64,000 bases of DNA. It comes from a virus. The number at the start of each line of letters is the position of its first letter. Position 1 is the first letter of the stretch. The notes beneath the pieces were generated by a model. It worked only from the letters and a program-made list of their open reading frames with translations, did not search any database and was not told where the DNA came from. The translations under genes were made by a program, and so were the position numbers. The stretch lies in the IMG/VR virus record IMGVR_UViG_3300021962_000041, positions 1 to 64,000 of that record; one strand, written 5' to 3'. This document shows positions 1-64,000 of the stretch, piece by piece.

Positions 1-668
1 AATCTTGAAAAGTATTGACGGGGAAGTTTGTAGATGGACTGCCAGGTTGTGATAATCACCTGAGAGTCAGTTTCTCTTTCTTTTCCAGCGTATATTTTGT
101 GGCAATATGAACCCACGTCCCACCCATAATCTGCAAAGTCTTTATACATCTGCTCTACAAGGGATGTCGTTGGAACGACTATCAGAGTATTTTGTCCTTT
201 CTCAACGTAATATCTCACAATCGAATATATCATCAAGGACTTTCCAGAAGCAGTTGGAGATATCAACAACTTTCTATTGTGTCTTAAAGCGTCGTATACT
301 CCCTCAACTTGGTACTCACGGGGAGCATACTTACAAATAGAAGTCATATAATCTTTAACTCCTTCTTTTGAAATCATGTCGTTGACTTCGAAAGGAAGAC
401 CGTAGAATTTATTATTAATAAACTCATATGTATATTCGTGGTTCTCACAAAAACGGGTGAGTTTGTCTAGAAGACCAACGTAAATCTCACCAGTCTGTGT
501 ATTAAACAAACGTATTTTTCCGTCCCAGTGTCTGTTGCGAAACTGAGGCATGAATTTTGCTCCAGGCACGTCAAACGTAAATTGATCTGCTAGTTCGTAA
601 TAGACGTGTGGTTCTGCTTTTACCTGAAGATATACCTCATTCTTTTTCGATATAACCAAGTGTGACAT
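1..668 (-). CDS. uvsW: UvsW RNA-DNA/DNA helicase, N-terminal part (runs off window)
   Basis: Not in ORF track. Manual translation from ATG 668: MSHLVISKKNEVYLQVKAEPHVYYELADQFTFDVPGAKFMPQFRNRHWDGKIRLF..., Walker A LLISPTASGKS; lies downstream of uvsY as in T4-like phages. Confidence 0.93.
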   Translation of the reverse strand, partial: MSHLVISKKNEVYLQVKAEPHVYYELADQFTFDVPGAKFMPQFRNRHWDGKIRLFNTQTGEIYVGLLDKLTRFCENHEYTYEFINNKFYGLPFEVNDMISKEGVKDYMTSICKYAPREYQVEGVYDALRHNRKLLISPTASGKSLMIYSIVRYYVEKGQNTLIVVPTTSLVEQMYKDFADYGWDVGSYCHKIYAGKERETDSQVIITTWQSIYKLPRQYFSR

Positions 669-689
669 AAGTTCATATCAATACAAAAA

Positions 690-697
690 TATTTATT
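690..697 (-). promoter_or_regulatory. T4-type late promoter (AATAAATA) for uvsW
   Basis: Matches gp55 consensus TATAAATA at 7/8, ~22 nt upstream of ATG. Confidence 0.6.
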
Positions 698-702
698 GAC
701 AT

Positions 703-727
703 AAAAAAGGGGGGTCAATTGAACCCC
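703..727 (-). terminator. Rho-independent terminator after uvsY
   Basis: Minus strand GGGGTTCAATTGACCCCCC followed by T6. Confidence 0.6.
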
Positions 728-1146
728 GCTTGAAACCGATGCCACTCAATTGCATTCTTGATTTGGTAAGTTCTATTTGAAATTGTTCTGATAACTTCCT
801 CAAGAAACTTAAGCATAATATCATAGTATCTAATTTTAAGATCTATTTTATTCAGTCTCTCATCGGCATCCATATGCCTCTGTAAGGCATCTTTATCTCT
901 AACCTTATATGGGAAAGGTTCTTCTTCATAGACCTCTATAGGTGCCTTTCCTGTATAGTAATTGTATCGTTCAAGTTTTACCTTGCTATGTGTTTCTCTT
1001 GCCTTCTCACGTAGCAAGGTAATCGTATTATAGATTGTATAATACTTTGCGTGTAGTTGAGGAATTTTTAAAGATTCATCATGTAAATTATCAGGATCAA
1101 TGACAGAATCTCTCTGCCACATCTCCTGAATTTCATCAAGATTCAT
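715..1146 (-). CDS. uvsY: UvsY recombination mediator
   Basis: 143 aa; IPQLHAKYY, YYTGKA, RTYQIKNAIEW motifs; synteny g3-uvsY-uvsW. Confidence 0.92.
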   Translation of the reverse strand: MNLDEIQEMWQRDSVIDPDNLHDESLKIPQLHAKYYTIYNTITLLREKARETHSKVKLERYNYYTGKAPIEVYEEEPFPYKVRDKDALQRHMDADERLNKIDLKIRYYDIMLKFLEEVIRTISNRTYQIKNAIEWHRFQAGFN

Positions 1147-1688
1147 AAGGGAATTCCGTTTGGATTGACAATATTATAGACAGTATACTTGAAAGTGACC
1201 TCTGCTGTAAAGTACTGGATGTCTGTTATCGTGGAATCAAATTCTAAAGAAGTTAATGAAGTTGGATATAAATCTTGAAATTTTACGTTTGCAATTACGT
1301 TGTAATTTGAATTTAAAATACTTAATGATCCATCACTATATTGCTCATTTAAATCTCTAAGACCATCCCGATTTGTAACTTGCTCTTTAAATTGTGCTGG
1401 AGTTTCTGGAAATCCTAGTCCAGTCAACCAATTATGAATTGCCATATAGTTTTCAAGATTTTCATCAACAAGAAATCTTAGACTAAAATCACCATAAGTC
1501 AATTTCTCTCCAGGAATATCAATATTTTTCAAATACGTTGTTTGAATTGCTGTACCAAGAACAATTTCTGGTATCCTGGTGGAATTGCAGAAAAATGAAA
1601 CCTTAGGATATTTTACTAAACTAAATTTAAATCCTACAGGAGATAAAAAATTTCTATTTTGTATTTGATTGCTAAATGCTGATGCCAT
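1143..1688 (-). CDS. g3: gp3 tail completion / sheath stabilizer
   Basis: NFLSPVGFKF, FLVDENLENY..IHNWL, LYPTSL, tail-tube-like; position after g23. Confidence 0.85.
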   Translation of the reverse strand: MASAFSNQIQNRNFLSPVGFKFSLVKYPKVSFFCNSTRIPEIVLGTAIQTTYLKNIDIPGEKLTYGDFSLRFLVDENLENYMAIHNWLTGLGFPETPAQFKEQVTNRDGLRDLNEQYSDGSLSILNSNYNVIANVKFQDLYPTSLTSLEFDSTITDIQYFTAEVTFKYTVYNIVNPNGIPL

Positions 1689-1692
1689 TAGA

Positions 1693-1866
1693 TCACTTTA
1701 ATTGTTGAACTGTTTGCAAACTAAACTTAATTGGTGGTAATTTTTTACCTCCTCCAGATCTAGATGCATTTAATGCGGCTTGAGATTTTTGATCTAAAGG
1801 AATTGTCTGACGAGCATTAACGGGGTGATATTCTGCTTCTGAAATGAACTCTTTAAAGGTTTTCAT
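1693..1866 (-). CDS. 57-aa putative internal head protein with capsid-targeting-like N-terminus
   Basis: Likely start MKTFKEFISE (ATG 1866) just downstream of a late promoter; resembles T4 IP leader MKTYQEFIAE. Confidence 0.6.
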   Translation of the reverse strand: MKTFKEFISEAEYHPVNARQTIPLDQKSQAALNASRSGGGKKLPPIKFSLQTVQQLK

Positions 1867-1877
1867 TTTTTTATTTC

Positions 1878-1885
1878 TATTTAGA
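1878..1885 (-). promoter_or_regulatory. Late promoter (TCTAAATA)
   Basis: Immediately after g23 terminator, before the 57-aa ORF. Confidence 0.55.
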
Positions 1886-1886
1886 T

Positions 1887-1912
1887 AAAAAAAGAGGGTC
1901 CGAAGACCCTCT
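1887..1912 (-). terminator. g23 terminator with UUCG tetraloop
   Basis: Minus strand AGAGGGTC-TTCG-GACCCTCT followed by T-run. Confidence 0.92.
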
Positions 1913-1934
1913 GGTATGGAATTGTGATCCGTGA

Positions 1935-3326
1935 TCACATGAGGTTTGCAACCTTGACTCTTCTGTAGTAAACGTTTGAGTTTCTCTCCAGAACACCAGG
2001 ATTGGTGAGGGTAGCACCTTTTGCGAATGGGTTGGCAACAATTCCATAACGGGTCTTGAAGCCAATTTTTGGCTGGAAGGTGTTCTCGCCAACGGCACGT
2101 ACCATCTGTAGAGGTACATATGGGCAGTAGAAGATACCAGCGTCATAAGGTGAAGAACCCTTATAACCAACAACGTAGTACTGGTTAGCAGATACGTTAG
2201 CAGCGTATGGATCGATGTATACGCGGAACTTACCAGCAAGAACACCAGCGAAGGTGTTACCAGTGTCATCAACGTTCAGGTTAGCATTGAGTGCAGGGGT
2301 GTAATCGAGGACGCCAGCCATGGTCAGTGCTGAAGCAACGTCTGCTGAGCACATGATCATGTTGCCCTTCCCTCTACGAGTTCTTTGTGCGATTGCGTTA
2401 GCATCGCGCTCGATTTGGAAGATAAGACCCTTGAACTTCTCAACTGACCAACGACCATTGGAGTCAACGTCGAGGTCGAAGGTACCTGCGGTTGCGGTAT
2501 TGACGGTAGCGCCAGTTTCTGCAACGTTATAGATGGTACGAATAACTTCGCGGTTGATTTCAGCAAGAATCTCGCTTGAAAGAATGTTAGCGAGTTCTGC
2601 TTCTGCATTCAGACCATGAATTGCCTTCAGGTCTTGTGCAAGCTCGAGTGAGTACTCGGCTTTCAGAGCTCTTGACTTAGCAGTAACGGTGACTTTCTCG
2701 ATTGAGAATGCCATCTCGTTGAATGCACCACCAGTTTGGGTGCCGAGGTCTTCTGCGTCATCGGTACGCATACCCTGACCTACGTTGTAGGTAGTGCCGG
2801 TTGCGCTAGCGATTGGGTTGAGTAGACCAGGATTGGTTCCTTGCTGAGCAGTAGTACCAAGACCAACCGAAGAATCGGTGAATCCATCGGTAAGACCCAG
2901 AGCAGCATTCTGACCAGAGAATGCGGTATTTGCTTCATCATAGAATGCTTCAGCACCAGACTGATTGGTGTAGCGTGAACGCATTGCAAAGATGAGTCCA
3001 GTAGGTCCGTTCATTGGCTGAACGCCTGCGAGGTCATAAGCGACCAGGTTAGGCATTGCACGACGGATGAGGCTGATTAGAACAGGGTCGAAACCAGCGA
3101 CAGGTGATCCAGCATTTGCACTGAAACCAGGGGTTCCAGTTGTTTGAGTATTTACGGTTGGAGCTTCGTATAGAAACTCACGCTCTTCACGAAGAGCTCT
3201 TTCTTGGTTCTCCAGGAGAACGGCAGTTACCATTCTACGATGTGAATCTTTGATTGGATCAAGACCTTCGTAGTCTAGGAGGGGTGCCCACTTCTCCTGC
3301 AGATGTTCTTGGTTGAACATTTGCAT
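1935..3326 (-). CDS. g23: Major capsid protein gp23
   Basis: LISLIRRAMPNLVAYDLAGVQPMNGPTGLIFAMR, KSRALKAEYSLELAQDLKAIHGL, FYCPYVPLQ, FQPKIGFKTRYG. Confidence 0.99.
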   Translation of the reverse strand: MQMFNQEHLQEKWAPLLDYEGLDPIKDSHRRMVTAVLLENQERALREEREFLYEAPTVNTQTTGTPGFSANAGSPVAGFDPVLISLIRRAMPNLVAYDLAGVQPMNGPTGLIFAMRSRYTNQSGAEAFYDEANTAFSGQNAALGLTDGFTDSSVGLGTTAQQGTNPGLLNPIASATGTTYNVGQGMRTDDAEDLGTQTGGAFNEMAFSIEKVTVTAKSRALKAEYSLELAQDLKAIHGLNAEAELANILSSEILAEINREVIRTIYNVAETGATVNTATAGTFDLDVDSNGRWSVEKFKGLIFQIERDANAIAQRTRRGKGNMIMCSADVASALTMAGVLDYTPALNANLNVDDTGNTFAGVLAGKFRVYIDPYAANVSANQYYVVGYKGSSPYDAGIFYCPYVPLQMVRAVGENTFQPKIGFKTRYGIVANPFAKGATLTNPGVLERNSNVYYRRVKVANLM

Positions 3327-3374
3327 TGTACTTTACCTCTTTGGAAAATTTAGTTTGAACTTATAATCTAAAAA

Positions 3375-4538
3375 TCACTTTTTAGAAACTCTATTCAGAG
3401 TCTGAAGATATGATTCCATCAGACCAGAAACTGGTGCCGATTGCTCAGTTGTCTCTTCAGAAATTGACTCTGAATGATCTCTTTGAGTACCAGTTTTTGA
3501 TGGGAAATATGATTCCCTCAATGTTACTAGCTTCTCACGATAGTCTGCCTCACTTTCAAACTCAACATTTTCGGCAAGAGAAGCGAGTTTGTCCTTCTGA
3601 GAAAGTGCAAGACCCTCAGTGACTTCTGCAAAGATTACATCAGCAACTGACTCGGCTAATCTCCTATTAAGAGCAACATTTCTTTGAATTTGCTCGTTGA
3701 GTTTTTCTTCCATTTCATCAAGTTTATCTACCATGCTCTCGATTACATCATATCTATCTTCAGGGATTGTTACATAATGATCTTCAAAAAGACCCTTCAT
3801 TCCTTGTAGGAATGATTCTGTCATTTCAGTCTTAAGACCGTGCTCAACTGCGAGTTCGTTCTCTTGAATCCACTCGTCAGCAACATACTCAAGATAAGCA
3901 TCTAGTCTGCTGGTTAACTCTTCTCTAATTGATGCAACTTGCTCAACTAGAGACTCTTCGTATGAAGATTGAAGTTGCTCTTTGATTTCAGCAACTCTTG
4001 TTTTAATTGCTGCTTCAAAGATGGTGCGTGCTTTCTCTTGGAATTCCTCGGAAAGCTCTTCACCTTCAAGAAGGGCATTGACATCTTCTTCGATGTCAAA
4101 CTCTTCTTTCACTTCATCTTCATCTTCCTCTTCTTCTTTCTTGGCTTTTTTCTTGCCTTTTCCTTCTTCTTCCTCGTCTTCGTCGGCAGCTTCAGCAACT
4201 ACCTCTTCACCTTCCTCTAGCTCTTCTTCGTCAACAAGATCCTCTTCTTCGTCAGTCTCTTCCTTGACTGCACCAGAGGCAAGTTTTGCCATAGGATCTG
4301 CAGATTTTGCACCCTTGTTAACTACACTCTTGACTTGAGAAAGAGTTTTGCCAGGTGTGCCAAGTTTCGCTGAGTCATCAGTTGACTTGTAATTTTCTGG
4401 AGTAGGGCCGCCTAAATCTTCCCAACCACCACTTTGACCATCAGGAATACCTGTGGTTAGTTTGTGCATTGGTTCGGCAGATGCAGCTCCTTTGGTTACT
4501 ACGTTTTCCATTTCTTGTAAATTTCTACCAACGGACAT
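3375..4538 (-). CDS. g22: Prohead core scaffolding protein gp22
   Basis: Acidic coiled coil, LSEEFQEKARTIFEAA, YLEYVADEW; between g21 and g23. Confidence 0.95.
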   Translation of the reverse strand: MSVGRNLQEMENVVTKGAASAEPMHKLTTGIPDGQSGGWEDLGGPTPENYKSTDDSAKLGTPGKTLSQVKSVVNKGAKSADPMAKLASGAVKEETDEEEDLVDEEELEEGEEVVAEAADEDEEEEGKGKKKAKKEEEEDEDEVKEEFDIEEDVNALLEGEELSEEFQEKARTIFEAAIKTRVAEIKEQLQSSYEESLVEQVASIREELTSRLDAYLEYVADEWIQENELAVEHGLKTEMTESFLQGMKGLFEDHYVTIPEDRYDVIESMVDKLDEMEEKLNEQIQRNVALNRRLAESVADVIFAEVTEGLALSQKDKLASLAENVEFESEADYREKLVTLRESYFPSKTGTQRDHSESISEETTEQSAPVSGLMESYLQTLNRVSKK

Positions 4539-4568
4539 TTGTTTAGATATTTAGATATAATCTATATT

Positions 4569-4576
4569 TATTTATA
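4569..4576 (-). promoter_or_regulatory. Late promoter TATAAATA for g22-g23
   Basis: Perfect T4 late consensus upstream of g22. Confidence 0.8.
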
Positions 4577-4578
4577 AA

Positions 4579-5229
4579 TTATAGATTTGAGATAAAATCG
4601 TTGAACAACTGAAGTTTATGCTCTTCTAATCTTTTCTGATCAACAAGAGTGTTAATTCTTCTTTGAGTTTGTTCTGCAATCTTCTCACGAAGAATGCCAC
4701 CTTCCCAAACCCACTCTTTACCTTCCATAATTCCCTGAACGAATGCATCAGGTGCGGAAGGATCTGCTACAATATCTGCAGCAGTTGCTAACATAAAGTC
4801 TTCACCAACAATTTTATGACCTTCATTGGTCATCTTGAGTGAACCAACACCACGGGAAGAAACCCCAAGAGTAACACCTTCTTTAATCAGAGATTCTGCA
4901 ATTTTGCCCATTGGAGTGGATAAAATTTGTGCTTTGCCAATAAAATTATTACCTTCACAAGTAAGAGAAATAATCTTATGTGATACACGATCAAGATTCA
5001 CTGTTGGACCATCGGGGTGACCCAGTTCACCAAGAGCACGACCTTTTTGAATAAAGTTCTCATCATATCTCTTTACCTCACGGGAAAGAGTTTCCATAGG
5101 ATACATTCTACCATTTCTGTTAGTAATGTTTCCTTGAAGGAATACCCCTTCAATATAACATCTCTTAGAAGATCCTTTGCCCTCTACAACAAATTCTACT
5201 TTTTGAATTTCTTCTGTGATGAGTTTCAT
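4579..5229 (-). CDS. g21: Prohead protease gp21
   Basis: NRNGRMYP, ALGELGHP, LGVSSRGVGSL, DIVADPSAPDA. Confidence 0.97.
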   Translation of the reverse strand: MKLITEEIQKVEFVVEGKGSSKRCYIEGVFLQGNITNRNGRMYPMETLSREVKRYDENFIQKGRALGELGHPDGPTVNLDRVSHKIISLTCEGNNFIGKAQILSTPMGKIAESLIKEGVTLGVSSRGVGSLKMTNEGHKIVGEDFMLATAADIVADPSAPDAFVQGIMEGKEWVWEGGILREKIAEQTQRRINTLVDQKRLEEHKLQLFNDFISNL

Positions 5230-5230
5230 T

Positions 5231-5497
5231 TTAGTTTGTGAATGCTACTTTATTTGCTCTAATTGCGGTTGTTGACCAAATAACATCAGATGCTGACTTT
5301 GCTAAAAATTCAACAGATCCACCTGGGAGTTCAAAATAATTAGTTGAGGCAGCTCCAACTAGTGTACTTACACCAACTGTTACAATTCCTGCAGTATTAT
5401 TGTATAGTCTAACGCAAGTTGCATCAGTGATACTGGTAGCAGTACCGGCAGATGTTGCAGTATTTACTTGCGTCGCTACGATTTTTGTGATCATCAT
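5231..5497 (-). CDS. Conserved small cyanophage protein (88 aa)
   Basis: ORF coupled by ATGA overlap between g20 and g21. Confidence 0.7.
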   Translation of the reverse strand: MMITKIVATQVNTATSAGTATSITDATCVRLYNNTAGIVTVGVSTLVGAASTNYFELPGGSVEFLAKSASDVIWSTTAIRANKVAFTN

Positions 5498-5667
5498 TCT
5501 TCCTCGGATTCTTCTTCAGATTCATTTTCACCAAACATCGTTGATGCCACAACTGGGCGAAGAGAATCAACTTTCTCCGCAGCTTTTGCAAACAAAACTT
5601 CTTTAATACGATCAGAAATATCTGAAGGAGAAGCATCGGTTGCAATCAAATCGATAATATCTTCCAT
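5494..5667 (-). CDS. Small acidic prohead core protein (gp67-like by position), 57 aa
   Basis: Not in track. MEDIIDLIATDASPSDISDRIKEVLFAKAAEKVDSLRPVVASTMFGENESEEESEEE, directly after g20 with its own late promoter. Confidence 0.7.
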   Translation of the reverse strand: MEDIIDLIATDASPSDISDRIKEVLFAKAAEKVDSLRPVVASTMFGENESEEESEEE

Positions 5668-5692
5668 AAAAAGTTTAATATAGTTATACGAC

Positions 5693-5700
5693 TATTTATA
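5693..5700 (-). promoter_or_regulatory. Late promoter TATAAATA
   Basis: Perfect consensus overlapping g20 stop. Confidence 0.75.
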
Positions 5701-7372
5701 TCTCGGCCTTTTTAGTGTCTTTTTGAACCTGAGCATCTGTTATTCCAGCATCTTTATTCATGTCTGGTTCTTGCGGAATATCCCCCATAAGACCGGAATC
5801 TCCTCCTGCTGGAAGTGGGGCTCCAGTTATTGGATCAACTGCATTTGGATCTGGAATAATTCCATCTTTAATTTCTTTTTTAATTTGATCATCAATTTCA
5901 ATAATTTCAGAATCAGTCTGACGTAACACTTTTCTACGAACGTAATTGACGGAAAAATACTTACCAATGTATGGTTCCATTGTTGCAAGGAGACCTAATC
6001 TATCATTCATCAGTTCACTTTCCTTTAATTCTGCAAACTGATTATCATATAAAAAGTCATATTGAATATGGTCACTAATATACTCCCAATCTTCTGGAGT
6101 AACAATATTCTTGAGAATCAATTGCGTTCTCAACATGTCATTGAAAAGATTTGCAAAACGCTTTCTTAAGCGACCCACAAACTTAGCAAATTTGAGTTCG
6201 TCACGAAGAATTTCAGAAGAACGACCTAGATTAAATCCACCATCAGAAGCAATTCTTGATTCTGGAACTCCAAGTGCTCTATAAAGTTTCTTTTGAAAAT
6301 ACTCAATATCAGCAAGTTCACCAAGGTTTTGACCGCCTGGGAGTGTAGTGATTTCAGTTCCTCTGCCACCTTCACGGCGAGGGAGCCAGAAATCTTCAAG
6401 CATACTCATGAATTTACGATCATCACGAACTTCACCAGTATTTGCATCATAAACCAGTTTGTTTCTGTAACGACTCATTACCTCTCTAAGGTATTGCTCC
6501 GCTTTTACCTTAGGTAGATTGCCCACATCGATGTAGAAAATTCTACGTTCTGGAGCACGGGACAATCTGTAAATTACAAGAGAGTCCTCAATCATTCTCA
6601 GCTGATTGAGTGCTTTAATTGCTTTATGGAGATATGAAAGAACTGTTCCTTTGTTTCTGTCAATCAATCCAGAACTGCAATATGCAATGGAATCTTTTGC
6701 AATTTTTATCGAATTTTTACTACTAGAACCACCAGCAATCATTCCAACTGGATAGCTTGGGGTTGGAGTGTATAAAAAGTATTCTTCAATCTCTGGTTGA
6801 TATATTGATTTTGGATCTCTTGCATAATCTAAAGAACTTCCGAGAGGCATTTTATTTTGCTTCTTTTCTTGCCTGACATACTTGATCTTCATAGGATCAA
6901 TGTATCTCAATTCTTTAATTCCTTCTTCTGGTTTATTAACGTCTATAACCTTTAGATAATAAAGACGACCATCAACATACCAATTTCTAAACATTTCATG
7001 ACTTTTTTTATCAAAATCTAAAATTTCTTTGATATACTTAAACTCATCTCTAATTTTAGATTTTAATTTATCGCTTGCATTTACATTTGATAATTCAATT
7101 TCTACAGGAGAATCGTAGAGATCACTAACAATTGCTTCGTTTACAACATCTTCAATGGCATTATCACACTCTGGGTGTAATGACATTTCACGATATCTTT
7201 TGATTAAATCGAATTCAGTCCTATAAACCCCTTCAATATCAACATAGGATCCATAAAATCCACTTGCAATATAATTATCAACCCCGTCCTCATTGGTTTG
7301 AGGAACGGGGGACATTACAGATTTAGGATTTTTTTGGGAGTCTTCAATAGAAAATCCAAAAAGTTTTGCCAT
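5696..7372 (-). CDS. g20: Portal vertex protein gp20
   Basis: NQLRMIEDSLVIYRLSRAPERRIFYIDVGNLPK, EDFWLPRREGGRGTEITTLPGG. Confidence 0.99.
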   Translation of the reverse strand: MAKLFGFSIEDSQKNPKSVMSPVPQTNEDGVDNYIASGFYGSYVDIEGVYRTEFDLIKRYREMSLHPECDNAIEDVVNEAIVSDLYDSPVEIELSNVNASDKLKSKIRDEFKYIKEILDFDKKSHEMFRNWYVDGRLYYLKVIDVNKPEEGIKELRYIDPMKIKYVRQEKKQNKMPLGSSLDYARDPKSIYQPEIEEYFLYTPTPSYPVGMIAGGSSSKNSIKIAKDSIAYCSSGLIDRNKGTVLSYLHKAIKALNQLRMIEDSLVIYRLSRAPERRIFYIDVGNLPKVKAEQYLREVMSRYRNKLVYDANTGEVRDDRKFMSMLEDFWLPRREGGRGTEITTLPGGQNLGELADIEYFQKKLYRALGVPESRIASDGGFNLGRSSEILRDELKFAKFVGRLRKRFANLFNDMLRTQLILKNIVTPEDWEYISDHIQYDFLYDNQFAELKESELMNDRLGLLATMEPYIGKYFSVNYVRRKVLRQTDSEIIEIDDQIKKEIKDGIIPDPNAVDPITGAPLPAGGDSGLMGDIPQEPDMNKDAGITDAQVQKDTKKAEI

Positions 7373-7399
7373 CTTATAAATTAGAACCGTTTATTCTAC

Positions 7400-7407
7400 T
7401 ATTTATC
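7400..7407 (-). promoter_or_regulatory. Late promoter (GATAAATA) for g20
   Basis: ATAAATA core overlapping g19 stop. Confidence 0.6.
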
Positions 7408-7975
7408 AGTTAATATCTGTGCCACCTGCAGCAGGACTATCACCAACAAGTGCTTCCCACCACTGAACTTGGAATTCTACTGTAAATTCCTCAATGGTAT
7501 CTGTGGTGTCATAAGACACATCAATTTGAGAAACATTGGTTGGGAAAATATCGTAGAACTTGTATCTTCTCAATACTGATCCGTCACGATCGAGTTGAGC
7601 AACTTCGGCTGGGGCAACATATGATGTTGGATCTGTTAAACCTTCAGCAGTTTGAACATTATTAATTTGGTTCATCCAGTTCTCAAATGCACTTCTTAAT
7701 TCAAAGTTAGTGTCATTCAGAACTGTAACTGTCCATGTATCAAATGTTCTGTCACCAGCAACTTTAAGAGTTCTACCTCTAAAGTTTACATCGATTGGTG
7801 TAACGTTTGATGCTGGAAGAGCGGCAGACTTAACTAAAAAGTTTGTGATGTCATTGTTAGCACCTGTTGGTCCACCTATTAAAGATGGAAATCCAATGTT
7901 AACTTCAAAGAGATTGCTTCTGGCACCACCGCCTCTTAGTCTAGCTTTAAAATCTGAAATTGTTCTTAATGCCAT
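7406..7975 (-). CDS. g19: Tail tube protein gp19
   Basis: GGGARSNLFEV, FRGRTLKVAGDRTFDTWTVTV, IEEFTVEF. Confidence 0.96.
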   Translation of the reverse strand: MALRTISDFKARLRGGGARSNLFEVNIGFPSLIGGPTGANNDITNFLVKSAALPASNVTPIDVNFRGRTLKVAGDRTFDTWTVTVLNDTNFELRSAFENWMNQINNVQTAEGLTDPTSYVAPAEVAQLDRDGSVLRRYKFYDIFPTNVSQIDVSYDTTDTIEEFTVEFQVQWWEALVGDSPAAGGTDIN

Positions 7976-7993
7976 TGTTAGATACCTCTAAAA

Positions 7994-10162
7994 TTAAACG
8001 GTTCCAATGATTTCTTCAAATGAGACACCAGATCTGGTGGCAATAAATGTTAGACCAATAAAGTTAATTGATCTTGCTGGTTTGATGAAGATATCAGCAA
8101 CAAATTCATTGTTGTCGATCACAGCAGCAGTGTTATTTGTTTCATCACAAATTAGTCTATACTCTTGAATTCCTCTCTTTGCTTGAACATCACGAAGGAA
8201 AGGATCTACAATATTTACAAAGTTTGCTCTCGTAGTTGCATCGTTAAATTCAAAGAGTTGATCTTTTGCAGCTGCTGAGATTGCATCTTCAAGATAGATG
8301 AAGAGTCTGCGAACGTTGATTCTATCGAATGCAGATGATTTTGCGAGTGCTGTCTTATCACCAAAGAGTACAATACCTGCACCAGGTGAGAAGATCACCG
8401 AATTAACTCTGTTTGAATAGAGTTTATCTCTTTGAGTTTTGCTTGGATTGTATGCAAGTTTAACTGCGTTCAGAATAGCACCTCTTGTGGTTCCTGCTGG
8501 AGAGAACCATGGGAAGTTGTTTGCGTCATTTCTGGCACATAGACCAGCGATGTCTCCATTCATTGGTACATATCTGAAAGTGTCTGCGAATTTATCGTAC
8601 ATGTACTTATATCCGCTATCAAATACTGCATATGATGAAGATGCTACTGGTGAATAGAAACTAATTACGTTTGTTGTAATTGTTTCTGGTGCATTTACCG
8701 TTACGGTACCTACTGAAGTATCGTTTAAGAAACCTAGTCTATATGGTGAAATAAATGCAATTGCATCCTTTCTTAGTTCAGCAACTGAAATAAGTTTATT
8801 TGCAATTGCCTGGCAGGTTTCTTTGGCATAATTTGCAGATCCCATTAAGAGATAATCAACATCATATTGCTCAGTATTTTCAAACAACTCATATCCAGTA
8901 ACAATGTTTGCTAACGTAGCAGTCATTGCGCCAGATGTAGAAATAGTAGATGCCCCATTATAATCTTTACCATCATTTAATGAGTATGATGCATTACCAA
9001 CACAAGCAAATGTAACATTTGCAGAAGCTTGATCCCAAGAACCATTTGCCAAAGGAGTCAGTGTATTTGCAGTGAATCCTGTGGTTGTCAATCCAGAAGG
9101 AGCTCCGCCAGCGTAAATATAATTTGATCCTGTTGCAATATACTTTCTCCAGTAAGAAGAACTACCTACAGAGAATTCAGAATCTTTTCCTTTTGAAAGT
9201 CCAATATGCTTCTCTAAGATACTACCAGCATTTCCTGTGATGGTTCCTTTATCGTCAATTACAACAACATGAACTTCATCAAATCTTGAATTTCTTCCTG
9301 TTGCAAATTCTGACGTTGCTGGTCTGTTTGCAAGATTTGTCCAAGATAGCGAAGAACCATTGGATAATGCAATTGTTTGTGCATCGAACCAATCAGATGC
9401 TGAAGAAGCAGTGCGGCTCGTTACTAGACCTCCACTTGTGCTGATTGCTACTGCAGTTCCTGAAGCAAATGTATAAACACCAGATGGTTGATATTCAACT
9501 GGAGTTTCTGTTCCTGCAGTAGAAACATGAGATAGGATCTTAACTGCGATTTGAGTTGTGCTTAAACCTGCAACGGCAGTTCCAACTCCAGTTACGATTC
9601 CTTTTAAATGTCCTGTTAAAGTTGTCGTAGTACCAGCTCCTGGAACTACAGCAGATAATGCCTGGGTTATACCCATACCAACTGTGATGTTCGCTGTAGA
9701 AACACCAATGATTTGATCTGCTAGTGCATCAATAATGCAGACTTTTACACCATTGGCCCAAGACCCAGGATTACGTGCGGCAAGAGTAACGCCTGTAATT
9801 GTGTTATCTTCATAACCTAAGTTATAATACTCTTCAAGGTTACGAATCTTAATGCTAGATGCTGATCCTACAAAAGCATTTTTTAAATCAGTACTATCTG
9901 CTCTAACAACCTGCAATGATCCACCATATGCAAGATATGATGATGCAACCATCCAATGCTCATAATGCTTATCTGTTGACGATGGTTCTCCGAAATTGGC
10001 TAGTAGATCAGACTCATTTTCTACTATTACTGGGAGATTGATTGGTCCTCTTGCAAATGGTGCAACAATTGCACCGATACCATCTGCAGTTGGATCAATT
10101 CTACCAACAGTTAAATCAACCTCTCTTACTACAAGTCCAGGAGATGCTAAATTTAGCGGCAT
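7994..10162 (-). CDS. g18: Tail sheath protein gp18
   Basis: LASPGLVVREVDLT, PWFSPAG, FDRINVRRLF, IKPARSINFI. Confidence 0.98.
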   Translation of the reverse strand: MPLNLASPGLVVREVDLTVGRIDPTADGIGAIVAPFARGPINLPVIVENESDLLANFGEPSSTDKHYEHWMVASSYLAYGGSLQVVRADSTDLKNAFVGSASSIKIRNLEEYYNLGYEDNTITGVTLAARNPGSWANGVKVCIIDALADQIIGVSTANITVGMGITQALSAVVPGAGTTTTLTGHLKGIVTGVGTAVAGLSTTQIAVKILSHVSTAGTETPVEYQPSGVYTFASGTAVAISTSGGLVTSRTASSASDWFDAQTIALSNGSSLSWTNLANRPATSEFATGRNSRFDEVHVVVIDDKGTITGNAGSILEKHIGLSKGKDSEFSVGSSSYWRKYIATGSNYIYAGGAPSGLTTTGFTANTLTPLANGSWDQASANVTFACVGNASYSLNDGKDYNGASTISTSGAMTATLANIVTGYELFENTEQYDVDYLLMGSANYAKETCQAIANKLISVAELRKDAIAFISPYRLGFLNDTSVGTVTVNAPETITTNVISFYSPVASSSYAVFDSGYKYMYDKFADTFRYVPMNGDIAGLCARNDANNFPWFSPAGTTRGAILNAVKLAYNPSKTQRDKLYSNRVNSVIFSPGAGIVLFGDKTALAKSSAFDRINVRRLFIYLEDAISAAAKDQLFEFNDATTRANFVNIVDPFLRDVQAKRGIQEYRLICDETNNTAAVIDNNEFVADIFIKPARSINFIGLTFIATRSGVSFEEIIGTV

Positions 10163-10198
10163 CTTTGTTCTCCGTCTAGTTCAGAATTATTCTAGAAA

Positions 10199-10206
10199 TA
10201 TTTATT
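10199..10206 (-). promoter_or_regulatory. Late promoter (AATAAATA) for g18-g19
   Basis: ATAAATA core upstream of g18. Confidence 0.65.
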
Positions 10207-10245
10207 AAAAAGGTTACTTTCATTGGGGAAATGGTGCGTGAACAC

Positions 10246-10476
10246 TCACCAATCTGGATAATAAGAATCTGGTATATTTTTTATGTTATCTCTAGTTTTT
10301 GTAATTCTTTGTATTGTACAACTTTTACACTCATATGAGTATGATGAAGGAAGAGAACCTCTATCTTTTCTTGTCAGATAATAGTCTTCAATAAGATTTT
10401 TTATTCTTCCACATACTCTACATTTTCTCTCAAAAAATAATAAATGTTCTAATTCTAATTCTTTATCTAGATCCAT
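10246..10476 (-). CDS. Small Zn-finger-like protein (CxxC...CxxC)
   Basis: MDLDKELELEH...CRVC...CKSC; TAATG overlap with g17 stop. Confidence 0.7.
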   Translation of the reverse strand: MDLDKELELEHLLFFERKCRVCGRIKNLIEDYYLTRKDRGSLPSSYSYECKSCTIQRITKTRDNIKNIPDSYYPDW

Positions 10477-12122
10477 TAGTGATATTCCCACATATATGAT
10501 CTATCACCATATTCATCAGTATACCATCTATCTCCAGATTCATCTACAAAAGTTCCTACATCATCTAATCCATCAGCAATAAATCCAAATGGTGCCATGT
10601 CTTGCTCAATTTGATTTTTTTGTTCTTCATAGATTCTTTTACGAACATCATTGTCCGTCATTTCTTTAAAATAATCTTGGGCAACCAACCAAGAGAAAAT
10701 GACAAGACACATTGCCAGATCATCATTACATCCTTCTTCTGCTTCAAATGAATTGTGCTTTTGTGCAAATGTCGTTAACTCTGAAATAATTTCATAATCT
10801 ACTGTGAGTAACTTATCATCTTCCAATAAAGTCTTAAGATTAGAACATCCAAGTTTTTTAACAGCAGCAGTCATTCTCACACCAAGTTGAGATTTTTTAC
10901 CACTAAATCCAGATCCAACAATTTGACCAGCACGACCTCTCATTGCACACATCAGAACATTATCATACTCAAGATCAAAATGTAAAATATTTGCTACTTG
11001 ATCTCCAATATCATTAACTTCAACTAACAACCAAGCATCATTATAACCTTTTGCCACCTCATGAATAATACTTGGAAATAGCATCGGTTTGATTTCGTTA
11101 TTTCGATATTTTGCTACAACTTTATAGGGAAAGTTGGTAATATCAAAAACAATAAACGCTGAATAATCATTACCGAGTCCACGGGCAACGTCTACAGTAA
11201 TTAGATAATTATTTTCTTCTTTCGGATGCTCATAAACATCTAATCCAGCATTTCGTTTGATCGGATCTTCATAAACCAAATTCCTAAGTTTTGATGGATT
11301 AATGAGTGTATTAACAGAACCTAAAAATTCACACTCAAACTCAACCTTGAATTGTTGTTCAGACGTGTTTGCAATCGTCTGCTCCTTCCATGCAGTGTCC
11401 CTTCCGGGCACTTCAGACCAATGAACGTCTGTTGGTACATATTCGTTCTTCCCACGCTCTGAGTCGTGCCACATGCGGTAGAAGTGATTCATACCACGAG
11501 GTGTTGAAACTATGATGACCTTTGTGCTCTGTCCAGAAGAAATAGTAGGATAAACAGAGGCAAAGAAGTCATCAGCAATGTGATTCGGGATGAAAGCGAA
11601 CTCGTCAAGAAAGATGACATTATAGGATCCGCCTCGGACAGCAGATGACGAAGTAGAGTTAGATGAAATTTTGGATCCATTTTCTAATTCTAGCGATCCT
11701 TTGTTCCATGATATAATACCTTGTTGCATCCACTTGGGTAGATTCTCATAAGCAAGTTGTAATCTTCCCAGAAGATCCCTAGCAGTAGATGCTTTGTTGG
11801 CTAGAATAGCTATATTAACATTGTCGTTGAAAACCGCATAATGTAACAAATATGAAACACAAGTAGTTGATTTACCCGTCTGACGGGGCATCTTACAAAT
11901 ATTAAAACGATTCTTATGAAAATTTTCAATTAGTTTCTCTTGGAATGGGTACATGTCAAATGGCACCAGACCATGGTCAAGAGAAACAATCTTAATATAG
12001 TTCTTTGCAAAATAAACAGGATCTTCTTTGCACTTGAGGAATTCAATTACATTTTCCTCAGTGAACTCAATCTGGGTATTTGCTTTCTTAAGGTTTGGAT
12101 TGCCTAGGTAAACTTCACTCAT
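10476..12122 (-). CDS. g17: Terminase large subunit gp17
   Basis: Walker A PRQTGKST, Walker B IFLDEFAF, nuclease DVARG..DYS and DDLAM; uninterrupted. Confidence 0.99.
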   Translation of the reverse strand: MSEVYLGNPNLKKANTQIEFTEENVIEFLKCKEDPVYFAKNYIKIVSLDHGLVPFDMYPFQEKLIENFHKNRFNICKMPRQTGKSTTCVSYLLHYAVFNDNVNIAILANKASTARDLLGRLQLAYENLPKWMQQGIISWNKGSLELENGSKISSNSTSSSAVRGGSYNVIFLDEFAFIPNHIADDFFASVYPTISSGQSTKVIIVSTPRGMNHFYRMWHDSERGKNEYVPTDVHWSEVPGRDTAWKEQTIANTSEQQFKVEFECEFLGSVNTLINPSKLRNLVYEDPIKRNAGLDVYEHPKEENNYLITVDVARGLGNDYSAFIVFDITNFPYKVVAKYRNNEIKPMLFPSIIHEVAKGYNDAWLLVEVNDIGDQVANILHFDLEYDNVLMCAMRGRAGQIVGSGFSGKKSQLGVRMTAAVKKLGCSNLKTLLEDDKLLTVDYEIISELTTFAQKHNSFEAEEGCNDDLAMCLVIFSWLVAQDYFKEMTDNDVRKRIYEEQKNQIEQDMAPFGFIADGLDDVGTFVDESGDRWYTDEYGDRSYMWEYH

Positions 12123-12139
12123 AATAAAACTCCTTTATA

Positions 12140-13414
12140 TTATCTTTGTTCCAACCAGTTAATAACTGCAAGTGCTGCTTTGTTAGCGTTAGGTGAAGCA
12201 CACTGAAGAGTGTAAATATCACTGATTGTTCCAATACCACTTCTACCAATCTGCAATGCTGCTTTTACATCAAGTTCAATCAAGTTGGCACCACCACCAA
12301 TAGTAAATCCTTGAAGAAGAACAACACCACCAGTAGCAGCAGTCGCAGTTGTATCAACTTGAGTGATTGCATCTGGGTTTGGGTGATTTATCCAATTGGC
12401 CCCAGTAAGAGTTGCATTTTCTACCAACCTCCAGAATACATTCGTGTTATCATTAGTTGCTACCTGTAGAGACCTTGGCAACACGATACCTGCCAGAGCA
12501 GTAGATTTCAAACGCAAACTTAAAACAGGATAGAATGTATTTGCTGATGACATTGTAGTGCCAGTAATAGGATTGGCATAACTGACAAGAGTTCCAAGTT
12601 TTTCTGGTTCACCTTCTTGGATCAGAGAATTAGAACCCTGATACATGTAATGTGTACCAGCAACACCAGTTATATTCTCCAATGAACATCTGATGGGTAA
12701 AAATGGAGTAGAACTCCAAGGTCTATCACCTACATTAGCAGTATTAATTGTATGGATAGTAATTTTTTCTCCATTAATAATCCAGTTAAATTTAATCTGC
12801 CCAGCACCATACCACTCATAGTCAAAATTGACCATCTGAATTTTTGTTGCATCAGCAGTCTGTTGTGACCATCCAGTGCCGTCTAATTTATCACCATTCC
12901 AATTATCTCTAGTAATTCTATTATCTGTGGTGATACCAGCAGTGGTATTACGAACTACACAAGAATATGTACCTCCATTATCCTCAAAGAAAAATCCATC
13001 AGTATCATTAAATAATCCGATTCTTCTGCGAATGCCAACAACAGGATTTTCAAATCGGATAGCAAATGATAATGATGATGCTCTTCCAGGAATGTATCTC
13101 ATTACACTCCTAGTCTGTCTGATTACTTTGCTGCCAGTGGTAACACCAACAGACATTGTGACATTAGAACTATCTGGGTTATGAACTGCAGAAGCAATTC
13201 CTACAATCCCAGTATCCCAGACATCAGACTCTAATCCATATTGGAAAGTATTAAAGAATACTGTCTGATATGGAGAAGTTTTTAATCTGTTTGAAGAATT
13301 AAAACTTGGTCTCCAATCAGTTTGTTCACCCCAACGATCTGCAATCTGAAAGACTTCAAAAAGTGTTCTTTCCTGATTTAGAAAGTCCTGCGTGTTCTTA
13401 TTCCACTGAGCCAT
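12140..13414 (-). CDS. Hypothetical beta-rich protein, probably virion-associated (424 aa)
   Basis: Long ORF coupled in the g16-g17 insert; T/G/N-rich. Confidence 0.7.
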   Translation of the reverse strand: MAQWNKNTQDFLNQERTLFEVFQIADRWGEQTDWRPSFNSSNRLKTSPYQTVFFNTFQYGLESDVWDTGIVGIASAVHNPDSSNVTMSVGVTTGSKVIRQTRSVMRYIPGRASSLSFAIRFENPVVGIRRRIGLFNDTDGFFFEDNGGTYSCVVRNTTAGITTDNRITRDNWNGDKLDGTGWSQQTADATKIQMVNFDYEWYGAGQIKFNWIINGEKITIHTINTANVGDRPWSSTPFLPIRCSLENITGVAGTHYMYQGSNSLIQEGEPEKLGTLVSYANPITGTTMSSANTFYPVLSLRLKSTALAGIVLPRSLQVATNDNTNVFWRLVENATLTGANWINHPNPDAITQVDTTATAATGGVVLLQGFTIGGGANLIELDVKAALQIGRSGIGTISDIYTLQCASPNANKAALAVINWLEQR

Positions 13415-13725
13415 TAATCACTCCAACCTAATCTTTCTGGGCGATACCTTTGAGAACTTTTAATATTTAAAGAACTTGAATTTGATGGGTAAATATTATG
13501 AACAATGGCACCAGGATATTCTCCTTGAAGTTGTTCTGTGAGTTCATTCTTAGAGGGCATCATCCCTTCTATTTCTAATCTATATATTTTCCCTTCCCAG
13601 ACCACATCTGCAAAGTATGATTCTGCGGCAGGTTCTGGTTGGGAAGATCCTCCTACGTTTAGAGTTCCATTAAAATCACCATTGATAGTGATACTTTCTT
13701 TTAGAAATTGGTTAAAACTTTTCAT
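13414..13725 (-). CDS. Hypothetical protein with capsid-targeting-like N-terminus (103 aa)
   Basis: Starts MKSFNQFLKE. Confidence 0.7.
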   Translation of the reverse strand: MKSFNQFLKESITINGDFNGTLNVGGSSQPEPAAESYFADVVWEGKIYRLEIEGMMPSKNELTEQLQGEYPGAIVHNIYPSNSSSLNIKSSQRYRPERLGWSD

Positions 13726-13728
13726 TGA

Positions 13729-15456
13729 TTAGCACTTCCAGCGACGACGGGCTTTGCAGATTGCCTTATCGGGATCTTTTGAGCAATCTATGTTATGCAT
13801 GTCTTGCTGCCCCTTAGAGCGGGAGCAGAAGGACTTTCTACGCTTAGCATCCTTGCTACCTGGTTTTGGATCTCCAGTTACAGCAGTCTTAAGTTTAGAA
13901 CCTGGGTTCTCACGGCGATATGCTTTGACTGCAGCAGGACTCATACCATCAGTTTTATCACTCTTATTGACGGATTGCCAATCCTCACTAAGTTCTTCTC
14001 TCCAGTTAGAGAATCTTTCCATTTTAATATTTGCTGGTTTTAATCCACTAGAAGATCCACCACGAATATGAACTTTTTCTCCAGGAGGAATCATTTTTTG
14101 AAGTTGTTTTGCTGCGGCAATGTCTGTTGCGGCAGATAATCTAACTTGTTCCTTAACACAATTTGGAACTATTTTTTCACCCTTTTTCTTCATTCCAACT
14201 TGCTTATAACCAACCCAACATTTTTCATTTACAACTGCTTGCATTTGATTTGGTCCAATAATATCAATAAATTGTGCAAAAGTTCTTCCATCTGCTGTTT
14301 GAATATCTAATGATTCATTATGTTCTCCACTTGACACATAATCTGCCGCAGTATCAAGATAGTCTGCTGCTTTTGTAATTTTTGATTGAACCCATGCTTC
14401 TAAATTACCTTCACCCTTTCCCATTTTCTTTTTTAATCTTTTTGCTGCAGCAACTATTGTAGATATTTCGGATCTTGCCATTGAATACTCATGATCCTTT
14501 TCTTCGTTGGCAGGATGAACCTGAGCAATACTAAATTTCATTTGATTATCAGTTAAACCCTGTGCTGGTTGTGAGTATGCTTCCCAAAACTTAGGACCAT
14601 ACTTACATTCAGATTGCATTTCATTCTTTTTACACGCTGGACAATATCTTACCATTTCAACTGATTCTGATTTATTTCCCCAATTAGCAGCACCTACTTT
14701 ACGACACTTGACAAGTGCTCCTGATGCATATGCACTTGGCCAAACACTATATCTTGACTTTACCTTGTTGTAGCAAGCATCTTTTTTACCACTACCTTTT
14801 CCTGGTTTGTCTTTTACTTCTTGCAGGTCCATTTCTTCTGTTCTAACATTTGTTGGTTTTGCACCACCAGACTTTTCTGGTTGATTTGGGTCTAATCTAT
14901 TCTTCCTTCTTCTCGCTGCTTCTTCCTCATCCTTTGAAAGTGCTCTCTTCATTTTTGAACTTCCACACTTTGGGGTTGATGTTTGCCCAGGTTGACGAGC
15001 ACAAGGTTTACCTGCCCATTTACCACCTAATTGAACCCATCCACTTTTACCATCAGAAGATTTTGATTTTCCAAACCAATCACGAAGACCTTCATCTCCA
15101 GATTTGGTTTCTTCTTTTACATCCTTAAATTTTTTGTGATGCTTTTTAGCATCTGCTTCCATTTTTTTCAAACGAGTATAGTAATCTGGAATTTCATCTA
15201 GATGTTGAAGAGCAATCTCCATCGCTAATTTATGATCCTTAGTGTGCTCATGTTCAATTGGTTCTCCCATATCCAGTTGCTTTTGAATGAAAGAAACTTC
15301 AAGACGATGCTTCTTTGCAATCTGTTCAACTGTCTTATATGGTTTTAATTTTTGCTCACTAAGTTTTTTCTTTTTACCTTGGCAATGAGCTTTCTGTGAA
15401 AATCCTTTTGGATTATCACAATCAATAGATCTTTTATATTTTTGCGACCAACTCAT
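13729..15456 (-). CDS. Multi-module basic/Cys-rich protein (575 aa), candidate internal-head polyprotein
   Basis: String of short distinct modules (EHEHT...HLDEIPDYYTRL; DACYNKVKSRYSVWPSAYASG; AYRRENPGSKLKTAV...RRKSFC) under a late promoter. Confidence 0.75.
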   Translation of the reverse strand: MSWSQKYKRSIDCDNPKGFSQKAHCQGKKKKLSEQKLKPYKTVEQIAKKHRLEVSFIQKQLDMGEPIEHEHTKDHKLAMEIALQHLDEIPDYYTRLKKMEADAKKHHKKFKDVKEETKSGDEGLRDWFGKSKSSDGKSGWVQLGGKWAGKPCARQPGQTSTPKCGSSKMKRALSKDEEEAARRRKNRLDPNQPEKSGGAKPTNVRTEEMDLQEVKDKPGKGSGKKDACYNKVKSRYSVWPSAYASGALVKCRKVGAANWGNKSESVEMVRYCPACKKNEMQSECKYGPKFWEAYSQPAQGLTDNQMKFSIAQVHPANEEKDHEYSMARSEISTIVAAAKRLKKKMGKGEGNLEAWVQSKITKAADYLDTAADYVSSGEHNESLDIQTADGRTFAQFIDIIGPNQMQAVVNEKCWVGYKQVGMKKKGEKIVPNCVKEQVRLSAATDIAAAKQLQKMIPPGEKVHIRGGSSSGLKPANIKMERFSNWREELSEDWQSVNKSDKTDGMSPAAVKAYRRENPGSKLKTAVTGDPKPGSKDAKRRKSFCSRSKGQQDMHNIDCSKDPDKAICKARRRWKC

Positions 15457-15470
15457 TAGAATAAAAAGAA

Positions 15471-15887
15471 CTATTCTTTACTATTTAGAAAACCTTGTTT
15501 GAGTAGTTTTGACAATTCTGCAGTTGATCCAACAAATAGAGCATTATTAGTAACATTATTTGTAGTTTTTGGAGAATCCTCTTCGACTTCCTTCAATTTC
15601 TTTTGAAGATCAATTAACTTATCTGTTGTATCAGCAACATTCTTAATAAGTTGTCCCGCAACTTCGTATGCTCTAGGACTGCCACCTTCTCCAGCAAGTT
15701 CCATTATGCCGTTGATTGCTTCTTGACCTTTTTCAATTAAAGAATATAAGTTAGCACGAGTATACTCATAATCTTTTTGTATATCATTATTAGTGTGAGA
15801 CACATTTGTAATACTAGTGTCTTCTGTCTTTACAATCTCCGTTTCTACGTTTAAAGATTGACTGATTTTATCAAAACTATCACTCAT
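15471..15887 (-). CDS. g16: Terminase small subunit gp16
   Basis: DYEYTRANLYSLIEKG, SPRAYEVAGQLIK, NNALFVGSTAEL. Confidence 0.95.
   Translation of the reverse strand: MSDSFDKISQSLNVETEIVKTEDTSITNVSHTNNDIQKDYEYTRANLYSLIEKGQEAINGIMELAGEGGSPRAYEVAGQLIKNVADTTDKLIDLQKKLKEVEEDSPKTTNNVTNNALFVGSTAELSKLLKQGFLNSKE
15482..15489 (-). promoter_or_regulatory. Late promoter (TCTAAATA) for the 575-aa gene
   Basis: CTAAATA at 3' end of g16. Confidence 0.55.
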
Positions 15888-15896
15888 AACAATTCC

Positions 15897-16739
15897 TTAA
15901 ATGTCTGTTTGTAGAGTTGGGCTATAAGTTTTTGAATCTGTAAAATCTTGCCATTCTTCATTGAAACCAAAATCATCATCTGGTTCTACGAATGGATCAT
16001 CTGCTGCTGTAACTTGTCCATCATTATTGTAATCTTGCAGTGCTTTTGGTGTTGCTGTATATCTTACCTCTCTCTTTGCACTTGCAACATTTGTAGTAGT
16101 TGCCATATCGACTTGAACTTTTTTGATAAGTCCTTCTGCATTTTCTGCAATAGCTCCAAACAAGTATGTTTTTGCTGTAAATTGTAGTGTATAGATTATT
16201 GCTCTCCTAGTAGAAAAATCTCCCTCATAATCATCTTGAAAACTAATACTGTCTAAAATAATCGGAATATCTCTTTTTTCCCCAATGGCATCCACTAGAT
16301 CAATTGTAATTGTAAATGATGGTTGAAAATATGGTAATATTTGCTCTACAATTTGAAGTGCATCATCATTCAATTTAGAAAGAATATTTAATTCAAATCC
16401 AATATTATATGGTACGGGCATAAAAACTTTTTTAAGAGTTTGCCCATCAACGGCTTTAAATGTTTGGGTTACCGAAGTTTTTCTAGTTGCATCATATGTA
16501 ATACTATTATGCTCAAATGACATTCTGGGTAATGTAATTTGATATGGTCTGTTTAAATCTTTTTGTTCGGTAATTCTTGCTAGAAACTTTTGAGCTGGTC
16601 CATAGTTTAATGGAACTCTAAGTTCACTTAAAACATTTGAATTTTCATCCTTATGTTTAATGTGAATGTCATTAAACAAAGTACCAAATCCAATTATAGT
16701 TTTTCTAATAATTTCGTGATAAAAATAATTTCCTAGCAT
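15897..16739 (-). CDS. g15: Tail sheath stabilizer gp15
   Basis: YFYHEIIRKTIIGFGTLFN, LPRMSFE, QIVEQILPYFQP. Confidence 0.96.
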   Translation of the reverse strand: MLGNYFYHEIIRKTIIGFGTLFNDIHIKHKDENSNVLSELRVPLNYGPAQKFLARITEQKDLNRPYQITLPRMSFEHNSITYDATRKTSVTQTFKAVDGQTLKKVFMPVPYNIGFELNILSKLNDDALQIVEQILPYFQPSFTITIDLVDAIGEKRDIPIILDSISFQDDYEGDFSTRRAIIYTLQFTAKTYLFGAIAENAEGLIKKVQVDMATTTNVASAKREVRYTATPKALQDYNNDGQVTAADDPFVEPDDDFGFNEEWQDFTDSKTYSPTLQTDI

Positions 16740-18229
16740 TAATAAACTCCAAATGGATTATCCTGACTAAAATCAATAATATCTATTCCTGCATTTTCGA
16801 TTTCATCATTTTGGGCATATGGATCTTCAGTAATAAAATCATCATATTTTCTAACTACCCAAGAAGCACTCGATGCAGACCCTACAATAGATTCTCCTCT
16901 AATAAACTCACCAGATACAATTGATACTAATAATTGTTTACTATTTATATCCCAGTCTCTAACTCTTGCCTGAGCTCCAGATGTTGCACCAATGATAATT
17001 TCATTATACTGATAAGTCCCAACTCCAGCATTATTTGTAATTGCTGATGGTGGTGATATTGTAATTGTTGGTGAAATTAATCTTCCTAGATCATCATATT
17101 CTGGAGTATATCCATATCCAGCATCTCTTATACCTAAGGTGACTATTCCAACATTGGTAGTAGTTGAAATCCCTAATACATTAATGAGATTTGCCACAAC
17201 GACTGCGTTTGTTGATCCTATTCCAGATAAAGTTGGTGACACAGTAACAGATGGTATTGTAAAGTAACCCTTTCCAGAATTGGTAAGATATACGCTTGAT
17301 ATACCAATTAAACCAGTATCATTAATAATACATGTTGCTATAGCTCCAGATCCTTTGCCTGCAACACTTGTAAATGTCAACGTTGGTGGTTCGGTGTATC
17401 CGTATCCTGTATTAGTAATCAAAATTTCATATATTGAATATGCATCTCCAATAGAAGTTGTTATAGCAACTGCTTTTGCATTTGCTGCTGGAACACCAAC
17501 TGGTGATGTTGAAATAGAAACCACAGGAGGTTCTGTATAACCATTACCATCATTCAGCAATATAATTTTCTGAACATATCCAGATCCAAAAGTTGTTACT
17601 CCAACTTTTCCAACTGCAGTCTGAGCATAATCATCATCAATGAGATATAATGTTGTAGTAACATCCTTGATTAATTCATCAACTTCTGGTACAGAAGTAT
17701 CCATGATTTCATCTTCATATTCAAAGAGTTCACATATCAATTCATAAACGTATGTTTTACCCAATTGATAAAAAGGTTTTTCATGCTCTACAAATTTAAC
17801 TTCAAATAATCTTTGTCCAAGTGGAAAATATATCAAATCACCTTCTCTTGGTCTAATTACTAATTCTTCATCTTCGTCGTTATATAACAAATTTGGATTA
17901 TATATTGATGCCATGATTGGTCCAATAAATTCCTCAAACCTCTCTTTTGAAATAGTTAGAGTAACTTCATCTCTTAAAGAGACTCCAAATTTAGTCATGA
18001 TATCTCCAGCACCAGCATACCCTTCATAGTTGTTGACATATGCTTCAATAATAAAATTATCATCAAATTTAGATGATTGAACTTCTCTTAAGATCTTATC
18101 GGTTCTAATCATCTTTCTAGGAATATACATCACATCAAGACCATAGATCTTTAACTGTTCGTTTATTAGATCTTGGACAAGATTTTGCTCAGAAGATAAT
18201 CCTTGACTAAAAAATGGATTTAATGCCAT
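16739..18229 (-). CDS. g14: Neck protein gp14 with internal G/T-rich insertion
   Basis: RPREGDLIYFPL, PFYQLGK.Y.YEL.CELFEY, C-terminal DFSQDNPFG. Confidence 0.93.
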   Translation of the reverse strand: MALNPFFSQGLSSEQNLVQDLINEQLKIYGLDVMYIPRKMIRTDKILREVQSSKFDDNFIIEAYVNNYEGYAGAGDIMTKFGVSLRDEVTLTISKERFEEFIGPIMASIYNPNLLYNDEDEELVIRPREGDLIYFPLGQRLFEVKFVEHEKPFYQLGKTYVYELICELFEYEDEIMDTSVPEVDELIKDVTTTLYLIDDDYAQTAVGKVGVTTFGSGYVQKIILLNDGNGYTEPPVVSISTSPVGVPAANAKAVAITTSIGDAYSIYEILITNTGYGYTEPPTLTFTSVAGKGSGAIATCIINDTGLIGISSVYLTNSGKGYFTIPSVTVSPTLSGIGSTNAVVVANLINVLGISTTTNVGIVTLGIRDAGYGYTPEYDDLGRLISPTITISPPSAITNNAGVGTYQYNEIIIGATSGAQARVRDWDINSKQLLVSIVSGEFIRGESIVGSASSASWVVRKYDDFITEDPYAQNDEIENAGIDIIDFSQDNPFGVY

Positions 18230-18233
18230 AATA

Positions 18234-19070
18234 TCACCCTATCATGTCTAGTGGTGGTAGTTCATACTCTAGTGCCATTCTTTGCTTCAAATCTTGAAGT
18301 TCTCTTTCTGCATCATCGTATAATTCTCTTCCATTCAGTTCTATACCACCAGGAAGTTTAACTCCTCTAAATTTAATTAAATTTTGTCCCCACTGCTTTT
18401 TAATTAAGGCAGTTAGGTATTTTTTTAAGAAACTATCGTTATAGACTTTAGTAAAATTATTTGGATCTAGTATCCTATAGCATTCAAGAACAATCCAAGT
18501 ATCTTTTGATTTTGTATTCCAATCAATATCTAGATATAGTCTATTTTGTCTCTTATTAAATCTTACTTGTTTATCTGTTGTCAATAAAAAGTCAATATCT
18601 TCAAGATAACTTTTTACCATAGCATATTGTAATAGCTCAACTGAATTAAAATAATACAAATCATTTAAGAATAACTGATATTTGATGCTGAACATCCCAG
18701 CGGAAATTGAACTAGTGTCAAATTTAAAAACTTTTTCAACTCCAATAACCGAATCTGGTACTTGGATATAATTTGAGGATTCATAAAAATTAAAAGACGT
18801 ACTTGCTACCCCTACAGAAGTTCCAGATGTTGTTACAATACCAACCCCATCTGGCGCCTTTGCTCTTCCCCTATCCAAATCCGCTTGAGTTATCTTATAC
18901 TTCAAATACATTTTCTCCACACCATCAAAATGACGTTCGTGAAAATACTGCAGAGCATCATCAACTAAATCATCTATTTGTTCGTCAGCAACATTTATTT
19001 CTAAAACTGGTGCTCCAAGTTGCCTTAAGCAATAATCAATCAATCCTTGCCTTGTAGATGCTTGTGCCAT
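18234..19070 (-). CDS. g13: Neck protein gp13
   Basis: YCLRQLGAPVLEINV, QWGQNLIKF..V.LPGG. Confidence 0.96.
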   Translation of the reverse strand: MAQASTRQGLIDYCLRQLGAPVLEINVADEQIDDLVDDALQYFHERHFDGVEKMYLKYKITQADLDRGRAKAPDGVGIVTTSGTSVGVASTSFNFYESSNYIQVPDSVIGVEKVFKFDTSSISAGMFSIKYQLFLNDLYYFNSVELLQYAMVKSYLEDIDFLLTTDKQVRFNKRQNRLYLDIDWNTKSKDTWIVLECYRILDPNNFTKVYNDSFLKKYLTALIKKQWGQNLIKFRGVKLPGGIELNGRELYDDAERELQDLKQRMALEYELPPLDMIG

Positions 19071-19660
19071 CAGTAAAATCCTCCATCTATACTATCAGTC
19101 CAAACTGGAATATTACTTTCATTTGTTGTTAATAACAAATTAGTTGTTTGGATACCAACAGAAGGAGTTGCAGTTGCTACTATTTCTGCATTTGGTCCAA
19201 AATATGCAATACCATATGTGTTTCCAACACCAGCTTGTACAGTTGTAATACCAGTTAGTGCTATATTATCAACATGTAATGATTTCCATCTTTGAGATGG
19301 TGATCCCAAATCATATGTGTTATCTAAGTTTGGAACAATATTAGAATTAACTTCTCCAGTAAATACAATGTTATCTGTAGTTGTATTACCAAGTCCTAAA
19401 ACGCCACCATAAAAAATAGTATTACCAATAAATCTTGAAGTTCCTTCTACTTGAAAATCATTTTGAACATAAACATCATCCCAAAATGTTGTTACTCCCA
19501 GAAAATTCGCTGGTCCATCAACAGTTAAATCTGTAGTAGTTACAATCCCACCTGTAACATTAGACGCATTGATTGCAAGAATGGGTAAATCTGGAGCACC
19601 GAATGCTGTAATAACTTTTATTCTGTTTTCTTGCCCTATCCGTACCGGTATCCTAGGCAT
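19070..19660 (-). CDS. Hypothetical virion/fibre-like protein (196 aa)
   Basis: YDLGSPSQRWK fibre-type motif, C-terminal IDGGFY; coupled to g13. Confidence 0.7.
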   Translation of the reverse strand: MPRIPVRIGQENRIKVITAFGAPDLPILAINASNVTGGIVTTTDLTVDGPANFLGVTTFWDDVYVQNDFQVEGTSRFIGNTIFYGGVLGLGNTTTDNIVFTGEVNSNIVPNLDNTYDLGSPSQRWKSLHVDNIALTGITTVQAGVGNTYGIAYFGPNAEIVATATPSVGIQTTNLLLTTNESNIPVWTDSIDGGFY

Positions 19661-19998
19661 CAGTAAGTGACTCCTTTTCTTACAAATACCATTCCTTCAA
19701 CGACCTTAGTTTTCTTTGAACCATCATCTAAAACCACATCATATACATATCTACCCTCTTTTAAAGTAGAAGTTTGATTAGCAGTTAAACTTATGGAAAT
19801 AACACCCTCACTAACAACTACAAAGCTCACAGCAAAACCAACTTTATTGGTGCTGTACGGATGTTTTCCTAATTTAGCTTCACCAGTAAAACCACTAAGA
19901 TTTAAAGCACTATTACCAGAACTACTAGCCAAAGTAAAAATTTGTTCGAAATCTGTCCCTGTATTAATTACTAAATTGTTAACATAAACAGCAGACAT
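19660..19998 (-). CDS. Small Ig-like virion protein (112 aa)
   Basis: GRYVYDV, VVEG motifs common in cyanophage tail-associated proteins. Confidence 0.7.
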   Translation of the reverse strand: MSAVYVNNLVINTGTDFEQIFTLASSSGNSALNLSGFTGEAKLGKHPYSTNKVGFAVSFVVVSEGVISISLTANQTSTLKEGRYVYDVVLDDGSKKTKVVEGMVFVRKGVTY

Positions 19999-20021
19999 TT
20001 TGAATACTTAAGTATTTAAAC

Positions 20022-20029
20022 TATTTATG
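20022..20029 (-). promoter_or_regulatory. Late promoter (CATAAATA)
   Basis: ATAAATA core upstream of neck operon. Confidence 0.55.
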
Positions 20030-20204
20030 AATGATCTAGATTTAAATCAACCAACACCTCTTGTTGCTTCATATACAATTTTACATAAGATTTTGTCATA
20101 TTTCTAAGAAATTCTAAATCTTCACATCCATCAATTTCTCGACTAATTTTTTCATATTCAAAAAGTTTATTGACATCACTTAAAATAATTTTATTTGGAT
20201 CCAT
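20025..20204 (-). CDS. 59-aa helical protein, possible NblA-like phycobilisome degradation adaptor
   Basis: Not in track. MDPNKIILSDVNKLFEYEKISREIDGCEDLEFLRNMTKSYVKLYMKQQEVLVDLNLDHS. ORF is solid; the NblA resemblance is tentative. Confidence 0.5.
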   Translation of the reverse strand: MDPNKIILSDVNKLFEYEKISREIDGCEDLEFLRNMTKSYVKLYMKQQEVLVDLNLDHS

Positions 20205-20391
20205 TGATCAACTCCCGTAATAAGGATTTAATTTCAGAAAGTTCTGCTTTGAGGTTTTCAATCTCATCTTTTTCTTTCTGCTTTTTATTTTTTATACTAA
20301 TGTACTTTGCATATTCTGCAGTATCACAATTTACAATTGCCCCAGTTTCTGGGTCACGATACAAATTTTTATGTCCTTCAACTCTTATCAT
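20191..20391 (-). CDS. Conserved small coiled-coil protein (66 aa)
   Basis: VEGHKNLYRDPETGAIVN plus C-terminal coiled coil. Confidence 0.75.
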   Translation of the reverse strand: MIRVEGHKNLYRDPETGAIVNCDTAEYAKYISIKNKKQKEKDEIENLKAELSEIKSLLRELINGSK

Positions 20392-20401
20392 AATTTATTT
20401 C

Positions 20402-23400
20402 CTATGCAAGTGCAATCGCTCTAAGATCTTTAAATCTTGGTGGATTTGCCTCATCTGTACTGCTCATAACAATTTTAATAATGAAAGCAGTAAATGGATC
20501 AACATCGTTAATTGAGAATTGATACTCAGAATATTGACCAACTGGGTTTGCAGCTACAAATGCATCTGCTCTTCCACTATTCAGTGCTGGATCAATAATG
20601 GTATCACCATATCCATCCCCATCACTATCTCTTAGGTTATCATAACCAGGGAATAATTCATAGGATTGTGTAATTTCGCTTGAATCTGGTCTGAATAATC
20701 TGTATAGAACTCTAAAATCTGCTGTTGATGGGCGATATGCACCTATTAAGACTTTAAGAGATGATGCAGGTTGTTTTAGTGAAATTTTCTTGGATATGTA
20801 TGCTGCTGTATGTGGATCATTTGTTAATTGATTTGATCTTCCATCAGTAACATAATTTTTAACTGGACTATTAATTCTAGTCCTTTGCAAAATAAGAGTT
20901 GTATTTTCTAGATCTAAAACAGGTGATAGATTTTTGTCATTTGATGACAAAGTAACTGCTAGAGTCAGAGATTTATTTCTAGGTAAAGCAGATAACCTAG
21001 CTGCTTCATTTATTGATGAACAAATTAATCTTGGTGTATTAAAACTATTTGGTTGATTTAGTTCAATACTTTCATAACCTTTGTCTTCAAATGATGTTTC
21101 TACTCCACCAGCACTAGTCCCACTCACTGTTCTAATCTCAGCTTTTACTCTAGTTCCTTCTCCAGGGGTTATAACATTTAATTGAGGTACAATAGTATTA
21201 AATTGTAAATTTTGTGACGCTCTTACCAAACTTCCACCTAAAGACTTTTGATCATTAAAACTTAATTGAGTGTCTCCACTTCCTCTATCTACTCTGGTAA
21301 ATTGTAAATAATATTTGTCAGTATCTTTTAAATTAGTCAAGGTTGCATTTGAAACCATATCGTGAGATTTATTTAATCTGTGTAATCCTACTCCATTCAA
21401 TTCATACTTATAAGCAATACTACCTACCGCATGATCTCTTGCTAAAGATCCATTTGTACCTCTAGTTCCAATTCCTAATGTATTATTTGCATTAACACTA
21501 TTATAGAAAATAACTTCGTTATTAACTTGAATATATCCAGTGGAAGAAGATTGACCTTCAAAAGTTGCGAATCCTGCAGTACTTGCAAGAGATACTGTAG
21601 TTGAATTTAATGTAATTGCCGCTGTCAATGTTACTGGAGTAGTGTTTGGTGCAATATTTGAAATGGAAACTTTATTGGAATCTTGAGTCATTCCATGATT
21701 TGGATGACTTACTTCAAATGTTGTACCCGTATATAAATCAGATAATACTGAGGAACTTCTTATTGTCGTATTTGCCATTGAAGTTCTTACATTATTATCA
21801 AAATAGACAAGAGGTGATCCTGCTGTAAATTCTTCACCAGAAACGTTTGATAAGTATAAAGTATCAATATTTGATAATCCAGCAACTGTTATTGTTGCTT
21901 TTCCACCCTTAGGAGTACTTAGACTGCTTGTAGTAATTCCAAGAACATCACCAACAACATATCCATTTCCAGATTGACCAGCACCAACATTTATTGATAC
22001 CGCAGAAACAACGTTGTTTGCAACTGTAACTACTCCTGTAGCACCAGATCCATTACCATTTATATTATAGAAACTGACATTAGAATATGTTCCATTAGCA
22101 AATCCAGTACCTACTCCAGTTAAGGTTAATCCCGAAACAGATCCTCCAACTTGCTCAATATATCCAAATGGTCCTGGATCACTACCTTCACTTACCTTTC
22201 TTCCGGTATTAAGAAGACCTTGCATTGTGGCATAATTTGCCTGAGATGATAGAACAGAAGTAATACCTACTCTCAGTTTTCTTGGCAGTGTTTTAATCGG
22301 ATTTAGATTTAAATCAGGTGTAATGTACGTTGTATTACTAATAGTTGGATTATAGAAATAAACTGTTCCAGTTTTATTAACAAAATTTGCTTTGTATAGT
22401 TTGAATTTCATATCTTCAAACTGATTGGCAGTCCATATTGTGCCGTTTTGAGACTTAAATAGACTTCCACCAATATACTGCTTTGTAACCAGAACACTTT
22501 CAGCATTTGGTAAAGACTGGGTGTTAACTGTTTTTTCACCCATTCTTGCAATCCAGCACTCATAATTATTTGAAGTTGGTGCTAGAACAACAATTGCATA
22601 TTCTCTATTTGGTTCAAGATAGATTGGGGATTGGAACTTTACATTGGTTGCAACTTCTGCATTTGATGAAACTTTAACCTGTGTGGGTTCTAATGGAACT
22701 CTGCAGAAATCTTGGACCATTGTGTTTGTTGGCGTTCCTAGTTCAACTGTTCTAAGTTCAACAAACACTTTTTCACTATCATCTTTGCTAGCAAAGAATA
22801 AATCTACAGAAGTTAAGAAAGCGCCAGTTTCATCTACTGTAAATGATTGTGCAAGAGGATCTTTACCACCTCTACGTGGTGGCGGTGGTGGTGGGGGTGG
22901 TTTTCTAACTGTAACTAGAGTTTGGGTATATACATCCACAACTCCACTTGCACTATAAGTTGTTTCTGCTGCGCTAATTAGTAAACTACCAGGAACATTT
23001 TGAGAATTACTTGAACTAGAAGTTAATTTAAATGCCCTAGTTCCAACTTGGAATCGAATTGCTGGTGGTGGAGTTGTAAGAGGATTTCTGAAGAATAATG
23101 CACCGCCAACATCACCCCAAGTGTCTGTAATTAAGCGAATGTCTGTTACTTGTGCTTGAGCACCACTAGACTCACCAACCAATACACAATCTCTAGCAAT
23201 TCTACCAAAGAATCTACCTTGAACTTCTTGTACTAAAGACCTAATATCAACGTTCAATACTGTTGAAGATGAAGTATAATTTGATGGTAAGGTTAATGAT
23301 TTATTGTATGGATTTAATGTAAATACTGTTTGCCATGAATTTGGATTATTAATATCACCTAACTTATGATTGGGAGCTGTCAGTCTAAATGTTATTATAT

Positions 23401-26400
23401 TTTCAGATCCCAAATAACCTTTAACTACTTCTCCAGTGCTGAATACACCAGAAATCATAGAGATTTCTATTAGTTTGGGAACAATATCAATACCACTAGA
23501 TCCATCAAAGAATGGATAATATCTTGTTAATGGTTTTAGTCCCCCTGCTGCAAATCCAACATTTCTAGATCTTAGATGAGTGTCTGGATAGCTACTTGTC
23601 TTAATCGTTTCGATATATGTTCCATTGTAAGAACCAGTAATAGTTCTTGTCCCACCATCAACAAAAACATCTCTAACCCAGTTATCTGTTGGTGGATGTA
23701 AAGTAATTCCACCATTAAATTCAATCATATTAAATGGGTTAACATTTTCTACCCTAGATGCTAATGGTTGTTCAATCCAACCAACCTCTGTATAATTTAA
23801 TGTAATTAAATCGCCAGTCTTTTTGACTGTTGATTCTAAAAGATTTAAGTCCGCATTAAAGTCTGCAGTACTATAGTCAGTTCCACTAGATAATGCTAAT
23901 TCTGGAGTAATTGAAAAATTCTGTATTGCTGGGACTAATTCTTGATTAACCGTATCAATTACTGCTTCTGCATCTGGATCACTCAACTCAATGAATGAAT
24001 TATCTTTAAAGTCATCGACAAAAAATCCAGTCTTAAATCTGCTCAGTCCATCAGCATCTTGAATTTGTAGAGATTTTGTATTTAATTCTAATAAACTCAG
24101 TGACGTTGTTGTTTCTAATGTTTTAATTCTATCTTCTAATTTACCAATGTCTCTCATGGTATAACGTCTATTATCCACCAACGTAACTGTTGCATCAGAA
24201 GTGTTATACAAATATGGTGGAAGATCTATGGTTGCTATGTCCATAGCTCCTTCGACATTTGTTGGTAGTTTTGGATCCAATGCTGGGACTCCCTGTACTA
24301 CCGAAAATTGACCAAGACTATTTAAAACAAGTAAGTCTTTTCTACCCAAATAATAATTATATGATATTAATGAACTTTCTCCTGGCGCAACAATAATTGC
24401 TGAATTAGTTCCAGAAGTAGCAAAGTTTCTGCTAGCAAAAGCAAAGGGTGATTGAGTTGTTGATGTATTCACAGAAACCATTGGTCTGAAATCCAACGTA
24501 TCTGTTGCTCTTGTTCCATCTGGTAAATATGGAACATCTTTGGTAAATCTTTCCGCTGGATATGATGAAACTACAAAAACATCTCCAGAATCTCCTGTAG
24601 GAACCTGATAATAATCAAAAATAACTAATAATTGTCTTGATGGGATAGAATCAGATTTTCTAACAATTTTAGAATAATCATAATATTGATCTTTTTGTCC
24701 TTTATCCAGAGTAAAATTATTTGTTACATCCAAATAAGATCCCTGGGTTATATTTTGCAAATTGGTTATAATTCCAGATTCTTCAAATGTACATGTTTCT
24801 CCAATAACAAATTTTTCTGTTGTAAGATAAACTATGTTAACTTCAGATGCTGATGGTATTTCTACAATTTGTGCTACTGCGCCACTTGAAGATCCAATTA
24901 TTCTTTCACCGACAATAGCAGATACTGTAAGATTTAGGCCAGAAATAAAAGTTAATTTATCAAAAACTGGTTTTACATTATTAAGTGATTCAAATACTTT
25001 AGTTACCTTAACTACATCAGGTCTGTTCAAAGATATTTCTTTATCTTCTATTCTTAATCCATAGTATGAGTTTTTAGTTAATCCATTTGTATCTGTAGAA
25101 ATTCCTGTTTGTGATTTATCTACAATAAGTTGACCAGCTCTTATGTAACTCTTTTGTTTGGCCAACATTGAATTTTTCACAAGAGTAACATTTATTGTTA
25201 CATTATTAGATTGTGCTGTTCTAAGACCATTAACTGTTAATTGAGTTCCATCACCTGAAATTGTAAATTGATCGCTTGATAGATCTTCAATTGCTCCATC
25301 TGAATAGTGAACAGAATATCTGTCAGCATCAAATGATTGGAAAAATGCACTTGTAATACCAACTGCAGATGTTGTCAGTGTTAATGTTCCACTAGCATTG
25401 GTGGACTGACCTGTAATTTGCCTTCTGAGTTGAATATTTGATGTTGAAAGATTTACTATACCTACGTTTTTATTACTTAATTTTGCATACAAACCTTGAT
25501 TTTCTTTGTTTAGAATCGTTGGAACACCCAATGTAGCAGTAACTCCTGTTACTGTTGAAACTGGCAATGCTCCACTACAAACATCCGTTACATCAGTTAC
25601 TGCTGCTAAAGTAATTGTTTTTAAATCTGCTGAAATTGAAGCGACTCTATTGAAAGTTTCTGTTCCAACACCAGCAATTTGATATCTAATGATTGATCCA
25701 ACTTTAACTAATCCAAAAGTTTTTCCTGGGCAACTCATTGCTCCAGCACTAGTGATTTGGAATTTATCACTTAAAATGAATCCAGGAATATTAGATCTTT
25801 GGAGTATTACATCTCCACCAAAATCTGTTTGAAATCCTGAAAATGTTGGATTGCAATCCTGCCATATCGATTTAATATCTTCTACAGAATATGCAGTTAC
25901 AGATGAAACACTTCTTGGAAATTCTTGAGTTTCATTAATTATTAATGCTTCCCCTACAATAAAAGTTCCAGAAGTCTGTATAAGGTTTATTGTTGTTCCT
26001 GCAGCAGCAGTTACTACATACCCAGATGCTCCACTACTTACACCTCTTACAAGCGATGTCGCGGGGCACTGAGTTGAGTTTAATGCCTGATTTACAGTTA
26101 AACTTACATACGTTTGTAAATCAAACAAGAACAAGTCCCATGAAGTTGCACCTGTTCTGTAAATATCATCTGTCAATCCAAAAGAATATACCCTTGCTTC
26201 ACCAATCTCAGTTCCATTTCCAGCGGTAGTGGAGTTTCTTCTTTGATTATAAAGTTTTACTTTATTATTATTGTTGTTTATTCCAAAAAATGGAGTGCCA
26301 AAAACATTATTTAATCTTAAAAGCGTACCAAATTCAAAAGGAATAAGTGCTCTTGGTACAAGTGCGGTTGTTCTTGGTTTTTCTACATCAACAATTGTGT

Positions 26401-27511
26401 CTGTTTGTTTTTCTATATCAAATCCCTTAACATATGCTCTTCCTGGAGAAATTTTTACAGACATTAAATTGTCCGACGGTGTTAATCCGTTTTGTGTTGT
26501 TTCTCCTGGTAAATAAGTACCTTCATTTGAAAGTCTGTCGTTTAAAGACTCTGTGACATTGACTAAAAACTTATCTACTGCATAATTTCCAGATTCTTCA
26601 AATGTTCTTTTTGCAAAATAATCTTTAACAATAGAGTATGTTGATTTATTCTGTAATTTTTTAACCAATCCACCATTTAATCTTAAAAGTTCTACAAAGT
26701 TTTTATCATCAATATCAGTTAGTGGTTTTTTGGTTAATGTTGTCGATATTTTTAATCTATCTGCACCAGGTGCTGCAAAGTTAGAAAATCCTCTTGCATT
26801 ATCATATAAATTTGGATCTTCTTTGATAGTGGTTATTTCTTCAGAAATATTCAAACCAACTCTATAGGATGGTTCATTTGTATATGGATCTAAAACAATT
26901 TTATCTGCCGAAACATTAACAAATGATCCTCTAATAAAATATACACCATCTGCAACTGCCGCAGCACAACCAATAGCGCAAGCGTCGGTTGCTATTAGAG
27001 TTGCTACAGTATCATCTTCATTTAATGTTGTATTTCCATAAGTAAATGCAGTTTCAGTTATTAACTCTTCTCCATCATCCAAAAACTTAATTGTATTATC
27101 GCTACCTGCGTTTAAATATTGAACAAATAATGTTAAATCAGTAATCTCACTAGAATCTTCTGGTGTTAAGTATGAATCTACTACTACGGATATTCCAGTA
27201 ATTGATCCTGTAAGTTTCTTACCAATTAATTGATCTGCATATAAAATTACGGGAATACCAAGATGCTCCGAATTTATTTTTATTGAATGATAATCTGAGA
27301 TATAAGTGATTCCACCAGGAATTACCATGGAACCATCTTTGAACATATGGCTGCCAAAAGACTCAATTTGATCTTGAAGGATCGATTGTAAAGTTGTTAA
27401 TTCTCGTGCCTGGATGGGGTATCCAGGTTTAAACAGAACTCTATAATAATTATTCTCTTTATCAAAATCATCATAATATGGATTAAGATTTAGATTAGTC
27501 TTTTGTGGCAT
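20402..27511 (-). CDS. VrlC-like large virion structural protein (2369 aa)
   Basis: PYYDDFD..NYYRVLFKPG.PIQARELTTLQS, APGADRLKI, RRYTMRDIGKLE.RI, DPLAQSF, DLRAIALA. Confidence 0.88.
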   Translation of the reverse strand: MPQKTNLNLNPYYDDFDKENNYYRVLFKPGYPIQARELTTLQSILQDQIESFGSHMFKDGSMVIPGGITYISDYHSIKINSEHLGIPVILYADQLIGKKLTGSITGISVVVDSYLTPEDSSEITDLTLFVQYLNAGSDNTIKFLDDGEELITETAFTYGNTTLNEDDTVATLIATDACAIGCAAAVADGVYFIRGSFVNVSADKIVLDPYTNEPSYRVGLNISEEITTIKEDPNLYDNARGFSNFAAPGADRLKISTTLTKKPLTDIDDKNFVELLRLNGGLVKKLQNKSTYSIVKDYFAKRTFEESGNYAVDKFLVNVTESLNDRLSNEGTYLPGETTQNGLTPSDNLMSVKISPGRAYVKGFDIEKQTDTIVDVEKPRTTALVPRALIPFEFGTLLRLNNVFGTPFFGINNNNNKVKLYNQRRNSTTAGNGTEIGEARVYSFGLTDDIYRTGATSWDLFLFDLQTYVSLTVNQALNSTQCPATSLVRGVSSGASGYVVTAAAGTTINLIQTSGTFIVGEALIINETQEFPRSVSSVTAYSVEDIKSIWQDCNPTFSGFQTDFGGDVILQRSNIPGFILSDKFQITSAGAMSCPGKTFGLVKVGSIIRYQIAGVGTETFNRVASISADLKTITLAAVTDVTDVCSGALPVSTVTGVTATLGVPTILNKENQGLYAKLSNKNVGIVNLSTSNIQLRRQITGQSTNASGTLTLTTSAVGITSAFFQSFDADRYSVHYSDGAIEDLSSDQFTISGDGTQLTVNGLRTAQSNNVTINVTLVKNSMLAKQKSYIRAGQLIVDKSQTGISTDTNGLTKNSYYGLRIEDKEISLNRPDVVKVTKVFESLNNVKPVFDKLTFISGLNLTVSAIVGERIIGSSSGAVAQIVEIPSASEVNIVYLTTEKFVIGETCTFEESGIITNLQNITQGSYLDVTNNFTLDKGQKDQYYDYSKIVRKSDSIPSRQLLVIFDYYQVPTGDSGDVFVVSSYPAERFTKDVPYLPDGTRATDTLDFRPMVSVNTSTTQSPFAFASRNFATSGTNSAIIVAPGESSLISYNYYLGRKDLLVLNSLGQFSVVQGVPALDPKLPTNVEGAMDIATIDLPPYLYNTSDATVTLVDNRRYTMRDIGKLEDRIKTLETTTSLSLLELNTKSLQIQDADGLSRFKTGFFVDDFKDNSFIELSDPDAEAVIDTVNQELVPAIQNFSITPELALSSGTDYSTADFNADLNLLESTVKKTGDLITLNYTEVGWIEQPLASRVENVNPFNMIEFNGGITLHPPTDNWVRDVFVDGGTRTITGSYNGTYIETIKTSSYPDTHLRSRNVGFAAGGLKPLTRYYPFFDGSSGIDIVPKLIEISMISGVFSTGEVVKGYLGSENIITFRLTAPNHKLGDINNPNSWQTVFTLNPYNKSLTLPSNYTSSSTVLNVDIRSLVQEVQGRFFGRIARDCVLVGESSGAQAQVTDIRLITDTWGDVGGALFFRNPLTTPPPAIRFQVGTRAFKLTSSSSNSQNVPGSLLISAAETTYSASGVVDVYTQTLVTVRKPPPPPPPPRRGGKDPLAQSFTVDETGAFLTSVDLFFASKDDSEKVFVELRTVELGTPTNTMVQDFCRVPLEPTQVKVSSNAEVATNVKFQSPIYLEPNREYAIVVLAPTSNNYECWIARMGEKTVNTQSLPNAESVLVTKQYIGGSLFKSQNGTIWTANQFEDMKFKLYKANFVNKTGTVYFYNPTISNTTYITPDLNLNPIKTLPRKLRVGITSVLSSQANYATMQGLLNTGRKVSEGSDPGPFGYIEQVGGSVSGLTLTGVGTGFANGTYSNVSFYNINGNGSGATGVVTVANNVVSAVSINVGAGQSGNGYVVGDVLGITTSSLSTPKGGKATITVAGLSNIDTLYLSNVSGEEFTAGSPLVYFDNNVRTSMANTTIRSSSVLSDLYTGTTFEVSHPNHGMTQDSNKVSISNIAPNTTPVTLTAAITLNSTTVSLASTAGFATFEGQSSSTGYIQVNNEVIFYNSVNANNTLGIGTRGTNGSLARDHAVGSIAYKYELNGVGLHRLNKSHDMVSNATLTNLKDTDKYYLQFTRVDRGSGDTQLSFNDQKSLGGSLVRASQNLQFNTIVPQLNVITPGEGTRVKAEIRTVSGTSAGGVETSFEDKGYESIELNQPNSFNTPRLICSSINEAARLSALPRNKSLTLAVTLSSNDKNLSPVLDLENTTLILQRTRINSPVKNYVTDGRSNQLTNDPHTAAYISKKISLKQPASSLKVLIGAYRPSTADFRVLYRLFRPDSSEITQSYELFPGYDNLRDSDGDGYGDTIIDPALNSGRADAFVAANPVGQYSEYQFSINDVDPFTAFIIKIVMSSTDEANPPRFKDLRAIALA

Positions 27512-27513
27512 TT

Positions 27514-29064
27514 TTAAAATTCCAGAATGATTTTAACGTCTTCTTTTTGTCGAGAATTTCTACTAATTGAGGGTCTATTGTCAATGTAAAGAATATCCCC
27601 CGATCCTTTATTTATCTCAGGAGAAGCAAGACCATTAGTAAATCTAGATCCTAAACTGATAATTTTAGTACCAGTTGGATTTGTGGTTATTCCAGTGAAT
27701 GAGGTATCAATTGAACCAACAAATCCACCATTTGTTGTCACTGGAGTTGCTGATGACAGAAAATCCAAAACTTTAGATGCAGTACCAACTCCAATATAAT
27801 CCGTTTGATCAAGATATGTTTGGTTAAAATATAATGATCTATCTCTAAAATATTTTAGAACCTTAGTCTCTTCGTCATATGAAGCAACATATCCTTTTGC
27901 AATACCTCCAGTTACATTTTGAGATACAATATCACCAATGTTGATTGATCCACTAGTTGAGGTAAATTTTATAGCGTATAATGAAGAAAATTCACTATCA
28001 GTATATGTATTTGTTGATCCGATAGAAGTTGGATTTTTTAAAACTGCTATCTGTGCAAATTTTGTATCTACTGGAAAATCTTTTGTTGAATCATCAAATC
28101 TTGCATAAATTAAAACTCTATCAGCACCCAGTTCTTTATATAGATCATATCCATGACCCTTTGAAGGTGGAATTATTGGAATTAACTTTGCAAAATTTGC
28201 GGATGCATTACTATTAATCGTTCCAAGATTTACAATTCCATAAGTATATCCTTTTCCACCAGCAGAAACTGTAGCATTTGTAATTTCTCCACCAACTACA
28301 TCAAGAATTACTTTTCCTCCTGTACCATCACCTAGAATATCAACTTCCTGACCTAATCCACCAGAATATCCAGAACCTCTGTTTGCAATATAAACTTTTT
28401 TAATTTGGTTGTTATTTACACTAGAATCTCCATTAGATCTCACAGCATCTATCTGACTATCAGTTGATGTGCTCCAATTATTTGGTAAAGAAATATACTC
28501 TGTAGAATCAAACTTAATAATATCATTAGGAGCAACTGTAAACAAATACTTCCAAAGATATCCATCTCCACTTTCACCTGCTCTAGAAGGTTCTAAAGTA
28601 GTAAATAGTGGTTGATCTTGCGATGCGTTGCCAGTGGTGTTTATTCCAGAAGATCCATTGTCAATACAAACGTAAACACCATAATTTTCATTCATTACAT
28701 AATAATTTGCATCATATAATCTTGTTGATTGCGTCACTGGAGATGGAAAATCAACACTATAATCGTGTCTATACATTTCATATCTAGTTCCTTTGCTCCA
28801 ATCAATTCTTCTTATAAGTCTCCTTACGTTCAAACTAGTTACTTTTTTGCCAAATAAAATAGTATCTCCAATATGATTAACATTATTAATATTGTCAAGA
28901 GGACTTGGAACATTTGTATTCCAAGAAGGAGTTCCACCAAACCCAACTCTTGTTGGGTTTGCTAAACCTAAAACAACATAATAAGAGTTGTTGGCATTAT
29001 CAACAGTCTCTACAAAATTATTCGCGTTTAAAATTCTAAATTGATCGGTTACAATAGCAGCCAT
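27514..29064 (-). CDS. g8: Baseplate wedge subunit gp8
   Basis: VYVCIDN, DGYLWKYLFT, GDILYIDNR...RQKEDVKIILEF. Confidence 0.92.
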   Translation of the reverse strand: MAAIVTDQFRILNANNFVETVDNANNSYYVVLGLANPTRVGFGGTPSWNTNVPSPLDNINNVNHIGDTILFGKKVTSLNVRRLIRRIDWSKGTRYEMYRHDYSVDFPSPVTQSTRLYDANYYVMNENYGVYVCIDNGSSGINTTGNASQDQPLFTTLEPSRAGESGDGYLWKYLFTVAPNDIIKFDSTEYISLPNNWSTSTDSQIDAVRSNGDSSVNNNQIKKVYIANRGSGYSGGLGQEVDILGDGTGGKVILDVVGGEITNATVSAGGKGYTYGIVNLGTINSNASANFAKLIPIIPPSKGHGYDLYKELGADRVLIYARFDDSTKDFPVDTKFAQIAVLKNPTSIGSTNTYTDSEFSSLYAIKFTSTSGSINIGDIVSQNVTGGIAKGYVASYDEETKVLKYFRDRSLYFNQTYLDQTDYIGVGTASKVLDFLSSATPVTTNGGFVGSIDTSFTGITTNPTGTKIISLGSRFTNGLASPEINKGSGDILYIDNRPSISRNSRQKEDVKIILEF

Positions 29065-29085
29065 TATACACTTAGCTTTTTTCTA

Positions 29086-29093
29086 TATTTATA
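29086..29093 (-). promoter_or_regulatory. Late promoter TATAAATA for g8
   Basis: Perfect consensus between g7 and g8. Confidence 0.8.
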
Positions 29094-29099
29094 TTAGGT

Positions 29100-32000
29100 T
29101 TAATCAAGAAGTTTTCTAAGCGATCCAGTGCTTCTCAATCCATAATCTCTTCTTTCTATTGATGGGAAAGTTGATAATCCAGAATCAACTCTTAAACCAC
29201 TAACTGAAACACCGATTGCAACAGATCCCCTTACCAGAGGACTCAATTTACCCCAAGAGAATCTTCCAACAAAAGATCCAGACGTTGTTATTCCCGTAAT
29301 ATTACTATTTGATCTAATATTAGTGATTATTTCTGCATTAGTTGCAAATCTAGTAATACTATGTACATAGTAAATATTATTTAAGAATGTTGTTCCAACT
29401 CCAACGGGTGAAGCATCTCCTGAGTCTACCGAAGTAACTCCTCTACCAACATTTGTTTCCGTAACATAAATTGGATAACCAACCTGCAAGCTACTAAAAT
29501 CTCCACTGGTAATCTTAAGATTTAATTTAAGTGCCAGAGGATGTCCTCCCGTTCCACTGGTAGTTGTTATTCCAGTAACAATTCCAGCAAAACCTTCAAT
29601 AACACTAATATTCCTCACCCTTTCTTTTAGTGGAGCAGGTGTTGGTACCAAAACTTTTGGAGCAATTGTATACCCTAAACCTGGATTTGTTATAGTAATT
29701 GGAGTTGTCAATCTTCCATTAGTAATAGTTACTGTTGCGGTAGCTGTTGTTCCTATACCAACTCCAATATTTCGTGGGCTAGTAATTGAAACTGTTGTAC
29801 TAACTCCAGTATAACCAGATCCAGCATTAACAATGGTTAATCCAGTAACTCTTCCTGTGGTAGTATTAATAGTTGCAGTCATTGATCCAGTTGAATAACC
29901 AGTATCATACACTATTAATCCACCAACAGATTCTATAATTGTTGCGGAAGCATCTTCTTCATAATTAAAGAATCTTGCATCATCAACAAAAAGTTCAGTG
30001 GATGATGATGTAAAATCTTTTATAATTCTTGCAACTGGATAAATTTGAGATTCTAAAGAATCTCTAGTTTTATACACTTTTTCGCCATTAATAACTTTAT
30101 CAATTTTTTGCTTTTTCCATGCTATTTCACGATAATTATCATCATCTATACCCAGTCCAGCATAAATATTGGTTTCTACACTATCTGATGCTGCAACTAA
30201 AGTAATAGTTCTATCTTCTTGTTCCCTTGATGTTGCAATTCCAGAATATGCAGATAACTTAACACTATCGCCAATTTTTAAAGTTTCCTCTACATCTATT
30301 GTGACACTATCAGACTCTTTTGTTCCATTGTAGAAGAATATTGAGATATTATCTTCATATTCTGGCGCCTGAGTGAATGTGAATGAAGTACCACCTGTAA
30401 ATTCATAAGATTCTCCGGGACTTGAAGAACGTTGTTGATAAAGATTAAGAGTAAATTCTCTAATTTTATTAATGATGATTCTGCATCTTTATCATTCGTT
30501 TCAAAACTCAATAATTTACCAGCAAAAGCAAGTGGGAATCTCTTTCTCACTCCATTTTGAAGTGGTTTGATAGAATCAATATAATCAAATTCTCCAAGTT
30601 CCCACGATGCCAATTGATCACTATAAGTTTGTAAAACTGTAATACTAAAATCATTTATTGGACTTGCCAGTCTAGAATCTGTGACTAGACCAACTGGTTT
30701 AAACACATCACCAACTCTAAATCCATATCCAGGTCTAGAAATACTAAAATTAGTTACTTGGAATAGAGAACCAGGTGCAACTGTTTTGGATGTAGGAATT
30801 GTACCAGTTGCAATAGTTGTTGTAATAATTCCAACAAAAGATCCTATCGCTGATGCAACGTTTGCACAATCTCCATTATTTGGAGTTAAATTAAATATGT
30901 CAGTTGTCGCATAAACACCAGCAGTTCCAGAAATATCACCGATAACTGTCGAATCAATAATTTGAGTCTCGTTTGTGTATACATTTGGTGGCTCAGTTCT
31001 AGATGTAGGAATTGTACCAGTAGAAATTGTAGTTGTAATAATTCCAACGAAAGAAGTAATTGCTGATGCAACATCCTGACAATCTGGGTTTGCTGGATCT
31101 GGTGCAATGGTTAAATCCTTATATTGAGTTGCAGTCGTCATTCCAGAAATAGTTACTGTTTCATTTCTCATGACTTGAATCATGATGTCTCTAGCTTGAT
31201 TGAAAGCATAGATTGATTGTGCTTCTTCTCCTGCCAGTAATGTTGGATTGGTTTTGTATATGTTAGCAGCATCCCAAACTTTGCTATTTCCACCATATCT
31301 CAAGTTATAAACAATAGTGTTTGTAACTGCCATAATATCATCTTTACATTCCTGATTTCCTCCAGGTATTGTAAAACCTGTATAGAATGCCAGCATTCTA
31401 CCTACTGCAATATCGGCAATAAATGTTCTATTTGCTATGATGAGATTTGATGCATCATAAAAACGACCAGAAACTATTCTATACTTAATAATTTCTTGGT
31501 TTCTCATTGCCTGAATAGCAAGATCTCTTGCTTCTCTAAATGCAAAAATCGCTTGTTGTTCTTCACCATATAATAGTGCTGGATTTATTCTGTATAAATT
31601 TGCAGCATCCCAGACTTTATCATTTCCACCAAATCTTAAATTATGCGTGATTGTTTTTAAGACTGATTTAATATCATCAACACAATCCGCAGTTCCAGTT
31701 GGGACAGAGAACGTTGGATAGTAAGATAACATTCTTCCAACAGCAACTTCAGCGATTAATTGCTTATTGCTGTCAATAAGATTTGCAGCATCATAGAATA
31801 CACCATCATAAGCAATATTATCATTTGCACCAACTTTAAGGGTTAATAAAGTGTTTAAACCACTATCTGTTGTAGAACCAAGTCCAACTCTTGATACACC
31901 AACAATTGGTAGATTTTCATAAGATGGTTCTTTGATGTTAATTATTGTGTTTGTAGCAGCATATCCAGTTCCTGAACTATTGATTGTAAATATAAGTGTT

Positions 32001-35000
32001 CCACCTGCACCGACAACAGCACTAATAGATCCAGAATTACCAGTTGGAGATGTAATTGCAATAGAAACTGGACCACCATAGTAACCAGATCCATAATTAT
32101 AATCTTTCCATTCAATACCAACAGAACATGATCCAAGTCCAGTGTAAGTATGTGGAATTGAAGAAATGCCACCATTAACAACAATTGTTGTTCCACTAGT
32201 TCCAGCTAAAGATCTAAATATACCTCCTTCTGGTCCTGCCCCAGGATATGGGAAGATATTTGTTGTAACACCTACCGTTGCAGTTCCTCCAGAAACATAA
32301 GTATGGTTTACTGTCGAAACACCTACATTCAAAACAATAGTAGTTCCAGCTGTACCAGCAATAACTCTATAAACATCAAAAGTTCCTTGGAGAGTATTTT
32401 TACTACTTTGTGGGTAAGCATTACCTAAAGTTCCAATTCCAGCAGGATATGGGAACCTTGTTGTTGAATAACCTATTGGATTTCCTGGACAAGAAAGAAT
32501 AATATTTGCTAATCTTACATATTTTCCTGCTTTTAACCCATGATTTCCATTAACTGTAATAGTTACTATTCCAGCATTTCTATCATAAACAAGTCCATTT
32601 ACATTAAATGTTGAAATTCCAGTCCATGAATTACAAGAAAATCTTAATCCAGAAAGTCCAAGTGGATCACCAACTCTCAGATTATGGGTACCATTCAACA
32701 CAAAAGTTGCAATTCCAGTTGCATTATCATAAGTTCCTGTAACTATTCCAAGAACTTTTGTTGGTGCAGAATATGTGCCAATAGCAACAATAGTTGATAT
32801 TCCACCTGAAGCGTTTGTGACAATTCCAATTTGAGCTGGATAAAGAGGTGCAAATCCAAGACCTTGTGTAGATCCGATTGAAATTATGACTCCACCTCTA
32901 GGAAGTTGATTTTGATTTACATCATCTGTGGAAATGATATTTTGTCCATTTGAAGAAGTAATACCGGAGAAAATAATACTACTAATCCCAATAGTACTAG
33001 AAAAATATGATGATGTATTATAACCAACTGCATATTGACTATAATCTTGAACTACATTATCATATGGTAATAATTCGCTATTTGGAACATATGATACTGG
33101 GGAATCAAATTGTTTAAAGGTATAAACATTATCTGGATTATTTGCCGTAGTTGGAGTCTGGAATATACCATTTAAGAATAAGAAAGCACTTCCAGTTTGT
33201 ATTCCTGTTGTATTAAGTCCAGAAACTGTTGTTGTATAAGTTCTTCCTACACCAGTTAAAGATGTTGAAATGTCATCAAATATTCTGTTTTTTGAGTAAT
33301 CTTTTCTGAGATAAACTCTTCCACCAAAAACTGCTCTAGGATATGGAACATTATTTGAATTTTTCTCAAGAGTTCCTTTTCCTGTCGGTGCAGATGTGAA
33401 GTAAATAATACTATTAGACCCTATATTGTAATTTCCACTATAAACTCTTACAGTACTACCAATTCCATGTGAAGTGCTAATAGATCCAAGATATGCTCTT
33501 GTAACTTCAATATTGGTATATGTGCCAAAACCAGTTACTTCAGCACCAGAAGTAGTTGCAAAACCAACATTAACAATTCTCATAATTTCATCATCAACTT
33601 TTATTGTTGAATCTGGAATAAAATCTCTAATGGTTCCAAGAGAGAGAATTGATGTAGAATCTCCAATCCCAGCTTGTAAGGTTGTGTTTACTGGAGTGAA
33701 TGCTAATGGATACTGAACTACCCCGTCAATTGTTATAAGAGTTTTTTCAAGTTTTGTGCTCATTTGAAGTTCATGAGCATTTCCAGATCCGAGACTTGTA
33801 AAAGTAACATAAATTCCAGCTAACGCATCAGATTGTCTAGTCGCTAATCTAAACCTATCTTCATCAATTCTAATTGCATACACTTCTGATGGTAAAATAT
33901 CAGTGCTAATTCCTGATTGAGTCAATGAAGTATTAATTCCAACCGCTGTAGATCCAATTCCTATAAAAGTTGATCCAGGGGTGTAAATTAATTTTTCGCC
34001 AGTGTTAAAGAAATGTCTTTCAATTGTAATTATTCCTGTACCTGGATTGAGGAAAGTTGTGCTAGATGGTGAAAACTTTTTACTAAAAATGGAAACACCA
34101 TCAGAAGTTAATTTAAATGTCGTTTTATTTGATCTTGAACCGTTGACTGCATTGTAAAAAAGTAATTCCATACTTTCTCTTAATTTACCATATTCTAGTG
34201 ATGGATAATTATTAGCAAAGTCACTTTCACTATAAATGACCTCATTGAAAGAACTGATTTGTAAAGTTGCAGTAATTCCAGGATCTCTATAGAATCTCAA
34301 TTCTGCTGGTGATGTTGAATAATCTACACCAAAAGTTCCAATACCAGATGTTGATCCAATTGAGACGAATGGATATTGTGTCATTACACAATTTCCATTA
34401 TTGTTTGCAACAAGAACTTGATGCAATGCACTTGTATTACCGTAAGATACTCTTACTAATGATTTTATAGTCGATACTTCAGTTTTATCAAATTTAAATA
34501 TTGAAGTGCTGGCGATAGAGACTTTTCTATAATCCGATTCAAATTTAAATGATCTCTCAGTGCCTTCAATTTGACCATTTAAAATAGATCTATAAGTTCC
34601 TACACCCACTGCTGTAGTACCAAAACCAACTACTCTACTTCTAACTACAACTTCTCCATTGTAAGTTGGATTTTCATAAGTTAAACTAAAAGTTCCAGCA
34701 TTTAAAGATGCCCTAAATGTACCTATTGGATTATATGAATTATTATCTACATTAATAGTATCAAAGAAATAATCAGATTGATAAGTATTTGTTCCATCAT
34801 GAGTTATATAAAGTTCAACAATATTTTTTATCTGCTCATTATTTTTAGCATAGACTTCGGCAGTCACATACATGGACTCTAATTTATTTGATTGAGCAGA
34901 AATAATCTCTGTTGTAATACCAATAGTTGCAGAATCCACTGATCCCGAAAGATTAATAAATCCAACATTAATTGTACCAATGCCAGTAGTATCAGCACCA

Positions 35001-38000
35001 AAATAAGTTTTTAAAATTTTGATATCATAATCAATATCGGTATAATTGGTTGGATAGAATCTAAGAGTTCTATCGCCAAATTCATTTACATATCCTTCAA
35101 TATCAACTGGTTGATCAGTTGTTGTAAAAATTGAAGATTTTTCAAATGTTATTAAATCAGTTGAACGCCCCTTAACAAGAATTACTTCTGTTGCCTGAAT
35201 GTTAGTTGATGCTGGATCAATGATTTGAATCAAAAATCTAGCAAACGAATCTTCAAAAATAGTTTCTATGTAAGGATTTAATGAAGATCTAGAATTTGAA
35301 AATTGTGGACTAATATCATCAATTTTAAGAACATTGTTTGTTCTACATTCAATGTATCCAGCTAATTTTCTATTTTTGAGTTTTATATCCTTAGTTCTAC
35401 CTTGGATAACATTATTATCAACACCCAAATCAAATCCATATATTGTATCTACACGATCTTCATTAATAAAATCAAATGTAGTTATTGACTCAACTGGTGT
35501 TACAGTTACTCCTGCTCCAGCAACATCTTTAACTTCAGTATCTGAGAAATTTTTTAATCCAACGGTGTGTAATAAAGAATTGACTGGGTTGATTAATTTT
35601 TCAAATTCTATTGGACTCTTTATTGTATATGATAAAGACTGATAATAATCATTATCTGGTAGAACTTGATAATCTTCGTTTAATTTGCCAATATTGTCCA
35701 ACCACCCAAGATCTTGCCTTGCAGAATAATTAATTTCAAAACGAGCATTATTATTAATAAAACTATCAACTCTTGCTCTAGTACCACTGAAAGTACCAAT
35801 AATTAAATCACCAATTTCTAATTCATATCTTCCAACAGATTTAATAAATGTTGTCCTATCCTCAGTAACAACTAAGTCAGTTTCAATATATTCTCCATTT
35901 GTAAAGACTAGCAACTTCTCACCAAGACTAAATTTTGTCGATCCAGTAATGACATCAAATCTAGGATAATCTTCATATCTAACAAAAGATGCAAATGTAG
36001 GGGTAGTAACTGCTATTCCAGCATTTGTTGTTATACCAGTTAGGTTAAATTCTAATTCTGCTGGGTTCGTATTTCTATATGCAGTGATATCATAAAATTT
36101 AAATTTGTTGTCAATTGCATTAAATCCATTTCCACTAGTTCCATATTTTTCAACACCTTCTACAAAAATCTTATCTCCAACATTTACAATATTTTGACTA
36201 TATCCAGCAATAGGTGTTTGAATAGTGCAAGTTACTATTCCTGTTGGTTGATCGTAGTCAACTTTACTAATAGTAAACCCATTAGTATTATTAACAGCAA
36301 ATAAAGTATGCTTAGAAGAATCCAAACCATTTGGAGCTTCAATAATATTAATTTTTCCTATACCAGAACCACCTACAGATGGTGTAATAATTCCATTATC
36401 TATTGCAATACCTTCAGAATTTGCCAGGATAAGATCTGGTGCTGATTGATAGTATCTACCTCCATATGTTATATCAATAGATTTTACAATATTTGTATCA
36501 AGTACAAAAAATGTTGATGGAACTAGTGCTTGTGGACGTAAAGTTACATCAGATGGATACTCAAATCCTGGATCAACAATTCTTACCTGATCAATTTTTC
36601 CTATCGTGTTAGATGTTGTATATACTTGAGCTCCTGTGCCATTTAGAGATTCAAATCCACTAATTACAGGTAGTTTCTTATAACTAACTCCACCCGATGT
36701 CAATGATAATCTACCAATCCCCCCACTAGCAGTTTTGGAAAATGTTGTATATGAACAACTCTCACATTGAGTACTTGAATATGAAGTTGATTCTGGAATT
36801 TTTGTTAAAGAAATTTTAAATTTATCATTAGTAACATCAAATACGGAATATCTACCATTATACAAACTATCAATATAACTTATCTTTGATGCATTGGTAA
36901 CATCTAAATCCGAAGTTGATATAAATCCAGATTTTTCTAATGCATAGAAAAATACCTGGGGCATTCCTGCATCATATCTGAGAGTTATTTTTGCATCGCT
37001 ACTAATTCCAATAGTTCCAACACCAGAAACTACAAAATTAGCAGTATTTCCAACGGATATAAATTCATTCTTAAATTGAGAATCATAATAGAATTTTAAA
37101 TTATATCCACTTAATGTAGAATCTTTTACATCAAATACAATATCATTATTTCTTACAATATTCAATTGTGGATTTATTAAAGATATTGTATGAGAAGTTC
37201 CACCAACAGAATTTATATTTACAATTGAAGGTGGATAAATTTTGTTATCGTATAAAGTTTCAGTAAGATTAAATGTATTTTCGTCTAAAACATAAACATA
37301 ATAATCACCAGTTTGTAATCCAGAAGCTACTGTGGTAACTGGTTTATAGTAAATTTTATCACCATTAGAAAATCCATGTCTTGCAATAGTAATACTATCC
37401 TTTGCAGTATTGATTCCCGATGAACTAAATGTGATCTGATTTACAAGTATTCTTTGACCTATCGTATCATACTTAAGTCTAATTGAACCAGATGTACCAA
37501 CACCAACAGATTGATTTGATTTAATATCTAAATTGATAATATCTCCATTTTTCAAACCATGGCTAGTTGATAAAGAAACCAAAGTTGTAACTCGATTTAC
37601 ATCAGATGTTACTTGAGTAAAGTCTGATCTAATTGCATAACCAAAATTATTTGACCCAAAACTAGCAAAAAATAGACCTTTAGTTGATGTTGTTAATCCT
37701 ACCTGGGTTACAATTCCAATATGATCATCAGATTGTTTTACAACGTAAAATGGTTCCCAATCTCCAGAACTTAAAATTGGAGTAGGACTATCAGCGGGAG
37801 TTTTTTGTACGAATAATGATGCTTCCCCTAGTGGTTTTTTAATTAAAACTTTTTGATTTGTTTGGAATGGGTGATTTGGGAGTCTAATACTTTGAATTGG
37901 AATTGAAGTAGTTCCTGTTAATTCGCCTATTCCAATAGTATAAGTAACAGATGTACTAAATCCAACTGAAGTACCAACACCTACAGATTCGGATGGATTG

Positions 38001-41000
38001 AAATAAACAATATCATTTACCTTTGATTCAAATTTTGGAGTTGATATTGGTAATGAGAAATAAGTTGGGACAAGTTCAACTTTTGCGGATAAAGTATGAG
38101 CATATCCAGATGTGTTACGAGTAACTCTTAAGATTTTTCGATCATCAAATTTATTGATAATCGTCATTGTCTCAGTTCCACTAACTTTTACAACATCACC
38201 AACATTCATATTTTCTGGAATACTAGAAACGTAAATATCAGTAATGACACCAACAATAGTTGTTGATGGAATTGCTTTATATAAAAATGTTTCTGATGTA
38301 GTAATTCCTACTTTATAATTTCTACCAAGAACATTCTTTAATGATGTGCTTATTCCACTTAAATATACGTTGTCAGATTGATTAAAACTATGTGTTGTTG
38401 AAATATAACCTTGAATTTCATTTTCACTTTTCCAGATTAAGATAACACCCTGATATTTCAATGTACTAGTTTCTACACTAGTTATTTCTCTTCCATTTAT
38501 CAAAGAAACTTGTGCCGAAGCTCCAGATCCGCCCGTATTATTATTATTAAAAATCGCAGCATCTCCAATTTTATAATTATCTCCAGCAGTAATAATATCT
38601 AATCTATCTACTGATCCTCTTAATACAGATTCTACAATTGATGTTTGGTTAATGAGTTCATTTGATTCAACAATAAAGTCACTACCAGAATATTGGTCAG
38701 ATGTATTGTATGGTAATGTATTTCTAATTATTTCAGTTCCTTTAAAATCATAATCTTGGTTAATAATATAAGTTTCGTCTAACAAATTAGACCTAAAAGA
38801 ATCACCAAGAAAATATGGAAATACTGGTTCAATTGTATTTGTTGTTGCATTTACTTTTAATGTCGTAAAGTATGCATATGTTCCTAATGGAAATTCTGGT
38901 GTCTTACAAAATCTTCCATTTGATTCATCTAGATCTCCAGAATCGTTATATGCATAATCTTCTATAAAAAATCCACTTGAAAAATCTGAAGGTCTATTAA
39001 TTATATTATTTGTATTCAATACATAACTAGAAGATAATAATTTTACAGGAGAATCATTCACTTGTGGATCTTCATAACCATATGGACCATAAATTGGATT
39101 GCCGTCCAACGCCCAACCAATTATAGGTGAGTGATCACTTCCATCATCATCAAAATATTGTGATCCTATATTTGTAGAATAACCAACAACACAATATTTT
39201 AAATTTGTTATAGATTTCTTTAAAATGTCTGCTCCATATCTGGCAAAAGTATTAACCCTAAGACTTCTAACAATAGGGTCTAGTGAAAGTTCAGATCCAG
39301 CTGATTTAACTGTTATACTAGTAGTATCTTGAACATAGTTCACACCAGGATTTATTACTATAACTTGTGAAATCGCATTGTTAACAATAACAGCTCTTAA
39401 TTTTGCACCAGTTCCTTCACCACTAACAACAAGATCTGGCGTAGAATAGTATTCTCTACCACCACTAAGGACTTGTACGGAATCAATTTTTCCATTTTTA
39501 ATATATGTCTTTAATTGTGCATCTTTACCTGTTTTTACTGTAATTAATGGTTTTTTATGTAAATTTAAAATACTAGAACCATAATTAGTTCCTGCCTGAT
39601 ATAAGTAAATATCATTTACAACCCCACGAATAATTGGAGTGGCAGTTATAATACCAGATATACCATCACGATATTTTACATTAACACTAATACTGATGGG
39701 TGGATATTCAAAAACTTGATATCCAGTACCTTTTGATTGAAACTTAATATAATTTTTTCGTTCATAATTTGAAGTTATTGTTCCACCGATTCCAGCATCA
39801 GCAAGTCTAAACTTATTATTAGTTATCTTAATAACTTGATATTGTTTAGAAGTAGATAATCCTGAAATTATAGTTGGAAGAGTTGAACCTACACCAACTG
39901 CTGCAGAATAAACAATTTTTTCACCATCATTGAACCCATGATTTACAAAGTTAATTGTATTATCACTAGTGGATATACCCGATGGAGAAACTCTTAATTT
40001 TCTATTTGAATATCCTTCTCCAGAGGATAAAACATCAATACGAGTTACAGTATTTGCAGATTCTAGAAGTCTGAATTTTTGGAATCCAATATTACTTGCT
40101 GTAGTAAATCCAATTGTGTTAATTCCAGAATTGAAATCCTTTTGGGTTCTATAAAGACGTATTGTTTTTGGACCTGTTGTTTGTGCATAATATACAGATC
40201 CATTTTCTAAGTATTCAGTCTTTATTCCAGTAGTATCATTAGATCCTCTAAATGTTCCGATACTTATTGGTGGACTACCATTTTTATCATAAACTAGTGC
40301 TTGACCAGATTTAATATTATGATCTTTCAAGAAACTTAAATCATCTAATGTTACATCCAATCCACCACCTTGTGTTGATGGTAAAGCACTAAAATCTAAT
40401 TCTCTATATCTTTTTGATGTTATTGGTTTTAAAATACACCCAGATCCATTTCCACCAGTTATTGTCACTGATACAGCATCATCAATATCAAAATCTTGAG
40501 GATCAACAAATACTTCTTTTACCGATCCAGTAACGACTGGTTGTACGAGTGCAGTAGTTCCAATTCCAGGAGAAGAAACCTCAATAAGTGGTGGGTTAAT
40601 AACATCATAATTTGAACCAGTATTTAAAATATTGACATCTTCTAAAGGTCCAAAATAAATTCTATCATTTGATTTATATGAATTTATTTCTACACCATTA
40701 ATTAATATACCAACAGTTTCAGCTTCCGTTTTTGTTCTAGTTGAACGTTGAATGTCTGGAAATAAAGGAAACTTTTTAAGACTTTTTTGTGGACCAATTT
40801 TTAAGTTATTTTGGAAAGATAATGTAAATGTATGGTTTCCAGTTCCCGTATCTAAAGTGCTAAATTCAATATAGTCGTCAGATGGGATGAAAGATCTTGA
40901 AGTATAAAGTTTGATTTTATTAGACTCTGCTAAAACTCTGACGTAATATAGACCTTCATCTAAACCAGGGATAGATTGATTTTCTGGTTTATAATAAACC

Positions 41001-42838
41001 TCATCACCAGTTATAAATGGAACACTAGTTTGGAATGATAATACAGAGTACTTTAATGTCGATGGATCATAATTTTGAACTCGATCACCATTTGCTTCTC
41101 CTAGTGAAATTGCAGATAAATTAGTTGTTATTGGGTATGATGGTAATGAATTTGAAGCAACATACATGTATTCATCATTTTCATTATATACATTTTGAAC
41201 GTCGGAAGTAATGACATTATTACCATATTGTATTTCCGCACCAGAACTTGTTGCTTTATTTAAATTTCTACGAATATCATACTCTTTAAGAGGATCTACA
41301 ATAAATCCAGATAGATTATTGAGAAGAATTTCTTTTGTTGACTTATTAATATTAGATACTATGGCGCCAGCATATTCAACAATTTGAGTATTTCTTCTCA
41401 AAATTTCAATTGTATCACCAACTTTGAGAGAAGATTTATCTATGTCAGAATAGAGTAAAAATGTACTACCAGAAATTCCTTTTACTTGATATCTAACCGA
41501 AGTATTGTATATCCATGTATTGGAGAAAATTTGCTTTTTAGTTTTAAATTGGTCAGGATTTTTTATTATTTCACCGAGATTTTTAACATAGATTACCTCT
41601 CCTTCATCGGTAAATGAAATATCTGATACTGGAACAAACTTTGATAGTACACCTGTTATTCTTACTTCTACTTTTTTTGTAAGGTCGCCATCTTCATAAC
41701 CATACATTACCTCATCAAATCTAATATCTTCTGCGGGTGATATTGCTGACGTTATACCACTACATCCTAAAAATTGATTAATTGTTTTATCAGTGTAAGT
41801 AATTGTATTTCCGCCACAAAATACCGTTCCTGATTTTGGAAACTCAACAGTAGAATCAACACTAATAACTTCTGATCCTACAGGAATATTTCCAATCACC
41901 CTTGTTTTTCCTGGAACAGTGAAAGTTCCTTCAATAAGAGCATTTTCACTAAATCCTACAAATAATGATAATTTGTAATATACTAGATTATTTTTTGATA
42001 TAATCTCAACCTCAGAAACAGATGCTTTTGTTGCAGGATCTGTTGATTTTCTAATGGTTTGTCCAACTAATTTTAATGGGTCTCCAGAAATTCTTTCTAC
42101 AAGAAGAGTTTCTCTTCTAATGTATTCTGCAGACGATGGTTTAATTAGATATTTTTCTAAATCTACTATTCTTGGAGTTACTCCATACAATATATTAAAA
42201 AGAATTCTAAAAGATTCTTTAGTTCCTTTAGATGCGTAAAAAGATCTAGCTTCCTTTATAAAATTACTAACATCTAAATTTTCAACAAAAGTTAATTCTT
42301 CTAGTCCAGGAGTAAGAGAATATTTTACTTTTTTATAAAACTCTTGTAAAAAGAGAGCACTGAGATTTTTTACATCAGAACCAGATTCGTGTGAAGATGC
42401 TTCAGATGTAGAAAAAACTAAATCATTTCTTTCTAATTCTTCGTAATAAGTTGTTATACCACTAAAACCACGTACACATCCAGTAAATGTATTGGTCGTG
42501 ATTCCAGAGTATGTAATAATTTCATCATCAATTTTTAATAGACCCCAATTTAATGGGAATCCTTTTGTGCTTTCTACAACGATTACATCAGATTCGCTTG
42601 TTACAGAACTTTCTAACGTTGTTTCACCACTTACTACTTCTGGAGTTAAATTATCCAGTTTTAAATATTGGTCTAAATTCTCTACAATATCAATTGATCC
42701 CCCAGGAATTTCCTGAGAAATGTAATATTGCTTTAAGAACTCAGCAGCTTTTGGAGATTCTGAAAGAATAAATTCTGGAAGTTGATTTTCTACAATTTGG
42801 TGAATTTTTACTCTCGTTTCAAATCCCGTTTTTATCAT
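29100..42838 (-). CDS. g7: Baseplate wedge initiator gp7-like giant protein (~4580 aa), one gene with a 1-bp frameshift near 30417
   Basis: QLPEFI...FLKQYY, FYASKGT, HSPIIGWALDGNPIYGPYGY, DNDYYQSLSY. Track ORFs 30296..42838 and 29100..30077 join through an open -1 frame (GESYEFTGGTSFTFTQAPEYED...GEKVYKTRD); lies between g6 and g8. Confidence 0.88.
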
Positions 42839-42839
42839 T

Positions 42840-44747
42840 TTATCCCCTCTTTAGATCTCCGTTTGAATAGCTTGAAGTGACCTTAAATCCAACACCAGAT
42901 ATTTGTTCACCAGATGTGATTGTATCCTTAACCATATTTATGGTGGAATTGTCGATGTTAAAACTTAGATATAGATCCTTTAATCCAATAACATCATTAG
43001 ACTCTGGATATGCCTGAACTTCAACTACATTATTTGCCTCAATGGTAGAAGAGATATTCAAAGTATTTAATAGAATTTCACCCTTTATGTAATCTACAGA
43101 TCCTGCAGATTTAACCACAACTACAGGAGATCCAACATCTTCAGATTCTTTGACGATTGAAATGATACCTTTTCCACTGCCATCTGGGTTACCAGATGCA
43201 TCTTTATTAGGAATATCTGTAAGATATACTATGTCAGAAGATCCAATGATTGTAAACCCAGTACTTTTAATATTATATCCTTTTGGATCAATATGGAATT
43301 GATTTCCAAAGCACAACTCATATTGTGCATATTGATTTATCGATGCTCTTAGATTTCTTCTTACCTTAACTTTTGTAATATTCGAAGTTATTGCTTCGTC
43401 TACTGTGTCTATAAGTTTTACAACTTTACTATATCTAAATCTACCACCAAATTTATTTACATCTGATGATTGTGAGTATAAAGTAATCGAATTTAAAATA
43501 TTTGATTTTAAATTATCAATGCTTGATACTTTTGATGGATTATAATAAACATAAGAGTCAATCTCAACGAATAGAACTTGAAGATCTACAATAGATTGAT
43601 TAATTCCTGATAAACTATAATTTTTTAATTTAGAAAGAATTTGCCTCTTGTCAAAATCAGAGATAAAATCTCCATTTTTTGGTTTAATACTAATGATTAC
43701 ATTTCCATATTGAGGAGGATCTAATTCTTCTCCACCAACTATAGAAACTGATTCTGTATTTGGATATATTTCACGAATAATGGACTCATAATCTCTAGAT
43801 GTAACAGCACGATAATTTGAAGAGTATAATCTAGGTGCAAAATACTTGATAGAATCTACACTTTCAATATCACCACCATTGATCGATGGTTGAGTTGTTG
43901 TAACATTTATTGAAGTTGATGGTAAAATAACTTCATTTGATGATCCAAGAAGTCTACCAGAAAAATCAAAACTTCTTGCACCATTCCCATCAGCACCATC
44001 AGTAACGATATATGATGCAGTAATTACAGCGTTGTTTTCTAGTTTTTTACCGAAGATACCATCTCCAAATAACAATTGATATCTTTCATCTTTAATTTCT
44101 TGAATCAAATAAGTTTCAGATGTTGAATTAATATTTAAAATACTTGATGTTAAAGAATATTCTCTACCTTTTCCCAAATCTGCAACGGACTTTACATAAA
44201 CATTAATTGTTGATGTATCAATGTACGCATTATCCAATACAAATTTTTGATCTAAAGACCCATCAACTAGGAATTGATTGACCAAGTATGATCCCTGATA
44301 AATTGTGATGTCTTGAAATGTTGCAACACCATTATTAATGGTTGTTGTTATTGATTCTGGAATCGAAAACAGATACGTTGTATCATTAATACTTCCTACA
44401 CACACCAGACCCGCCTCTAGGGTGCATGTTGGAGATGTGCTTGATGTTTGTACCTGAAATGAAACGATTGCCTTAGAAGCAGTTCTAGAGCGAGGTACGT
44501 ACCCAATATTTCTTGCTAGTGCAACTACATTTTCTCTGAGAGTTGCAGAATCCAGGAAGGATTCGTTCACAATCATATTAGAGTTAAAAGCAGTTACGTA
44601 TGTGTTATACGCAAGAATATCAATCAGTACAGAAAGATTAGATCCATCAAAGTCAAAGTCAGTAAAATTTGAATTTGCTCTAATATAATCTTTGATGGAC
44701 TTCTTTATATTGTCATAATCTAGATTTGTAAATTGTGTAAAAGGCAT
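42840..44747 (-). CDS. g6: Baseplate wedge subunit gp6
   Basis: FTDFDFDGSNLSVLIDILAYNT, ESFLDSATLRENVV, RAVTSRDYE. Confidence 0.96.
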   Translation of the reverse strand: MPFTQFTNLDYDNIKKSIKDYIRANSNFTDFDFDGSNLSVLIDILAYNTYVTAFNSNMIVNESFLDSATLRENVVALARNIGYVPRSRTASKAIVSFQVQTSSTSPTCTLEAGLVCVGSINDTTYLFSIPESITTTINNGVATFQDITIYQGSYLVNQFLVDGSLDQKFVLDNAYIDTSTINVYVKSVADLGKGREYSLTSSILNINSTSETYLIQEIKDERYQLLFGDGIFGKKLENNAVITASYIVTDGADGNGARSFDFSGRLLGSSNEVILPSTSINVTTTQPSINGGDIESVDSIKYFAPRLYSSNYRAVTSRDYESIIREIYPNTESVSIVGGEELDPPQYGNVIISIKPKNGDFISDFDKRQILSKLKNYSLSGINQSIVDLQVLFVEIDSYVYYNPSKVSSIDNLKSNILNSITLYSQSSDVNKFGGRFRYSKVVKLIDTVDEAITSNITKVKVRRNLRASINQYAQYELCFGNQFHIDPKGYNIKSTGFTIIGSSDIVYLTDIPNKDASGNPDGSGKGIISIVKESEDVGSPVVVVKSAGSVDYIKGEILLNTLNISSTIEANNVVEVQAYPESNDVIGLKDLYLSFNIDNSTINMVKDTITSGEQISGVGFKVTSSYSNGDLKRG

Positions 44748-44748
44748 T

Positions 44749-45150
44749 TTACCTTGTGCTTTCTAAGATGAACCTAAATTGTTGCTGTGGAAAATCTTGC
44801 CCAATAATGTCATATTGAATTGAAATTTCAAAGGTATTTTCATCAGGAGATGGTGTCACATATACCTTAACATTTTCAATTCTTTCTTCATATGTCCTCA
44901 AAGATGTTTTAATTTCCTCTTCAATCAGCAATGCTGAACCAACATCGACAAAATCAAAAAGTAATTCATTAACTCTTGAACCAAAATTTGGGTTAAAGAA
45001 TTTTTCAGATGGAATGGTTTCAATAATATTTCTCACAGAACGCTTTATTGCAGATTCATTCTTCAAGATCTGTAAATCTTTAGTGACAGGATGAGGTTCA
45101 AAAGATAAACTAATATCCTTAAATGTTCTTGATATTCTCTCTACTGCCAT
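44749..45150 (-). CDS. g25: Baseplate wedge subunit gp25
   Basis: AIKRSVRNII, EKFFNPNFGS, YEERI. Confidence 0.93.
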   Translation of the reverse strand: MAVERISRTFKDISLSFEPHPVTKDLQILKNESAIKRSVRNIIETIPSEKFFNPNFGSRVNELLFDFVDVGSALLIEEEIKTSLRTYEERIENVKVYVTPSPDENTFEISIQYDIIGQDFPQQQFRFILESTR

Positions 45151-45173
45151 TGGAGACTAAGATTTTCTTCATT

Positions 45174-45181
45174 TATTTAGG
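45174..45181 (-). promoter_or_regulatory. Late promoter (CCTAAATA) for g25-g6-g7
   Basis: CTAAATA upstream of g25. Confidence 0.55.
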
Positions 45182-45182
45182 A

Positions 45183-45425
45183 TCATTTCCATGGAGATCC
45201 GTATGTTGGCTCAGTTCCATAGGTCCAATCATCATAGTCTTCATCGTTACGAATTTTTTCGTGTAGATCAGTTTGTTTCTTTAAATCATGCTTTGGTGCA
45301 GAATCGTGCATGACTTCCTGAATGATTCTTTTTGGTGGTGCCGAATCGTAATCAGTAATCAATTTTGTGGTTCCCCACATCTCTCTCATGTAATTTGAAT
45401 CTCTATCTGTAGGTAGATTTGACAT
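45183..45425 (-). CDS. Conserved hypothetical protein (80 aa)
   Basis: AGGAG RBS; MREMWGTTKLITDY motif. Confidence 0.75.
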   Translation of the reverse strand: MSNLPTDRDSNYMREMWGTTKLITDYDSAPPKRIIQEVMHDSAPKHDLKKQTDLHEKIRNDEDYDDWTYGTEPTYGSPWK

Positions 45426-45494
45426 TTTAGCTCCTGTTTTAGTGAATAAAACAGAACTTTTATGAAGGAGGTTGCTATCTCCTTAAGTATTTAA

Positions 45495-45836
45495 CTACCG
45501 ATCAACTTCTCTAAGTCGATAGTTATCAGAATTAAGATATTTTAGCATTTCTAAGGCAATGAGTCTTGGGTTTCCTTCCCCGCAAGTGTACACATCAATT
45601 GCCAAACACCCATTTTCTGGCCAAGTATGGCAAGAAACATGACTTTCTGAGAGTGCAATAACAACTGTGCATCCTTGTGGAACAAAACAATGGGCAAAAA
45701 TGTTAAGAATTGTCATTTTTGCACGTTTAATACCACTCTCCATCGCTGCTTGGAGTGATATTGCATCATTTAAAAGAGCAAAATCTACGTCATACACCTC
45801 TAAGAGCAGGTGTTTACCCATTGAAAAGTATTCCAA
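45495..45836 (-). CDS. speD: S-adenosylmethionine decarboxylase proenzyme (class 1B, pyruvoyl)
   Basis: GKHLL, F.PQG.T...LSESHVSCHTWPE, DVYTCG; E-S autocleavage site. Confidence 0.9.
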   Translation of the reverse strand: MEYFSMGKHLLLEVYDVDFALLNDAISLQAAMESGIKRAKMTILNIFAHCFVPQGCTVVIALSESHVSCHTWPENGCLAIDVYTCGEGNPRLIALEMLKYLNSDNYRLREVDR

Positions 45837-45857
45837 CTCAGTTTTTTCGCAAAAAAT

Positions 45858-46313
45858 CTATTTATTTCTTATTTTTTGGACCATCTCATAATCTTTTTCT
45901 AAAATTTTCTTCAAATATTCATCATCCCACAAGTCATAATAACTTGTCTTTGCCAAAATTTGTCTCATTTTGGTTAAAAATTGAGAATCTTGATATAAAA
46001 CTAAGTTATACTTGGCATTATTGGTTTGTACACCATTAATAAAACTATCTTCATCACGAAAATCATCAAAAAATTTGTATTTCGGGTACTTTTGATTTAA
46101 TTCTTCTATTTTTTGATATCCATAATCAATGTCTAGGTCATCTTCAACTACAAAAATAACGACACCAAACTCTTCATCGAGAGGTTTGATGTCGTTTATC
46201 GAGCAATTTACGATTTTATAAGTATTTGCTTTTGCAAATGGACAAATAGAATGACCTTTTAGATCTGGATGAGATTTTTTAATAATATCAATCCAGTTCT
46301 CTAGGTCTTCCAT
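45858..46313 (-). CDS. Hypothetical protein with ICPFA motif (151 aa)
   Basis: ORF; very AT-rich. Confidence 0.7.
   Translation of the reverse strand: MEDLENWIDIIKKSHPDLKGHSICPFAKANTYKIVNCSINDIKPLDEEFGVVIFVVEDDLDIDYGYQKIEELNQKYPKYKFFDDFRDEDSFINGVQTNNAKYNLVLYQDSQFLTKMRQILAKTSYYDLWDDEYLKKILEKDYEMVQKIRNK
45859..45866 (-). promoter_or_regulatory. Late promoter (AATAAATA) for speD
   Basis: ATAAATA core ~22 nt upstream of speD. Confidence 0.55.
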
Positions 46314-46316
46314 ATA

Positions 46317-46463
46317 TTATTTTCCTTGCCCTCTATACTTTTTACGAGCCGAGTTACGCGAGGTAGCGGCATATTTAGTTCCACCACCATCTCCTTGCCG
46401 AGACTTTTTCGGCGGACCAGGAATATAAGAGCTTTTATTCAGACCTACCTTTGACTTTGCCAT
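46317..46463 (-). CDS. Small basic protein (48 aa)
   Basis: Not in track. MAKSKVGLNKSSYIPGPPKKSRQGDGGGTKYAATSRNSARKKYRGQGK. Confidence 0.75.
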   Translation of the reverse strand: MAKSKVGLNKSSYIPGPPKKSRQGDGGGTKYAATSRNSARKKYRGQGK

Positions 46464-46656
46464 TGTTTATAAGACTCCAGTGTTTTCCAATAATTTCAGT
46501 TTCTACTTCGTCAGGGTGTGGAGTACCTGTCTGATAATATTGAATTGACAGGTCCTCCATGATTTCGAAGTACTCTTCCTCTGTAAGATGAGTATAAATT
46601 TTACGCCCATTACAGAGGATATTATATTTTGTATCAGATAATTCTTGTTTTTTCAT
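46435..46656 (-). CDS. Conserved hypothetical protein (~73 aa)
   Basis: Likely start MKKQELSDTKYNILCNGRKIYTHLTEEEYF. Confidence 0.6.
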   Translation of the reverse strand: MKKQELSDTKYNILCNGRKIYTHLTEEEYFEIMEDLSIQYYQTGTPHPDEVETEIIGKHWSLINNGKVKGRSE

Positions 46657-47386
46657 GACCAACACGAATGCGAGGATCGCACCAGATTTCGAAACCTGCT
46701 TCTTTTGCATCAAGGCAGAAAGAAACGTCTTCGCCACACATATCCTGAACTTCGCCACTTTCAAAGACTTGCATCTTAGGAGCAAACCAGGGATACTTCA
46801 TCTCAGGATGCTCAAAGACACCTTTCTTAATCAGAAGCCAACCAAATCCAGTGTAGTCAACAGTAAATGGTTTGCGACGCTTTGAGATACTTTCAGTCGT
46901 TTCATGATTCATTACACCACCATTACTACGGAAATCATCTTCTTCTAACCAGTGAGCAACAGATGTGGTCACACCATCTTCCGTTGCATACCAACCAGCA
47001 GCAATATCCTTTTCCATCAGAACAAGTTGCCAGAACTTATCAGTATTGAAAACAATATCACTATCAATCCAAAGTTGCCAATCATAAGGCAGTTTTCCAT
47101 CCCAGGGAACTTGATCTGGTCCACGGAGAACGTTTGCGCCAAGACACTTACAACGTGCAAAATTAACCATCGAGGAATAATCTTGCGAAATTTGGATGCT
47201 AGCGCCAGCTTGTACCAAGTCAAAGCACATCTGCACGAAGCTTTTTAAGTAAGTGTAAGAAACACCACGCCCAGGGAGACAAAACACAATGGTCTTACCT
47301 CTTACCAATTCTCTGGCTTTATCATAGTCCCACTCTTGTTCTGTTGTCTGCGGGGCTTTTGCTTTTACAGTAAATCCTTTAGCCAT
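46634..47386 (-). CDS. GT-A/GT2-like glycosyltransferase-fold protein
   Basis: LWIDSDIVF (DxD), GFGWLLIKKGVFE, GEDVSFC, VGHEK. Confidence 0.75.
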   Translation of the reverse strand: MAKGFTVKAKAPQTTEQEWDYDKARELVRGKTIVFCLPGRGVSYTYLKSFVQMCFDLVQAGASIQISQDYSSMVNFARCKCLGANVLRGPDQVPWDGKLPYDWQLWIDSDIVFNTDKFWQLVLMEKDIAAGWYATEDGVTTSVAHWLEEDDFRSNGGVMNHETTESISKRRKPFTVDYTGFGWLLIKKGVFEHPEMKYPWFAPKMQVFESGEVQDMCGEDVSFCLDAKEAGFEIWCDPRIRVGHEKTRII

Positions 47387-47408
47387 AATAGAATGCGTTT
47401 ACTTCAGT

Positions 47409-47437
47409 ATCATACAATATTATGTAGTGGTTGTCAA
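47409..47437 (-). promoter_or_regulatory. Sigma70-like promoter TTGACA-N17-TATGAT
   Basis: -35 at 47432-47437, -10 at 47409-47414. Confidence 0.75.
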
Positions 47438-47607
47438 TTACTCCGTTCTGTAATGATAACCTCATTACCTTCTAGGGCAATCCGAACTTCCGTGTCTTCG
47501 TACCACTCTAGTTCATTGATTATCTCTTCAGGTATTGTTATAAAATACTCCCCCGTTATTGGATCGACTTGTACGGGCACAAATTTATCTCCGGAATTTT
47601 TTCTCAT
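47434..47607 (-). CDS. AbrB/MazE-like small DNA-binding protein (57 aa)
   Basis: FITIPEEIINELEW.EDTEV.I.LEGNEVII swapped-hairpin pattern. Confidence 0.65.
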   Translation of the reverse strand: MRKNSGDKFVPVQVDPITGEYFITIPEEIINELEWYEDTEVRIALEGNEVIITERSN

Positions 47608-47782
47608 ACTATGAAACTTATTTTTAATCTTATATATGGGGAAAAAATTTTTAAGTCGGGTGGAACATTTTGATCGCTTTCGTAACACTTTGTAGGTTAG
47701 GGGGACCCATCGATTTTATACGGGGGCGCCCCGCCCGAACCAACGGGACGGGGGCGCTGCTGCTGCACGAACGAAGGGGGCG

Positions 47783-47980
47783 TCACCCCTGCTGCGTGAC
47801 CCACCCGCTCACGGGGCAGCCCTTATAATCGCCAGCGTGTGCCTGGCGGAAAGTCTCAGTCCAAATGGTAGCGGGGTGACCCACGGGGGCGGTGATGGCG
47901 TTAAAGTTGCTGCCGTCGTTGCGGTAGGCGACCCACTCAAGGGAGCGGGTGGAGAGGCGGGAAGCGGGGGAGAGGCGCAT
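47783..47980 (-). CDS. Early hypothetical protein (65 aa)
   Basis: MRLSPASRLS..., downstream of early promoter. Confidence 0.6.
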   Translation of the reverse strand: MRLSPASRLSTRSLEWVAYRNDGSNFNAITAPVGHPATIWTETFRQAHAGDYKGCPVSGWVTQQG

Positions 47981-48006
47981 CGGGTCAGGTCGTTTGATCT
48001 GAAAGA

Positions 48007-48065
48007 ATTCTACAGGCAACCCCCCACCGAATCGGCAGGGGGTGTGCGGTTGTCAGAGTGTCACC
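48007..48065 (-). promoter_or_regulatory. Early promoter module 1
   Basis: TAGAAT 48007-12; degenerate palindrome 48042-65; gap 29. Confidence 0.6.
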
Positions 48066-48198
48066 AGATCACGGGGTTGCCCTGAAGATCGGTTACATTG
48101 CCCTGCTGATCATCTTGGGCAATTGATTCAAGAATCCGCAGGATTTGCTCTCCGTTGTTACCTTGCTTCAGGAGAGAGATTGCCAGGGATTGAGTCAT
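48061..48198 (-). CDS. Early hypothetical protein (45 aa)
   Basis: Not in track. MTQSLAISLLKQGNNGEQILRILESIA... Confidence 0.6.
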   Translation of the reverse strand: MTQSLAISLLKQGNNGEQILRILESIAQDDQQGNVTDLQGNPVIW

Positions 48199-48255
48199 GA
48201 TGAAAAAGGAAAGTGTACGGGTGGCAGTCTTTAAAGGCGCTGCCGTTCCTGTTAA

Positions 48256-48573
48256 TCAGTTCAGACGCATTCCAGAAAAGAAAGGAATTGTGCCATAATC
48301 TTTAGAGCAGAAGAACCACTGAAAGTTCTTCTGAAAGATACCTTCACCAGGGCAACCATGCTCAGAAAGAATAGCATTCAAACGGGATTTGGTAGTGTTA
48401 GAACGCCACCCACCATCGAACAATTCGATCCAGGTTTCACCAATTCGGGCGATCAGATTGCCGTGCAGGTAAACATCAGAAACGTTGGAGCAGTTGATAA
48501 CTTCGGTGTTTGCCATCTTGAAATCTTTGCCAGCGGTGATGGCAGCATTCATCAGACGTTCGATCTTACGCAT
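48256..48573 (-). CDS. Conserved early cyanophage protein (105 aa)
   Basis: MRKIERLMNAAI, VYLHGNLIA, GGWRSNTTKSRLNA. Confidence 0.8.
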   Translation of the reverse strand: MRKIERLMNAAITAGKDFKMANTEVINCSNVSDVYLHGNLIARIGETWIELFDGGWRSNTTKSRLNAILSEHGCPGEGIFQKNFQWFFCSKDYGTIPFFSGMRLN

Positions 48574-48602
48574 GGGAGGGGGGTGTCGTATGAACTGAAA
48601 GA

Positions 48603-48662
48603 AGTCTACAGGGTCAGTCCCTGATGATGTCGGCGGTGAGTGCCAGTGCGTCAGCTGTCACA
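48603..48662 (-). promoter_or_regulatory. Early promoter module 2
   Basis: TAGACT 48603-08; palindrome 48639-62; gap 30. Confidence 0.65.
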
Positions 48663-48732
48663 TGGCGGAGCGGTTGCAGGGGGTGCCAGAATATTGTCAC
48701 CAGTGCCACCGCTAGGATTGCTTTCCCTAAGG

Positions 48733-48921
48733 TCACAGAATGACGGGGGCAAAGGGTTTGTGAAGGATGCCATAATCTTCGATGGATTGATCTAAGATAG
48801 CATCGATTGCTTCATTGATACGCTTCCAGGAATTAATCGGAGCGACAACATCCTGACAGGTTTTCTTCCAGGATCCGTTAACTTTAACCACAACAGACTT
48901 GGTGAGAGTTTGTTTGATCAT
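48733..48921 (-). CDS. Early hypothetical protein (62 aa)
   Basis: ORF track. Confidence 0.6.
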   Translation of the reverse strand: MIKQTLTKSVVVKVNGSWKKTCQDVVAPINSWKRINEAIDAILDQSIEDYGILHKPFAPVIL

Positions 48922-49063
48922 GGTTTGTGAAGTAATGGGGTGAGGGGTGCCCTTAGTTCCCCCGTTGTGGCAGTTGTGCCACTTCCTAGAGCAAGTGAAG
49001 GATCTTCCCCAGGGACCTGTCCGATGGCGGGTGGTTTCTCTGGGAGGGTTCGCTTCTGAAGTA

Positions 49064-49122
49064 ATTATAGGGGGTCAGGGAGGCAGATCAACGGGGTGTG
49101 TGCCACCTCTTCAACTGGCACA
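49064..49122 (-). promoter_or_regulatory. Early promoter module 3
   Basis: TATAAT 49064-69; TGTGCCACCT-CTTC-AACTGGCACA 49099-122; gap 29. Confidence 0.8.
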
Positions 49123-50028
49123 CTGAAAGCGTCCGTTGTTGAAGTTAGCATTAGAAAAGACCTCACGATTGACCAGTTTGAACATACCAAACTCATTGGT
49201 CATCACATAACCTTCGGCGTCGATTCTGTTGCCGTAAAGGTATGCTGCAGGACCATCATTGCGGCAGAGGTACAAACAATCATCTTTGATTGACTTCACC
49301 AATGCCCACAAACGCAGCAGGTTAGCATCACAATCAAAGTCATCAGGGTTGATCTCTTCACCAGCACGAATGCAGGCATTAATCTGCTGTTTGATCTTTG
49401 CCGCTTCCTTATCAGTTACGAACTCACAGGCAGTAGACATTTGACGGGCAAAGTCGCACACTTCCTTAACATCATCAAAGCAGCAGGGATTGCCACTCCG
49501 ACTCCAAGGATCGTGCTGAATGTATGCTTGGGGTTTGACAAATTTCACATAAGGTGTATCCGTGATGATAAAGTTCATCGGATACGCTACAGCATCACGA
49601 AGATCATTCTCTGCAATGTAGTAAGTATGAGGAGCAACAATAATCTTCTCAGAAACTACCTCAGGGAACTGATAAGTGAGCGTGTTAGGAGTATACTCAG
49701 TATCGCCACCAAAACCAATAAAATCGCCTTGAAAGATACCGTTTGAATGAGGCAACCAATCAAAACAAGCGTGCAGAATGTTTGCAACCTGCCCTGCATG
49801 ATTTTGATCGATTTCATCATGAGAATGATTGATCTTGATTTTAACTTTGTTGAACACAGATTTGGTGCCAACGAAGAACTTACCATTGGCGGGATTGATA
49901 CCCCAGACGATGGCAGGTGCGCCGTCAATCTTAACACTCATGGTGCCAGGATTCACGAACCAATCCAGAACAGAAAGATCACCCGTCAGGATGGTATCTT
50001 CAGGGTGTTCGAGGTGTGTGTTTTTCAT
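49111..50028 (-). CDS. Ligase-like nucleotidyltransferase-fold protein (305 aa)
   Basis: MKNTHLEHPED; motif I VKIDG, QGDF, EGYV, KLV. Confidence 0.65.
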   Translation of the reverse strand: MKNTHLEHPEDTILTGDLSVLDWFVNPGTMSVKIDGAPAIVWGINPANGKFFVGTKSVFNKVKIKINHSHDEIDQNHAGQVANILHACFDWLPHSNGIFQGDFIGFGGDTEYTPNTLTYQFPEVVSEKIIVAPHTYYIAENDLRDAVAYPMNFIITDTPYVKFVKPQAYIQHDPWSRSGNPCCFDDVKEVCDFARQMSTACEFVTDKEAAKIKQQINACIRAGEEINPDDFDCDANLLRLWALVKSIKDDCLYLCRNDGPAAYLYGNRIDAEGYVMTNEFGMFKLVNREVFSNANFNNGRFQCAS

Positions 50029-50034
50029 GCTGTT

Positions 50035-50094
50035 AGTATGGCACGGAATCAGGCGGAGCACAAGGGGGTGTGTGCCACCTTGTCAACTGTCACA
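50035..50094 (-). promoter_or_regulatory. Early promoter module 4 (leaderless)
   Basis: CATACT 50035-40, ATG 6 nt downstream; palindrome 50071-94; gap 30. Confidence 0.75.
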
Positions 50095-50263
50095 GGAAGG
50101 TGGAAGGATCCCCGTAGTCTCCGACAATGTTACCGAAGCAGTCACGGATCTCAGCGTATCCGAACTCCTCAGAGAGGTCCAGGCAAATCAGCATGGCACG
50201 ATCCAGATCGGTCGTGGTCTCATTCTGCTCAGGGGCAGAGGGGCAAAGGATTTCGTAAGTCAT
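50090..50263 (-). CDS. Early hypothetical protein (57 aa)
   Basis: Not in track. MTYEILCPSAPEQNETTTDLDRAMLICLDLSEEFGYAEIRDCFG... Confidence 0.65.
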   Translation of the reverse strand: MTYEILCPSAPEQNETTTDLDRAMLICLDLSEEFGYAEIRDCFGNIVGDYGDPSTFL

Positions 50264-50269
50264 GCAGAC

Positions 50270-50329
50270 ATTATAGGCACGGGGTCGGACGCTTTGGGGG
50301 CAGCAGTGGACACTCCGCCAACTGGCACA
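50270..50329 (-). promoter_or_regulatory. Early promoter module 5 (leaderless)
   Basis: TATAAT 50270-75; palindrome 50306-29; gap 30. Confidence 0.75.
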
Positions 50330-50353
50330 GCGAAGCGGCCGCCCTGGGTATAA

Positions 50354-50527
50354 TTAATCCTCCAGAAGATGCGGGTAGTATTCTTCTACCTCTGCGATCA
50401 ATTCTTTATCCGAATAGTTATCATAACTCTCACTCATAGAATCATACAAACACGCCATCATGGTTTTGATGTCCATATCATCCAGGATTTGCTGAATGAG
50501 TTGATCTTGGAGTTCAGAACGATTCAT
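50354..50527 (-). CDS. Acidic early protein (57 aa)
   Basis: Not in track. MNRSELQDQLIQQILDDMDIKTMM...VEEYYPHLLED. Confidence 0.7.
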   Translation of the reverse strand: MNRSELQDQLIQQILDDMDIKTMMACLYDSMSESYDNYSDKELIAEVEEYYPHLLED

Positions 50528-50528
50528 G

Positions 50529-50705
50529 TTAGTTGTTGTTGAAAAGTGCGGTGATCTTGTCTGCGATAGAGTAGTAATCCTCTACAGGATCCTGTTCTTC
50601 ATCTTCACAAAATTGAACATTGTTAGAAACAAGATTGAAGATCAAATCCCATTCAGATTGTGTAAAGAACTCTTTGACTGCGTGCTTACCAACAGCGTCA
50701 TTCAT
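50529..50705 (-). CDS. Acidic early protein (58 aa)
   Basis: Not in track. MNDAVGKHAVKEFFTQSEWDLIF... Confidence 0.6.
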   Translation of the reverse strand: MNDAVGKHAVKEFFTQSEWDLIFNLVSNNVQFCEDEEQDPVEDYYSIADKITALFNNN

Positions 50706-50712
50706 GATGGTT

Positions 50713-50847
50713 TCAGTAATCGTAGTTGGAGTTGATGTAAGATTCTACATTGAACTTCTCATCTTTCTCCCATTCTTCTTTATACTCAATCACGTCGAAG
50801 ATCTCACCAGGAGCATCAGCAATCTCAGACCAGAGTTCATCAAACAT
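50713..50847 (-). CDS. Acidic early protein (44 aa)
   Basis: MFDELWSEIADAPGEIFD... Confidence 0.65.
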   Translation of the reverse strand: MFDELWSEIADAPGEIFDVIEYKEEWEKDEKFNVESYINSNYDY

Positions 50848-50871
50848 GGTGTGTCTCTCAGGAACAAAGTT

Positions 50872-50931
50872 AGTATGGCACGAACTGGGGGGCATCGCAA
50901 CCCCCCTTGTACCAGTTCAGAGATCGTCCAT
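50872..50931 (-). promoter_or_regulatory. Early promoter module 6
   Basis: CATACT 50872-77; palindrome 50908-31 with one degenerate half; gap 30. Confidence 0.65.
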
Positions 50932-51144
50932 CATCTCATTGATCTCAATCCCATCAATCTTAGGATCATCCCAACGGCAACCATCTGGGGTCTCTTTGCT
51001 ACCACAATCACGAAGCAATTGCACTAATTCTTGATAGTTACTGCAGGTCTTGGCAGCATCATACAAACCCTCATCATTTCCGATCCAGAGTGCAACATTC
51101 CACGTTTCCCAGTTTGCCCAACCGTTGTAAGTTGCAGTGCTCAT
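50917..51144 (-). CDS. Conserved early protein (75 aa)
   Basis: YNGWANWETWNVALWIGNDEGLY, TPDG. Confidence 0.8.
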   Translation of the reverse strand: MSTATYNGWANWETWNVALWIGNDEGLYDAAKTCSNYQELVQLLRDCGSKETPDGCRWDDPKIDGIEINEMMDDL

Positions 51145-51169
51145 CGGTGTCCTTCAGGTGAACGAATGT

Positions 51170-51229
51170 AATGTAGAACGGATCAGGGAGAATGTCTAGG
51201 GGGTGTGTGCCAGTTCTCAGATTGGCACA
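51170..51229 (-). promoter_or_regulatory. Early promoter module 7
   Basis: TACATT 51170-75; palindrome 51206-29; gap 30. Confidence 0.75.
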
Positions 51230-51408
51230 AGCGAATATTGATTAATCATAATGTCACGTACATTTTCACGATCGAAGCTATCGCCAGCAAAATCTGCACC
51301 CGAATTAATATACTGAATGGTGGCTTCGATGATCATAACATCCGTGGCACCCATGTCGTAGATACCACCAGGACCATAGAAAGATCTCACGTACTGAACG
51401 AAATTCAT
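51217..51408 (-). CDS. Conserved early protein (63 aa)
   Basis: YVRSFYGPGGIY, GDSFDRENVRD. Confidence 0.75.
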   Translation of the reverse strand: MNFVQYVRSFYGPGGIYDMGATDVMIIEATIQYINSGADFAGDSFDRENVRDIMINQYSLVPI

Positions 51409-51542
51409 TACACAAACTCCGCAAGGTAGTAATCAAGGGGCAGCTCAAGTTCTGCTGCTTTCTGTTCCCATTCATCCCATTCTTCAGGGGACGCATCATT
51501 CAGGAAATCTTCCCGAGTATACTCAAATGCAGGACCACACAT
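51408..51542 (-). CDS. Acidic early protein (44 aa)
   Basis: MCGPAFEY...KAAELELPLDYYLAEFV. Confidence 0.65.
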   Translation of the reverse strand: MCGPAFEYTREDFLNDASPEEWDEWEQKAAELELPLDYYLAEFV

Positions 51543-51544
51543 AA

Positions 51545-51739
51545 TCAGATCACCGAAACGTTGACTTCTTTGATGTTCAAACCACAGAGTTGGTTGTATA
51601 CTCGCTTGCTGATAATGTCGCAAGCATTCTTGAGTTTTGAACGCTCATACCAAATTGTACACAAACCATCGTAGGTTTCGACACGAATTCGAATGTCTTT
51701 CACGAAGCAATTCCCGACGACGAATGTAGAATATCCCAT
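51545..51739 (-). CDS. Early hypothetical protein (true start probably downstream of 51739)
   Basis: IRVETYDGLCTIWYERS; the track start overlaps the predicted -10. Confidence 0.6.
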   Translation of the reverse strand: MGYSTFVVGNCFVKDIRIRVETYDGLCTIWYERSKLKNACDIISKRVYNQLCGLNIKEVNVSVI

Positions 51740-51787
51740 CAGGTGGGCAATTGCAACTAGTCTTGTGACAGTTCAAAAAGTGGCACA
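51728..51787 (-). promoter_or_regulatory. Early promoter module 8
   Basis: TATTCT 51728-33; palindrome 51764-87; gap 30. Confidence 0.65.
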
Positions 51788-51912
51788 AGATCGGTTGAAT
51801 TCCGATGATCTTCGTGCTAATAGGGAATTATATCATTATCAATAAGATCTTGTTATTGAGAATCAATAAGGACTAGTAATTGAGAATAAGATCCAATGTT
51901 CGAACTGTCACA

Positions 51913-52071
51913 TCAGAAGATATCGCTGTAATCTTTGATGCTAACATTGACATCCTCATCACCTTCTAGGTGTAGGAGTTCACGCCAATTAATACCTTCT
52001 AGTTCTAGATCTTCATAACACATAAGATCTAGTGTAACTCGTACCATGCGCTTTGCGTGTGTGGTAGGCAT
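51913..52071 (-). CDS. Hypothetical protein (52 aa)
   Basis: Not in track. MPTTHAKRMVRVTLDLMCYEDLELEGINWRELLHLEGDEDVNVSIKDYSDIF. Confidence 0.65.
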   Translation of the reverse strand: MPTTHAKRMVRVTLDLMCYEDLELEGINWRELLHLEGDEDVNVSIKDYSDIF

Positions 52072-52101
52072 AAGAATCTCGTGTATGTGTACTAGATTAT
52101 A

Positions 52102-52251
52102 TCATGCATAATGACGATATGCAAGCGTTTCGTAATCTTGCCCATCTCGTGCATAATCCTCGTCGAGATCTGCATCTTGTGCATAATACTCGTCGAGATC
52201 GTATGTGTAATCTGATGCGTATGTATAGTCGAGATCGTAGTCGTCGTACAT
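52102..52251 (-). CDS. Tyr/Asp-rich micro-protein (49 aa)
   Basis: MYDDYDLDYTYASDYTYDLDEYYAQDADLDEDYARDGQDYETLAYRHYA, downstream of a sigma70-like promoter. Confidence 0.55.
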   Translation of the reverse strand: MYDDYDLDYTYASDYTYDLDEYYAQDADLDEDYARDGQDYETLAYRHYA

Positions 52252-52410
52252 AATGCTCGTCGAGATTTGTGTGATGCTTATGTATTGTAGCATAAAGCTC
52301 GACGAGATTGCAAGCCCTTATGATGCACACGTCTCGTCGAGATTCATGATAGTATATATACACTCTTGTCGAGATTTATGTGCTTCTCGTAACATAAGTC
52401 TCGTCGAGAT
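52151..52410. repeat. Array of 8 direct repeats, core CTCGWCGAGAT (extended RCATAANN-CTCGTCGAGAT)
   Basis: Cores at ~52159, 52189, 52225, 52256, 52298, 52333, 52365, 52400; period 30-42 bp. Confidence 0.9.
52284..52313 (-). promoter_or_regulatory. Sigma70-like promoter TTGCAA-N18-TACAAT with extended TG
   Basis: A repeat copy fills the spacer. Confidence 0.55.
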
Positions 52411-52437
52411 TCTAGCACGAACTTATAAGAATGTCAA
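52409..52437 (-). promoter_or_regulatory. Sigma70 promoter TTGACA-N17-TAGAAT with extended TG
   Basis: Near-consensus; fires into the repeat array. Confidence 0.8.
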
Positions 52438-52467
52438 GGTCTGGGAATTTCTGGGCGTCCCCGGGGG

Positions 52468-52496
52468 TTGACAAACTGCGCGTCTTATGATACGCT
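52468..52496 (+). promoter_or_regulatory. Divergent sigma70 promoter TTGACA-N17-TACGCT with extended TG
   Basis: Back-to-back with the previous promoter; fires into the AT-rich tract and GIY-YIG gene. Confidence 0.65.
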
Positions 52497-52676
52497 GGCA
52501 AAGGTTGCAATAAGAACCAGTATTTTCTTACTATTCTCAATAAAACCTTTTATTTATTCTCATTTACAAAACGCTTATTGAGAATCACCAAATATTTAAT
52601 CTCACAATAACAATCATAACTATCTAAAATAACATATAAGATATATACAATAATTAAAGTGTTATCTAAAATATAA

Positions 52677-53486
52677 ATGTCCCAAGGAATCATCTACCTC
52701 ATCATCAACAAACAAAACGGACACAAATACGTTGGACAAACCACCCAAGGAATGAATAAAAGGTGGCAACAACATATACAAGAAGCATTGCGAATGAGTG
52801 ATAAACCACTACATCGTGCTATGCGTAAGTATGGCAATCACAACTTTATGATTAAAGAAATAGATGAGTGTGATGAAAGTTTATTAGATGAAAAAGAACA
52901 ATATTGGATAGAACAATATAATACCTTTGAAAGTGCAGAAGGTTATAATGCAACAAGTGGTGGAAGTCGTCCAATCTTTAGTAATGAAACAAAACAAAAA
53001 TTAAGTGAAATAGCATCTAATAGAGAAAGAACAGAAGAAGAAGTTGCTAATATAAAAACTGCTTTAACTGAAAAAGCAAAAGAAAGAAATTGGGGATTCT
53101 TAACTGATGAGAACAGAGGTAATGGTAAACACTCTGGCATCAAGATACAAGGACTGAATATCGAAACAGGTGAAATAAGAGAATGGGATAATGCCCGTGA
53201 TGCTGCAGAAGAAGTTGCTGGTGATCGTAATAAGAACAGCAATATCTTATTAAGTGCTAAGAAAGGATATAAGTGTTATGGTTATAGATGGAAACTACTT
53301 GAACAAAAGAGTAAGAAAAAAGCAGTCAAAGCAGTTAATAAAATAACATGGCAGGAACATCATTTTGAAAGTATTGCCGATGCGATTAGAAAAGTTGGTG
53401 GTAATAGCAGGGGGACTGGACTAATTAAATCATTAAGAAGTAATGGACGTTATACTTGGAAAGGATTTATGTGGTTTTATATTTAA
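52677..53486 (+). CDS. Free-standing GIY-YIG (Seg-like) homing endonuclease with NUMOD1-like C-terminal repeats
   Basis: GIIYLIINKQNGHKYVGQT, RW..H, E.YWI..YNT..GYN; two repeats EWDNARDAA..GYRW and FESIADAI..GFMW. Confidence 0.9.
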   Translation: MSQGIIYLIINKQNGHKYVGQTTQGMNKRWQQHIQEALRMSDKPLHRAMRKYGNHNFMIKEIDECDESLLDEKEQYWIEQYNTFESAEGYNATSGGSRPIFSNETKQKLSEIASNRERTEEEVANIKTALTEKAKERNWGFLTDENRGNGKHSGIKIQGLNIETGEIREWDNARDAAEEVAGDRNKNSNILLSAKKGYKCYGYRWKLLEQKSKKKAVKAVNKITWQEHHFESIADAIRKVGGNSRGTGLIKSLRSNGRYTWKGFMWFYI

Positions 53487-53489
53487 ATT

Positions 53490-53513
53490 AAAAAACCTCC
53501 TAAAAAGGAGGTT
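53490..53513 (-). terminator. Terminator between convergent genes
   Basis: AACCTCCT-N4-AGGAGGTT hairpin with T-run on minus strand. Confidence 0.75.
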
Positions 53514-53520
53514 CTGATGA

Positions 53521-54327
53521 TTATGATGTTTTCTTTGGTCTACCTCTCTTCTTTGGTTTTGGTTGCTCTTCTTCTACCTCTTCATGAACAGTTTCAAGAG
53601 TATTCAATGCAATCTCATCAATAATAGAATCAATCAATTGTGCTGTTTCTGTATCCTCTTCAGTCTGTGATGATTCTTCTTCCTCTAATGTATCTGGGTC
53701 AATACCTTGTGCAATTAGACGCTCTCTTTCCATCTTTCTCCACATTACTAATTCGGGAGAATCATCCTGTAGAGCAACATGATCAACAAAACCTACACTT
53801 TGCATTTCCTGTTCTGCAACCATTTGACGATGTGCTAATACCTCTTCCTCAGTATAATTGGGTTCTTCAGGTGTTGGATCAAACTCCCACATTGAACCAT
53901 TCCAATACCAATACAATGTACGACTATCAGGTTCTGGCATTGTCCATTTATACTTTGTTCCTAATTCCTTTTGATGTGGGAATCGTGGGCGATCAATTTC
54001 TGGATCTGGATTCAGAACCTTTTCCTTAACTTGTTCAAATCCAGATTCTAACCAATCCTGTTCACTAATTGTCCATTTCTCAATAGGACATGATTCTAAT
54101 GAGAACCTTACCTTATAAGCAAGGAAACATCCACAATGTCTACAACGTCCTTGTTTACCATCAAAGTAAGGACATTCTCTACAAATATCTAAACGTTGAT
54201 TTTGAATCTCTTGACTCACAAACAACTTTTCATGTCCATTGGCAAATGCTTCTTTAATCACTTCAAATGTGAACTTTGCCAGATTCTTACCTTGTTCTCC
54301 TAATGAAGGATATTCCTGTTCAGCCAT
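53521..54327 (-). CDS. Cys-cluster protein with acidic tail (268 aa)
   Basis: RLDICRECPYF...CRHCGCFL..KV....SCP..KW; C-terminal KKRGRPKK. Confidence 0.75.
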   Translation of the reverse strand: MAEQEYPSLGEQGKNLAKFTFEVIKEAFANGHEKLFVSQEIQNQRLDICRECPYFDGKQGRCRHCGCFLAYKVRFSLESCPIEKWTISEQDWLESGFEQVKEKVLNPDPEIDRPRFPHQKELGTKYKWTMPEPDSRTLYWYWNGSMWEFDPTPEEPNYTEEEVLAHRQMVAEQEMQSVGFVDHVALQDDSPELVMWRKMERERLIAQGIDPDTLEEEESSQTEEDTETAQLIDSIIDEIALNTLETVHEEVEEEQPKPKKRGRPKKTS

Positions 54328-54369
54328 GTTGTTTGAATAAAAAATGCACGTATACTAATTATAACACAA

Positions 54370-55494
54370 TTATTGATAAAGTCCTTTGATATTCGTCGTT
54401 GATCCACTGACGGTGTAGTTACCACCTGTGATTGCTCTTCCTGCAGTTCCACCATTAAATGCTCCAGTACCATTAGAATTATTACCCCAGTCTGCACCAT
54501 TGGATCCTCTTTCACCATCAAATCCATTTCCACCATAAGTTGGGCAACCACCTGGGGATCCTGAAGTTGGTCCTTCTGATTGTCCTAATGTTGCAGAATC
54601 AGTTCTTGTTAAAGTATAACCCTGACCATTTCCTCCTCCACCACCAGCACCACCAGGGGCACCAGGAACTGAAAAGACTTGTGCATATTGGCATTGACGA
54701 TAATACCAGTAATAAGTCGGTCCTTTGAAATACTGGGCACAAACACCATTATTAATACAACCATAGTCTGCAGTGGCACCTGCATTACATCCAGGACAAT
54801 TGTTACAACTCTGTCCAGTGTTCTGATTATAATAGGTCGTACATTGTCCAGATGTTCCTGTTGATCCTGCGGCACCTCTGGATCCACCAGCACCACCAGA
54901 CCAGATTCTGGCAGATCCTCCTACAACAATTTCAACTGGTCCACCAGATGGTGAATTCACATATAATGCAGGTCCGCCATTATTACCAGTTCCACCACCA
55001 CTGCTCTTTAATGCACCAGTTCCTCCCTGACCATAGATAAATCCATTCACCAGAATTTGTAAATTATAGGCAGTCGCATTGAATGATGCGGCATAGGCAC
55101 CCGTCGAAACATTACCACAAGTACCTTCAATGAAGATTCTTTTTTTAATGTTCTTTGCCAGATTGTTATTCCAATATGTTGATGCCTCTAAATTAATACC
55201 ATTCGCAGATGGTGTGGATACACTATTCGCATCCGTTCCACTTTGAATAATATCATAACGCTTAATCGAATAACGGAATTGTTGCGTCTTCCAGTTTGTC
55301 TGTGTTGATGTAATGGCTTCGTTTTCAGTGCAGTTCGGTACAACAGGATTCGTATTATTAGTTGAAAGTATTCTCAATAATTCTGATGCAGAAATCGGAC
55401 CAGGATTAACTGGTTGTTGGAAATCAGTTCTTAATGATGAAAAACTAATTGGACCAGATGAATATAATGGTGTTGTTGATATGGCAACTGACAT
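54370..55494 (-). CDS. Gly-rich tail-fibre adhesin-like protein (gp38-like, 374 aa)
   Basis: GPISFSSLR N-terminus; Gly-rich segments YGQGGTG, WSGGAGG, GGAGGGGGNG, GGTAGRAI; Cys-rich loop. Confidence 0.65.
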   Translation of the reverse strand: MSVAISTTPLYSSGPISFSSLRTDFQQPVNPGPISASELLRILSTNNTNPVVPNCTENEAITSTQTNWKTQQFRYSIKRYDIIQSGTDANSVSTPSANGINLEASTYWNNNLAKNIKKRIFIEGTCGNVSTGAYAASFNATAYNLQILVNGFIYGQGGTGALKSSGGGTGNNGGPALYVNSPSGGPVEIVVGGSARIWSGGAGGSRGAAGSTGTSGQCTTYYNQNTGQSCNNCPGCNAGATADYGCINNGVCAQYFKGPTYYWYYRQCQYAQVFSVPGAPGGAGGGGGNGQGYTLTRTDSATLGQSEGPTSGSPGGCPTYGGNGFDGERGSNGADWGNNSNGTGAFNGGTAGRAITGGNYTVSGSTTNIKGLYQ

Positions 55495-55518
55495 CGAAAT
55501 AGAAGAAGATTCTTTTTG

Positions 55519-55734
55519 TTATTTAGAGTCTGTCTTCTTCAATTCAGTATAAGGTACACGTCCAGTCTCATGATACATTACCATGTCATACTTGAACTTA
55601 CATTCTAATGGTTTCTGATTACACATCTTCAATGTTTGATTGATGGTGCTTTCGGTATAGGCATTCGATCCTAATGCGAATCCTACAATACCAACTAGAA
55701 CCAGTGCAGGATAATACACCAGTTTGCTTTTCAC
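55519..55734 (-). CDS. Small membrane-anchored protein
   Basis: Likely GTG start in GTGA overlap; N-terminal hydrophobic helix. Confidence 0.6.
   Translation of the reverse strand: MKSKLVYYPALVLVGIVGFALGSNAYTESTINQTLKMCNQKPLECKFKYDMVMYHETGRVPYTELKKTDSK
55520..55527 (-). promoter_or_regulatory. Late promoter (TCTAAATA) for adhesin-like gene
   Basis: CTAAATA ~25 nt upstream of ATG 55494. Confidence 0.55.
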
Positions 55735-55883
55735 TGAAACACTGGTACGATTTCCGAGTTCAGGTAACCCAACTTCTGTACGTGTTGTTCCCATAATGAT
55801 GCGTCCTCAATGTTGTAAAAGATTGCGGTTTGTTTTGTTTGTTTGTTTCGTTTGTTCTTGTAGTAGATAACCTGGTACTTCAT
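55731..55883 (-). CDS. Hypothetical protein (50 aa)
   Basis: Not in track. MKYQVIYYKNKRNKQTKQTAIFYNIEDASLWEQHV... Confidence 0.65.
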   Translation of the reverse strand: MKYQVIYYKNKRNKQTKQTAIFYNIEDASLWEQHVQKLGYLNSEIVPVFQ

Positions 55884-56058
55884 AATGATCATTCCAATGT
55901 CTTACGACCCCTGCGATAATAAAACAATTAGTAAGAAGATAAGAAAGGAATATAAAAGTCCGTACACCAGCAATGTGGTCTGCCTCTCTGTCATTTTTCG
56001 TTGCCTTCTCCCCAAGTGCTTTCGCCCATAATCTCCACATATTTTTTCTCTTCTTCAT
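55807..56058 (-). CDS. Small membrane protein
   Basis: MWRLWAKALGEKA...EAD.IA..RT.IF..Y..TN..I..GV.RHW. Confidence 0.7.
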   Translation of the reverse strand: MKKRKNMWRLWAKALGEKATKNDREADHIAGVRTFIFLSYLLTNCFIIAGVVRHWNDHYEVPGYLLQEQTKQTNKTNRNLLQH

Positions 56059-56284
56059 GGACAGATTCTCTTGATTTTACATAGGTCAATTCATTCCATT
56101 GATTATGATAACACAGCACCATCAAACGATCATTGCGATGAATGGAACATGCCTCATAGTTTTCTTCATTTTTTGGTTTGACTCCAATCTCAATTGTAAT
56201 GTACTTCTTATCCTTGAAATACACCCATCCTTCAATATGAGGTTTCCACTTTACATAATGATTGACTTCGGGAGTATAACTCAT
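55991..56284 (-). CDS. Conserved hypothetical protein (97 aa)
   Basis: EGWVYF...YITIE. Confidence 0.7.
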   Translation of the reverse strand: MSYTPEVNHYVKWKPHIEGWVYFKDKKYITIEIGVKPKNEENYEACSIHRNDRLMVLCYHNQWNELTYVKSRESVHEEEKKYVEIMGESTWGEGNEK

Positions 56285-56568
56285 ACAAATGCAGACTCAA
56301 GTGGCGTTTGCTTTGGTATCATAGCAGAATATGGAGTTGTTTGTGCTATACTAACAGCGTTCCCGACCTTGCTGGAATTAATTGGGGCATAATAGGTTCG
56401 GGTCTTGGTGTTGTAGAACCCCCAAATAGAACGGACAGGATTGCCCCCATTATAATCAAAATGAGTGCAGTTCCAAATCCAAATAGAAATGACATTTCGT
56501 TTGAACTCTTCATACTCATAACGATAACCTTCGGGTGCTTGATGTGGGAATTCAATAGTCATCACCAT
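56281..56568 (-). CDS. Conserved hypothetical protein (95 aa)
   Basis: FPHQAPEGY, SIWGFY, TTPYSAM. Confidence 0.75.
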   Translation of the reverse strand: MVMTIEFPHQAPEGYRYEYEEFKRNVISIWIWNCTHFDYNGGNPVRSIWGFYNTKTRTYYAPINSSKVGNAVSIAQTTPYSAMIPKQTPLESAFV

Positions 56569-56854
56569 ATTCTAAACCAGATTCGGCATTCATCAATTCG
56601 ACAGTTGTTTGATACCCTTTGGCAATGGTCAGTTCATGAGTCTTTCCGATGTCTTCCAGTGCTTCAACATCGAACTCTGGTGCAGTGATCCAACTAAAAC
56701 CTTTGCCAAAAGTGTTATCGGGATTGACCACATACCAATGGCAAGCAGTATCAGGAACGAAAACAGAACATTTCTTCCAGTCATTGTCCCATTGTGGTAC
56801 TTGTACAAATGATAGTGCGGCAAATAGAAAACCGAAAAGACTCAGAAACATCAT
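56552..56854 (-). CDS. Putative secreted/membrane protein (100 aa)
   Basis: Signal-like N-terminus. Confidence 0.65.
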   Translation of the reverse strand: MMFLSLFGFLFAALSFVQVPQWDNDWKKCSVFVPDTACHWYVVNPDNTFGKGFSWITAPEFDVEALEDIGKTHELTIAKGYQTTVELMNAESGLEYGDDY

Positions 56855-57009
56855 TCACAAAGATAAACTTTTAGATACTCTGGATTGATACCACCAGCAA
56901 GCAATGTATTTAGAATTTCATCGCATTGTTCTTTGGTGACACCATCGGCAACTGCTTCCCAACCTCCAGTATAATTCTGAAGGATTTTGTAACGTGGTTC
57001 TTCTGTCAT
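56851..57009 (-). CDS. Hypothetical protein (52 aa)
   Basis: Not in track. MTEEPRYKILQNYTGGWE...GINPEYLKV. Confidence 0.65.
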   Translation of the reverse strand: MTEEPRYKILQNYTGGWEAVADGVTKEQCDEILNTLLAGGINPEYLKVYLCE

Positions 57010-57011
57010 GA

Positions 57012-57257
57012 TCAGGTCAGGAAGATGTCAATGACTCGGGACTCTTCATCCTCGGCAAGTGCAAACTTAGGTGCCTTGACAATGTTAGGCATCACGCGAT
57101 CTTCATATTGTGGATCAAATGGATTGGTTTCACCTTCATCAAAATTAGTCAGAAGATCAAAACACTCCTGATCATTTTCGGCAATGACACTAATCATTCC
57201 ACCATACTCGGAGGAAGGAAACGGAACCCAATAATCAACAAGATAAATGTACTTCAT
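57012..57257 (-). CDS. Conserved hypothetical protein (81 aa)
   Basis: YLVDYWVPFPSSEYGG. Confidence 0.75.
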   Translation of the reverse strand: MKYIYLVDYWVPFPSSEYGGMISVIAENDQECFDLLTNFDEGETNPFDPQYEDRVMPNIVKAPKFALAEDEESRVIDIFLT

Positions 57258-57270
57258 TTGTTTTTCTAAA

Positions 57271-57441
57271 TTACTCCTCAATTTTAGATGAATGAGTCAG
57301 ATTTGTCAACTGACGTTGTAGTTCAACTTTTACCGAAACCAGATGACCATACATAAACTTTTGATACTCATTATCCTCAATCAAAGAGATAATGTTATCA
57401 ATCTGCATCAGTGCAAGAATGAGTTTTGTCTGTTCACTCAT
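57271..57441 (-). CDS. Hypothetical protein (56 aa)
   Basis: Not in track. MSEQTKLILALMQIDNII...ELQRQLTN. Confidence 0.65.
   Translation of the reverse strand: MSEQTKLILALMQIDNIISLIEDNEYQKFMYGHLVSVKVELQRQLTNLTHSSKIEE
57281..57309 (-). promoter_or_regulatory. Sigma70-like promoter TTGACA-N17-TAAAAT
   Basis: Embedded in 3' end of the upstream ORF. Confidence 0.7.
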
Positions 57442-57620
57442 ACAAACTCTGAAATGTAGTAATCAACAGTTACCTCAAGTTCTGCTGCCTTGGTCTCAAA
57501 ATAACTTTGAGTGTACTTACGTGCAGCCTCACGTCGTACATAGTTTTGGACTTCAACATCAGCATGTTTCATAAAGTCCTCAAAAGCAGTCATAAACTGC
57601 TTGATGTCTTCATCGTTCAT
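57438..57620 (-). CDS. Hypothetical protein (60 aa)
   Basis: MNDEDIKQF...KAAELEVTVDYYISEFV. Confidence 0.7.
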   Translation of the reverse strand: MNDEDIKQFMTAFEDFMKHADVEVQNYVRREAARKYTQSYFETKAAELEVTVDYYISEFV

Positions 57621-57747
57621 TTGCACATCCAATGGTTTGACAATAATAGGACTCAAACATACGATTGTCACGTTGAATTAACCAATAGTTATAACTCAAC
57701 ATGCCAATCGCAATCAATGCACCATAAAACACATACTTCCGTGTCAT
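57610..57747 (-). CDS. Small membrane protein (45 aa)
   Basis: Not in track. MTRKYVFYGALIAIGMLSYNYWLIQRD... Confidence 0.6.
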   Translation of the reverse strand: MTRKYVFYGALIAIGMLSYNYWLIQRDNRMFESYYCQTIGCANER

Positions 57748-57995
57748 CAGCAAGCACCTGCCATAGGATTGACATTCTTGACTTCAGTGTTGAAACCAGT
57801 CACTTCCCAACCCATACCAATACGCTCATCCATTTCACGCTCAAACTCACGCTTGGTGATGCACTTGTAAGACATAGCATCAACACCACGGAACTTGAGC
57901 ACCTTGAACATGTGACGGGTGCTATCTTTGACAGGATAGTAATCCACAGTCATGGAGGGTTTGCCGTCGATCTTGGAGAAGGTGGAGAGTTGCAT
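57747..57995 (-). CDS. Early hypothetical protein (82 aa)
   Basis: First gene after early promoter. Confidence 0.7.
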   Translation of the reverse strand: MQLSTFSKIDGKPSMTVDYYPVKDSTRHMFKVLKFRGVDAMSYKCITKREFEREMDERIGMGWEVTGFNTEVKNVNPMAGAC

Positions 57996-58020
57996 GGGGT
58001 GTTCCCTTGACTACCTTAGT

Positions 58021-58079
58021 ATTATAGGTCAGAAGGACGGCACCACGTCGTTCCGTAGACCAGTTTGCGAACTGTCCAT
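58021..58079 (-). promoter_or_regulatory. Early promoter module 9
   Basis: TATAAT 58021-26; palindrome 58056-79; gap 29. Confidence 0.75.
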
Positions 58080-58232
58080 CTGCTCGAACATGGTGTAAAG
58101 TTTGTTATACAATGCTGGCACACTTCCATATTCCCGTGCAATTTGATTTTCCTCACGGAGATTCAGTAACTGCAGTGCAGATAGAATTACACCAATTTCA
58201 TGAACATTCAGTTGTACATTTGTTTCTGTCAT
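58029..58232 (-). CDS. Hypothetical protein (67 aa)
   Basis: LNVHEIGVILSALQ. Confidence 0.65.
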   Translation of the reverse strand: MTETNVQLNVHEIGVILSALQLLNLREENQIAREYGSVPALYNKLYTMFEQMDSSQTGLRNDVVPSF

Positions 58233-58237
58233 TGTTT

Positions 58238-58627
58238 TCAATCCCAACTAACATTTTGAACAAGAAAACCAGGCATTACATAAGTCCATGCTCCAGTTTC
58301 ATTACTACCACCAACTTTATACTCCCACTTGTACTCAAACTTATTGTGACTATCCCATGTCACATATCCTTTCTCCTTGTCAAATCGTCCTTTGATCGTC
58401 AAACCATGTTTGTTAGAGAAAATGTTACGAGTGCGAAGCGCACCACCAGTCTCACGGGTTTCTACAACTTTACAGGTGTCGGGATACGTTTGAAGTCCTG
58501 CTTCAAGCAGACAAGGAGTTTCATATACAAATGGACGATACACCTTGGGTTTAACTGGTGCAGGTGCAGTTTGTGCAAATGCTGGTGATACCAATAGCAA
58601 CGATGCGATTAGAAAAAACTTTTTCAT
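58238..58627 (-). CDS. Putative exported protein (129 aa)
   Basis: Signal peptide MKKFFLIASLLLVSPAFA. Confidence 0.7.
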   Translation of the reverse strand: MKKFFLIASLLLVSPAFAQTAPAPVKPKVYRPFVYETPCLLEAGLQTYPDTCKVVETRETGGALRTRNIFSNKHGLTIKGRFDKEKGYVTWDSHNKFEYKWEYKVGGSNETGAWTYVMPGFLVQNVSWD

Positions 58628-58938
58628 CCAACTACCCTCCAACATACGGTCGCGTTTCCTTGTTTTGTAGAGGCAATGTGAGTAAATGCAGAATAACTCA
58701 AGTCAAGATCAGCATGAGAATAAGGACCGCGATCATTGATTCTTACGATTACCTGTTTGAGATTGTCTTGGTTTGTAACTCTAATTTTAGTTCCCATAGG
58801 TAGGTAAGGGTGAGCAGCAGTCCAACGATAAGCATCAAATCGTTCTCCATTTGCGGTAGTTTGTCCATGAAATCCATCACCAATTCCATAGAATGTGGCA
58901 ACTCCGCAAGTAAGACCAGCAATCAGTGTTTCAATCAT
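58624..58938 (-). CDS. RlpA-like (DPBB) lytic transglycosylase
   Basis: ATFYG..FHGQTTANGERFD, TAAHPYLPMGT..RVTN, VRINDRGPY, DLSYSAF. Confidence 0.88.
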   Translation of the reverse strand: MIETLIAGLTCGVATFYGIGDGFHGQTTANGERFDAYRWTAAHPYLPMGTKIRVTNQDNLKQVIVRINDRGPYSHADLDLSYSAFTHIASTKQGNATVCWRVVG

Positions 58939-59129
58939 TGTTTGATCTTGAGTTCCCAAACATCACGACTCAGAGATTGAATGGCAGAATTGATACTACC
59001 ATCCAGAGAGTGAACTTTATACTCAAGTTCACCCAGTTGGCGATACAGGTTGAGACACATCAGAGTATTGGCGGCAATACCAACAATGATGGACCAACCA
59101 ACAACTTTCTCAAGATTTACATCACTCAT
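58935..59129 (-). CDS. Small TM/coiled-coil protein (64 aa)
   Basis: Single hydrophobic segment. Confidence 0.6.
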   Translation of the reverse strand: MSDVNLEKVVGWSIIVGIAANTLMCLNLYRQLGELEYKVHSLDGSINSAIQSLSRDVWELKIKQ

Positions 59130-59283
59130 TTTCATCAGGGGCAAAAGCAAGTTCAAGATAATTATAACCGATTACCTTTCGTCCTTGATGCGAATCGGTA
59201 TCGATCTTTACACCTTCGCTTTGAAGTTTATCAAGGCGACGTGCAGTTGATTCATTCAGTTTTGCAGTCCAATAGTAACTCAT
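59122..59283 (-). CDS. Hypothetical protein (53 aa)
   Basis: Not in track. MSYYWTAKLNESTARRLDKL..., AGGAGG RBS. Confidence 0.6.
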   Translation of the reverse strand: MSYYWTAKLNESTARRLDKLQSEGVKIDTDSHQGRKVIGYNYLELAFAPDENE

Positions 59284-59435
59284 GAGATTCCTCCTGTTTT
59301 GTTATATTCTATCATAGAACGCCGTGCAGCGTAAGCCTCAAATTCAGATGGGAATGATGCAATGGTCCGACCATTATCTGCCCAGTACAGATACCAACGT
59401 CTGGCAAACTGTTTGATAAGAATTGGTTTGTTCAT
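59280..59435 (-). CDS. Hypothetical protein (51 aa)
   Basis: Not in track. MNKPILIKQFARRWYLYWADNGRTIASF... Confidence 0.6.
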   Translation of the reverse strand: MNKPILIKQFARRWYLYWADNGRTIASFPSEFEAYAARRSMIEYNKTGGIS

Positions 59436-59593
59436 CAGTCCTCAGGATAAAGTTTCCAACCATCGGGATAAAGTCCCATCTCTTCACAACGCACCTCATA
59501 AGCAATACGCTGTAAGCAAAGCAGATCCATCGATTCAACTGCTTTCATGATAGAGCGGCGAATCTGCTTGTCTTGAATGGTGTCGGTGACCAT
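59435..59593 (-). CDS. Early hypothetical protein (52 aa)
   Basis: MVTDTIQDKQIRRSI. Confidence 0.65.
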   Translation of the reverse strand: MVTDTIQDKQIRRSIMKAVESMDLLCLQRIAYEVRCEEMGLYPDGWKLYPED

Positions 59594-59617
59594 TGCGGTT
59601 CCCTTGACTACCTTTGT

Positions 59618-59676
59618 ATTATAGGGCAAAAGAAAGGGGTCTCAACGACCCCTGTGCCACTTGTTCAACTGTCCAC
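59618..59676 (-). promoter_or_regulatory. Early promoter module 10
   Basis: TATAAT 59618-23; palindrome 59653-76; gap 29. Confidence 0.8.
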
Positions 59677-60567
59677 CTTCACGATCAGGATCTCATGGGA
59701 TTCTTTAGTATTGCCCCCACCAGACAGGATTCGATTGTCACCAATACGTGTCTCTCCTAATTGATAGGAATAGTGCCATTCTGGGAAATACTGATCAAAA
59801 TCTTTGTAGTATTCACGGATCGTCTCACAATTGTTATAAGACAGGATAAAACTGCCTTTGTGATTGTGCAGCAGATCTCTCAGTGTTTCATGATCAAAAC
59901 CAGTATGATGCACGTCAATGTTGCAGTTGGGATACATTCCCTTCAGCATTTTGTTATCAGAATCCTTATCCAAATAGTATGGTGGATCCAGATACAGGAG
60001 ATCACCAGAATGTTCTGGGATTACATCAACAAACGATGCCTTCTCTACGTGCAGATCCTTATTGGTATATGCTCTGATGTTGTGGACCATCTTATCCCAT
60101 TTAGTCTGACTTTCATAGATCTTACTCATCCAACCCAGATACATCGGTCCATAGGACAGGTTATGGTTGAAGTAATAGTATGCTGCAGCAGTCAGATCAT
60201 CCAGTTGGATTGAATCACGCTTATAATAATCAGTGTGCCAATCTTTCAGCATATCCTGAGTATACTGCCACTGCAACAGCAACTCTTTGATTTCAGCATA
60301 TTTTTCCTTGGTAGGAGTCAACTCCTGAAGTTTATCTGCCAACTCATTAGGAGAAGACAGAAGAACATTCCAGAAGTTGACCAGAGCATCAAAGATGTCG
60401 AACCCATAGACAGGAATGCCAAGTTCAGATGCCCATTTTGATTCTAAACTACCTCCACCAACAAATGGTGAGATGATACGCTGGGGATATGGAAGTCTAG
60501 GAATATATTGAGTGATAAGTTTGTATGCCTTTGACTTACCACCAGCATAACGGAGAGGTGTTTTCAT
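59665..60567 (-). CDS. DNA adenine methyltransferase (D12/Dam-like, alpha class)
   Basis: PLRYAGGKS, PFVGGGS, YLDPPYY, FILSYN. Confidence 0.92.
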   Translation of the reverse strand: MKTPLRYAGGKSKAYKLITQYIPRLPYPQRIISPFVGGGSLESKWASELGIPVYGFDIFDALVNFWNVLLSSPNELADKLQELTPTKEKYAEIKELLLQWQYTQDMLKDWHTDYYKRDSIQLDDLTAAAYYYFNHNLSYGPMYLGWMSKIYESQTKWDKMVHNIRAYTNKDLHVEKASFVDVIPEHSGDLLYLDPPYYLDKDSDNKMLKGMYPNCNIDVHHTGFDHETLRDLLHNHKGSFILSYNNCETIREYYKDFDQYFPEWHYSYQLGETRIGDNRILSGGGNTKESHEILIVKVDS

Positions 60568-61529
60568 AGACGGGGATCTGAGAACTTACTTGAAATCTTG
60601 ACTGCATCAGCAATAGTTTCTTTGCCAATGCGATAAGCAGAGGCAAAGTTTTGTGCTTCACAATATTCTGCATATTTTTCTAGAATAAAGTATAGCACAT
60701 AACGATTAGATTTCCTATCAGTAAATGGTTTCACCAAACCATCTTGTGAGATAACCATAGGAAGAACTTTAGTCACATAATCATAAAACTTTAGTTTTTT
60801 TCCATTTGTGAGAGTGTCAATAAATTCTTGAAGTAGAACCATTGAACGAAGTGTAGTACCATTTACGTGTTCGGCATTGGGAAATAATTTTTTCCAGAGT
60901 CTAAACCCCTTCAAAATTTTATCAAAATTGTCACTGCTATAATCAACAGTCATAAACCAAAATTGATAAAATCCTTTTAATTCCAGTGCATCGTCTTCAG
61001 TAGAACCAAAAGATCCATCCACAATAAGATTCAAAGATAAAAGAACTTCCTGAACCCAAATTGCTTCTGGTTCTTTCCAAATAACACCTGCACGAATTTC
61101 TTCCAGTTTTGAAAGTTTTTTCCTGAAAGTATTGAGTTCGGTAAAGACCTTTGCTTCTGCCTCTTCACATTGTTGAAGATCATAATTTTCAGGGTGCCTA
61201 ATAATACAGCACATATATGGATCTTCAACTTCACTTTGAAGATACTTGATTCCTTTATGTTGTCCATCAATGATTCTTGAACCACGTTCCGATTCAGGCA
61301 GAGAATCTGGACGAATGGCAATCACCATCGGAAGAAGTAGTGACCAATTCATTTGTCCCTGCTTTTTTAACGAAGATGCAGAGATCAATCTTTGGTATTT
61401 TTCGTCTGGTATAAGTGACAGCACCTCAGTGCGTGTTAATTCTTTATATTCTAACTTGGCACCTATCGCACCAATTGGTACGTTCAAATAGGAGAATTTT
61501 TGGGCAAGTTGCCCTAAAGTGCTAGACAT
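60564..61529 (-). CDS. ParB/Srx-like (DGQH motif) protein (321 aa)
   Basis: YQR, IIDGQHK, EAKVFTELN. Confidence 0.6.
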   Translation of the reverse strand: MSSTLGQLAQKFSYLNVPIGAIGAKLEYKELTRTEVLSLIPDEKYQRLISASSLKKQGQMNWSLLLPMVIAIRPDSLPESERGSRIIDGQHKGIKYLQSEVEDPYMCCIIRHPENYDLQQCEEAEAKVFTELNTFRKKLSKLEEIRAGVIWKEPEAIWVQEVLLSLNLIVDGSFGSTEDDALELKGFYQFWFMTVDYSSDNFDKILKGFRLWKKLFPNAEHVNGTTLRSMVLLQEFIDTLTNGKKLKFYDYVTKVLPMVISQDGLVKPFTDRKSNRYVLYFILEKYAEYCEAQNFASAYRIGKETIADAVKISSKFSDPRL

Positions 61530-61587
61530 AATCGATGCCTCCTTGGCATAGTTTTGTGTTTGTATGCACTACTTTGTGCATACAGAT

Positions 61588-61617
61588 ATTATATATGAAA
61601 TTTTTCCTATTTGTCAA
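61588..61617 (-). promoter_or_regulatory. Sigma70 promoter TTGACA-N18-TATAAT
   Basis: Consensus hexamers upstream of the ParB-like and MTase genes. Confidence 0.75.
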
Positions 61618-62321
61618 GCAGGAACAACATCATATGGCAGGTTTTCCTGCAGGAAGGGATACAATCCCTTAGAACGCACACCATGATTCATAGAACCACA
61701 GTGCTTGCCACCACGAACCTCAAGATAAAAGATCTCTTTGTCTTCTGCACGAACAACAACCTTAGCACCCTTTGTCACATACACTTCGTAGTCTGAATTG
61801 ACATACAGATTGATAACATCTTTCATATCATAGACCAAAGCATCAGAAGTGTTGCTCTTCAGTACAACCAACTTGTTAGCATCATAGTTATCGGTAAAGA
61901 CTTTCTCCAGAACCACACGGAAATTGTCTTTATTCCGCAACCATTCGGCAGCATTCAATGCACCAGCATAAAATGCATCAAACAGGTTAGTATCAATCAT
62001 GTTCTTGTTGTCACGCTTGAATGATTTGTGAGCGTGAGCAGCAAATTGATACTGATAAAGAGGATTATTGGTGCCATAAACAAGCGCAGAACGCTCAAGT
62101 CTAGAGAGCAAAAGTTGAATATTATTCGCAGCGCCCTTGACAGAATAACGATTATCTTCACAGATAACATCAGGTTTCTGTGTGCCACGGACAACATATT
62201 CAATGCTGCCAAGACGTTCTGCAAAGACTTCTTCTTTTTTATGTCCACGCTTTTTCACATGGGATGCAACCTCATGCGTGGGAGCGTGGCGGGAACCATC
62301 GTAACCTTGAATGATTGTCAT
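61614..62321 (-). CDS. PD-(D/E)xK-like nuclease, restriction-endonuclease-like (235 aa)
   Basis: G..KEE, KPDV...YSVK...IQ spacing typical of type II REases. Confidence 0.5.
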   Translation of the reverse strand: MTIIQGYDGSRHAPTHEVASHVKKRGHKKEEVFAERLGSIEYVVRGTQKPDVICEDNRYSVKGAANNIQLLLSRLERSALVYGTNNPLYQYQFAAHAHKSFKRDNKNMIDTNLFDAFYAGALNAAEWLRNKDNFRVVLEKVFTDNYDANKLVVLKSNTSDALVYDMKDVINLYVNSDYEVYVTKGAKVVVRAEDKEIFYLEVRGGKHCGSMNHGVRSKGLYPFLQENLPYDVVPA

Positions 62322-62356
62322 AGTAAGTACGGATTCGTAACTTTGTTTACCTTGTT

Positions 62357-62415
62357 ATTATACTGCCTGCATCAGACGATTGGGGAAGCAATGTGACACT
62401 TGTTGAACTGGCACA
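62357..62415 (-). promoter_or_regulatory. Early promoter module 11
   Basis: TATAAT 62357-62; palindrome 62392-415; gap 29. Confidence 0.8.
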
Positions 62416-62834
62416 TTCAATTCGTCAAACAAATACTCCAGATATAGTGTTTCTTCTTGCTCCCGTGCCTCTATTTCGTGTGCTTGATGCCAATAGTCCA
62501 CATTTTCCATGCATTCTTTACCATAATACATTTTTCCGCTTCGCAACCGCAGTGAACCGACTACCCACTGCCGTAGATGGGTCAGTTCATGTAAAAGAGT
62601 TTTTATATACAACTCCTCCTCCATATGGGTGTTCAGTTCAATCAGGAAGTGACGGGGGCGATAGGTTTCACCCACAACGTCACAATACCCATAGACACAC
62701 TCACGATTCAGACCACGATGCACAATATCCACCGTGATCTTGTGGCGGGGAAAGAACTTATTCAGAAACCAAGTGGTAACATCCTCGCAGACCCGCTTGC
62801 GATAACCATATCCAGAATGCGTGATGTAAGACAT
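62358..62834 (-). CDS. Zincin-like metallopeptidase (HExxH)
   Basis: TLLHELTHLRQ, HEIEA. Confidence 0.75.
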   Translation of the reverse strand: MSYITHSGYGYRKRVCEDVTTWFLNKFFPRHKITVDIVHRGLNRECVYGYCDVVGETYRPRHFLIELNTHMEEELYIKTLLHELTHLRQWVVGSLRLRSGKMYYGKECMENVDYWHQAHEIEAREQEETLYLEYLFDELNVPVQQVSHCFPNRLMQAV

Positions 62835-62896
62835 TGACCCCAGTGCAGAAACCAAATGAACGAAGAAACAAACAGGAGTTTTTCTTTAGTAGTCAT
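62762..62896 (-). CDS. Small hydrophobic protein (44 aa)
   Basis: Not in track. MTTKEKLLFVSSFIWFLHWG... Confidence 0.5.
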   Translation of the reverse strand: MTTKEKLLFVSSFIWFLHWGQCLTSRILDMVIASGSARMLPLGF

Positions 62897-62898
62897 GA

Positions 62899-63354
62899 TC
62901 AGCGAGCGTACAAATAACCACCTGCCCAATCAGCATTCTCAAGCAACCATTCACGATCACAGATCAGGCGCAGATCGTAGCGAACACCCTTCGCAGGAGA
63001 CTTCCAAGATGCAGACTTATACACTTGACCAGTCTTTTTATCTACAAAAGCATGGACAGAGCGGGAACCATTAGCAACCATAATGATTTTGTGGTACTTA
63101 CGACCTGTTTCAGGATAGAACTCATAACCACAATTGCCGTTCTTCAGGTCTTGAATGCAATCCTTGTGATAGGCAATACCAGTTTCAGTGTTGCCTTCCA
63201 GGCGCTTCAGAGCACTTTCGTGCATCTTGATGCTGTAATCAATGAAGTTCTGGCGGAGTGCCTCACAAAGGGCATAGGTGTGCCCCAGAACTGCCTCTGC
63301 GATGTTCTTCCGTGCCTCTGCTTGGGCGGAATACTCAGCGAAGGTGGTCGTCAT
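62899..63354 (-). CDS. Conserved early protein (151 aa)
   Basis: GRKYHKI, SVHAFVDKKTG.VYKSASWKSPAKGVRY. Confidence 0.8.
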   Translation of the reverse strand: MTTTFAEYSAQAEARKNIAEAVLGHTYALCEALRQNFIDYSIKMHESALKRLEGNTETGIAYHKDCIQDLKNGNCGYEFYPETGRKYHKIIMVANGSRSVHAFVDKKTGQVYKSASWKSPAKGVRYDLRLICDREWLLENADWAGGYLYAR

Positions 63355-63375
63355 TGCTTGGTTGCGTATGTGCTT

Positions 63376-63435
63376 ATTATAGCGGCACCTAGGCACCGCT
63401 GGGAGGGTCAGTATGCCAGTTCAGAATCTGGCACC
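63376..63435 (-). promoter_or_regulatory. Early promoter module 12
   Basis: TATAAT 63376-81; palindrome 63412-35; gap 30. Confidence 0.75.
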
Positions 63436-63533
63436 CAGTAGTCGTCAGACTCCAGGTATCCCATCCAATCTTTAGGATCGGAATCATACAGGGCAATTTC
63501 CCGCAGTTCATCAATCAGTTCAGACAGATCCAT
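63408..63533 (-). CDS. Acidic micro-protein (41 aa)
   Basis: Not in track. MDLSELIDELREIALYDSDPKDWMGYLESDDYWVPDSELAY; TATAAT at ~63558. Confidence 0.6.
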   Translation of the reverse strand: MDLSELIDELREIALYDSDPKDWMGYLESDDYWVPDSELAY

Positions 63534-63568
63534 GAGAAGTTCCTCAACTACTTGATTATTATAGCAGA

Positions 63569-63982
63569 TCAAACTGCTAATGCGCCAGAGGGGATTTCAA
63601 CAACTTCAGGAAGTTTTTCCACAAATGTATTCATGTTGTAGCATACCCATTCACCATTGCGGAAGATATAGTGATACTCTTCACCATTATCAGGGAGAAG
63701 ATACTCACACAGGTCAGCATCAAGACGAGGAGGGCATTCATCACCACGCTGAGAATAGTATTGAGGACCATAAACACCCTTCACATCAGTATCATCCCAA
63801 CGTTCATCAGTCCAGCAGCAGGACATATCACCACCATCAATCAGTTCGGCAGCAAGAGAACGAGAGTTGTAATGCGTGGTCAGAATGCGACCCAACCACT
63901 CAGGGTAACCATCCCAGTGGTGATACACAGAAAGCACAGAACCATCTTTGAGTTCAATACCAATGCGAGAGCGGGTTGCCAT
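63569..63982 (-). CDS. Conserved early protein (137 aa)
   Basis: MATRSRIGI, SVYHHWDGYPEWLG, LIDGGDMS, EEYHY. Confidence 0.8.
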   Translation of the reverse strand: MATRSRIGIELKDGSVLSVYHHWDGYPEWLGRILTTHYNSRSLAAELIDGGDMSCCWTDERWDDTDVKGVYGPQYYSQRGDECPPRLDADLCEYLLPDNGEEYHYIFRNGEWVCYNMNTFVEKLPEVVEIPSGALAV

Positions 63983-64000
63983 TGGGGCGTCTGTCGATTA

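Follow-up and report, generated by a model that had tools for sequence, protein, structure and literature searches.

What is the function of a row of short palindromes that lies across back-to-back promoters in a cyanophage genome? The question is raised by a window of 64,000 nucleotides, positions 1 to 64,000 of the IMG/VR virus record IMGVR_UViG_3300021962_000041, which belongs to a contig of 114,868 bases. The first-pass annotation of this window had proposed a replication origin or a genetic switch or, alternatively, an array processed into small RNAs. To our knowledge, the MotA/AsiA switch of T4 is missing from T4-like cyanophages, whose timing of gene classes is only partly known. The literature that we searched for the motif string and for cyanophage promoters, operators and origins contained no published description of such an array, and a megablast search of the region against the phage collection gave no match. 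Among the readings weighed below we prefer a multi-operator array, at which a sequence-specific DNA-binding protein would control the promoters of the locus; judging from the sequence, we put the probability of this reading at roughly 0.58.

Sites of the array

Eight copies of CTCGWCGAGAT are found between positions 52157 and 52410 in the same orientation, six of them exact and two degenerate (Table 1). Their cores start at 52159, 52189, 52225, 52256, 52298, 52333, 52365 and 52400; the intervals of 30, 36, 31, 42, 35, 32 and 35 bp noticed at first sight are exact in the sequence. Six exact CTCGWCGAG cores were observed against 0.03 expected, and none of 100 shuffled sequences reached this number. 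The two degenerate copies (ATAGTCGAGAT and CTTGTCGAGAT) deviate in the left half only, and GTCGAGAT is retained on the plus strand by all eight sites. A search of the whole 114,868-base contig revealed no further GTCGAGAT or core outside the array. Two additional reverse half-sites ATCTCG start at 52144 and 52076. Sites 1–3 are coding and sites 4–8 non-coding. The centre base is inverted in site 5 only, and the helical phasing of the site spacing is weak (resultant 0.3 at 10.5 bp). A simple symmetric dimer would not be expected to give copies biased to one orientation or a conserved centre base.

Table 1. Coordinates of the sites, promoters and genes of the locus (positions in the window).
Feature	Position	Strand	Description
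Protein of MazE/AbrB/SpoVT-type fold, 57 aa	47434–47607	−	4.6 kb downstream of the array, same strand
First downstream gene	51913–52071	−	52 aa; phrog_12516
Reverse half-site ATCTCG	52076–52081		Precedes the next gene's start codon by 4 nt
Promoter P3	52096–52124	−	TTGCAT-N17-TATAAT; read from the sequence
Small acidic gene	52102–52251	−	49 aa + stop: MYDDYDLDYTYASDYTYDLDEYYAQDADLDEDYARDGQDYETLAYRHYA
Reverse half-site ATCTCG	52144–52149		Arg-Asp codons of ...YARD... in the acidic gene
Site 1	52157–52169		DLDE codons within the acidic gene
Site 2	52187–52199		DLDE codons within the acidic gene
Site 3	52223–52235		Left half degenerate; codons 6–8 (Asp-Leu-Asp) of the acidic gene
Site 4	52254–52266		Non-coding; ends 3 nt upstream of the acidic-gene start codon
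Promoter P2	52284–52313	−	TTGCAA-N18-TACAAT; highly conserved
Site 5	52296–52308		AGCTCGACGAGAT; occupies the P2 spacer
Site 6	52331–52343		GTCTCGTCGAGAT; about 20 nt upstream of the P2 −35 box
Site 7	52363–52375		CTCTTGTCGAGAT; left half degenerate
Site 8	52398–52410		GTCTCGTCGAGAT; matches the palindrome at 12 of 13 positions
Promoter P1	52409–52437	−	TTGACA-N17-TAGAAT; 11 of 12 consensus matches (promoter scan)
Rightward promoter PR	52468–52496	+	TTGACA-N17-TACGCT; TG at the extended −10 position
AT-rich, G-poor tract	52500–52676		Between PR and the GIY-YIG gene
Free-standing GIY-YIG homing endonuclease gene	52677–53486	+	PF01541, E 6e-12; mobile occupant behind PR

The regular spacing of 30–42 bp and the presence of a nuclease gene nearby would suit a CRISPR-like array processed to unit-length RNAs, and RNAs of about 35 nt had indeed been suggested. 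We reject this reading. The repeats have only 11–13 bp, whereas CRISPR repeats have 21 nt or more; the would-be spacers are conserved in related phages as promoters and an open reading frame; and no cas-like gene was found among the flanking genes searched. Moreover, the nuclease belongs to the homing endonucleases, and about half of the related loci lack it. The GIY-YIG gene is present beyond the AT-rich DNA, as had been annotated, and its product matches PHROG homing-endonuclease families with E-values down to 7e-33. Genes of this type occupy the same slot behind PR in 21 of 45 loci, with 24–69% identity. The array persists where the gene is missing, as it is in the cultured phages S-SRM01, S-T4 and P-SSM2 and at roughly half of the loci, and is thus independent of it.

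Promoters and coding sequence under the sites

The locus has three leftward promoters and one rightward promoter. Both overlaps of sites with promoters that had been annotated were confirmed: site 8 (52398–52410) covers the final two bases of the −10 box of P1 (52437–52409) as well as its predicted start, and site 5 fills the spacer of P2. The family consensus of P2 is TTGCAT-CTCGTCGAGATTTATGC-TATAAT. The position of site 6 is kept in 60 related loci, and the family consensus of site 4, AATCTCGACGAGcTtATG, is 99% conserved. P3 is embedded in the last codons of the acidic gene (LAYRHYA-stop) and, as read from its position, would drive the next gene. It was missed by the promoter scan because its −35 box matches the consensus at only three of six positions.

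The acidic gene (MYDDYDLDY...DLDE...LAYRHYA) is conserved in at least 608 protein clusters; a Pfam search with its product (52105–52251) gave no family. Its codons follow the sites. Asp-Leu-Asp at codons 6–8, which lies outside the search pattern used to collect the loci, is encoded as GAT CTC GAC in 48 of 49 cases. Among 19 loci selected solely via the AbrB-like protein described below, DLDE is GAT CTC GAC GAG in 21 of 23 cases. For loci picked in this way, leucine in the DLD(E) context is CTC in 52 of 66 cases and never CTT; the remaining leucine codons of the gene are CTT in 15 of 20. The arginine codon at the half-site 52144–52149 is CGA in 50 of 63 gene versions. We consider this a clear case of a protein-coding gene with codons dictated by overlaid DNA sites.

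These data bear on the possibility that the repeats have no function as DNA sites and are codons of an acidic repeat protein accompanied by decayed duplicates, or else a homing target of the GIY-YIG enzyme. Three copies are indeed DLD(E) codons in a real gene, the non-coding copies carry the flank ..TTATGC of the coding ones (Asp-Tyr-Ala), and the endonuclease gene adjoins the array in 21 of 45 loci. Against this, the synonymous codons of the coding copies are fixed to the motif, the five non-coding copies show the highest column conservation of the region and hold fixed positions in the promoters, and there are clusters in relatives distant from the acidic gene. Nor does a homing target fit the presence of the array without this endonuclease in the three cultured phages named above and at roughly half of the loci. 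This reading is very unlikely. The expectation that the repeats might be conserved only as DLDE codons applies to three copies and fails for the other five.

The sites could also act in RNA, as hairpins in the P1/P2 leader (an attenuator or a processing site) or as sites of a translational repressor. Two start codons adjoin sites, and the P2-spacer site of the family consensus is exactly complementary to its neighbour, which would give a 16-bp stem. The inverted centre base of that site is conserved, site pairs flank conserved hairpins in relatives, and the leader folds here at −41.6 kcal/mol (z-score −2.1). This z-score is modest, however, and the P2-spacer site and the sites upstream of P1 fall outside the shorter transcripts. 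Many sites in the secondary clusters of relatives are perfect palindromes, counted on both strands. Finally, at least nine ACGAGAT half-sites of the phage S-SKS1 point the other way with respect to the gene, where they encode Ala-Arg-Asp-Thr and would yield a different sense RNA; this argues that the element is read as duplex DNA and not as sense RNA. We regard an RNA-level element as quite unlikely and the sites as read at the DNA level.

The divergent promoter PR, with the AT-rich and G-poor DNA behind it, is present as first annotated. Between 52501 and 52700 the A+T content is 75–76% and the G content 6–8%, compared with an A+T content of 63% in the contig. The tract contains the direct repeat TATCTAAAATA at 52621 and 52663 and two half-dyads, ATTCTCAATAA (52533) and TTATTGAGAAT (52575). 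Conservation of PR extends to its spacer and is seen in 35 of 45 loci, with or without a gene behind it; among 19 endonuclease-less loci with PR, 11 have no open reading frame of at least 40 aa within 450 nt. CGCAGT was considered as a second operator set and rejected, as it has a single copy, in the PR spacer.

Distribution in related phages

Paired sites were found in no fewer than 118 viral contigs, with 633 cores over about 1 Mb. The bearers include the cultured phages S-SRM01, S-T4, P-SSM2 and S-SKS1, and phages of marine and freshwater Synechococcus and of Prochlorococcus are among them. A consensus built from 60 related, non-identical loci has site columns conserved to 90–99%, compared with 30–60% for the spacers, and the sites lie on promoter elements there and in P-SSM2 as they do here. 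Half-sites are arranged as palindromes in most relatives and as direct repeats in S-SKS1. Five model cyanophages that we examined (Syn9, S-PM2, P-SSM4, S-RSM4 and P-HM2) have no array.

In complete genomes with the array, the clusters number one to three and lie within a few kb; relatives overall have one to four, a few kb apart. S-T4 has one cluster; S-SRM01 has three inside 5.5 kb of its 240-kb genome. Secondary clusters occur at a distance from the acidic gene, and several clusters of relatives precede ordinary small genes. The secondary ones lie in leaders that show no clear sigma-70 promoter, hence promoter occlusion cannot be their whole role. In S-CAM7, an analogous array is built from a different motif, CGCAGYATAT. 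A different repeat at the same place in related lineages points to a co-evolving pair of protein and site.

With these distributions in hand, the proposal of a replication origin can be weighed. The repeats would then be iterons of an initiator, acting as in oriE of T4 or as in the lambda ori inside gene O, and transcription from PR into the non-coding AT-rich DNA would supply an R-loop primer, as at oriF and oriG of T4. An origin could also be combined with a switch, the iterons serving a small phage binder, possibly the protein of MazE/AbrB fold. In this contig there is a single array, its eight copies share one orientation and part of them lie inside a coding gene, it adjoins an AT-rich tract, and the conserved PR with its spacer (35 of 45 loci) often faces no open reading frame. 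All this would suit an origin. However, the AT-rich tract is here the upstream region of a mobile endonuclease cassette, the sites are placed exactly on promoter elements, and up to three or four clusters occur in relatives, several of them before ordinary small genes. Pfam and PHROG searches of the flanking genes (45.2–54.3 kb) gave no initiator, helicase-loader or Rep-like gene. Cumulative GC skew has no inflection at the locus, which is a weak test for T4-like phages. The five model cyanophages must replicate too, yet they lack the array. An origin, alone or combined with a switch, is unlikely.

The preferred reading remains that of operators. Of the options in the earlier proposal, the operator cluster or switch agrees best with sites on the −10 box and start, in the spacer and next to start codons; the RNA array does not stand. 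The array recurs in more than 100 related phage contigs and therefore is most likely a docking platform of a candidate regulator.

Candidate binding proteins

The only neighbour with a fold of DNA-binding type is the 57-aa protein encoded 4.6 kb downstream of the array. It matches Pfam MazE_antitoxin (PF04014) with E 2.8e-4 and 21.2 bits, below the gathering cut-off of 24.7. Its AF2 model (pLDDT 82) has a swapped-hairpin fold, and nearly all of the top Foldseek matches are MazE, AbrB, SpoVT or VapB, several of them DNA-bound structures (for example 1ub4_C, TM 0.74, rmsd 1.4), with weak E-values of 0.04–2. The AbrB-like family profile had no match among PDB sequences. The protein is strongly acidic.

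The protein and the array tend to occur together. Among contigs chosen via the AbrB-like protein and having at least 8 kb of upstream flank, 23 of 23 have a cluster of sites 1.4–10 kb upstream of the protein gene, and none has one downstream. The protein is encoded by every cultured phage with the array, in P-SSM2 as PSSM2_102, and in four of five large array-bearing contigs. This co-occurrence is confounded by synteny in one clade. Sf-CH8 has a close homologue (group A) and ACG-2014f a distant one (group B), and the array is absent from both; in S-CAM7 the homologue (group B) lies 127 kb from the CGCAGYATAT array. Covariation of the motif with the AbrB subfamily is accordingly not clean, as group B is split between S-CAM7 (array) and ACG-2014f (none), and Sf-CH8 has none. 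Based on the fold model and the sequence data, this protein may bind the sites, but as a weak and rather doubtful candidate.

The product of the first downstream gene (phrog_12516) was considered as the binder on account of its N-terminal KR-V-V-TL stretch, which resembles the strand of a ribbon-helix-helix protein, and was rejected. It is very acidic, its AF2 model (pLDDT 81) has no fold match, the gene occurs in DSL-LC03 without the array, and no phrog_12516 match is present in P-SSM2, which bears the array.

The sites might instead be a sink for a host protein, either a regulator or a defence factor, which the replicated array would titrate; the acidic DLDE protein could then be its partner or a DNA mimic. 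Conservation of the sites across phages of marine and freshwater Synechococcus and Prochlorococcus is in line with such a decoy, as are the very acidic adjacent early proteins and the fact that no convincing phage-encoded binder was found. On the other hand, the motif is lineage-specific (CGAGAT here, CGCAGYATAT in S-CAM7), which fits a phage-encoded co-evolving binder better. A pattern scan of bacterial genomes is uninformative on this point: among the 120 matches listed, the sites are scattered, mostly in high-GC genomes, with no cyanobacterium. We consider a decoy decidedly unlikely.

Model of regulation

Under the operator reading, the binder would recognize CGAGAT as a half-site, two of which mostly form the 13-bp palindrome ATCTCG-W-CGAGAT; the site of the model is ATCTCGWCGAGAT. 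It would occupy eight to ten sites spread across about 335 bp and covering three tandem host-type (sigma-70-like) promoters, which presumably fire leftward into the 49-aa acidic gene and the small genes that follow. Bound protein would thus sit on the −10 box and start of P1, in the spacer of P2, at the start codon of the acidic gene and, through a half-site, at the next start codon; three more sites and a reverse half-site inside the acidic gene would be occupied upstream of P3. We infer that occupancy blocks RNA polymerase, so that the transcription unit is shut off or delayed. The sites, their overlap with promoter elements, their conservation and the evidence for reading at the DNA level are observed; binding by a protein, the sign of its effect and its identity are inferred. 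In related phages, the same sites are probably reused at one or two more small-gene leaders a few kb away.

If so, the locus offers a concrete entry to gene timing in cyanophages: a conserved, lineage-specific control region with defined sites, strong host-type promoters, a testable candidate binder and culturable phages (P-SSM2, S-SRM01, S-T4 and S-SKS1). Should the origin reading be true, this would be the first replication origin defined for T4-like cyanophages, an ecologically important group, and it would account for homing endonucleases repeatedly settling in the PR slot. New in this study are the homing-endonuclease slot, the orientation of half-sites in S-SKS1, the codon constraint also in loci selected without the motif, the real gene under three of the sites, the record of cultured phages with and without the array, and a first candidate binder.

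Comparison with known systems

In T4, oriE consists of iterons and is served by RepEA and RepEB, whereas oriF and oriG each combine a middle promoter with an unwinding element and form an R-loop. As in these origins, the repeats studied here belong to a T4-like genome and adjoin a promoter directed at AT-rich DNA that is often free of genes. The differences are that a RepE-like gene is absent, relatives have several clusters per genome, the sites lie on core promoter elements, and the array is missing from many T4-like cyanophages.

Operator arrays in phage promoters are exemplified by lambda OR/OL, bound by CI and Cro, and by those of Arc and Mnt in P22. The present array shares with them short palindromes repeated in back-to-back promoters, over the −10 box, spacer and start, and a local regulon with one to three clusters near the regulated genes. 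Unlike them, it has not three sites but eight to ten, spread across about 335 bp; these extend into a coding gene and shape its codons, the phage is strictly lytic and T4-like, and no repressor gene was identified beside the operators.

Arrays of short direct or inverted half-sites are also bound by the omega protein of pSM19035 and are found in operators of MazE/AbrB-type antitoxins. The likeness here includes a half-site of 6–7 bp, direct or inverted, and a small protein of MazE/AbrB fold nearby; in contrast to those systems, the copies are 21–43 bp apart and not contiguous, and a toxin partner is absent.

Lastly, Doron et al. 2016 (ISME J) reportedly described a "novel regulatory element" at many early genes of T4-like cyanophages, said to be a dyad at a fixed distance upstream of the −10 box; we take the segment 51853–51869 to be one example of it here. 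Like that element, the array is a conserved phage-specific motif in the small-gene region of cyanomyoviruses. It differs in the sequence of its palindrome, in having full −35/−10 promoters and in occurring at one to three loci per genome.

Sites, promoters and coding content

Reading of the sequence bears out the eight same-orientation copies of CTCGWCGAGAT reported for 52143–52676 in the first-pass annotation. The exact 9-bp palindromic core is present in six sites versus 0.03 expected, a number reached in none of 100 shuffles; two sites are degenerate, with only the left half lost. Together with their flanks the sites approximate a 13-bp palindrome, ATCTCG-W-CGAGAT, three of them matching it at 12 of 13 positions. 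A scan of the whole 114,868-base contig found neither the core nor GTCGAGAT outside the array. The promoter-like elements noted previously (P1, P2 and the divergent PR) are all present in the sequence, and P3 was added in the present analysis. The features are listed below.

Features of the array region and of related loci
Feature	Coordinates	Strand	Details
Array site starts	52159, 52189, 52225, 52256, 52298, 52333, 52365, 52400		one orientation; sequence
Two extra half-sites	52144 and 52076		reverse orientation; sequence
P1	52437–52409	minus	TTGACA-N17-TAGAAT; 11/12 consensus matches
P2	52313–52284	minus	TTGCAA-N18-TACAAT; sequence
PR	52468–52496	plus	TTGACA-N17-TACGCT; sequence
P3	52124–52096	minus	TTGCAT-N17-TATAAT
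Acidic gene	52251–52102	minus	49 aa, MYDDYDLDYTYASDYTYDLDEYYAQDADLDEDYARDGQDYETLAYRHYA; ORF
phrog_12516 gene (next gene)	51913–52071	minus	PHROG match
57-aa MazE/AbrB-fold protein	47434–47607	minus	same strand, 4.6 kb downstream of array
DUF6171 Cys-rich protein	53521–54327	minus	acidic middle, C-terminal KPKKRGRPKK (AT-hook-like) tail
Single 4180-aa ORF	30296–42838	minus	upstream of baseplate-type genes
S-SKS1 array	L123 (S-SKS1 locus) 1690–2080		at least nine direct ACGAGAT half-sites
S-CAM7 clusters (KU686212.1)	L128 (S-CAM7 locus) 2080–2290; record 54.6–54.75 and 56.9–57.0 kb		CGCAGYATAT

The most economical reading is that the array is a multi-operator region for a putative sequence-specific DNA-binding protein. 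This protein would bind CGAGAT half-sites, mostly paired as palindromes, and would cover the P1 start, the P2 spacer, two start-codon regions and DNA upstream of P3. Its occupancy would control, and most likely repress, the acidic gene's transcription unit along with one or two neighbouring units.

Sites 1–3 form DLDE, DLDE and DLD codons of the acidic gene, the reverse half-site at 52144 forms its Arg-Asp codons, and its LAYRHYA-stop codons double as P3, the promoter of the next gene. The case foreseen earlier, of repeats conserved only as DLDE codons, thus applies to three copies and not to sites 4–8, all located ahead of the start codon; the single site coverable by a longer ORF is read there in another frame. 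That the array is a by-product of a coding repeat, or a homing target, is highly improbable. Among related loci the acidic gene has 63 different nucleotide versions, in which length changes are always of whole codons and the conserved Arg is encoded by CGT, CGC, AGG, AGA, CGA and CGG, a pattern that reveals selection on the protein itself. A protein search with the peptide gave at least 608 clusters, all unnamed, and a Pfam search found no family.

The P2-spacer site (within 52296–52343) is the sole one with an inverted centre base and so complements its neighbour exactly; in the family consensus these two sites form a 16-bp potential stem, conserved in 60 loci. On the minus strand at 51827–51869, a TATAAT box in front of the next small gene has a perfect dyad, TTATTGAGAATCAATAA (51853–51869), some 20 nt on its upstream side; half-dyads occur at 52533–52543 and 52575–52585. 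The 4180-aa ORF probably encodes a gp7-type giant baseplate protein like that of P-SSM2.

Selection on the sites as DNA

Codons 6–8 (Asp-Leu-Asp), outside the search pattern used to collect loci, read GAT CTC GAC in 48 of 49 cases; this and the following codon counts are inflated by shared ancestry of the loci. A second set of loci was collected only via a different protein and so is unbiased for the motif. Of its 23 DLDE stretches, 21 were encoded by GAT CTC GAC GAG; Leu in the DLDE context was CTC in 52 of 66 and never CTT, and the other Leu codons of the acidic gene were CTT in 15 of 20. Despite the shared ancestry, adjacent synonymous positions (Tyr, Asp, Arg) do differ among the aligned sequences. 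Selection thus acts on the array sites as DNA.

In S-SKS1 the ACGAGAT half-sites of the equivalent gene run the other way with respect to it, several copies encoding Ala-Arg-Asp-Thr. Since the half-site is there on the other strand and under other amino acids, the comparison speaks for recognition as duplex DNA rather than as sense RNA or a peptide motif. Action of the array at the RNA level, suggested by site-to-site pairing in the P1 leader (z −2.1), is distinctly unlikely given this flipped orientation. Just upstream of the S-SKS1 array there is a five-fold tandem repeat of an approximately 24-nt unit, CTCTTATAAACCTTCTCTAATA.

Distribution in relatives

Scanning of viral contigs for two sites 10–35 bp apart yielded at least 118 loci, and the listed ones hold 633 cores in about 1 Mb. 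A family consensus was built from 60 non-identical loci, with positions counted from the acidic-gene start codon. The sites occupy fixed positions at −13, at −55 within the spacer of P2 (TTGCAT-CTCGTCGAGATTTATGC-TATAAT), and near −88, −118 and −153; beyond the last one follow P1, a block rich in G+C and then PR, which is divergent and likewise has a conserved spacer. Site columns are 90–99% conserved and spacers much less. We give a CRISPR-like nature of the array practically no weight.

When complete records were scanned, each genome had few clusters: three in S-SRM01, all within 85.5–91.0 kb of the 240-kb genome, and one in S-T4, where the array appears twice in the record through terminal duplication. 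In S-T4 (MH412654.1) this duplication spans about 9.5 kb (1–9.5 kb equals 171.57–181.08 kb), array included. Secondary clusters lie in leaders of other small genes and comprise three complete palindromes at intervals of about 33 bp; no obvious sigma-70 promoter was found at them. P-SSM2 has an array in front of PSSM2_098, where variants like TCTCGACTAGA occur, and none was found in Syn9, S-PM2, P-SSM4, S-RSM4 or P-HM2. S-CAM7 has an analogous two-cluster system in the same place with a different repeat, CGCAGYATAT. Its clusters precede its phrog_12516 gene and contain 10 of the 12 copies in the genome.

An origin of replication, proposed in the first-pass annotation, would agree with the iteron-like repeats, with a conserved promoter that points into AT-rich DNA poor in genes, and with the single locus in the contig. 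It is nevertheless unlikely: no initiator gene was found among the flanking genes searched (45.2–54.3 kb), there is no skew signal, clusters are not unique in relatives, and many T4-like cyanophages lack the array.

GIY-YIG gene

The AT-rich, G-poor tract (75–76% A+T and 6–8% G at 52501–52700) and the adjacent gene with a GIY-YIG domain (52677–53486) are both as described earlier, and the tract is, in the window, the leader of the GIY-YIG cassette. Among 45 unique loci whose flanks are long enough, 21 have an endonuclease homologue (24–69% identity) in the same slot, divergently oriented to the acidic gene and 360–670 nt on its upstream side. PR persists in 35 of the 45, endonuclease present or not; of the 19 that have PR but no endonuclease, 11 show no ORF of at least 40 aa in the 450 nt after it. 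Because the slot is recurrent and PR is kept without the endonuclease, the gene is a free-standing homing endonuclease repeatedly using, or captured behind, this conserved promoter. The array is independent of it, and a syntenic array is indeed kept without a GIY-YIG gene in GenBank S-SRM01 and S-T4.

S-SRM01 has a gene for an HNH endonuclease directly next to its third site cluster. On its right-hand side the control region is flanked by the DUF6171 protein gene, a conserved neighbour; the S-T4 locus L002 has an unannotated DUF6171-like Cys-rich ORF (minus strand, approximately 3150–3577).

Candidate binding protein

The sole DNA-binding-type fold among the flanking genes searched (45.2–54.3 kb) is that of a 57-aa protein, a possible but doubtful binder of the array sites. 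It scores 21.2 bits with Pfam MazE_antitoxin, under the 24.7 cut-off; top Foldseek matches of its AF2 model (pLDDT 82) are nearly all MazE, AbrB, SpoVT and VapB, and its S-SRM01 homologue is annotated as 'DNA-binding domain-containing protein'. Few cyanophage lineages have a homologue (S-SRM01, S-SKS1, S-T4, P-SSM2/5, S-CAM7, Sf-CH5/8, ACG-2014f); every cultured phage with the array is among them. The protein is present in four of five large array-bearing contigs, and each of the 23 contigs chosen via it whose upstream flank is 8 kb or longer carries a site cluster 1.4–10 kb upstream and none downstream, an association confounded by synteny within one clade. Against this candidate, Sf-CH8 and ACG-2014f have a close and a distant homologue, respectively, and no array, the S-CAM7 homologue is 127 kb from the S-CAM7 arrays, and the protein is acidic. 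A role of the array as a decoy for a host protein is very unlikely. The phrog_12516 product is a poor candidate, with no fold match, no array in DSL-LC03 despite the gene, and no P-SSM2 match.

Comparison with known systems

Middle genes of T4-like cyanophages are reportedly driven by host-type promoters, with both a −35 and a −10 box, and early genes by a separate element. If this scheme is right, the array could, we infer, act as a timer of the host-type promoters at this locus. No published description of the array was found in the literature searched; prior mention is possible, the key cyanophage-promoter paper (Doron et al. 2016) being outside the searched set. An operator array is a known kind of system. 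The present one is an undescribed variant by its eight to ten sites, its extension into a gene with site-dictated codons, the lineage-specific replacement of its motif, and the recurrent endonuclease slot.
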